DNA of 32,905 bases from an uncultured Gemmatimonadaceae bacterium (GCA_964459705.1 CAYWNR010000002.1:1-32905), one strand, 5' to 3'; counted from the first letter of the stretch, positions 1-32,905 are shown. Numbers and translations are program-made. The notes: generated by a model from the letters alone, not told the origin.

Positions 1-2720
1 CGGCGCGCGAGCGCGGATACCTTTCCGCCCTGCTCGCGTCGGCACCCTCGGCGATTGCGACGGTGGATGGAGCCGGCATCGTCAAGGACATCAATCCCGC
101 GTTCACGCAGCTCTTCGGGTACAGCGTGGAAGAAGCGCTGGGGAGGCAGCTGGACGATCTCGTGGTGCCGCCCGAAGCGATGGCGGAAGCCAAGGTGCTC
201 GAAAGCCGCGCGCTCGGAGGTGCCGGCACGGTCGCCGCGGAGGTGGATCGGCGACGCAAGGACGGGACGACCGTACCGGTGCGGGTGTCGGCTGCCCTCG
301 TGCGCGGGATCAAGGACGTCACGCTCTTCGTGCTGTACGACGATGTCACCGCCACGCGGCGCGCGCAGGTAGCCCTGCGCGAGGCGGAACGCCAGTACCG
401 GGAGATGGTGGAGTCGGCGTCCGATCTGGTGTGGCAGGTGGATCCGGAAGGGCGCTGGGTGTTCCTCAATGCCGCGGCCCGGACCATCTACGGCGCCGAT
501 CCGGAGCAGCTAATCGGCCGGCCGTTTGCGGACCAGGTGGAGCCGGAGTACCGAGAGCGCGACGTCGCCCGCATCGGGCACGTGCTGCGGGGCGAGGAGC
601 TGTCGGACTACGAGACGATCCACGTCGACGTGAACGGCGTGCGGCGCCATCTCTCGTTCGCGGCCCGTCCCATGCGTAGCGTGCATGGGAACGTCCTGGG
701 GGCGCATGGTACGGCGCGGGATGTCACGGAGCGCGCCCAGGCACGCGAGGCGCTCGTCGAAGCCCGTGAGGCGGCGGAACGCGTTGCGCAGTTGCGCAGC
801 GCGTTCGTCGCCAATATGAGCCACGAGCTCCGGACGCCGCTGCACGGCATCCTCGGCCTGGTGGATCTCCTCCTCGACAGTGATCTGACGCCCGATCAGC
901 GCCGTTCCGCGGAGCTTGTCCACAACTCCGGCGAGGCCCTGCTCCGCATCATCGATGACATCCTGGATTTCTCGAAGATCGAGGCCGGGCGCCTGGAGCT
1001 GGAGGCGATTCCGTTCGACCTCAACGGGCTCGTGGAGTCGACCGCACGGCTCCTTGCCGTGAAGGCCGCGTCCCGCGGGATCGAGGTGCTGGTGGATTCG
1101 GCGGCCGACCTCCCGCGCACGGTCGTCGGCGATGCCGGTCGCCTGCGGCAGGTGCTGACGAACCTGATGGGCAACGCGATCAAGTTCACGAACGAGGGCG
1201 AGATCGTGATCACGGTTACGCGCGTGGGAGGCACCGAGGCGCTCCCCGAATTGCGCTTCGCGGTCCGCGACACGGGCATCGGCATCCCTCCGGACCGTCT
1301 CGAAGCCATCTTCGAGGAGTTCACGCAGGCGGACGTCTCGACGAGCCGGACCTACGGCGGTACCGGTCTCGGGCTGGCCGTGTCACAGCGCCTCGTTGGC
1401 ATGATGCAGGGGCGACTGGCCGTAAGCAGCGAGCTGGGGAAGGGCAGCGAGTTCAGTTTCGTCGTGCCACTCGCGGTGAAGGAGGTCGAGACTTCAGCCC
1501 CGTCCGCCGGACCGCTCCCTACCCTCCCTCCTGGGCGAAACGTGCTCGTCGTCGACGACAGTGCCTCCAATCGCCGCATCGTGCGCGAAATGCTCCGCTT
1601 TGCGGGGATGCGCGTGGACGAAGCGGATGGGGCCGCGACCGCGCTCGAGCGCCTACGCGCCGCCGCGGCGGACGGGAAACCGCACGATGTGATGGTGTTC
1701 GATGGGCATATGCCGGGGGAGGATGGGTTTGCCCTCGCCGCTAGGGTCCGCGCCGACCCGGTGCTCGCCGATACGCACATGATCTTGCTGACGTCGGCAG
1801 CGCAACGTGGCGACGGACAGAAGTGTCGCGATCTGGGCATCGACGGATACCTCACCAAGCCCGTCGCGCGCGTGGAGCTGTTGGAGGCGGTGAGCGCCGT
1901 GCTCGGCGGAGTGACGGCGAAACAGCCCGATCCGCTGGTGACCCGGTACTCCATGCAGGAAAATCGCCGCCGGCTCCGTGTGCTGGTGGCGGAGGACAAC
2001 CTCGTCAATCAGCACGTGGTGGCGGCGCTGCTCAGGCGCCGGGGGCATGACGTCGAGATGGTCGAGAATGGGAGGCTGGCCTTCGAGGCCGTCCGCGACA
2101 AGAAGTTCGACGTGGTGTTGATGGACGTGCAGATGCCGGAAATGGATGGCTGGACGGCCACCCGAAAGATCAAGGACTTGCCCGGGCGGGCGGATCTCCC
2201 CATCGTGGCGGCCACGGCGCATGCCCTTCCCGAGGACCGGGAACGGTGCCTGGCCGTTGGGATGGTTGGTTGCGTGGTGAAGCCGTTCCGGCCGCACGAG
2301 CTCTTCGCGGTGCTGGAAGGATGGGGTGGGCCCGCGGAGGCGCCGGAGGAACGCGACGACCAGCCCGTGGTGGACCTCGCCGCCGTGCGCCAGGCAATGC
2401 GAGAGGCCGGAGCCGAGGACATCGTGGACGACCTCGTCCGGACCTTCCTGGATGACGCCCCGAACCGCCTCACGGCGATCGACGGCGCGGTGGCGGCCGG
2501 CGACGTTCCCGAGGTGGGCAGGGCGGCGCACTCTTACAAGTCCGCCGCGGGCGCCATTGGCGCTCGGCGGCTCGCGGAGGCGTTGCGCGCTCTCGAGATG
2601 GCGGGCAAGGAAGGGAACGCGGCGGCCATCACGCCCCTGGTGGCCGACGTCCGGAGCGCTCACGACGCGGTGCTCGCATACCTGACGCCCGAGATGGAGC
2701 ACGCGAAACATGCTGAGTGA
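1..2720 (+). CDS. Hybrid sensor histidine kinase (PAS-PAS-HisKA-HATPase_c-REC-REC-Hpt), 5' end cut by the window edge
   Basis: The frame is open from nt 3 (ARERGYLSALLASAPSAIATVDGAG...), so the listed start at 63 is internal. H-box SHELRTPLHGILG. N-box NLMGNAIKFT. G-boxes DTGIGI and GGTGLGLAVS. Two receivers: VLVVDDSASN..FDGHMPGEDG..LTKPV and VLVAEDNLVN..MDVQMPEMDG..VVKPF. C-terminal Hpt motif HSYKSAAGAIGA. Confidence 0.9.
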   Translation, partial: ARERGYLSALLASAPSAIATVDGAGIVKDINPAFTQLFGYSVEEALGRQLDDLVVPPEAMAEAKVLESRALGGAGTVAAEVDRRRKDGTTVPVRVSAALVRGIKDVTLFVLYDDVTATRRAQVALREAERQYREMVESASDLVWQVDPEGRWVFLNAAARTIYGADPEQLIGRPFADQVEPEYRERDVARIGHVLRGEELSDYETIHVDVNGVRRHLSFAARPMRSVHGNVLGAHGTARDVTERAQAREALVEAREAAERVAQLRSAFVANMSHELRTPLHGILGLVDLLLDSDLTPDQRRSAELVHNSGEALLRIIDDILDFSKIEAGRLELEAIPFDLNGLVESTARLLAVKAASRGIEVLVDSAADLPRTVVGDAGRLRQVLTNLMGNAIKFTNEGEIVITVTRVGGTEALPELRFAVRDTGIGIPPDRLEAIFEEFTQADVSTSRTYGGTGLGLAVSQRLVGMMQGRLAVSSELGKGSEFSFVVPLAVKEVETSAPSAGPLPTLPPGRNVLVVDDSASNRRIVREMLRFAGMRVDEADGAATALERLRAAAADGKPHDVMVFDGHMPGEDGFALAARVRADPVLADTHMILLTSAAQRGDGQKCRDLGIDGYLTKPVARVELLEAVSAVLGGVTAKQPDPLVTRYSMQENRRRLRVLVAEDNLVNQHVVAALLRRRGHDVEMVENGRLAFEAVRDKKFDVVLMDVQMPEMDGWTATRKIKDLPGRADLPIVAATAHALPEDRERCLAVGMVGCVVKPFRPHELFAVLEGWGGPAEAPEERDDQPVVDLAAVRQAMREAGAEDIVDDLVRTFLDDAPNRLTAIDGAVAAGDVPEVGRAAHSYKSAAGAIGARRLAEALRALEMAGKEGNAAAITPLVADVRSAHDAVLAYLTPEMEHAKHAE

Positions 2721-4806
2721 AACGGGTCGCCTGCATTGGCTGGTGACGCTGGTCGAGCACCTCGGTCATCCGGCGAGCACGATGGGGGACGTCAGTGCCG
2801 ACCTGCCACTCGCGGACGCGTGGGCCGCCATCACCGAGAAGACGGGCGTGGTAGACGACGACCTCGTGCGGGCGGTGGCCGGGCACTTCCGGCTCGGGGT
2901 CGCGGACATGACGGACGCACAGGAGCGAGCGCTCAAGCTCCTTCCGGAGGCGGTTGCCAGGCGATACCGCGTGTTCCCCCTGCGCGAGACCGACCGCGAC
3001 CTGGTCGTGGCGACCGGAGACCCCACGGACTACGAGTTGGAGCAAGTGCTCGGGTTCGCGTCCGGGCGCCGGCCCGTGTTCGAGATCGCCGCGCCGGCCG
3101 CGATCATCAAGGCGATTGACGAGCACTACGCGCCCGACCGGATCGTCGAGGGTCTGCTTCAGGCCGTAGACGATACCCAGGTCGAGCGCGTAAACGTCGT
3201 GGACGAGCAGGTCGCGAAGGCGGTGGCTGCCACCGAGGCGGGCGCGGCACCGGTTGTGAAGCTGACCAACGTGATCCTCCGGTCGGCGGTCGAGCAGCGG
3301 GCCAGCGACATCCATATCGAACCGGGGCGGCATGGGGGCCACGTTCGGCTCCGCGTGGACGGCGTGCTTCGCGAGCACATGCCGCTCCCCATGCCCGCCC
3401 TCAATCGCGTCGTCTCACGGATCAAGATCATCGGCGGGTTGGATATTGCGGATCGGCTCCGCCCGCAAGACGGACGCACCCGCATTCGCATCCACGACCG
3501 GGTGTATGATTTGCGCATCTCGACCGTGCCGACCCGCGATTCCGAGAAGGCGGTCCTTCGCATTCTCGACCCGGAAGGGTCGCTCGGGCTCGACGACCTG
3601 CAACTGCCTCGGGACGAGCTGGCCCGGCTCCGCCGGCTGATCGGCTTCCGTGACGGGATCGTGCTCGTGACTGGGCCGACGGGTTCGGGCAAGACCACGA
3701 CCCTCTACGCGGCCCTGCGGGAGATCGCCACCGGCGAGGTCAACATCATGACCGTCGAGGACCCCGTCGAGTACGAGCTCGCGAGCATTACGCAGATCCA
3801 GGTGGAGACCAAGCGCGGCGTGACCTTCGCCAGCGCGTTGCGCGCCATCCTCCGCCAAGATCCCGATGTCATTCTAGTGGGCGAGATCCGCGATCTGGAG
3901 ACCGCCGAGATCGCGGTGCAGGCGGCGCTCACCGGGCACCTGGTGCTGGCGACGCTCCACGCGAACGACGCCACGGGCGCCGTCACCCGGCTCGTGGATC
4001 TCGGGGTGGACCGCGCCGTCATTGGTGATGCCTTGCGGGGCGCCCTGGCGCAACGGCTGGGGCGCCGTGTGTGTGCGCAATGCTCAGCGCCCGTGTCGCC
4101 GGACACGATCTCCGAACACGAAGCGTCGCTTGCCGAGAGCTACGGCGTCGCCCCGGTCGTGCGCGCGGTCGGGTGCCCCCAGTGTGGTGGCACCGGGTAC
4201 CGTGGCCGCGTGGCGATCATCGAGCTCATCGCCATGACCAAGGAGTTGCGTGGGCTGATCGCAAGCGGCGTCTCCGCGGCCGAGCTTCATCGCGCGGCCG
4301 TTGCGGCGGGTATGCGGCCGCTACAGGAAGCCGGCTTGGAGCGTGTACACGCGGGCATGACTACCCTCGAGGAGATCGAGCGGGTGCTGGGCGACGTGGT
4401 CGAAACGGCGCCGCTCGCGGGAGACATGCCCCGCGTGCTGCTCGTGGACGACGACGGCGTGATCCGTACCCTGGCGCGCGGGTTGCTCGAGAAGAACGAG
4501 TTCCAAGTCGCCGAGGCCCGTGACGGGCTCGCCGCACTGGAGCGCCTCGACGGCGCCGAACGGTTCGACCTCGTCGTCCTCGATTTGGAGATGCCGCGTC
4601 TGGACGGCCGGGAGACCCTGCGACGCATTCGCGGGAACGTAGTGACCGCGGCACTCCCGGTGATCGTGTTGACGGGATCCGAGGACGAATCCCTCGAGAT
4701 CGACTTGATGGAGGCAGGAGCCGACGACTACATCCGGAAGCCGCTGGACCCGGCACGTTTCCTGGCCCGCGTGAGAGGCGCATTGCGGCGGGCCGGCACC
4801 GCCTGA
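2710..4806 (+). CDS. GspE/PilB-family type II secretion / type IV pilus assembly ATPase with N-terminal T2SSE_N domain and a fused C-terminal response-regulator receiver domain
   Basis: Walker A GPTGSGKTTT. Asp/His box region (EDPVEY, LVGEIRD, TGHLVLATLHAND). Tetracysteine CAQC..CPQCGGTGYRGR. The last ~125 aa are a canonical REC (VLLVDDDG, VVLDLEMPRLDG, VIVLTGS, YIRKPL). The ATG at 2710 overlaps the kinase stop by 11 nt. An alternative ATG at 2782 (MGDVSADL) is possible. Confidence 0.9.
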   Translation: MLSETGRLHWLVTLVEHLGHPASTMGDVSADLPLADAWAAITEKTGVVDDDLVRAVAGHFRLGVADMTDAQERALKLLPEAVARRYRVFPLRETDRDLVVATGDPTDYELEQVLGFASGRRPVFEIAAPAAIIKAIDEHYAPDRIVEGLLQAVDDTQVERVNVVDEQVAKAVAATEAGAAPVVKLTNVILRSAVEQRASDIHIEPGRHGGHVRLRVDGVLREHMPLPMPALNRVVSRIKIIGGLDIADRLRPQDGRTRIRIHDRVYDLRISTVPTRDSEKAVLRILDPEGSLGLDDLQLPRDELARLRRLIGFRDGIVLVTGPTGSGKTTTLYAALREIATGEVNIMTVEDPVEYELASITQIQVETKRGVTFASALRAILRQDPDVILVGEIRDLETAEIAVQAALTGHLVLATLHANDATGAVTRLVDLGVDRAVIGDALRGALAQRLGRRVCAQCSAPVSPDTISEHEASLAESYGVAPVVRAVGCPQCGGTGYRGRVAIIELIAMTKELRGLIASGVSAAELHRAAVAAGMRPLQEAGLERVHAGMTTLEEIERVLGDVVETAPLAGDMPRVLLVDDDGVIRTLARGLLEKNEFQVAEARDGLAALERLDGAERFDLVVLDLEMPRLDGRETLRRIRGNVVTAALPVIVLTGSEDESLEIDLMEAGADDYIRKPLDPARFLARVRGALRRAGTA

Positions 4807-4825
4807 AAGGGAGGCCGACGAGCTC

Positions 4826-5305
4826 ATGACCGACCAAGTGATTCCCCCTGACGACGAGTCCGCAGCAAAGGACTACGTCGCCGATATCCTCAAGCAGGAC
4901 GCCGCCCAGCGAGCGTCCGCTCCCGTCCGCCCAGTTCCGCGCACACAGCTCGGCCGGTGGTTGGTCGTGCTCGCGCCGGTGTTCGTCGCGCTCACTGCCT
5001 GGAACGTGATCCGGCTGACCAGGTCGCCGGAGGTGGTAACCCAGGCGGAGGAGGCCGCCGCGACCCGCTTCTCGATCTACCTCGTGGCCCAAGAAATCGA
5101 GGCCTATCGGCGGGAGCACGGCGTGCTGCCGCCCTCCCTGGAGGAGATCAACGCGGACATCGAGGGAGTCACGTTCGCGCCGGTGGATACCGGCTACGTG
5201 CTGTCGGGGACGGTGGCGGGTGAGACCATCACGTACCGCTCGGGAGCCGACCTGACGCCGTTCTGGACTGCCTATGATGCCCTGCCGCAAGGAGGTGCCC
5301 GATGA
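4826..5305 (+). CDS. Hypothetical single-pass membrane protein (N-in, about 95 aa extracytoplasmic domain)
   Basis: A GGGAGG Shine-Dalgarno lies about 11 nt upstream of the ATG. There is one hydrophobic helix, LGRWLVVLAPVFVALTAWNVI. The stop overlaps the next start as ATGA. I recognise no family. The segment AYRREHGVLPPSLEEI resembles the y..G.yP..L motif of pseudopilins, but there is no prepilin leader. Confidence 0.6.
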   Translation: MTDQVIPPDDESAAKDYVADILKQDAAQRASAPVRPVPRTQLGRWLVVLAPVFVALTAWNVIRLTRSPEVVTQAEEAAATRFSIYLVAQEIEAYRREHGVLPPSLEEINADIEGVTFAPVDTGYVLSGTVAGETITYRSGADLTPFWTAYDALPQGGAR

Positions 5306-5754
5306 ACCGTCGCGGGTTCACCATGATCGAGTTGCTGGTGGTCCTTACCATCCTCGGTATCCTGGCCAACCTCGCGGTTCCCCTGGTTGGGCAGGCGAAA
5401 CGCAAAGCACAGGCGGTCCAAGTGCTCGCGGACCTACATGCCGTGACGGTCGCGGCCCACGATCAGTTCGCCGACAACGGCACCTACCCGTCCAATGGGA
5501 AGTGGGGTCAAGTCCCCGTCGAGTTCGAGGCGGCGTTGCCGGACGGGTTCCAATTCACACGCGACGGCATCGAATACCGCTGGCGCCGCTTCGGCCTGGC
5601 GAACGGGCTTCCCAAGAACAAGAAGCAAACGCAGATCCTCGGCTTGTCGGTGCGCGCGAAGAAGGACAAGCCGCTGATCGCGGCGGTGCAGGGGCTCTAT
5701 AAGGGCGAGTTAACGAGCATCTCGGCCACGAGCATCACCTTCGTGATTGACTAG
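5302..5754 (+). CDS. Prepilin-type N-terminal cleavage/methylation domain protein (type IV pilin / T2SS pseudopilin-like)
   Basis: The class III signal MNRRG|FTMIELLVVLTILGILANLAVP has the conserved Gly-1, Phe+1 and Glu+5. The ATGA overlap with the upstream ORF suggests translational coupling. Confidence 0.85.
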   Translation: MNRRGFTMIELLVVLTILGILANLAVPLVGQAKRKAQAVQVLADLHAVTVAAHDQFADNGTYPSNGKWGQVPVEFEAALPDGFQFTRDGIEYRWRRFGLANGLPKNKKQTQILGLSVRAKKDKPLIAAVQGLYKGELTSISATSITFVID

Positions 5755-5843
5755 CGCCGCTAAGCCGACGCCATACCGTCCCGGCGAGCGCCGCGCGCTG
5801 TCAGCTGAGCTGCCGCGCTACCGTCGGTCGTCCCCAATCGATA

Positions 5844-5901
5844 ACTGACCGTTGGTCAGTCCCATGCCGGACCGGAGCGCCATCTACATGACCAGAGGTC
5901 A
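5844..5901. repeat. Two copies of the palindrome TGACC-N3-GGTCA (ACTGACCgttGGTCAGT at 5844-5860; TGACCagaGGTCA at 5889-5901)
   Basis: Read directly from the sequence. The centres are about 43 bp apart in the convergent gap between the pilin gene and the CDF gene. The second copy abuts the CDF stop codon (TAA, 5903-5905). Confidence 0.5.
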
Positions 5902-5902
5902 G

Positions 5903-6835
5903 TTACTGGTCGATGTGGTTGCCGCCTGCGGAACGGCGGTCGAGCGGCTCATCGGCGAAGGACGCCGGGTCCTCGATCGGCTCGAGGTGCGTGAAGACCG
6001 TGCTGTCCGGCAGCGCTGAGCGCACATCGCCCTCAATTCGCTCCAAGAGATCATGGCCGCGCTGCACCGACCAGTCGCCCGGGACCAAGACATGGAAGCT
6101 GACGAACCGCCGCCGCCCGGCCTGCCGCGTGCGTAACGCGTGGTAGCGGGCGCCATCGGCGCTGTAGCGTTCCAGCACGGAGACGATGGCTCCGCGTGCG
6201 TCCCCGGGGAGCGCGGTGTCGAGCAGACCGAGCGCCGAGCCCCTGAGCAGCGAGATCCCCGTCGCGATAATGTGAACGGCCACCGCTATCGCGACGAGCG
6301 GGTCGAGGATGCGCCAGCCGGTCAGTCCGGCAAGGCCGACCCCGACGATCACGCCACCCGATGTCCAGACATCCGTCATCAAGTGCTTGGCGTCGGCGTC
6401 GAGCACGATGGAGCGATACCGGCGACCCGCTCGCACCAGCATCTGCGCGGTGACGAGATTGATCACCGCCGCGACCGCCGCCACGGCGAGTCCGAGGCCG
6501 GCCTGTTCCAGCGGCTGCGGTGAGAGGAGCCGGCGGGCGGCCGCGTAGGCGATGCCGCCGGCGGCGACGAGAATCAGCCCCCCCTCGAAACCGCTCGAGA
6601 AATACTCGACCTTCGTGTGTCCGTACGCATGGTCTTCGTCCGCAGGCTGCTCGGCGATCCAGAGTGCGAGCAGGGCAACCCCGGCGGCGAGCAGATTCAC
6701 GACACTCTCGAGCGCGTCGGACAGCAGGGCCACGGACCCGGTGAGCGCGTAGGCGCCCCCCTTGAGGCCGATCGTGAGCGTGGCGGCCAGGAGGGAAACG
6801 AGGGCATACCGTTCGAGCCGCGGAGCGTCCGTCAT
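5903..6835 (-). CDS. Cation diffusion facilitator (CDF) family divalent-metal efflux transporter
   Basis: Typical CDF core: [41 protein letters not shown], and a C-terminal cytoplasmic domain ([20 protein letters not shown]). I place the start at the ATG at 6835 ([10 protein letters not shown]). It forms an ATGA overlap with the upstream hexosaminidase stop. The longer ORF to 6874 would overlap that gene. Confidence 0.85.
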
Positions 6836-9105
6836 CGGCGGCGGTACAGCCACTCCGCGGGGATGGGTCCCCATACGCCGTCCCGGAGCACACGCAGCTC
6901 GAGCCCGCGGTCGCCACCGCCCTGGAAGTACAGCACCTCGAACGTGTGGAGCCCGGTCGCGAGGGCGATACTACCGCGCCGCTCCAGCATCCCGTGCGGT
7001 CCGTCATTGTCGACCACGGTCTCACCGCCGATCTGCAGGACACCGCCGTCATCGGTGGCCAGCGCGAATTCGTACACGCCGTCGGCGGGCGCCAGCAGGT
7101 AGCCAGAAAACCGCACGCCGAACTGTTCGGGCCGCTCCTCGCCCGTCAGCTCGACGCCGGTGGCCGCGCCACGTCGGACCGGCGCGAACGACGGTACCTG
7201 GCTCGCCCGGCGGAGCCGTGCCTCATGGTAGCTGTAGGTCAGCCCCGGGGCGAGCGTTGCGCGGTCCACCCGCGCGGGCGGCTGGAGCGTGGCTCGCCGG
7301 AACCAGGCGCTCCGCACTGGACCCAATCGGGCGTTCGGGAGCACGAGGCGCGCCGTGACGCGGACGCCGCTGTCGCCAAGCCCGACCTGGAATGGGGTCT
7401 CATAGAGGCCCGCGGCATGCTCGGAGCCGGCGTCGAGGGCGTACAGGACGCGCGCCCGTGGAATCGGGGAACTGAGCGTCACGGTGACGGAGTCGCCAAG
7501 CACGAGCCGGTCCCCCTCGAGACCCGCGACATCGGGGATGCGGTAATTCACCCCCAAGCGATCGAGCTGCTCGAGCTGCGCCGGCAGACGACGCAGGAAG
7601 TCGGCGGAGTCCCGGCGCTCAGCCGGCGTCCAGGTGATCTCCGCGAGCGCGAGCATGCGCGGGAACGCCATGTACTCGACCTGCTCCGGAGACGTGATGT
7701 ACTCCGTCCAGACGTTCGCCTGGGCTCCGAGCACGTGATGGGCTTCCGCGTCGGACAACGCTTCCGGAACGGGTTCGAAGCCATAAACCCGTTCGACCGG
7801 AGTGAAGCCACCGATGGCGAGCGGCTCGGTCTCCTGCGGGCCCTGATAGTGATCGAAGTACAATTGGCTCCCCGGCGTCATGATCACATCGTGGCCCTGT
7901 TGCGCCGCCTCGATCCCGCCGGCCGTGCCCCGCCAGGACATGACCGTCGCCTCCGGAGCGAGCCCGCCCTCGAGAATTTCGTCCCACCCGATCAGTCGGC
8001 GATCGTGCGCGATGAGGAAGGCCTCGATGCGTCTGACGAAGTAGCTTTGCAGCTCCGCCTCGTCGCGCAAGCCCTCACGCTGAATGACCTCCTGCGCAAC
8101 CGGACTTTCCTTCCAGCGGGTTTTCGGGACCTCGTCGCCTCCGATGTGGATATAGCGCGACGGGAAGAGATCCATGACCTCCGTCAGCACGTCCTCGAGG
8201 AAGGCGAAGGTCCGCTCACTCGGGCAGTAGATGTCCTCGGTGACGCCCCACGTGGTCCACACGGCGAACGGACCGGGCGTGCAGGCCAGCTCCGGGTAGG
8301 CGGCGAGGGCGGCCACGGCGTGTCCGGGGAGCTCGATCTCGGGGATGACGGTCACGAAGCGTTGCTTCGCGTACGCAACGATCCGCCGGATGTCCGCCTG
8401 GGTGTAAAACCCGCCGTAGGGCTCGCCATCGCCTTCATACGGATTGAGCTGCTTGGCACGCACCGTCTCGCGCCGCCATGCCCCAACGGAGGTGAGCCGC
8501 GGGTACTTCTTGATCTCGATGCGCCATCCCTGGTCGTCGGTCAGGTGCCAGTGGAACGTGTTGAGCTTGTAGCGGGCGAGCAGGTCGATGTACCGCTCGA
8601 TGAACGCCACCGGAAACAGGTGGCGGCTGACGTCCAGATGCATCCCACGATACGGGAACCGGGGTGCGTCCTCGATCCGGACGCTGGGCACCCGGCCCGA
8701 CCCGCCGGGCGGCAGGAGTTGGCGCAGGGTCTGGAGGCCGTAGAAGATCCCCGCCGGGCTTCCTGTGACGGAGAGCACATTAGCGCCGGCCTCGAGGCGG
8801 TATCCTTCTGGGTGTATCGTGGCTCCGGAGTCGAGCACCAGCCGGAGCGTTGGCCGCGGACCGGTGCGCCCTGGGGGGAGGGCCGCGTTCGTCCCTTGGG
8901 ACAAGATGGCGGCCGCCAGGCTACCAAGCCGGCGGAGCCCGGTGTCGGTTGAGTCCGACAAGACCACAACCACCCCGGCGCCCGCCTCGAACGGCGGACC
9001 CGGCAGCCATCTTACGGCGACCGGCTGCGGGACCAGAGATGGCAATGCCGGCGGCGTGGAATCGCCGCCGGTCCAGGCGAGGAGGAGCAGTAGGCGGGTC
9101 AGCAT
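6832..9105 (-). CDS. Secreted GH20 beta-N-acetylhexosaminidase with C-terminal PA14 domain
   Basis: Signal peptide [16 protein letters not shown]20 catalytic region [33 protein letters not shown]. The C-terminal [40 protein letters not shown] is PA14-like. Confidence 0.9.
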
Positions 9106-9201
9106 GGCTAACGGTCCGCTACCGACGCCGGAGCGTCAACCCCTCCCCTCGCGATTTGCCGTAGGGACCATGTCGGGCGTATCGTTTCGGTAGGAGGGCG
9201 A

Positions 9202-9570
9202 ATGCGGCTCTATCACCGAACGAACATCGCCGAGGCGGTGGACATCAGCCGGACCGGATTCAAGGACGAACGGTGGTCGTTCGATGCGCGCGATCGGGAC
9301 GGTGACGATGTGAAGCGAACTGGGGTCTGGCTGACGGATCGACCCCTGAGTGAAGCCGAAGGTCCGCGTGGGGATGCGCAACTCGAGGTCGAGGTCGACC
9401 TCGGTGAGGAGACACTCGAGGCATTCGAGTTAGCCGATATATTCTGGGATGTGCGCTTGTTCGTCGTGCCGGCGGAAGTCCTGAATCCGCGAGCGCGGGT
9501 GCGCATTCTGGAGGTGGATCCCCGCACGTCGTGGTTTCACGACACGCGGCGGGCCGAAGAGCAAGGCTGA
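9202..9570 (+). CDS. Hypothetical protein (122 aa)
   Basis: A GGAGGG Shine-Dalgarno lies 5 nt upstream of the ATG. The composition looks coding-like. No family recognised. The N-terminus reads RLYHRTNIAEAVDISRTGF. Confidence 0.5.
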   Translation: MRLYHRTNIAEAVDISRTGFKDERWSFDARDRDGDDVKRTGVWLTDRPLSEAEGPRGDAQLEVEVDLGEETLEAFELADIFWDVRLFVVPAEVLNPRARVRILEVDPRTSWFHDTRRAEEQG

Positions 9571-9629
9571 AGGGCGGCGGATCGCCCCAACGATGTTCTG
9601 AGTCACGTACCATTTCCGGGTTCTGCGCT

Positions 9630-10481
9630 ATGGGCAACTACCGATTGGTGGTCTCGAATCCTCCGCAGCTCGATGTCAGTTCCGACCGAGCGGCGCCCCT
9701 CCTGGGACTGACGCCCGAACAGTTCGAGGCGAAGGTTCGCTACGGCGTGCCGGAGATTTGGTTCGCCCATCCCGACGGCGAACGCGCGGGAGACGTCGCG
9801 CGCGCCCTGACGGAAGCCGGATGTCGGGTCGCCTTGTTCGACAGCGGCGATATCACGACCATCCCGGGGCGAAACCGGGTTCGCTCGTTTTCGTTCACGG
9901 ACCGCGGGCTCACGGCCCACGCCGACACCGGGGATACGGAGGTCGAGTACGACGCGCCCGTCGACGCGGTCTTCTGCCGCCCGCGGGAGAGCTCACCGGA
10001 TCTCGGGGCGGGTTCCGCACGGCGGAGCAGGTCGAGCTCCTTCTTCTCCCTCAAGGATCGGCTGACCGAAGCGAGTCCGACGAGCGCGGACTTGGGGACG
10101 CCGGACAGTGACACCATCCCGTTTTTCGATATCTACGTGCCGGCCGGCGGCAAGGTGCAGCGCTTCACGGTGCAACAGAACGCGGTGAACTTCTCCGGCC
10201 TGGGCCGAGTCCAACCGCGCGCCGCGGCCAACATGGAGGCGCTGGTGGGCAGTTGTGAAGATCGGTTTGGCGCGGAACGGGTCGACCGCCGACTGGTGGG
10301 GATGCGGCTTCGGCACCGGAGCAGCAAGCGGGCGCCGGGCTCCGAACATCGGCGGGGGTTCTCGTACGCGAGCCCAGGTCTGCTGGCCTTGCTCGCGGCT
10401 CTGGACCCGGCGCTCGCCAGTGTCAGCCAGGCGGAGCTCTCCACTCGGCTGGCGTACCTGACGCATCGCCAAACGTCGTAG
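9630..10481 (+). CDS. Hypothetical protein (283 aa)
   Basis: The ORF is open from 9531, but the first 33 codons are Arg/Gly-rich and overlap the previous gene. I chose the ATG at 9630 (MGNYRLVVSNPP). It has two globular-looking halves joined by a Ser/Arg-rich linker. No motifs recognised. Confidence 0.45.
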   Translation: MGNYRLVVSNPPQLDVSSDRAAPLLGLTPEQFEAKVRYGVPEIWFAHPDGERAGDVARALTEAGCRVALFDSGDITTIPGRNRVRSFSFTDRGLTAHADTGDTEVEYDAPVDAVFCRPRESSPDLGAGSARRSRSSSFFSLKDRLTEASPTSADLGTPDSDTIPFFDIYVPAGGKVQRFTVQQNAVNFSGLGRVQPRAAANMEALVGSCEDRFGAERVDRRLVGMRLRHRSSKRAPGSEHRRGFSYASPGLLALLAALDPALASVSQAELSTRLAYLTHRQTS

Positions 10482-10488
10482 CGCGCCA

Positions 10489-11040
10489 GTGTCGCCGGCG
10501 TCGCCCGCCGCGGACCTGGTCGTCCTCGTCGACGCTCGGGACCGACCGATCGGCGCGGCGCCCAAGCTCGCGGTCCATCAGACCGGCGAATTACACCGAG
10601 CGTTCTCGGTGTTCCTGTTCGACCACGAGTCTCGCCTCCTCCTGCAACAGCGTGCGCGCGGCAAGTACCACAGCGGCGGCCTGTGGACGAACACCTGTTG
10701 CGGGCATCCCCGGCCGGACGAGCCGCTGGCTACCGCCGCCAGCCGCCGCCTCCGCGAAGAGATGGGCATCGGCGGCGACCTCCACCAGGCCGGCACATTC
10801 CTGTACCGGGCGGTGGTCGGCGACCTGATCGAACACGAAGTCGATCACGTCTTGGTTGGCCGTTTCGCGGGAGAGCCATCGCCGAACCCCCACGAGGTCG
10901 GCGCGTGGCGTTGGGTTGCGCGGCCGGCGCTCGAAGCCGAGCTGGCGAGGACCCCCGAGCGTTTCAGCTCCTGGTTTCCCCAGGCGCTCGAGATCGCCTC
11001 CACGTTCATCCCGTCGCACTCCCTGTCGCGAGCGCCGTGA
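10489..11040 (+). CDS. idi: Isopentenyl-diphosphate delta-isomerase, type 1 (Nudix fold)
   Basis: Signature LHRAFSVFLFD, LLLQQRA..K, WTNTCCGHP, and the Nudix-like RRLREEMGI..EHEVDHV. It has a GTG start. Confidence 0.9.
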   Translation: MSPASPAADLVVLVDARDRPIGAAPKLAVHQTGELHRAFSVFLFDHESRLLLQQRARGKYHSGGLWTNTCCGHPRPDEPLATAASRRLREEMGIGGDLHQAGTFLYRAVVGDLIEHEVDHVLVGRFAGEPSPNPHEVGAWRWVARPALEAELARTPERFSSWFPQALEIASTFIPSHSLSRAP

Positions 11041-11087
11041 ACGTAGCTTAGGCGCGACGCCCGAGCGGGCGGATCGGGGGAGAACGC

Positions 11088-11366
11088 ATGAGAGCCGTGG
11101 CGGAAATCCAGGTGATTCCCATTGGGGTGGGCGTGTCGGTCCGTCGAGAGGTGCAGCGCGCGCACGAGCTGTTGCGGGCGAGTGGGCTCCGCGCCGAACT
11201 CCATGCCTATGGCACCAACGTCGAGGGAGAGCTGGCGGACATTCTCGACGCGGTGCGGCGGGTGCATGAGACGCTGCACGCCGAAGGAACGGTGCGGCTC
11301 TCGACCTTCCTGAAACTGGGGACCCGGACGGACAAGGATCCGTCCCTGGCCGCGAAGCTGTTTTGA
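11088..11366 (+). CDS. MTH1187/YkoF family (UPF0045/DUF77) thiamine-binding-like small protein
   Basis: A 92 aa protein. AEIQVIPIGVGVSV...YGTNVEGE...LHAEG..R..T.LK.GTRTDK is the characteristic pattern of this family. GGGGGAG Shine-Dalgarno upstream. Confidence 0.8.
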   Translation: MRAVAEIQVIPIGVGVSVRREVQRAHELLRASGLRAELHAYGTNVEGELADILDAVRRVHETLHAEGTVRLSTFLKLGTRTDKDPSLAAKLF

Positions 11367-11381
11367 CAAGGGCCGGGTCCT

Positions 11382-11468
11382 GAGGGTGGGAGGAGCGGGA
11401 GACGCGGCAGTGGACCTGTGACCCCACGCGCATCCCGCGGGGCGTCAACTCCCGCTTCTGCCGCCCTC
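11382..11468. repeat. Long imperfect inverted repeat (20-bp arms, about 47-nt spacer)
   Basis: GAGGGTGGGAGGAGCGGGAG (11382-11401) pairs with CTCCCGCTTCTGCCGCCCTC (11449-11468), with one mismatch and two G:T positions. It sits between the YkoF-like gene and the GH57 remnant. Confidence 0.5.
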
Positions 11469-11563
11469 CCTCTCACGTGGAGACTGTCACGCTCGCGCGA
11501 CCGAGGGAGGCGGGCCAGCGGAACACCACCGCCGTTCCCTGGCGCATCCGCTCGAACCCGCGT

Positions 11564-11728
11564 CGGCCCGGACACGTGCAGCGCCATGGGGAACGCGTCT
11601 CGGTCGGTGAGCGCCGCGAGGAAGGGGAGGTAGACGTCCTCGACGTGCTGCTGGAACACGTGGTCGAAATTCCCCACGGGTTGATGGACGTGGATACCGA
11701 GGACGAGGTGCACCGGTTCCAACGTCAC
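11564..11728 (-). pseudogene. N-terminal remnant (about 55 codons) of a GH57 alpha-amylase / 4-alpha-glucanotransferase
   Basis: MTLEPVHLVLGIHVHQPVGNFDHVFQQHVEDVYLPFLAALTDRDAFPMALHVSGP matches the GH57 N-terminus (..GIHNHQPLGNF..VF....Y.PF........HFSGPLLEW). Similarity stops right after HVSGP. The rest of the listed ORF is Arg/Pro-rich and runs antisense into the YkoF-like gene. Neither of the other two minus frames continues the homology. Confidence 0.6.
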
Positions 11729-11816
11729 GCGGAGCCCTGGTAGTTGGCGATGGCGGACCTATGCGGGAGCCACCTCGGAACGTGGCTGTGGGGTGCCAAC
11801 ACGAGACCCATCGACT

Positions 11817-13316
11817 TCAGGCTGTCGGGGCGCGGGCCGCGCAGGCGCGAAGATACGCGGCCTGATAGCGTCCCGCCGACTGGCGCCAGCTGTGGTCGAG
11901 GCGCATCGCGTGACGCTGGAGCCGATCCCAGGTGGGGCGGTCGTGATACGTGGCGATCGCGCGGCTGATGGCCTGCTCGAATGCGCCGGCGGTGTAGGCG
12001 TCGAACAGGAAGCCGGACGACCCATCGGTCACCGTGTCGCTCAGCCCGCCGACCCGGCGGGCGACGGGCAGGGCCCCGTAGCGCTGGGCCCGCATTTGGG
12101 TCAACCCGCACGGCTCATACTGGGACGGCATGAGCAGGAGATCGGCGCCCGCGAGGAGGCGGTGCTCCGCGCGTTCGCTGAAATCAAGGGGTACCGCGAC
12201 GCGATCCGGTGCGCGCTTGGCAAGCGCGACCAGCGCTTGCTCGTAGCGCTTCTCGCCGCGGCCCAGAAAGATGTATTGGGCGTCGGCGTCCAACAGGTGG
12301 TCGTCGGCGAGGACGAGGTCCAGCCCTTTCTGCCCCACCATCCGCGCGGTCATGGCCACGAGTGGGGTGCGCGACCGTTGGGGCATGCCGTACCGCCGTT
12401 GCTGGGCACGCTTGCAGCGGGATTTTCCCCCCAGAGCATCCGGTCCGAAGGTGGCGGTCGGAAACGGATCGGTGGCCGGATTCCAGAAGTCGTCGTCGAT
12501 ACCGTTCAGGACCCCGAGGAACCGGTCACCCATGGCCGCGTAGTGGTCGTGGAGCCCGAACCCCCCGTCCGGAGTTCGCAGCTCGGCGGCGTGCGTGGGG
12601 CTGACCGTGGTCGCAAGATCGCAGAACGCGAGGCCGCCCTTCAGGATGTTCACATGCCCGTACCACTCGAGCAGGCGCCAGTCATAGAAGCTCGCGGGCA
12701 GCCCGAGGTCGGCGAGCAGGTCGGGCCGGAAGTGACCCTGGAAGGCGGCATTGTGAACCGTGATGACGGTCCCGAGACGATCGTAGAACGGCTGTCCGGC
12801 GAAATGATGCCGCAGGAAGATGACCGAGAACGTCGTGTGCCAATCGTGGACGTGCAGGACCGCGGCATCGGGGGCGATCAACGGGAGCGCGTCGAGCGCC
12901 GCGCGGCAGAAGAACGCAAACCGCTGCGGGTTGTCTGCGTAGTCCGTCCCCTCGCCGTAAACCTCGGGTCGGTCGAACCACGTCTCGTGCGCGATGAAGT
13001 AGACGTCGGGCGCCGCCTCCGCTCCGGTGTGTCGGTACAGGCGCGCCAGTTCCCGGCGCCACCCGACGGAGACGGTGAAGGGCTCCCCCACGGGTTCCAT
13101 GTCGGTCCCGCGGGCCCGCACCTGTCGATGTAGGGGGAGAATGACCGAAACCGGCTGGCCGGCGGAGACCTGATACTGGGCGAGCCCGCGAACGGCCTCC
13201 GCCAGGCCACCGGTGCGGGCGAAGGGCCAGTACTCCGCCACCAGATGCATGACTCGGCCACGGTCCGGAAGGGAAGGCAGTGGGGCGCGTACGACGGGGG
13301 TGGTGCGATGCGGCAC
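11817..13316 (-). CDS. glgA: Glycogen synthase (GT5, ADP-glucose type)
   Basis: The N-terminal E..PFARTGGLAEAV corresponds to the KTGGL motif. Also VHDWHT, GLTQMRAQRYGALPVARRVGGLSDTV. The canonical-looking start is the ATG at 13250 (MHLVAEYWP). The GTG at 13316 is the longest ORF. Confidence 0.9.
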   Translation of the reverse strand: MPHRTTPVVRAPLPSLPDRGRVMHLVAEYWPFARTGGLAEAVRGLAQYQVSAGQPVSVILPLHRQVRARGTDMEPVGEPFTVSVGWRRELARLYRHTGAEAAPDVYFIAHETWFDRPEVYGEGTDYADNPQRFAFFCRAALDALPLIAPDAAVLHVHDWHTTFSVIFLRHHFAGQPFYDRLGTVITVHNAAFQGHFRPDLLADLGLPASFYDWRLLEWYGHVNILKGGLAFCDLATTVSPTHAAELRTPDGGFGLHDHYAAMGDRFLGVLNGIDDDFWNPATDPFPTATFGPDALGGKSRCKRAQQRRYGMPQRSRTPLVAMTARMVGQKGLDLVLADDHLLDADAQYIFLGRGEKRYEQALVALAKRAPDRVAVPLDFSERAEHRLLAGADLLLMPSQYEPCGLTQMRAQRYGALPVARRVGGLSDTVTDGSSGFLFDAYTAGAFEQAISRAIATYHDRPTWDRLQRHAMRLDHSWRQSAGRYQAAYLRACAARAPTA

Positions 13317-13326
13317 GAAAGGACCT

Positions 13327-15525
13327 TCAGGCGGTGGGAGGATCCCCGTCCGGCGGCTCCCCGCGGATCGCGGGTACGTACGACTCTCGAACGTATTGCT
13401 GGACCATGCGCCGCGCGGTGAACTGCGACCCCGCTTCCCGGATGGCGTGCTTCATGTGATCGACCCAACCGGTGGGAATGCCGGCGTCATTGCGCCGGTA
13501 GAACAGCGGCACGATTTCGTCTTCAAGCAAGGTATACAGATGCTCCGCGTCGTGCGTGTCCGTACGTTCGTCCGTTGGCCGTGGGATGGCCCACCCGTTC
13601 CGGCCGGTCCATGCCTCCGCCCACCACCCGTCGAGCGTGCCGAGCTGGGGCACACCGTTGAGCCCCGCCTTCATACCGCTGGTGCCACAGGCCTCCATGG
13701 GCACGCGCGGCAGGTTCAACCACAGGTCCACGCTTTGCACGAGCCGGTGCGCCAGGTGCATCTCGTAGTCTTCGAGGAAGGTGATGCGTCCTTCGAATGA
13801 GGGATCTCGCGCGTATCCATACACCCGCTGCAGCAAGTGCTTGGCTGGATCGTCGGCGGGATGGGCCTTGCCGGCGAACACGATCTGGACCGGGTGGCGC
13901 GGATCGGTGACCAGACGCCGGAGTCGGTCCGGGTCCCCGAACACCAGATCCGCCCGCTTGTAGGTCGCGAACCGGCGCGCGAAGCCGATGGTGAGCGCGT
14001 CGGAGCTGAGCAGCGTGCCCGCCGCCACGAGGTGACCGGGTTCCTTCCATTGTTCGCGCCAGCGCCGCCGGGCCTCGTCGCGGATGAAATCCACCAGGTG
14101 CACACGCAACCGCGTATGCGCGCCCCAGAGCTGCGTGTCGTCGAGCGACAGGACGCCGTCCCACAGATTGTCGTCGTCGAGCCGCGCTCCCCAGTCTGCG
14201 CCCAGGTGGGACCCGAGCAGATCCATGATCTGGCGCGCCATCCACGTCGCGAGGTGGACGCCGTTCGTCACGTGGCCAATCGGGACGGCCGCACGCTCGC
14301 GGTCGGGCCACAGAGCGTGCCAGATGCGGCGCGTCTCTTCGCCATGCAAGGCGGAGACGCCATTCACGGCTCCCGCCAGGCGGATGGCCAGCGGAGTCAT
14401 GTGGAACAACCCGTGGTCTTCGACGGGATGCCGGCCGAGGCGGTAGACCACGTCCGGGTCCAGGCCCGACGACTGGCAGAAGGCGCGCAGGCAGTGCTCC
14501 ACCTGGTCTTGCGAGAAACGATCGTGCCCGGCGGGAACCGGGGTATGGGTCGTGAAGATGCTGCGCGCGCGGATGTCGGCGATTGCCGTATCCAGCGCTA
14601 CGCCCGTGCTGACCTGCTCGCGAAGCCGTTCCAGGAACATGAATCCTGCATGGCCCTCGTTCGCATGCCAGGCGGCGGGGTCGATGCCGAGGTGGCGGAG
14701 CACGCGGACGCCCCCGACACCCAACACCCATTCCTGGCGTAACCGCATCTCGGCGCCGCCGGCGTACAGCTTGTGGGTCAGCGCCTGATCTTCCGGACGG
14801 TTCCGCTCGAGATTCGTGTCGAGCAGATACAGGGGCACGGATCCCACGTGCATGAGCCACGCGCCGACGTGGACCTCACGGTCGAGGTACGGCACCGTCG
14901 CGAGATACGGACTGCCGGCCTCATCGAGCACCGGAAACAGCGGTGCGCGGCTCGGATCCACCGGGTCGTCCACGTCTTCCTGCCACCCGTCGAGCCGGAG
15001 CTGCTGGTCGAAGTACCCCTTGGTGTACATCAAGCCCACGCCGACCAACGGCACGCCGAGGTCGGACGCGGTCTTGCAGTGATCGCCCGCGAGAACGCCG
15101 AGGCCGCCCGAGTAGATCGGGACGGAGTTGTGCACGGCAAACTCCGCGCAGAAGTACGCAATGGGCCGCGCGTCGTCCGCCGGGAAATGTCGGCGGAACC
15201 ACGTGCCATCGCGTGTGAGGGCCCTGTCCAGGTCCGCGCGGGCCCGGTCGTAGAGCGCGAGGAACTCGGGGTCCTGGGCGCAGGCGGCCAGCCGCTCCGG
15301 CGAGGCCTGCTGGAGGGTCGCGATGGGGTTGTGGCGCAGCCGGCGCCAGAGCACCTCATCGATGTCGCGGAACAGGATGCGGGATTCCCGGCTCCAGCTC
15401 CACCACAGGTTCGTCGCGAGTCCCGTGAGGCCGGCCAGGCGGTCGGGCAGCACGGGGAAGTTGCCGGTAGTCATGGTGGCGGAAGCTAGCGGCTCGTCTG
15501 CGGGGTGCCAGCCGGGGGTCTGCAT
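13327..15525 (-). CDS. glgP: Alpha-glucan phosphorylase (GT35, short maltodextrin/glycogen phosphorylase type)
   Basis: NLWWSWS N-terminal motif, YFCAEFA..SGGLGVLAGDHCKTASDLGVPLVGVGLMY, and a PLP-site region EACGTSGMKAGLNG. An alternative ATG lies at 15474 (MTTGNFPVLP). Confidence 0.9.
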   Translation of the reverse strand: MQTPGWHPADEPLASATMTTGNFPVLPDRLAGLTGLATNLWWSWSRESRILFRDIDEVLWRRLRHNPIATLQQASPERLAACAQDPEFLALYDRARADLDRALTRDGTWFRRHFPADDARPIAYFCAEFAVHNSVPIYSGGLGVLAGDHCKTASDLGVPLVGVGLMYTKGYFDQQLRLDGWQEDVDDPVDPSRAPLFPVLDEAGSPYLATVPYLDREVHVGAWLMHVGSVPLYLLDTNLERNRPEDQALTHKLYAGGAEMRLRQEWVLGVGGVRVLRHLGIDPAAWHANEGHAGFMFLERLREQVSTGVALDTAIADIRARSIFTTHTPVPAGHDRFSQDQVEHCLRAFCQSSGLDPDVVYRLGRHPVEDHGLFHMTPLAIRLAGAVNGVSALHGEETRRIWHALWPDRERAAVPIGHVTNGVHLATWMARQIMDLLGSHLGADWGARLDDDNLWDGVLSLDDTQLWGAHTRLRVHLVDFIRDEARRRWREQWKEPGHLVAAGTLLSSDALTIGFARRFATYKRADLVFGDPDRLRRLVTDPRHPVQIVFAGKAHPADDPAKHLLQRVYGYARDPSFEGRITFLEDYEMHLAHRLVQSVDLWLNLPRVPMEACGTSGMKAGLNGVPQLGTLDGWWAEAWTGRNGWAIPRPTDERTDTHDAEHLYTLLEDEIVPLFYRRNDAGIPTGWVDHMKHAIREAGSQFTARRMVQQYVRESYVPAIRGEPPDGDPPTA

Positions 15526-15580
15526 GTGAGGTTCACGCCATTCTCAGGATCCCTAAACGGGCTGGTGGGTATCGTTAACT

Positions 15581-15826
15581 ATGAGTCGGTCTGCGGTGGA
15601 GCGGAATGCGGCGCCAGGGCGGCTATCGCGTGGTTTCAGCCTGGACGAAGCGGCTCGCCTGTACGGGATGTTCCGTCCCGGGGCACCCGTGACCTGCCCG
15701 AGTTGTGGAGGAATCGTGAGCAGCGTGTCCGGGGCATGGATGACCGCTCGCGTCCAGGTGGTCCGTTGCGAAACCTGCGGGCGCGGACTCGTGTTCGATC
15801 GACCCGTGCGCGTGCCGCACCCGTAG
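15581..15826 (+). CDS. Small hypothetical zinc-ribbon protein (81 aa)
   Basis: Two CxxC pairs spaced for a zinc ribbon (CPSCGG ... CETCGR). The competing overlapping frame (the 5' extension of pdxH) is Arg-rich nonsense. No clear Shine-Dalgarno. Confidence 0.4.
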   Translation: MSRSAVERNAAPGRLSRGFSLDEAARLYGMFRPGAPVTCPSCGGIVSSVSGAWMTARVQVVRCETCGRGLVFDRPVRVPHP

Positions 15827-15909
15827 AATCACCGACGGCGGAATCCGGGCGCGCCCTTGCCCCTCGGCGAGGGCGCGCGTTCTTTTGGGGCGACCAAGCC
15901 ACCGAGCAC

Positions 15910-16563
15910 ATGTCGCTCCTTGCGAGATTACGGACCGTTTTCACCCTCGGTCGAGGGGTGGTGCAGGGCCTCCCGGACGCCCGACCCGGGGACGACCCGC
16001 TGGTCCTCTTTGGGACGTGGTACGCCGCGGCGGAGCGTGCCGGGCTCTTCCTGCCGGAAGCCATGACGCTCGCCACCGCCACGCCGGATGGCGCGCCCGC
16101 CGCCCGGCTCGTCCTGCTCAAGGGCGTGGACGCGCGGGGCTTTGCGTTCTTCACCAACTACGACAGTCGCAAGGGTCGGGAGCTTGCCGCCAACCCACGG
16201 GCGGCATTGGTGTTTCACTGGCCGATCCTCGAGCGTCAGGTGCGGATCGAGGGGAGCGTCGAGCGCCTGAGCCCCGAAGAGTCGACCGGGTATTTCCAAA
16301 CGCGTCCCCGAGGTGCTCGGATTGGGGCGTGGGCTTCGCGCCAGAGCGACGCGTTGCCGAACCGCGACAAGCTCGAGCGGCGGGTGGAGGAAATGAACGC
16401 GCGCTACCCCGGCGATGACGTTCCGCGACCGCCGTTTTGGGGTGGGTATCGGGTGGTGCCGGAGCGGATCGAATTCTGGCAGGGACGCCTCAACCGGCTG
16501 CACGACCGACTGCTGTTCGCGCGCCGCGGCGACGGTTGGGAGGCGGTCCGCCTCTATCCGTAG
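15910..16563 (+). CDS. pdxH: Pyridoxamine 5'-phosphate oxidase
   Basis: The region from the ATG at 15910 (MSLLARL) matches PdxH throughout: ATATPDG.P..R.VLLKG.D..GF.FFTNY.S.KG.EL..NP.AAL.F.W....RQVRIEG, EFWQG...RLHDR. The part of the listed ORF upstream of that ATG has no similarity. Confidence 0.9.
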   Translation: MSLLARLRTVFTLGRGVVQGLPDARPGDDPLVLFGTWYAAAERAGLFLPEAMTLATATPDGAPAARLVLLKGVDARGFAFFTNYDSRKGRELAANPRAALVFHWPILERQVRIEGSVERLSPEESTGYFQTRPRGARIGAWASRQSDALPNRDKLERRVEEMNARYPGDDVPRPPFWGGYRVVPERIEFWQGRLNRLHDRLLFARRGDGWEAVRLYP

Positions 16564-16587
16564 GTTCGGTGGGCGGGCGCCCGCGCG

Positions 16588-17721
16588 TCAATCTTCGCGA
16601 GTCACGTCCGTTGGCTCCGCCGGCGCGTCGCCTTCCGACGGTTCGCTGACCGGTTCCACTTCCGGCTCCGCCGGTCGGCGCTCGAGCGCCATCTCCACGA
16701 TCGACGCGAGGGCGTCCTCGAAGCGGAGACCGGCCTGCTCCGCCGACTCCATGAACGACACGCCTTCCGTCAGGTCGGGGTTCGGGTTCACCTCGAGGAC
16801 GAACGGCTGGTCGGTGGGCGTCAGCCGCAGGTCGAGCCGCGCGTAGTCACGACATCCGGTGAGGCGGTACGCGGCGAGCGCCGCCCGCTCGACTCGCTGG
16901 AGTGCGCGCTTCGTGATCCGCGCCGGACAGATAGTGAAGACCTGGTGAAACTCCTGCTTGAGCGGATTCCACTTGGCGTCGAAGCTGATGATGTTCGGCT
17001 GGTCTGGCGGCAGGTCGGTGAAGTCGAACTCGATGACGGGGAGAATCCGCGGCTCATCGTTGTCCCACACCGCCACGTGTAATTCCCGGCCCTCGATGAA
17101 CTCCTCCACGAGGATGGGTGCGCCGTAGTCTTCCCACACCAGGGCGATCTGCGCCATCAACGTCGGATGGTCCCTGACGACGGACTCGCGGGTCACGCCC
17201 GCGCTCGCGTCTTCCCTGGACGGCTTGACGATCACCGGGTAGTGCAGGCCGTGCCGCCGCGGAATGCGGGGCTCCTGGAGAATGCGGTACGCGGGGGTCG
17301 GCACACCGTTGACCCGGAGGAGGTGCTTCGTGAGTCCCTTGCGCCGACACAGCGACAGCGCGAACGGCGGCGAGCCCGTATACGGGATGCCATGCAGGTC
17401 GAGCAGGCCCGCGATGTGTGTTTCGTGCTCGGGATCTTCGCGATAGTGTTCCACGAGATTGAAGACGACGTCAGGTGGGTTGCGGCGCAACAGGCGCTCG
17501 ATCACTCGGACGTCGTCCTTGAGGTTGACGGCGCGCGCCTTGTATCCCGCCCGCCGCAGCCCGCCGACCACCGCGCGATACTCCTCCATGACCGTCGCGA
17601 CCCGAATGTCGTACTCCGGGACGAACGGGAGCGTTTTCGGATCGATCTTCCGAATCTCTTCGTACTCGTCGTCGTCCACATGATTGAAGAGCACGACGAC
17701 GGATGTTTGATAATGGGTCAT
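16588..17721 (-). CDS. ATP-grasp enzyme of the D-alanine--D-alanine ligase-like family, with an acidic Pro/Glu-rich C-terminal tail
   Basis: Pre-ATP-grasp region (VVVLFNH..., VFNLVEH), then LCRRKGLTKHLL..GVPTP, YPVIVKPSREDASAGV, ILVEEFIEGRELHV, GCRDYARLDLRL, VLEVNPNPDL. The tail reads PAEPEVEPVSEPSEGDAPAEP. Confidence 0.85.
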   Translation of the reverse strand: MTHYQTSVVVLFNHVDDDEYEEIRKIDPKTLPFVPEYDIRVATVMEEYRAVVGGLRRAGYKARAVNLKDDVRVIERLLRRNPPDVVFNLVEHYREDPEHETHIAGLLDLHGIPYTGSPPFALSLCRRKGLTKHLLRVNGVPTPAYRILQEPRIPRRHGLHYPVIVKPSREDASAGVTRESVVRDHPTLMAQIALVWEDYGAPILVEEFIEGRELHVAVWDNDEPRILPVIEFDFTDLPPDQPNIISFDAKWNPLKQEFHQVFTICPARITKRALQRVERAALAAYRLTGCRDYARLDLRLTPTDQPFVLEVNPNPDLTEGVSFMESAEQAGLRFEDALASIVEMALERRPAEPEVEPVSEPSEGDAPAEPTDVTRED

Positions 17722-17781
17722 GGGTTGCGGGTTGTGGTGGAATGAATGATGCTACGGTGTCCGAGGAGGTCGCAAGCCGTC

Positions 17782-18579
17782 ATGGGTTTTTCGCCGCAAC
17801 CGAATGCGTGGCAGTGTGGGCCGTACGCGCTCAAGTATGCGTTGCTGTCGCTCGCGATTCCAAGCGATGAGGCGGCGGTGACACGCGCCTCCGGCGCGAC
17901 CGAGCAGGGGACGGACGAGCGCGATCTCGATCGTGCGGCACGGCGGTATGGCTGCGTGCTCACGGTCGACCGGTGGCTCACCGAGGAAGACGCGCGCGTC
18001 GCCTTGCGTGACCATCTGGCGCGCCGCACGCCTGTGCTCCTGTGCGTCGACCAGTGGAACCATTGGATCGTTGCGGTCGGTGCCGAAGCGGATGTGGTGA
18101 TCGTGCTCGACAGCCGCAAGGCGGACGTGGTGCAAATCATCGATTGGAAGGCGCTGCTCGGGCGCGTCGCCTACCGCTCGGGCTCCGGCGCCGCTCTCTA
18201 CGATCTCCATCCGCTCGTGCCGACGCGCGTGCCGCTGGCCCGCGCGGAATTCTCGCGGGCCCGAGCGGAGTTCCTCTGCCGTCCGACCAGCCGCGCGCTG
18301 CGACGCTCCTGGGATCGCTACGTGCGTGCCCTCGTACCGTTCGCCCGGCCCCGCGGACCCCAGGCGGAATGGACCATGTTGTTGGGCAACGTCGTGCGCC
18401 AGCACACGCCTCGGGTGCTCGCCGACACCATGGAGCAGCGGCGCGCGCCGATGCGCGAGCACCTCACGCACGCGGCGTTCGTCGCCGATACCTACGCGCT
18501 CGAGGTCGGTCCGGACCAGACCGAGGCCGCACTTGCGGCCATGCGGCGCCTGGCGGACGCGGTGGTGCTGGCCGCCTGA
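17782..18579 (+). CDS. Cytoplasmic papain-fold cysteine peptidase-like protein (C39-like N-domain) with an uncharacterised helical C-terminal half
   Basis: A strong GAGGAGG Shine-Dalgarno lies 10 nt upstream of the ATG at 17782. QPNAWQCGPYAL (Gln/Cys), WNHWIVAVG (His) and VIVLDS (Asp) occur in the order expected for C39-like peptidases. No signal peptide. The C-terminal ~130 aa are unrecognised. Confidence 0.6.
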   Translation: MGFSPQPNAWQCGPYALKYALLSLAIPSDEAAVTRASGATEQGTDERDLDRAARRYGCVLTVDRWLTEEDARVALRDHLARRTPVLLCVDQWNHWIVAVGAEADVVIVLDSRKADVVQIIDWKALLGRVAYRSGSGAALYDLHPLVPTRVPLARAEFSRARAEFLCRPTSRALRRSWDRYVRALVPFARPRGPQAEWTMLLGNVVRQHTPRVLADTMEQRRAPMREHLTHAAFVADTYALEVGPDQTEAALAAMRRLADAVVLAA

Positions 18580-18585
18580 ACCGGA

Positions 18586-18604
18586 CGCTCGCGAAACGCG
18601 AGCG
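18586..18604 (+). terminator. GC-rich hairpin CGCTCGCG-aaa-CGCGAGCG immediately after the C39-like gene
   Basis: A perfect 8-bp stem with a 3-nt loop, 7 nt after the TGA at 18577-18579. There is no U-tract, so intrinsic terminator function is uncertain. Confidence 0.3.
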
Positions 18605-18679
18605 GCGTCATGCGAATTCCGGAGCGGCCAATCGGCGCCACGATACCTTTCCAGCAACCCCTGCCCGGCGACCGAGCAC

Positions 18680-20671
18680 GTGACCGCTTCCCTTTCCGAT
18701 CGACGGCGCGCGATGGTGCGCGCGATATGCGACACCCTGCTTCCGAGCATTCCCCGTGACGTGGATCCGCACGGGTACTACGCGACCGGCGCCCTGGCGG
18801 CGGGGACACCCCTGCGCGTCGAGCAGATGATGGAACGGCTCGCGAATCCTCAGGACCGTGCGCGGTTGAAGATGCTGCTGGACGTGCTCGACTCGTCGAT
18901 CGCAAACGGTATGCAAGGTCACGGGTTTCGCTCGTTCGCCGCCATGTCGCCCGAGGCGCGCGAGGCTGCGCTGCGCGGATGGGCGCATTCCCCGATCGCG
19001 CTCAAGCGCGCGGGCTTCCAGGCGCTCAAGCGGCTGTGCCAATTCGCGTATTTCTGCTGGCCGATGGCGGATGGGTCGCACCCCGCCTGGCGCGCCGTCG
19101 GCTATCCGGGCCCGCTGCCGCAGCCGGCCGAAGCGGTGGATGCGCTCCCGGCCCTGACGGTGGACGCCGACACGTCCTTCGACTGCGAGGTCGTCGTCGT
19201 GGGATCTGGGGCGGGCGGGGGCGTCGTTGCCGGCGTGCTCGCCGAGGCCGGACAGGATGTAATGGTGCTCGAGAAGGGTGGGAATCCCTCGTCGCGGGAG
19301 ATGACCCAGGTCGAGGGCGACATGTTCACCGACCTGTATCTCGACGGCGGGATGCTGATGACGCACTCGGGATCCATGCCAGTCTTGGCGGGGAGCTGCG
19401 TGGGTGGAGGCACCGTCGTCAACTGGACGACCAGCTTCGCGCTCCCACCGAGCATCCGCGCGGACTGGGACCGGCGGTCCGGCCTCCGCCTGTTCGAGAC
19501 CGAGCGGTTCGCCGAAAGCCTGCAGCGAGTTGACGCGCGCGTGAACGTGGGGACGGCGTGGACCACCCCCGGACGACGAGACGAGTTGCTGGAGCGGGGA
19601 CTGCGGGCCCACCAGTGGCACGTCGAGTCCATTCCGCGGAACGTCACTGACTGCCGCGAGGGGCTCGAGTGCGGCTACTGCGGCTATGGCTGCCGGCACG
19701 GCGCGAAGAACTCCACCGCCCGAACCTATCTGAGGGACGCGACCGGTCGTGGGGCGCGACTCGTCGCCAATTGCGATGTCAAGCGTATTCTCGTGGAGGC
19801 TGGGCGAGCGGTGGGCGTGGAAGGGAGCGTGCGCGGGCCCGACGGCCGACGGTTTCGACTCAGCGTGCGCGCGCGCGTGGTGGTCGTGGCGTGCGGCGCG
19901 CTCTACACGCCGGTGCTACTGCTGCGGTCGGGTCTCAGGAACCCGCACATCGGGCGCAACCTGCACCTCCATCCCGTGAGCGCGGTCGTCGGGGTGTTCC
20001 CAGACCGGGTCGATCCATGGGGTGGGAGCTTGCAGACGCGCTACACGAAGCAGTTCGCGGACATGGACGGCCGGGGGTACGGCGCGCGCTTCGAGACCGG
20101 TCCCATCCATTTTGCGCTGCCGGCGAGCGCCTTCGGCTGGGAGAACCCGCGCCAGCTCCGGGATGACGTGGGGAGGCTGGCCCATATCAGTGTCGTCGGC
20201 ATTCTCCTGCGCGACCGCGACACGGGCCGCGTGGCGGTCACGCGGGACGGACTCCCGCGCATCCGGTATGACGTGTCCGCGTACGATTCGGCGCACGTGC
20301 GGCGTGCGATCCGCGCCGGCGCGGAGGTGCTCGCGGCGGCCGGGGCGACCGAGGTGTTATCGCTCCAAACGCCGCCTGCGCGCGCGCGGCCCGGTAGCGG
20401 GGGGTGGCTCGATCGTTTCATGGAGCAGGCGGACGCCACGGGCTATCGCCACCTGCGGATGTCGTACATCTCGTTCCATCAGATGGCGACGGCGGCGATG
20501 GGCGCCGATCCCAGCCGCGGCGCCGTCGGAGAGACGGGAGAGACGTTCGACGTGCGTGGCCTGTACGTGGCGGATGGGAGCGTGTTCCCCGAGTCCAGCG
20601 GCGTGAATCCCATGATCACGATCATGGCGGCGGCGGACCATATTGCGCGGGCGATCGACGAGATGTCGTGA
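18680..20671 (+). CDS. GMC-family FAD oxidoreductase, long-chain-alcohol-oxidase-like
   Basis: FAD fingerprint VVVVGSGAGGGVVAGVLAEAGQDVMVLEKGG, preceded by a ~170 aa helical N-domain as in fatty alcohol oxidases. C-terminal GMC signature LYVADGSVFPESSGVNPMITIMA. The start is either the GTG at 18680 or the ATG at 18713. The listed ORF from 18326 overlaps the previous gene. Confidence 0.85.
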   Translation: MTASLSDRRRAMVRAICDTLLPSIPRDVDPHGYYATGALAAGTPLRVEQMMERLANPQDRARLKMLLDVLDSSIANGMQGHGFRSFAAMSPEAREAALRGWAHSPIALKRAGFQALKRLCQFAYFCWPMADGSHPAWRAVGYPGPLPQPAEAVDALPALTVDADTSFDCEVVVVGSGAGGGVVAGVLAEAGQDVMVLEKGGNPSSREMTQVEGDMFTDLYLDGGMLMTHSGSMPVLAGSCVGGGTVVNWTTSFALPPSIRADWDRRSGLRLFETERFAESLQRVDARVNVGTAWTTPGRRDELLERGLRAHQWHVESIPRNVTDCREGLECGYCGYGCRHGAKNSTARTYLRDATGRGARLVANCDVKRILVEAGRAVGVEGSVRGPDGRRFRLSVRARVVVVACGALYTPVLLLRSGLRNPHIGRNLHLHPVSAVVGVFPDRVDPWGGSLQTRYTKQFADMDGRGYGARFETGPIHFALPASAFGWENPRQLRDDVGRLAHISVVGILLRDRDTGRVAVTRDGLPRIRYDVSAYDSAHVRRAIRAGAEVLAAAGATEVLSLQTPPARARPGSGGWLDRFMEQADATGYRHLRMSYISFHQMATAAMGADPSRGAVGETGETFDVRGLYVADGSVFPESSGVNPMITIMAAADHIARAIDEMS

Positions 20672-20756
20672 CGGCGGGCGTGAGTGCCGGAGTACGGGAG
20701 CACGCGCCGGCCCGAGGGGAGCACCGGCTGTGCTGGAGGTCCGCGTGTTTTCTGTG

Positions 20757-22493
20757 CTACATCGAGATCGACCCCTTCCGGAAATCCGTCGGGTCCAGCC
20801 ACACGTTTACCAGCACGGGGCGCCCCGCGCGCGCCTCGGCCTGCGCGCGCTCCAACGCCGGTTGCAGTTCCTCCGGTGACGTGACCCGAATCCCGACCCC
20901 ACCGAGTCCCTCGGCGACGACATCGTAGTCCGATCGTCGCAACGCGGTGCCGACGTCGTCGCCGAGAATCGCCGTCTGGTCGCGCGCGATCTGCGCCCAC
21001 TGCGCGTCGTTCCCAACGACCGCAATCACAGGAATGCGGTGGCGGACGAACGTATCGAACTCGGCGAGACTGTAGCCGGCGGCGCCGTCGCCGTAGAGGA
21101 TCCACACTTCCGCGGTCGGGCGTGCGACGTGCGCGCCGAGCGCGAACCCCGCGCCCACGCCCAATGTGCCGAACACGCCCGGATCGAGATGCCGCAGCGG
21201 GCCGCGGGGAGCCAGGATGTACGAGGCGGTGGCGGCGAAATCTCCCCCGTCGAGCACGAAGACGCTGTCGTCCGCCGCGGCGGCGTCGATGGCCCGGCAG
21301 AGGGCGAGCGGGTTCACGTGCGCACCGCGCTCCGCGCTCCGCGCATCGATCTCGGCCTCGCGCTCCGCGTCGCGCGCGGCGAGCGTGTCGCGCCATGCGG
21401 TCCACCGAGTGCTCGGCAGGCCGTGCAAAGAGAGGGCGTGGAGAAAGCATCCGGCGTCACCGGCGGCGAGCACGCTGGGGCGGCGGTTCTGTCGGGCCTC
21501 ATCGGTGCTGCGGTTCGCGGCGACGACCACCGCGCGTGCGTTGATGTGTCGACCATAGTCGAGCCGAAAGTCACACGGCACACCGGCCAGCACGACGACG
21601 TCGGCCTCGCGCAACGCTTGCCGACGCGCGTGCCGCATCAGGAGATCCGCGCGTCGTCCCAACAGGCCGCGCGCCATGCCGGACAAGTACGTCGGAACGC
21701 CGAGCTGGCGCACCGCGTCCGCGATGCGGGAGACGCGGGCGGCATCGAGCACCGCCTGGCTGCCCACCAGCAAGACGGGGCGCTCGGCGTCACGGAGCCG
21801 AGCCGCAGCCTGGGCCACGGAACGCGGGGACGGCTCCGGTACCGCCGCGGCTGGGAGCGGTGGTGGCTCGAGATACGGGCCCGCGAACATGCGATCCAGG
21901 TGACGCCGGAGGTACCACGCCTCGACGCGTCCGCGGAAGGAGTGACGGCCGGGACCGGTGGCACCCCCATACCAGTCCCGCACAACGCTCTCCGCATAGA
22001 GCACGTCCACCGGGCACTCCAACACCGTGGGTCCCGGAACCCCGGCACGCGCGGTCACGAGCGCCCGCGTGAGCAGGGGCGCCAGGTCGCGGGCGCGATC
22101 GACGCGCGTCATCCACTTCGCGTGCGGGCGGGCGAGCGCGAGCTGGTCGATGTCCTGCAATGCGCCGCGGCCCCGTAGCACGGTCGGTGCGGCGCCGGCG
22201 ATCACCACGAGCGATGACTGGGCGAGCTGCGCGTTCTTGAGCGCGGTGATGGTGTTCGTGAGACCCGGGCCCGCGGTGACCGCCGCCACTCCCGGCGTCC
22301 CGGTGAGTCGGGCCGCCGCATCGGCGGCAAAGACGGCGGTGGCCTCGTGGCGCACGTCGAGCACCGTGAGGCCGTGGGACTTGGCGCCAACCAGCACGGG
22401 CGAGATATGGCCCCCGCACAGGGTGAAGAGTGCGCGGATCCCCGAGTCAGCGAGCACGCGGGCGAGCCGCGCGCCGCCGTCGGCCCGCGTCAC
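20757..22493 (-). CDS. Thiamine-pyrophosphate-dependent enzyme (acetolactate synthase / oxalyl-CoA decarboxylase / sulfoacetaldehyde acetyltransferase superfamily)
   Basis: N-terminal PYR domain ([38 protein letters not shown]). C-terminal PP domain with a GDG..(N) type TPP motif ([35 protein letters not shown]). The GTG start overlaps the upstream stop (GTGA). Confidence 0.85.
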
Positions 22494-23596
22494 CCTTGGG
22501 TCGCCATCCCCGACGCCTTGCGGCCGGCCCGCGTCACGCGTTCAGGACACGCGTCGGTATCGAGCAGCACGCGCGCCATTCGCACACTCCGATCGACCAA
22601 CTCCCGGGCGCCGTCATGCAGCTCCTGACTCTCCCGCACGACCTCCACGTTCACTTCCATATCCTCGGCGGTCCACCCTCGACTGTGCCCGATGAAGGGA
22701 AACTGCGGAAAGGCGCATCCCAGCTCGCCGAAGAACGTGAGCATCTGGCCCGCCACGGCCTGCACGTTGTCCTGCCCACCCGTGATCACGAACGCGGCGA
22801 CCTTGTTCCGCAACAGCACCCGGTTCCGGAGGGTGATCTGATTCTGCACGCAATTGAGACGCTCCGCCATCTTGTAATAGAGCGAGCTGGCATTGCCCCA
22901 CCGAATCGGCGTCGCGACCAGAATCACGTCTCCCCAGAACACGATCCCCTCATATACCGCCTCCATCTGGTCTTCGGGGTCCATCTGGGTGATCGAACAG
23001 GGCCAGGTGCACGCGTGTGCGCTCTTGGAGTAGTAGCCCTCGCAATGGCGGAACCGTAGATCGGTGAGCCGGAGCATACGTGTCTCGGCGTCGAGCTTGT
23101 CCGCTGCGTGGTCGAGTGCGGTTTGGAGCAGCGCCTCCGAGGTCGAGTAGCGCGGGTTGGCGCGGTCCATGTTCGTGGTGGAGATGCCAAGCACCCGGAT
23201 CGGACCGAGGACGCGTTCGAGCTTGCGCTCCAGCGGATGCGGGTCGTGTGCCGGCTTGTGTCGCCGGACCACGGGCTGCGCGCTCACCAAGAGCCGACCG
23301 TTCTCTTCCTTGAGCGCGTGCTGGGGGACCTGATCCTCTTCGAACCCTGGCTCGCCGTGTCCCTTCACCCGATGGTACTTGTAGTTGTGCCACGGGCAGA
23401 TGATGAACTCGCCGTCGAGGTGGCCGTTGCCGAGGGGGCCGGCGGCGTGGTTGCATACGCCGGAAACGGCTCCGAATTGCCCGTCCGCGTAGGAGAGCGC
23501 AATGGTCAGACGCCCGATCGTGATTTGCCGCAGGGGCTGACGCTTCAACTCCTCGGTTGGGCCAAGGTCGTGCCACTCGTCAGCCGGTTGGGCCAT
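22490..23596 (-). CDS. Fusion protein: N-terminal Rieske [2Fe-2S] domain + C-terminal flavodoxin-fold NADPH-dependent FMN reductase / iron-sulfur-flavoprotein-like domain
   Basis: Rieske ligands CNH(x17)CPWH. The second half reads [10 protein letters not shown]..., [34 protein letters not shown], typical of FMN_red/Isf-like proteins, with an extra Cys cluster [25 protein letters not shown] Shine-Dalgarno upstream of the ATG. Confidence 0.8.
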
Positions 23597-23618
23597 GGTT
23601 CGCTCCTTTCGCTGGTGC

Positions 23619-23690
23619 GGCGGCCCCGGCAGCCCCGGCAGCCCCGGCGGCCCCGGCGGACCCGACGGCCCCGACGGCCCCGACGGACCC
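23619..23690. repeat. Eight tandem copies of a degenerate 9-bp unit (plus strand GRCNGVCCC; minus strand GGGNCYGYC)
   Basis: Read directly: ggcggcccc ggcagcccc ggcagcccc ggcggcccc ggcggaccc gacggcccc gacggcccc gacggaccc. It fills most of the 102-nt spacer between the class V PLP enzyme gene and the Rieske fusion gene. Confidence 0.9.
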
Positions 23691-23698
23691 GTGGGACT

Positions 23699-24961
23699 TT
23701 ACCCGATACTGCCCGCTCCGTGTGTCGCCAGCGCCGCGACGCCGCTCAGGAGGCGATCAACTTCCTCCTCGGAGGTATAGCATGCGCACCCGGCTCGCAC
23801 GAGCCCATGCGGGTGCAGTCCGAGGCGCTCGATGACGGTGTGCGCGTAGAAGTCGCCGTGCGAGCAGTAGACGCCGGTTTCCGCTAAGTGACGGGCGACG
23901 GTCTCACTCGAGGTATCGGCGACGGTGAAGCCGACCGTCGGCGTGCGCGGTCGGTCCGGTGTCGGTCCATACAGGCGCACGCCCGGGATCTCGGCGAGGC
24001 CGGTCCAGAGTCGGTGCAGCAACCGTTCTCCGCGCGCGTGCAGCCCATCGTACGTGACGGCCAGCCGCTCGCGCAGCGATGTCGGGCCCTCCGCGAGGGA
24101 GGCGAGCCACTCGACGGCCGCTGCCCCCCCGACGATGCCCTCGTGGTTCAGTGTGCCGGTCTCCGCCCGTTCGGGCGGATCGTGGGATGCCGGGATCAGC
24201 CTCGGGAAATCGGCGGCGGCCAGCAGATCACGACGGAGCCAGAGCACGCCGACGTGCGGTCCGTAGAACTTGTACGCGGAGCAAACAAACCCGTCGCAGC
24301 CGAGGGCGCCCACGTCGGGAAGCGCGTGCGGCGCGAAGTGCACGCCGTCCACGAACGCCAGCGCGCCGACGGTTCGCGCGCGCGCGACGGCTCGCGAGAG
24401 ATCATTGACCGTCCCGATTGCATTGGACGCGGCGCCAACGGCAACGAGGCGCGTGCGGGATGTGATCTGGTCGCCGAAATGGTCCCAATCCACCTGCCCG
24501 GTTTCCGGGATCATGCGCGCGGTGCGGACGACCAGGCCGAAGTCCCGCGCGGCCTCGACCCACGGCGCCACGTTGCCGTGGTGATCCAACTCGGTCACGA
24601 CGATCTCGTCACCACGCGCCCAGCCGCGCGCGAGCGCCCGCGCTACGTGCATCGTCAGGACCGTCATGTTGGCGCCGAACACGATCTCATCGGCTCGTCC
24701 GCCGAGAAAATCGGCGAAGACCTCCCGCGCATGCTCGAGCGCCGCATCCGTCTCGGCGCTGGTGGGATATGCCCAATGGGTGTTGGCGTTGTGGTGGTAG
24801 AGGTAATCCACTATCGCGTCGGCCACGGGGCGCGGGACCTGCGTGCCTCCGGGCCCGTCGAAGTACGCAACGGGGTGGCCGTTGTCCTCACGCGTCAGGG
24901 CGGGGAATGCCTGGCGGGTGCGGTCGAGCGAAGCGATACGGGTGGCTTGGTGTGGTTTCAT
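23699..24961 (-). CDS. Class V PLP-dependent aminotransferase / cysteine desulfurase-like protein (VC1184-like subfamily)
   Basis: FPAL...VAYFDGPGGTQVPRPV, HHNANTH, FGANMTVLT, GDEIVVTELDHHGNVAPW, RLVAVGAASNAIGTVND, and SAYKFYGPH (PLP lysine region). Confidence 0.85.
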   Translation of the reverse strand: MKPHQATRIASLDRTRQAFPALTREDNGHPVAYFDGPGGTQVPRPVADAIVDYLYHHNANTHWAYPTSAETDAALEHAREVFADFLGGRADEIVFGANMTVLTMHVARALARGWARGDEIVVTELDHHGNVAPWVEAARDFGLVVRTARMIPETGQVDWDHFGDQITSRTRLVAVGAASNAIGTVNDLSRAVARARTVGALAFVDGVHFAPHALPDVGALGCDGFVCSAYKFYGPHVGVLWLRRDLLAAADFPRLIPASHDPPERAETGTLNHEGIVGGAAAVEWLASLAEGPTSLRERLAVTYDGLHARGERLLHRLWTGLAEIPGVRLYGPTPDRPRTPTVGFTVADTSSETVARHLAETGVYCSHGDFYAHTVIERLGLHPHGLVRAGCACYTSEEEVDRLLSGVAALATHGAGSIG

Positions 24962-25107
24962 GACAGGACCGAATGTGTGTGAGGCTTAGGAGTCTACGCG
25001 AGTGTGGTCGGTGAATGAAGGCGGTCAGGCGGTCAGAGATCTTGCCCGAGGGCTTGAAACGCCCATCGTCCCGTAGCGCCTACCCCCCCCATCCGCCTAT
25101 CCGCCCT

Positions 25108-25824
25108 TCAGCCCAAGGTGCGGATGATCACCACGATGCTCGACAACCCCGAGATGGCGAGTACGGCGGGCCTCGTGTATCCGCGATCGAGCACGCGCGC
25201 GAGCTTCCGGGAAATCGCGTACCCGAGCAGGACGCCGGGGACGAGCGCCGCCGCCGCTCGGAGCCCCGGCCAGCCGAAATGCCCGGTGAGGTGCAGGCCA
25301 ATGAGGGAAAGCGTCACGCCCACCAGGAAATACGCGGCGAGCGTTCCCCGCAGCTGGGGGCCCGGCTCGCGTTGATAGAGCAGTGCCATGGGCGGCCCCC
25401 CGGTGGAGACGACGGTGCCGAGGATGCCGGACAACAAGCCCGCGACAATGAGGGTCCTCGGTGCCGGGGAGACGTGCAGGCCGGATGCGCTGAGAAGGAC
25501 GGCCACCAGCACCAGGACGCCAGACCACAGCGACAGCGCGTTCGTGGTCGTCACCGCCAGGAGGACCGCCGCGCAGCCGATACCCAACACGCGTCCACTC
25601 AAAGCCCACGCCAAGTGGCGCCGGTTGATGCCGCGACGGTGGAGATGCGTGAGCAGGAGCGTCAGGACGGTCGAGGACGCGAGTATCGGGCCGGGAACGA
25701 GCGATGGCGCGATCAGGAGCAGCAGCGGGACGGCGAACAAACCGAACCCGAACCCGACGGCGCCCTGTACCGCGGCTCCGACGGCGACGATCGCGCTCGC
25801 GGCGATGAAGACTGCGACGCTCAC
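25108..25824 (-). CDS. TauE/SafE family (DUF81) anion/sulfite exporter membrane protein
   Basis: A polytopic hydrophobic protein with the family-typical N-terminus (GAAVQGAVGFGFGLFAVPLLLL) and internal repeat (GILGTVVSTGGPPMALLY). The listed ORF reaches 25926, but that extension covers a terminator-like hairpin. I prefer the GTG at 25824 (VSVAVFIAAS). Confidence 0.8.
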   Translation of the reverse strand: MSVAVFIAASAIVAVGAAVQGAVGFGFGLFAVPLLLLIAPSLVPGPILASSTVLTLLLTHLHRRGINRRHLAWALSGRVLGIGCAAVLLAVTTTNALSLWSGVLVLVAVLLSASGLHVSPAPRTLIVAGLLSGILGTVVSTGGPPMALLYQREPGPQLRGTLAAYFLVGVTLSLIGLHLTGHFGWPGLRAAAALVPGVLLGYAISRKLARVLDRGYTRPAVLAISGLSSIVVIIRTLG

Positions 25825-25908
25825 TGCGGGGACGATGGGAGAGTGATGGGAGGCATCGGGTGGCGCGGAATGTTGCCGGTCATGGGGGGGCAGGCAAGCC
25901 CTGAACAC

Positions 25909-25945
25909 GCGAAAACGGCCCAGCACAGGGCCGGGCCGTTTTCGC
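25909..25945 (-). terminator. Perfect 12-bp hairpin (GCGAAAACGGCC / GGCCGTTTTCGC, 13-nt loop) downstream of the secreted-protein gene
   Basis: It begins 23 nt after the minus-strand stop at 25968-25970. The T-run is inside the 3' arm rather than after it. Confidence 0.5.
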
Positions 25946-25967
25946 TATGTGGTGCTCGTCGGGCCGC

Positions 25968-27566
25968 TCAGCCGCGCCGACGGATCGGACGCGAGGGCGG
26001 CCGGGACGGCGCCCTACGCGGCGGCGAGACGCGGGCCGGCGGGCGCGACGGAGCGGCACGCGGCGGCGACACGCGAGCCGGTGGGCGCGACGGAGCGCTC
26101 CGGGTTGCCGGCGGCGTGCTGCGCGTTGGAGCGCGCGTCCTCGACGGTGGCGACGCGCTCCGCGTTGGCGTTCGCCGCTGGAGCGCGCCCGACGACGGGT
26201 ACGTGGTGTGACCGGAGCCCACGGTGCCCGAGGACGTGCGCGCGCCGCGCGCTGGAGCTTGGTCGACCGACCGCGGCGTGATCGTACGCAGCCCATTGGG
26301 CGTGCGCGCCTGGCTGGTCGTCGTGGTCCTCCGTCCGGTCACGTTGAGCGACTCGGTCGAGCGCCGGAGGACCTCGTTCGTCGACTCAGGCAGCCGGGCC
26401 GGTGTCACCGTGCGACGACCGCTGGTCGCGGCGCCGGCGGTCCGGTTGGGTGTGCTCGGAGCGGTGGCCCTCGACGCCGGCCGGCGCCCGGAGATCGGCG
26501 GGAGCACCGCCGATCCATCCGACGCGGTCCCGTAGGGACGTCGGGCCTCGAGCGAGCCGGGGGCGCGCTGTGCGGGCCGAGCCGCCGTGGTGCCGATCGT
26601 GCGGCGCGCCGAGCTTGCTGGACCCGCCGAGGACGTGGAAGCGTATCCGCTCGAGCCCACGGTCCGCCGACGCGCCTCTACGCTGCGCGGCTGCAGACCA
26701 TAGCGATCGTCATACGACTTGAACGCGTAGGACGAGCCCCCCGGCGCGAACACATGCCGCATGCGTGACGATCCGCCGGGCACGTAGTACTGCGGTGGGT
26801 AGTAGGCCACCGGGTAGTAGCCGATCGGATAGTAGGGATAGCCGGAGTACCCAGGATACGGCCGGTACCAGGCATCGTACCCGCAGTACCAGTAGTCCCA
26901 GCACGAGGACCAATAGAACGGGTCGTACCAGGGATCGTACCACCCGAAGCCGATGCTGAAGCCGACCCCACGCGACCAGGAATGACCTCGGTAGCCGGTG
27001 TCGTAGAACGAGAGGTGCACGGTCTGGTCGTAATCGCCACCTGCCGCGATGTAGTTTCCGGCGATCTCGTAGCGCGCGACGTCGTAGTCGAACCACCCAC
27101 CGCCGGTGATCTGCTGCACCACGGCCAGCAGGTCGGCTTCGGGGTCGTTGCCAACGCCGAACGCCGCGGCCCGGTAGTCCCAGTGCCGATTGAGCGCCAA
27201 GTTGTCGAACCGGAGCGGATCGCGGGACACGGCCGCCAGCACCACGCCAGGACCGCTGCCGTCGTACACGGTGAAGGCCTCGCGGTCGCCGCGGCTACGA
27301 ATCTCGTAATCGCGGCCGGCGCGGACGAACGCGTCGTCGTCTGGATCGACGGGGAACAGGACCCGGACTCGACCCGACGGCTCGGCGTGCAGAATCAGGA
27401 CGTACCCGTCTATGTTCGTGCGGACGTAGGCTCGAACGCGGTCCATCGGCTCGACGTAGCCCCGTTTGTTGATCCAGACCCGAATGTTGGGGTCCTGGCT
27501 CGGCGACTCGACCGGGGCCGGAGCCACGGTGCCGAGGGCGGTGAGGGCGAGAATGACCGGCAACAT
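25968..27566 (-). CDS. Secreted protein: signal peptide + DUF4384-like domain + Tyr/Trp/Pro-rich segment + long basic Ser/Thr/Pro/Arg-rich repeat tail
   Basis: Signal peptide MLPVILALTALGTVAPAP. VWINKRGYVEPMDRVRAYVRTNIDGYVLILHAEPSGRVRVLFP fits the DUF4384 pattern. Aromatic block WYDPWYDPFYWSSCWDYWYCGYDAWYRPYPGYSGYPYYPIGYYPVAYYPPQYY. The ORF ends just before a strong hairpin. Confidence 0.7.
   Translation of the reverse strand: MLPVILALTALGTVAPAPVESPSQDPNIRVWINKRGYVEPMDRVRAYVRTNIDGYVLILHAEPSGRVRVLFPVDPDDDAFVRAGRDYEIRSRGDREAFTVYDGSGPGVVLAAVSRDPLRFDNLALNRHWDYRAAAFGVGNDPEADLLAVVQQITGGGWFDYDVARYEIAGNYIAAGGDYDQTVHLSFYDTGYRGHSWSRGVGFSIGFGWYDPWYDPFYWSSCWDYWYCGYDAWYRPYPGYSGYPYYPIGYYPVAYYPPQYYVPGGSSRMRHVFAPGGSSYAFKSYDDRYGLQPRSVEARRRTVGSSGYASTSSAGPASSARRTIGTTAARPAQRAPGSLEARRPYGTASDGSAVLPPISGRRPASRATAPSTPNRTAGAATSGRRTVTPARLPESTNEVLRRSTESLNVTGRRTTTTSQARTPNGLRTITPRSVDQAPARGARTSSGTVGSGHTTYPSSGALQRRTPTRSASPPSRTRAPTRSTPPATRSAPSRPPARVSPPRAAPSRPPARVSPPRRAPSRPPSRPIRRRG
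25995..26093. repeat. 42-bp tandem repeat, about 2.4 copies, inside the 3' end of the secreted-protein gene
   Basis: Segments 26010-26051 and 26052-26093 match at 35 of 42 positions by direct alignment. They encode PSRPPARVSPPRRA / PSRPPARVSPPRAA, followed by a partial PSRPP. Confidence 0.7.
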
Positions 27567-27586
27567 GTGCGCCTCCCAGCGTGCTA

Positions 27587-27655
27587 GGTGGGACCGGCCA
27601 TCGGGCCGGAACCACCTGTCCGGTAGGAACTATCGCGAGATGCGTGCCACGCATC
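27587..27655. promoter_or_regulatory. Two stem-loops/palindromes in the divergent intergenic region upstream of yjbQ
   Basis: GGTGG-ga-CCGGCC-atcg-GGCCGG-aa-CCACC (27587-27616) and GATGCGT-gcc-ACGCATC (27639-27655). Function unknown. Confidence 0.25.
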
Positions 27656-27743
27656 AAGTCATTCTACGGTACTCAGTTACGGCTTTACCAGGGGCGGCGT
27701 TCCGTCCTGTTTCGCGGACACTTCGCCCAGGGAGCGGAAACCC

Positions 27744-28169
27744 ATGGGAATGCACACGCACACCCGGCGGTGGACTCTGGACCTCGACGATGAGTTCGGC
27801 CACCGGGATATCACCGCCGAGCTTCACGAAGCTACGGAGGAGTCCGGAATCCACACGGGCATGCTGACGGCCCAGCTCGTTGGCTCCACCGGCGGGCTCA
27901 CCACCATCGAGTACGAGGCCGGAGCCCTCGCCGATCTGCGGCGGGCCCTCGATGCCGTGGCGCCACCGGACGCCGACTACGCCCACAACGCGCGCTGGGG
28001 CGACGGTAACGGGTTCTCCCACGTGCGATCCGCATTGCTGCGAACAAGCCTCACGGTGCCGATCGTGGAGGGACAGCTCATGCTCGGCACGTGGCAGCAA
28101 GTGGTCGCGATCAACTTCGACAATCGTCGCCGGCGGCGAGAGCTGGTGGTCGTCGCGGTTGGGGAATAG
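27744..28169 (+). CDS. yjbQ: YjbQ/UPF0047 family protein (secondary thiamine-phosphate synthase-like)
   Basis: DIT..L......SGI..G.L...V.GSTGGLTTIEYE.GAL.DL, the HN.RWGDGNGFSH.R..LL motif, GTWQ.V....FD. AGGGAG Shine-Dalgarno upstream. Confidence 0.85.
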   Translation: MGMHTHTRRWTLDLDDEFGHRDITAELHEATEESGIHTGMLTAQLVGSTGGLTTIEYEAGALADLRRALDAVAPPDADYAHNARWGDGNGFSHVRSALLRTSLTVPIVEGQLMLGTWQQVVAINFDNRRRRRELVVVAVGE

Positions 28170-28259
28170 GCCATTGCTCCCGCCGTACCTTCGGCTGTGG
28201 GCTCGCGATGCCGAACGGCGGTTTGGCGCGCCCGCGGTGGTACCCGTAGTTTCTCGCTC

Positions 28260-28853
28260 ATGACGATGAGCGATGTCGCCCCACGGTCCGCCGGCACCAA
28301 GCGGACGCTGTTGCGTCTCGCGCGGGCGGCGGTCGCGAGCAGGCTCGCGGGTGGACCGCCGCCGGCGTGGGATCGCGACGACGCGGCGCTCGCGGCGCTC
28401 GGCGCCGCGTTCGTGACCTTCCGCCGCCGCGGGAACGGTGAGCTTCGTGGCTGTCGGGGTGAGCTCGAGGCGCGCCGGGCGGTGGCGGAGTCGGTCCTGG
28501 AGGGAGCACTCGCCGCCGCGTTCCATGACCCGCGGTTCGCACCGGTGACGGCCGCGGAGCTTCCACTGCTGAGCATCGAGATCAGCGTCCTCACGCCGAT
28601 GGTGCCGGCCGCACCGGAGGACGTGGAGCCCGGCCTGCATGGCGTGCTGATCCGAGATCGCGGCCAGGGCGGGCTGCTGCTCCCGCAGGTGGCGACGGAG
28701 TTGGGCTGGAATCGGGAGCAACTGTTGCGGGGGGTGTGTCAGAAGGCGGGACTGCCACCGGACACGTGGCGTCAATCGCCCGACGCGACCCTGTTCGTGT
28801 TCGAGGCCGAAGTCTGGGGGGAGGAAGACGGTGACGCCGGGGAGCGGCCGTGA
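28260..28853 (+). CDS. AMMECR1 domain-containing protein
   Basis: GAAFVTFRR.G.LRGCRG, AAFHDPRFAPV, IEISVLTP, HGVLIRDRGQGGLLLPQVA. I chose the ATG at 28260. The listed GTG at 28197 adds an Arg-rich leader. Confidence 0.85.
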   Translation: MTMSDVAPRSAGTKRTLLRLARAAVASRLAGGPPPAWDRDDAALAALGAAFVTFRRRGNGELRGCRGELEARRAVAESVLEGALAAAFHDPRFAPVTAAELPLLSIEISVLTPMVPAAPEDVEPGLHGVLIRDRGQGGLLLPQVATELGWNREQLLRGVCQKAGLPPDTWRQSPDATLFVFEAEVWGEEDGDAGERP

Positions 28854-28943
28854 ATCGGCTTTGATGAAGCGATCCTCGTGAGCGCGCCCGCGAACGTGGG
28901 GTGGCAGACAGTTTCCGAGAAAAACAGTCGGCGTTACGTACGT

Positions 28944-28984
28944 ATACAAAACAAACCCGCCCGACCCCCAGCCGGTCGGGCGGG
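28944..28984 (-). terminator. Rho-independent terminator for the Lon-like protease transcript
   Basis: An 11-bp perfect GC-rich stem (CCCGCCCGACC / GGTCGGGCGGG, 7-nt loop). On the minus strand it is followed by TTTGTTTTGTAT. Confidence 0.6.
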
Positions 28985-29162
28985 CACTACGGTTGGGCCG
29001 AGGCGTGTGACTGCGGGAGGACCTCCGTGCCCGTTCGGGCGTTCTGCGGAGGCAGGTCACCCTTGATACTCGACCCGAGCGAATGGTAGCCCGGCTGGCG
29101 TGAAGTTTTCGGGAATCCAGTCTTAAGGCGCCATCGGACTCCGGAGCCGAGCGATTCCGCCC

Positions 29163-31601
29163 CTACGCATCGTCGCCGGCCGCCGGTGGGGGCCCCGCGA
29201 AGTCGCGACGAAGCGTGGCGAGGTGGTGCAAGCGCCGTTGCACGCGCTGGCCCAGGGAGCCGTCGGGAAAAACGCCGTCCGCACCGGGCAGCCCGGCGGG
29301 GAGCCCCGTGAGCAGTTCGAGCCCCTGATCCGCGGAATCGATGGCGTAGACGTGGAATTGGCCGCCGCGCACGGCGTCGACCACGTCCTGCCGCAGCATG
29401 AGGTGCTTGACGTTGGTACGGGGGATGATGACGCCCTGCCGGCCGGTCAACCCGCGGATGCCGCAGGTGTCGAAGAATCCCTCGATCTTCTCGTTCACCC
29501 CACCGATAGGCTGGATGTCGCCGTGCTGATTGATGGATCCGGTCACGGCGAGATCCTGCCGGAGTGGGGCGTCGGCGACGGCGGAGAGGAGGGCAAAGAA
29601 CTCCGCGGCGGACGCGCTGTCGCCGTCGATCATGCCGTAGGATTGCTCGAAGACCAGCGTCGCCGACATCGCGAGCGGCTGCTCCATCGCGTAGCGGGCG
29701 CCCAACAAGCCGGCGAGAATGAGCACGCCCTTGGAGTGAATCGGCCCGCTCAACTCGACCTCCCGTTCGATGTTGAGCAGTTCGCCTTCGCCGAGGCGAA
29801 TACGGGCGGTGATCCGGGACGGATGCCCAAACGCGAACGTGCCGTACGACGCGACGGCCAGCCCATTCACCTGGCCGACTCGCGCTCCATCGGTATCAAG
29901 CAGCAGGGTGCCGCGTTGGACCGCTTCGAGGTACCGCTCGCGCGGGCGGTCCGCCCGGTGAATCTGCGCCTCGATGGCGTGCTCGATGTCCACCGCCTGC
30001 ACCGCCGCATGTCCCTCCAGCGTCGCCCAGTAGTCCGCTTCCCGCAGCAGGTCCATGACGATGGCGATCTGGGCCGAGAGCTTGTCGCGATCTTCCACGA
30101 TGCGGCTCGAGTGTTCCATGACGCGGGCGACGGCCGAATGGTGCAGCGGACGGAGGTGCTCCTGTCGGCACAGCGTCGCGAGAAGCTGCGCATAGCGAAG
30201 CGGTTGATCGCCGGTGGCGGGCATGGTCTCGTCGAAGTCCGCCGCGACCTTGAAGTGCTCTATGAAATCGGGGTCCAGCGTGTGCACCAGGTAGTAGAGG
30301 TGCGGGTCGCCCATCAGGACGACCTGCAGGTCCAGCGTGGCGGGCTCCGGGTCGAGGGACACCGTCGTCGCGAGGCCCATGGCCTGGCCCAACGGCTCGA
30401 TGCGGATTTCGCGGTTGCCGAGCGCGCGCTTCAGCGCGTCCCAGGCGTATGGCGCGTGGAGCAGGCGATGCATGTCGAGCAAGAGATAGCCGCCGTTCGC
30501 CCGGTGGAGTGCCCCGGCCTTGATCAACGTGTGGTCGGTGACGAGGGCGCCGAGCTGCGCCGTGTGCTCGATGCGGCCGACGAGGTTGTCGTAGGTGGGG
30601 TTGTCCTCGTAGACGACCGGCGCGCCGGTCGCGCGGGCATTGTCGACCAAGACGCTCACCTCGTACAGCTTGAGCAGGTCGGCGGGTCCCGTGCGTCCCA
30701 TCATCTCGCCCAGCGGTCCCGGAAGCTGCTGGTCGCCGCCCGCGAGTGCACGTGCATGCTCGGTGGCGTGCCGCTGAATCTCATCCAGTTGCCGGCCGAC
30801 ATCCGGCTGCTCGCGGTATTTTTCTCGCAGCTCGGCGAGTGGAGCCTCGAGGGCCAAGGCGGCGACCTCGCGGTTCAGCGTGCGAAGGCGTTCCCGCCGC
30901 TCCCGACTCCAGCGCGGGATCTGGCGCACGGTCTGCTGGACCTCTTCTTCGAGCCGCTCCACGCTGGCTTGTATCCGATTGCGCTCCGCCTCGGGAAGCT
31001 GTGCGACCTGCTCATCGCTCAGGACCTCGTTGTCCCGCACCGGCGCAATGGACAGGCCGCTATCGGAACGCATGAGGGCGAGTCCCTCCTTGCGGGCCAT
31101 CTCACCGATCTCCTGGAGGCGGTGCTCGGGGCGGTCCTTGAACTCGTCGTCGATGGCCTGGCGGCGGCGCTGGTACTCGTCGGATTCGAATGCGGCGGCG
31201 AGCGCCGTGCGGAATTCATCCGATAACCGCTCGATATCGTAGCGCAGCGTCGTCCCCTGCCCGGAAGGGACCCGCAGCAGCCGGGGGCGTCGCGCGTCAT
31301 CGAAATTGTGGACGTAACAGAGGTCCGGCGGCGCCGGCTTCTGGCCGGCGAGCGAGTCGAGGTACTGACGCAAGAACGACCGCTTGCCGGTGCCCGGAGC
31401 GCCGAAGGCAAAGATGTTGAAGCCCTTTCGGCCGATCCCCGTTCCGAATTCGACCGCGGCGGCGGCTCTGGGCTGGCCCACGATGCCGAAGACGTCGGCG
31501 AGCTCGTCGGTGGTCTCGAAGCTGGTGAGGTCGTCGCTGTACTGGCGCCGGAGGTCGGCGGGCGGGACCGCGAAGCGATCCATCAAGGTAGTCTCAGGCA
31601 T
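29163..31601 (-). CDS. Lon-like (LonC/YcbZ-type) protease: AAA-like module with a long helical insertion, plus a C-terminal S16 Ser-Lys protease domain
   Basis: Walker A GAPGTGKRS. A ~300 aa coiled-coil-like insert precedes the Walker-B-like YLLLDM. The protease domain has DGDSASAAEF (Ser) and GGVNEKIEGF (Lys). I chose the ATG at 31601 (MPETTLMDRF). The listed extension to 31763 crosses an AT-rich intergenic stretch and overlaps the gdh start. Confidence 0.85.
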   Translation of the reverse strand: MPETTLMDRFAVPPADLRRQYSDDLTSFETTDELADVFGIVGQPRAAAAVEFGTGIGRKGFNIFAFGAPGTGKRSFLRQYLDSLAGQKPAPPDLCYVHNFDDARRPRLLRVPSGQGTTLRYDIERLSDEFRTALAAAFESDEYQRRRQAIDDEFKDRPEHRLQEIGEMARKEGLALMRSDSGLSIAPVRDNEVLSDEQVAQLPEAERNRIQASVERLEEEVQQTVRQIPRWSRERRERLRTLNREVAALALEAPLAELREKYREQPDVGRQLDEIQRHATEHARALAGGDQQLPGPLGEMMGRTGPADLLKLYEVSVLVDNARATGAPVVYEDNPTYDNLVGRIEHTAQLGALVTDHTLIKAGALHRANGGYLLLDMHRLLHAPYAWDALKRALGNREIRIEPLGQAMGLATTVSLDPEPATLDLQVVLMGDPHLYYLVHTLDPDFIEHFKVAADFDETMPATGDQPLRYAQLLATLCRQEHLRPLHHSAVARVMEHSSRIVEDRDKLSAQIAIVMDLLREADYWATLEGHAAVQAVDIEHAIEAQIHRADRPRERYLEAVQRGTLLLDTDGARVGQVNGLAVASYGTFAFGHPSRITARIRLGEGELLNIEREVELSGPIHSKGVLILAGLLGARYAMEQPLAMSATLVFEQSYGMIDGDSASAAEFFALLSAVADAPLRQDLAVTGSINQHGDIQPIGGVNEKIEGFFDTCGIRGLTGRQGVIIPRTNVKHLMLRQDVVDAVRGGQFHVYAIDSADQGLELLTGLPAGLPGADGVFPDGSLGQRVQRRLHHLATLRRDFAGPPPAAGDDA

Positions 31602-31725
31602 GACGCGAACGTTGGGGTAGTGCCCATGAAAGTACCTTGAAAAAGGACTTAGGAGCCGCGTCGCCATTCCCGTTGCCCAAAGCGGCGTTAGGTTTGGGCT
31701 GTCCTCGAGGCCTCTTGGAGCTTGG

Positions 31726-32905
31726 ATGCCAGCCGAATACCAGTTCACCGAGGAAGTGAACAAGAGTTTCGATCGCGCGGCCGCGTATGTGGACGCCGAT
31801 CCGACCCTCCTCGATCAAGTCAAGCGCAATAACAGCCTCTACCATATCTCATTCCCGCTGCGCCGCGACGATGGATCTATCGAGGTCATCGAGGCGTGGC
31901 GCGCGGAGCACAGTCACCACCGCACGCCGACGAAGGGTGGGTTTCGCTTCAGCCCCAGCGTGAACGCCGACGAAGTGAAGGCGCTCGCGGCCCTGATGAC
32001 GTACAAGTGCGCGGTCGTCAACGTCCCGTTTGGCGGGGCGAAGGGTGGCGTTCGCGTCGACACGCGCAAGTACTCGGAAGCGGAGCTCGAACGCATCACG
32101 CGCCGCTTCACGTACGAGTTGTGGCGCAAGCATTTCATTGGCCCGGCCATCGACGTCCCGGCACCCGACATGGGAACGGGGCCGCGCGAGATGGCGTGGG
32201 TGGCCGACACGTACGCCGCGCTGAGCGGCGCGGAGCTCAACGCCTCGGCCTGCGTGACGGGGAAGCTCGTGACCCAGGGCGGGGTTGCGGGCCGCAACGA
32301 AGCGACGGGCCGCGGCGTGATGTATGGCTTGCGCGAGGCGTGTGGCGTTCCCGAAGACATGAAGCGACTGGGATTGACGCCGGGACTCGACGGCAAACGG
32401 TTCGTGGTGCAGGGTCTGGGGAACGTGGGGTACCACGCCGCCACGTTTCTGATCGAAAACGGGGCCGTGCTCGTCGGTGTCGGAGAAATCCGTGGCGGCA
32501 TCGCGAACCCCAAGGGCATCGACCTCGAAGCCCTCATGGTCCACCGCCGGGAGACCGGAACCGTCATCGGGTTCCCCAGCGCGAAGGATCTACCCACATC
32601 GCTCGCGGCGCTCGAGTTGGATTGTGACCTGTTGGTGCCGGCCGCCCTCGAAAACCAGATCACGATGGAGAACGCGCCCCACATCAAGGCGAAGGTCATC
32701 GGCGAGGGTGCCAACGGCCCGACGACGGACGATGCGGACCAGTTTCTGCGGAAGCGCGGAACGCTGATCGTGCCGGACATCTACCTCAATGCCGGTGGGG
32801 TGACGGTGTCCTACTTCGAGTGGTTGAAGAACCTCCAGCACGTGAGCTTTGGACGCATGGAGAAGCGCTTCGATCAGAGCGCCTACCTCCGGCTGCTCCA
32901 CGCGA
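31726..32905 (+). CDS. gdh: Glutamate dehydrogenase (Glu/Leu/Phe/Val dehydrogenase family, animal GLUD1-like type), 3' end cut by the window edge
   Basis: This gene is not in the ORF track because it has no stop in the window. Translating from the ATG at 31726 gives MPAEYQFTEEVNKSFDRAA...HRTPTKGGFRFSPSVNADEVKALAALMTYKCAVVNVPFGGAKGGVRVD...GLGNVGYH...GEGANGPTT...NAGGVTVSYFEWLKNLQHVSFGRM. GGAG Shine-Dalgarno about 7 nt upstream. Confidence 0.9.
   Translation, partial: MPAEYQFTEEVNKSFDRAAAYVDADPTLLDQVKRNNSLYHISFPLRRDDGSIEVIEAWRAEHSHHRTPTKGGFRFSPSVNADEVKALAALMTYKCAVVNVPFGGAKGGVRVDTRKYSEAELERITRRFTYELWRKHFIGPAIDVPAPDMGTGPREMAWVADTYAALSGAELNASACVTGKLVTQGGVAGRNEATGRGVMYGLREACGVPEDMKRLGLTPGLDGKRFVVQGLGNVGYHAATFLIENGAVLVGVGEIRGGIANPKGIDLEALMVHRRETGTVIGFPSAKDLPTSLAALELDCDLLVPAALENQITMENAPHIKAKVIGEGANGPTTDDADQFLRKRGTLIVPDIYLNAGGVTVSYFEWLKNLQHVSFGRMEKRFDQSAYLRLLHA

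Follow-up and report, generated by a model that had tools for sequence, protein, structure and literature searches.

Pilus and secretion motors are understood to be controlled through the binding of c-di-GMP, through adaptor proteins and through free CheY-like regulators. Among ring ATPases of another kind, those of the NtrC/DctD class, a receiver (REC) domain controls the assembly or the activity of the ring; these are AAA+ sigma-54 activators, which carry the receiver at their N-terminus and whose output is transcription. Hybrid kinases of the ArcB, BarA and TorS type combine a HisKA-HATPase-REC-Hpt layout with His-Asp-His-Asp logic, and their terminal acceptor is a transcription factor. Two-component phosphorylation is also used to control the pilus extension motor post-translationally, by PilG/PilH of the Pil-Chp system, CheY-like receivers acting in trans on PilB (PMC11656802), and by PixE/PixG, which bind PilB1, PixE acting in trans on this motor in Synechocystis (10.1101/2021.06.11.447907). 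In the literature searched, we found no paper on a PilB/GspE protein to which a receiver is fused, and Wang et al. (2016) name the association of MshEN with REC in passing only (PMC5013675).

The window analysed here is a stretch of 32,905 nucleotides from an uncultured Gemmatimonadaceae soil bacterium (GCA_964459705.1, CAYWNR010000002.1:1-32905). Positions 1-5754 hold four co-directional, translationally coupled genes, encoding a hybrid kinase, a PilB/GspE-class ATPase with a fused receiver (hereafter ATPase::REC), a membrane protein (TM159) and a type IV prepilin (Table 1). The earlier note had described these genes as packed for co-translation, and all of the features that it gave were confirmed in the sequence. 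The kinase stop (TGA, 2718-2720) overlaps by 11 nt the ATPase gene, whose ATG lies at 2710; the ATPase stop (4804-4806) is followed by the TM159 ATG at 4826; and the 159-aa ORF and the prepilin gene share an ATGA at 5302-5305, with an AGGAGG ahead of it at 5290-5295. Downstream lies a convergent CDF transporter gene (5903-6874). As the note had also held, no platform protein, prepilin peptidase or secretin follows in the window: the other 20 scanned ORFs contain no T2SSF, Peptidase_A24, Secretin or PilMNO domains, and Rfam, tRNA and terminator scans of the region returned nothing relevant. The complete set of a T2SS, T4aP, MSH, Tad or Com system (ATPase, platform, prepilin peptidase, secretin, minor pilins) was found neither in the window nor in related loci; only the ATPase and one pilin are present, and the arrangement is indeed not a textbook T2SS, T4P, Tad or Com one.

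Table 1. Features of the four-gene locus, in nucleotide positions of the window (domain limits approximate).
Feature	Position	Strand	Details and basis
Hybrid sensor histidine kinase, C-terminal 905 residues	3..2720	+	Pfam and profile domain map; N-terminus off the window
Kinase domains, first part	PAS 48-350; PAS 393-725; HisKA 795-989; HATPase_c 1128-1475	+	Pfam
Kinase domains, second part	REC1 1539-1904; REC2 1980-2315; Hpt 2430-2675	+	Pfam
PilB/GspE-class ATPase with fused C-terminal receiver, 698 aa	2710..4806	+	Pfam
ATPase::REC domains	GspE/PilB N-domain 2917-3141; T2SSE core 3235-4383; REC 4435-4776	+	Pfam
Asp625 codon, predicted phospho-acceptor of the ATPase receiver	4582..4584	+	D in VVLDLEMP; D in 121/121 family members
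Intergenic gap	4807..4825	+	19 nt; GGGAGG ribosome-binding site at 4809-4814; read from the sequence
TM159, 159-aa bitopic membrane protein	4826..5305	+	TM helix at about 4940-5023; AF2 model
Type IV prepilin, 150 aa	5302..5754	+	Leader MNRRG at 5302-5316; predicted cleavage before Phe6; Glu at +5

Pfam recovered the following domains: PAS-PAS-HisKA-HATPase-REC-REC-Hpt in the kinase, MshEN-T2SSE-Response_reg in the ATPase (residues 70-144, 176-558 with E 1e-120, and 576-689 with E 5e-29, respectively) and N_methyl in the prepilin (E 3e-8). With PilB, GspE and MshE, ATPase::REC has in common the N-terminal GspE/PilB domain, the T2SSE core, Walker A (GPTGSGKT) and Walker B (GEIRD) motifs, the Asp (EDPVE) and His (TGHLVLATLH) boxes and a tetracysteine Zn motif (CAQC at 455, CPQC at 489). 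Its best solved relative is PilB (5tsg, E 6e-115), and in a genome scan it was about 40-45% identical to PilB-like ATPases of other phyla. It differs from these enzymes by its canonical C-terminal receiver, by the lack of a c-di-GMP motif, and by scores below both equivalog cut-offs (508.8 against 630.25 bits for GspE, TIGR02533; 488.2 against 675.65 bits for PilB, TIGR02538); moreover, a platform gene is never adjacent in the loci examined, where the neighbours are phosphorelay genes.

This receiver-fused motor family is widespread, found mostly in Gemmatimonadota, and unstudied: the MshEN-T2SSE-REC domain order was found in over 120 clusters, at 55-97% identity. Among 121 members, the receiver pocket (DD580-581, D625, T655, K677) is invariant, all four cysteines are present in every protein, and the core residues GPTGSGK, GEIRD and GH..TLH are near-invariant; such invariance of the catalytic motifs and of the Zn-binding cysteines argues for a working motor. 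The start at 2710 is backed by a family H-W-L motif at residues 9-11 (H in 102, W in 110 and L in 97 of the 121). The relaxed tandem 24-residue motif (RLGxx...) of Wang et al. (PMC5013675), used here as the c-di-GMP test, occurred in 0/121 members vs 12/57 other PilB-like proteins. As all 121 lack it, we rejected c-di-GMP input via MshEN, and, judged by this motif, the MshEN match is a generic GspE/PilB N-domain rather than a c-di-GMP site.

From base 3 to its TGA the kinase frame has no stop, and the gene continues beyond the left edge of the window. The kinase seen here is incomplete, which corrects the earlier note: full-length relatives (1108-1141 aa) carry about 220 extra N-terminal residues, and in the L003 orthologue this extra part has several hydrophobic, apparently membrane-spanning segments and no Pfam match. 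In addition to its HATPase_c domain and internal receivers, the translation contains the HisKA H-box SHELRTPL and the HxxK of the Hpt, as HSYKSAAG. The best NCBIfam matches are TorS, BarA and ArcB, with scores below the equivalog cut-offs. The kinase shares their domain layout and relay logic, and is distinguished from them by its two internal receivers, by the uncharacterised N-terminal membrane domain and by a predicted terminal acceptor that is an ATPase.

TM159 begins with a helix on the cytoplasmic side, crosses the membrane once and ends in a periplasmic domain of alpha+beta type (pLDDT >90 in the periplasmic part of the AF2 model). It has no Pfam or NCBIfam match; a profile search returned 875 representatives, mostly of about 160 aa, and a metagenome scan seeded with it gave 5 loci only. 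In topology it resembles GspL/GspM and PilN/PilO, which also have a short cytoplasmic part, one TM helix and a small periplasmic alpha+beta domain, and its gene sits between those of the ATPase and the pilin. In contrast to this likeness, sequence similarity to GspL/GspM and PilN/PilO is undetectable (hhalign 11-14, that is, background), and the predicted fold is weakly nearer to a pilin head than to a ferredoxin-like fold. We rejected an identity with PilN, PilO or PilM, hhalign scores being at background. A degenerate pilin paralogue was not retained either and stands as a weak resemblance: hhalign against the cognate pilins was not significant (P 0.017-0.1) and the best Foldseek match, a type IV pilin, was weak (E 0.23).

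The prepilin N-terminus (MNRRG FTMIELLVVL) is that of a class III signal peptide: MNRRG, then FTMIELLVVLTILGILANLAVP, with a short basic leader, Gly at -1, Phe at +1, Glu at +5 and a hydrophobic alpha1-N. TIGR02532 is matched at 36.3 bits (cut-off 16.3); the N-terminus is GspG-like, and the score against the GspG equivalog (44.8 bits) is below its cut-off of 88.85. The AF2 model (pLDDT 76) has a helix at residues 8-59 and a beta-sheet of 4-5 strands, and the top six PDB matches in a fold search were all type IV major pilins (prob 0.82-0.97, E-values 0.02-0.2). A class III leader needs a prepilin peptidase.

In the loci examined, the pilin gene always directly follows that of TM159, so that the two make up an obligate two-gene cassette. 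The cassette adjoins ATPase::REC in several layouts (downstream, upstream or convergent), and is also found with the kinase and no ATPase (L090, L093) or without either, alone amid metabolic genes (L092, L094, L100), where it must be served in trans. Because it occurs without the ATPase, the pairing of motor and pilin is facultative.

The sequence upstream of the kinase was taken from relatives, the identical sequence being found only on contigs of 5.8-6.3 kb. Homologous loci preserve the order of the four genes over a range of ATPase identity from 100% to 71%. In relatives the kinase gene overlaps the ATPase gene or directly adjoins it, and, as here, translation of the ATPase is coupled to that of TM159 and the pilin. 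Upstream, relatives whose ATPases are 84% and 71% identical carry genes for a single REC and an unknown secreted protein, along with a divergent ECF sigma unit; neither pilC, pilD nor a secretin gene occurs there, nor does any pilus gene within 10 kb. Across the clade, 20/41 loci have an Hpt domain no farther than 1.3 kb from the ATPase core, vs 0/42 other PilB-like loci; it is either the C-terminus of an upstream kinase or stands downstream of the ATPase together with a single REC. The sole recurrent neighbours are the kinase, REC, Hpt, TM159 and the pilin. The pilin pair is present in 8/41 loci, and most ATPase::REC loci have no pilin within 10 kb. The PilC profile had no match in cis in the 41 clade loci, vs 26 ORFs in other PilB loci; T2SSF was absent from the Pfam-annotated relative loci, and platform, peptidase and secretin genes were absent from all of about 55 related loci. 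One apparent ordinary Gemmatimonadota PilB without PilC (L035) was rejected as such and left out of the controls, since an NJ tree places this REC-less protein inside the REC-fused clade. In another relative (L006), genes for GGDEF-REC and REC-HD-GYP proteins lie upstream. A Gemmatimonas sp. MAG (L014) has kinase-Hpt-ATPase::REC, and further carriers of ATPase::REC include GCA_026004295.1 (BPIV01000001), CAVROI010000003, CAVWRM010000001 and, from Terriglobia, OZ252023.1. Type IV pilus genes have been reported across Gemmatimonadota (PMC10581226).

There is good support for the phosphorelay reading: the His-Asp-His-Asp relay proposed in the earlier note, with the ATPase receiver as its last station, is upheld by the pocket invariant in 121 members, by the Hpt link, which places a cognate phosphodonor nearby in 20/41 clade loci, and by kinase and ATPase genes that overlap at this locus and overlap or abut in relatives. 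We favour, if by a narrow balance, the reading that the ATPase is a response regulator with a filament motor as its output, equipped with an optional dedicated pilin cassette and with its core parts encoded elsewhere. The locus would then encode a phosphorelay of several steps, with a hexameric assembly ATPase of the PilB/GspE class as its output. The hydrophobic N-terminus of its orthologue suggests that the kinase sits in the membrane. It would autophosphorylate on the HisKA histidine; the phosphoryl group would pass to one of the two internal receivers, from there to the Hpt of the kinase and finally to Asp625 in the C-terminal receiver of the ATPase, and a small single-domain receiver may serve as second acceptor in some relatives. 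Phosphorylation would switch the motor by altering hexamer assembly, inter-subunit closure or docking to a membrane partner, and would stand in for c-di-GMP, the input received by MshE/PilB-type N-domains elsewhere among bacteria. By analogy, receiver control of a ring ATPase as in NtrC/DctD is the most likely logic, although ATPase::REC is a PilT-like ASCE enzyme from another branch of the superfamily, with its receiver at the C-terminus and filament assembly as its predicted output. As in the Pil-Chp and Pix systems, an extension motor would be controlled post-translationally; here, however, the receiver is covalently fused to the motor, and a hybrid kinase would feed it through its Hpt, in place of a CheA-type chemosensory system.

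Within the cassette, the cognate pilin would be the substrate or the filament subunit, and TM159 probably bridges the motor on the cytoplasmic side and the membrane-bound pilin, like GspL/GspM or PilN/PilO; that the homology of TM159 to known assembly proteins or pilins is not significant counts against the favoured explanation, as do the many ATPase::REC loci with no pilin within 10 kb and the facultative pairing of motor and pilin. The platform protein, the prepilin peptidase and an outer-membrane conduit are assumed to be used in trans, supplied from elsewhere in the genome. With these parts outside it, the module would be a signal-gated accessory motor with a dedicated pilin, probably dependent on machinery from other loci and not a complete mini-machine in itself.

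The strongest competitor, which we regard as unlikely, concerns signalling instead of assembly. ATPase::REC would be a relay component (a phosphate sink or intermediate receiver) or a signalling ATPase controlling another process, and the pilin and TM159 would be membrane ligands sensed by the polytopic kinase, much as PilA acts on PilS. The loci with kinase, TM159 and pilin but no ATPase agree with this, as do the apparently multi-pass N-terminal domain of the kinase orthologue and the conserved neighbours of the ATPase, which it takes to be signalling genes only. Many loci also read ATPase::REC, Hpt, REC, the order expected if the fused receiver feeds the Hpt, and there it could be an intermediate rather than the terminal acceptor. 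A signalling role of M. xanthus PilB in EPS control has been reported (PMC5544727). Against signalling alone speak the invariant catalytic motifs and Zn-binding cysteines, the translational coupling of the ATPase to TM159 and the pilin, and the 570 residues of ATPase that a pure phosphate sink would not need.

We consider it distinctly improbable that the ATPase, the bitopic protein and the pilin act as an autonomous filament or piston, building a short filament under relay control without a PilC/GspF-type platform. PilC is absent in cis from all 41 clade loci, and six Desulfobacterota loci (L045, L050, L062, L064, L065, L072) independently show a triad without PilC, made up of an ATPase, a membrane protein with a single pass and a pilin. 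There the membrane protein, which has a Zn finger, aligns with TM159 over 101 collinear columns (hhalign 26.6, vs at most 16.6 in 30 column shuffles and 11-15 for PilM/PilN/PilO), and the ATPases fall outside PilC-linked clades in a rough NJ tree. Yet the pilin leader is standard and cleavable, the cassette stands alone in three loci and most ATPase::REC loci lack a pilin. To our knowledge, no characterised type IV filament system dispenses with either a platform protein or a prepilin peptidase, and an autonomous unit would run against this. The self-contained minimal filament unit of the earlier note was not sustained, given a pilin pair in 8/41 loci that also occurs with the kinase only or alone, and no local prepilin peptidase. 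A more general form, to which we give similarly little credence, is a platform-independent, phosphorelay-gated minimal type IV filament-like device of at least two phyla, in which a distinct PilB-like ATPase lineage, a bitopic partner and one pilin would form a signal-triggered piston or short fibre; in a variant, the pilin pair would also be the membrane signal read by the polytopic kinase. Finally, it is highly improbable and, on the sequence comparisons, already contradicted that these genes form the tail end of a conventional T4P/T2SS locus or are neighbours by chance: the window begins inside the kinase and leaves its upstream side outside, but the complete locus whose presence directly upstream the earlier note had named as decisive was looked for and not found in the relatives at 84% and 71% identity, the four-gene order is kept, and the link between kinase/Hpt and ATPase extends across the clade.

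This large natural clade, with its receiver-fused motor and adjacent Hpt, offers a simple, testable system for phospho-switching of a PilT-like hexameric ATPase, with one kinase, one Asp and one enzyme. The analysis further brings out a widespread, uncharacterised cassette of two genes, for a bitopic protein and a pilin. If the pilin pair did serve as kinase signal, the pilin pool and the motor would be joined in a closed post-translational feedback loop. The PilC-less triads in two phyla would either show how accessory motors share a core machine, or challenge the indispensability of the platform.

The module comprises four co-directional genes, encoding a hybrid histidine kinase, a PilB/GspE-class ATPase fused to a C-terminal receiver (ATPase::REC), a 159-aa bitopic membrane protein (TM159) and a prepilin, and the overlaps and the Shine-Dalgarno-bearing gap between them described in the earlier note were read in the sequence. 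Its domain assignments were matched by Pfam searches: the kinase contains two PAS domains, HisKA, HATPase_c, two receivers and a terminal Hpt, the ATPase a GspE/PilB N-domain, a T2SSE core (E 1e-120) and a C-terminal receiver (E 5e-29), and the prepilin begins with an N_methyl segment (MNRRG/FTMIELLVVL). The ATG of the ATPase is taken as the real start because residues 9-11 (H-W-L) are conserved across the family. A further 20 ORFs were scanned across the other 27 kb of the window and showed only metabolic and housekeeping families; as the note had stated for platform, peptidase and secretin, none of them carries T2SSF, an A24 peptidase, a secretin or PilMNO.

Coordinates of the module, of other features of the window and of features in related loci
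Feature	Position	Remarks
Kinase	window 3-2720 (+)	open frame from base 3 to TGA 2718-2720; N-terminus outside window
ATPase::REC	window 2710-4806 (+)	start ATG 2710, 11 nt ahead of kinase stop
TM159	window 4826-5305 (+)	159-aa ORF after 19-nt gap containing GGGAGG
TM159 stop/prepilin start	window 5302-5305	ATGA overlap
Prepilin	window 5302-5754 (+)	
Inverted repeat	window 5842-5905	in 149-nt spacer separating the pilin gene from the convergent CDF gene; TAACTGACC...GGTCAGTTA present in two near-palindromic copies; 17 nt, 88% complementary, with inner 7-nt perfect hairpin; copy 2 overlaps CDF stop codon; possible operator or T-less bidirectional terminator
CDF transporter	window 5903-6874	convergent to module
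Glycogen synthase and alpha-glucan phosphorylase-like gene pair	window 11820-15525	
Lon-like protease	window 29166-31763	LonB/LonC-type domains
Four sizeable ORFs	window 9531-10478, 11384-11740, 17746-18576, 27657-29060	no Pfam match
Signal-peptide protein, 491-494 aa	L003 4500-5984	conserved upstream of kinase, also in L004, L088, L090; beside divergent ECF sigma/CBM48 unit
Single-domain receiver	L003 6266-6643	overlaps kinase start by 4 nt; window equivalent would fall just beyond left edge
GGDEF-REC, REC-HD-GYP and two single REC genes	L006 3122-6470	Gemmatimonadales MAG (KatS3mg081); just upstream of kinase-ATPase::REC pair; ATPase N-domain lacks the c-di-GMP motif despite these neighbours
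Two ATPase::REC genes	L043 3410-5536, 11380-13719	~6 kb apart
Two ATPase::REC genes	L047 7556-12121	tandem
Separate REC gene	L067 10001-12041	Margulisiibacteriota; directly upstream of ordinary PilC-linked PilB; unfused version of the REC-motor pairing
ATPase-membrane protein-pilin triad	L072 4599-7709	Desulfobacterota
Kinase-TM159-pilin without ATPase	L090 6527-10935; L093 6477-11028	kinase ends in Hpt; TM159 N-terminus also differs in L090

MshEN, T2SSE and Response_reg occur together in all of >120 clusters at 55-97% identity, the named ones being Gemmatimonadota. With one genome scanned per species, ~40 fused-receiver loci were recovered, mostly from this phylum and a few from Terriglobia, Vicinamibacterales, a Burkholderiales MAG, Thermodesulfobacteriota and Thermodesulfovibrio; the ~42 ordinary PilB loci that the scan also recovered from other phyla served as controls. 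The best solved relative of the ATPase is PilB (5tsg), and its scores fall below the curated equivalog thresholds of both GspE and PilB. On a rough neighbour-joining tree of ATPase cores (BLOSUM distances), the REC-fused Gemmatimonadota-type proteins form one clade, separate from PilC-linked PilBs. Across 121 aligned members, the core residues of the Walker A, Asp box, Walker B and His box motifs, the four Zn-motif cysteines and the DD, D625, T655 and K677 of the receiver are invariant or nearly so; selection therefore maintains both halves as functional domains. None of these 121 proteins has the c-di-GMP motif known from MshE-type N-domains (PMC5013675), versus 12 of 57 control PilB-like proteins.

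In a profile-based domain map, 20 of 41 loci of the REC-fused clade have an Hpt domain no more than 1.3 kb from the ATPase core, a minimum because contig ends cut many of these loci, versus 0 of 42 controls. Two layouts recur: a kinase ending in REC-REC-Hpt directly upstream of the ATPase, as in the window, or a kinase lacking Hpt, with a small Hpt gene and a single-domain REC following the ATPase. Together with the receiver residues, this neighbourhood link upholds the His-Asp-His-Asp relay proposed earlier; transfer from the kinase His via an internal Asp and the Hpt His to Asp625, the predicted phospho-acceptor of the ATPase, is well supported, and the ATPase would thus be a response regulator with a filament motor as output. 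It is likewise well supported that phosphorylation would stand in for the c-di-GMP input of the motor. Receiver-controlled ring ATPases provide a model for phospho-control of a hexamer, and by analogy phosphorylation may alter hexamer assembly or closure. CheY-like proteins that bind PilB in trans (10.1101/2021.06.11.447907; PMC11656802) offer a second analogy for this.

TM159 matches no family; a profile search of 1.84 billion representatives found 875 relatives (259 at E < 1e-10), most of ~160 aa. Its predicted model has one helix in the cytoplasm, a single TM helix and, modelled with confidence, a helix and a three-stranded sheet in the periplasm. The best PDB match of TM159, a type IV pilin, is not significant; its profile scores at or near background against cognate pilins, PilM, PilN and PilO. 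The model of the pilin combines a long alpha1 helix with a sheet, and type IV major pilins take all six top places among its PDB matches (prob 0.82-0.97, E 0.02-0.2). Wherever downstream sequence is available, the pilin directly follows TM159 (14/14 TM159-seeded loci and all ATPase-seeded ones): the two form an obligate cassette, linked to the relay often, not always. The pair lies in an operon after ATPase::REC in the window and in L003, L004, L024, L088, L089, L097 and L098, upstream of it in L020, L027, L028 and L044, convergent to kinase-ATPase::REC in L095, and alone among metabolic genes in L092, L094, L100 and L101. In L090 and L093 it follows a kinase with no ATPase, an arrangement that stems from a natural deletion or from misassembly. 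Such loci, and the ATPase::REC-Hpt-REC layouts, would suit a mainly signalling role in which the membrane kinase senses the pilin pair as a ligand, a reading that we consider unlikely. In the main reading, TM159 would tether motor and pilin to each other.

When all flanking ORFs were clustered, kinase, REC, Hpt, pilin and TM159 emerged as the recurrent families, and no others. A PilC profile (from 23 ORFs, one of them a verified T2SSF) matched nothing in the clade loci versus 26 ORFs in control loci, and PilM, PilN and PilO profiles gave the same pattern; all four were built ad hoc from other phyla, gene calls in the fetched loci followed a GC3 heuristic and many loci are truncated, and precomputed Pfam labels for nine database loci agree. 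PilC-less triads recur in Desulfobacterota (L045, L050, L062, L064, L065 and L072), where a PilB-like ATPase without REC is followed by a ~200-aa membrane protein (B-box zinc finger, one TM helix, periplasmic domain) and a pilin; none of the six has PilC, PilM, PilN or PilO within 10 kb. Genes for a CHASE2 Ser/Thr kinase and for a PAS-PAS protein flank these triads. The alignment of the triad membrane protein with the TM159 family, 101 collinear columns spanning TM helix and periplasmic domain (hhalign 26.6, P 0.002; 30 column shuffles <=16.6; PilM, PilN and PilO 11-15), suggests remote homology, short of proof. The triads favour an autonomous, platform-free device, which appears improbable. 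The minimal unit of the earlier note, read as self-contained, is not supported, because the pilin leader is of the standard cleavable type, the cassette is also found at a distance from any ATPase and most ATPase::REC genes have no pilin nearby. Most likely, the module draws on a platform, a peptidase and a conduit whose genes lie elsewhere; genes for type IV pili are reported across Gemmatimonadota (PMC10581226).

Sequence identical to the module region was found only on short contigs, and the full locus was read from syntenic relatives (84% and 71% ATPase identity, plus two further ones). Their gene order is a 1108-1141-aa kinase, ATPase::REC, a TM159 homologue and a pilin, preceded by a divergent ECF-sigma unit and the signal-peptide protein, which has no Pfam match and, judging by its sequence, could be an outer-membrane protein. 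The additional N-terminal part of the kinase orthologue contains several hydrophobic, apparently membrane-spanning segments. The single-domain receiver of L003, the closest relative, is possibly a second acceptor or a phosphate sink. No pilus or secretion core gene was seen at the four loci, so the four genes do not form the end of a conventional T4P/T2SS locus, the outcome that would have undone the earlier proposal; their adjacency by chance is also rejected.

Source databases label ATPase::REC proteins generically (e.g. GspE/PilB-like plus CheY-like). A full-text literature search found no study of PilB/GspE proteins with a fused receiver, such proteins go unmentioned in a 2024 review on how PilB is regulated, and one paper notes the MshEN-REC association in passing (Wang et al. 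2016). The module is not demonstrated to be a new machine. ATPase::REC offers a clean system in which to test direct two-component control of a PilT-like motor.
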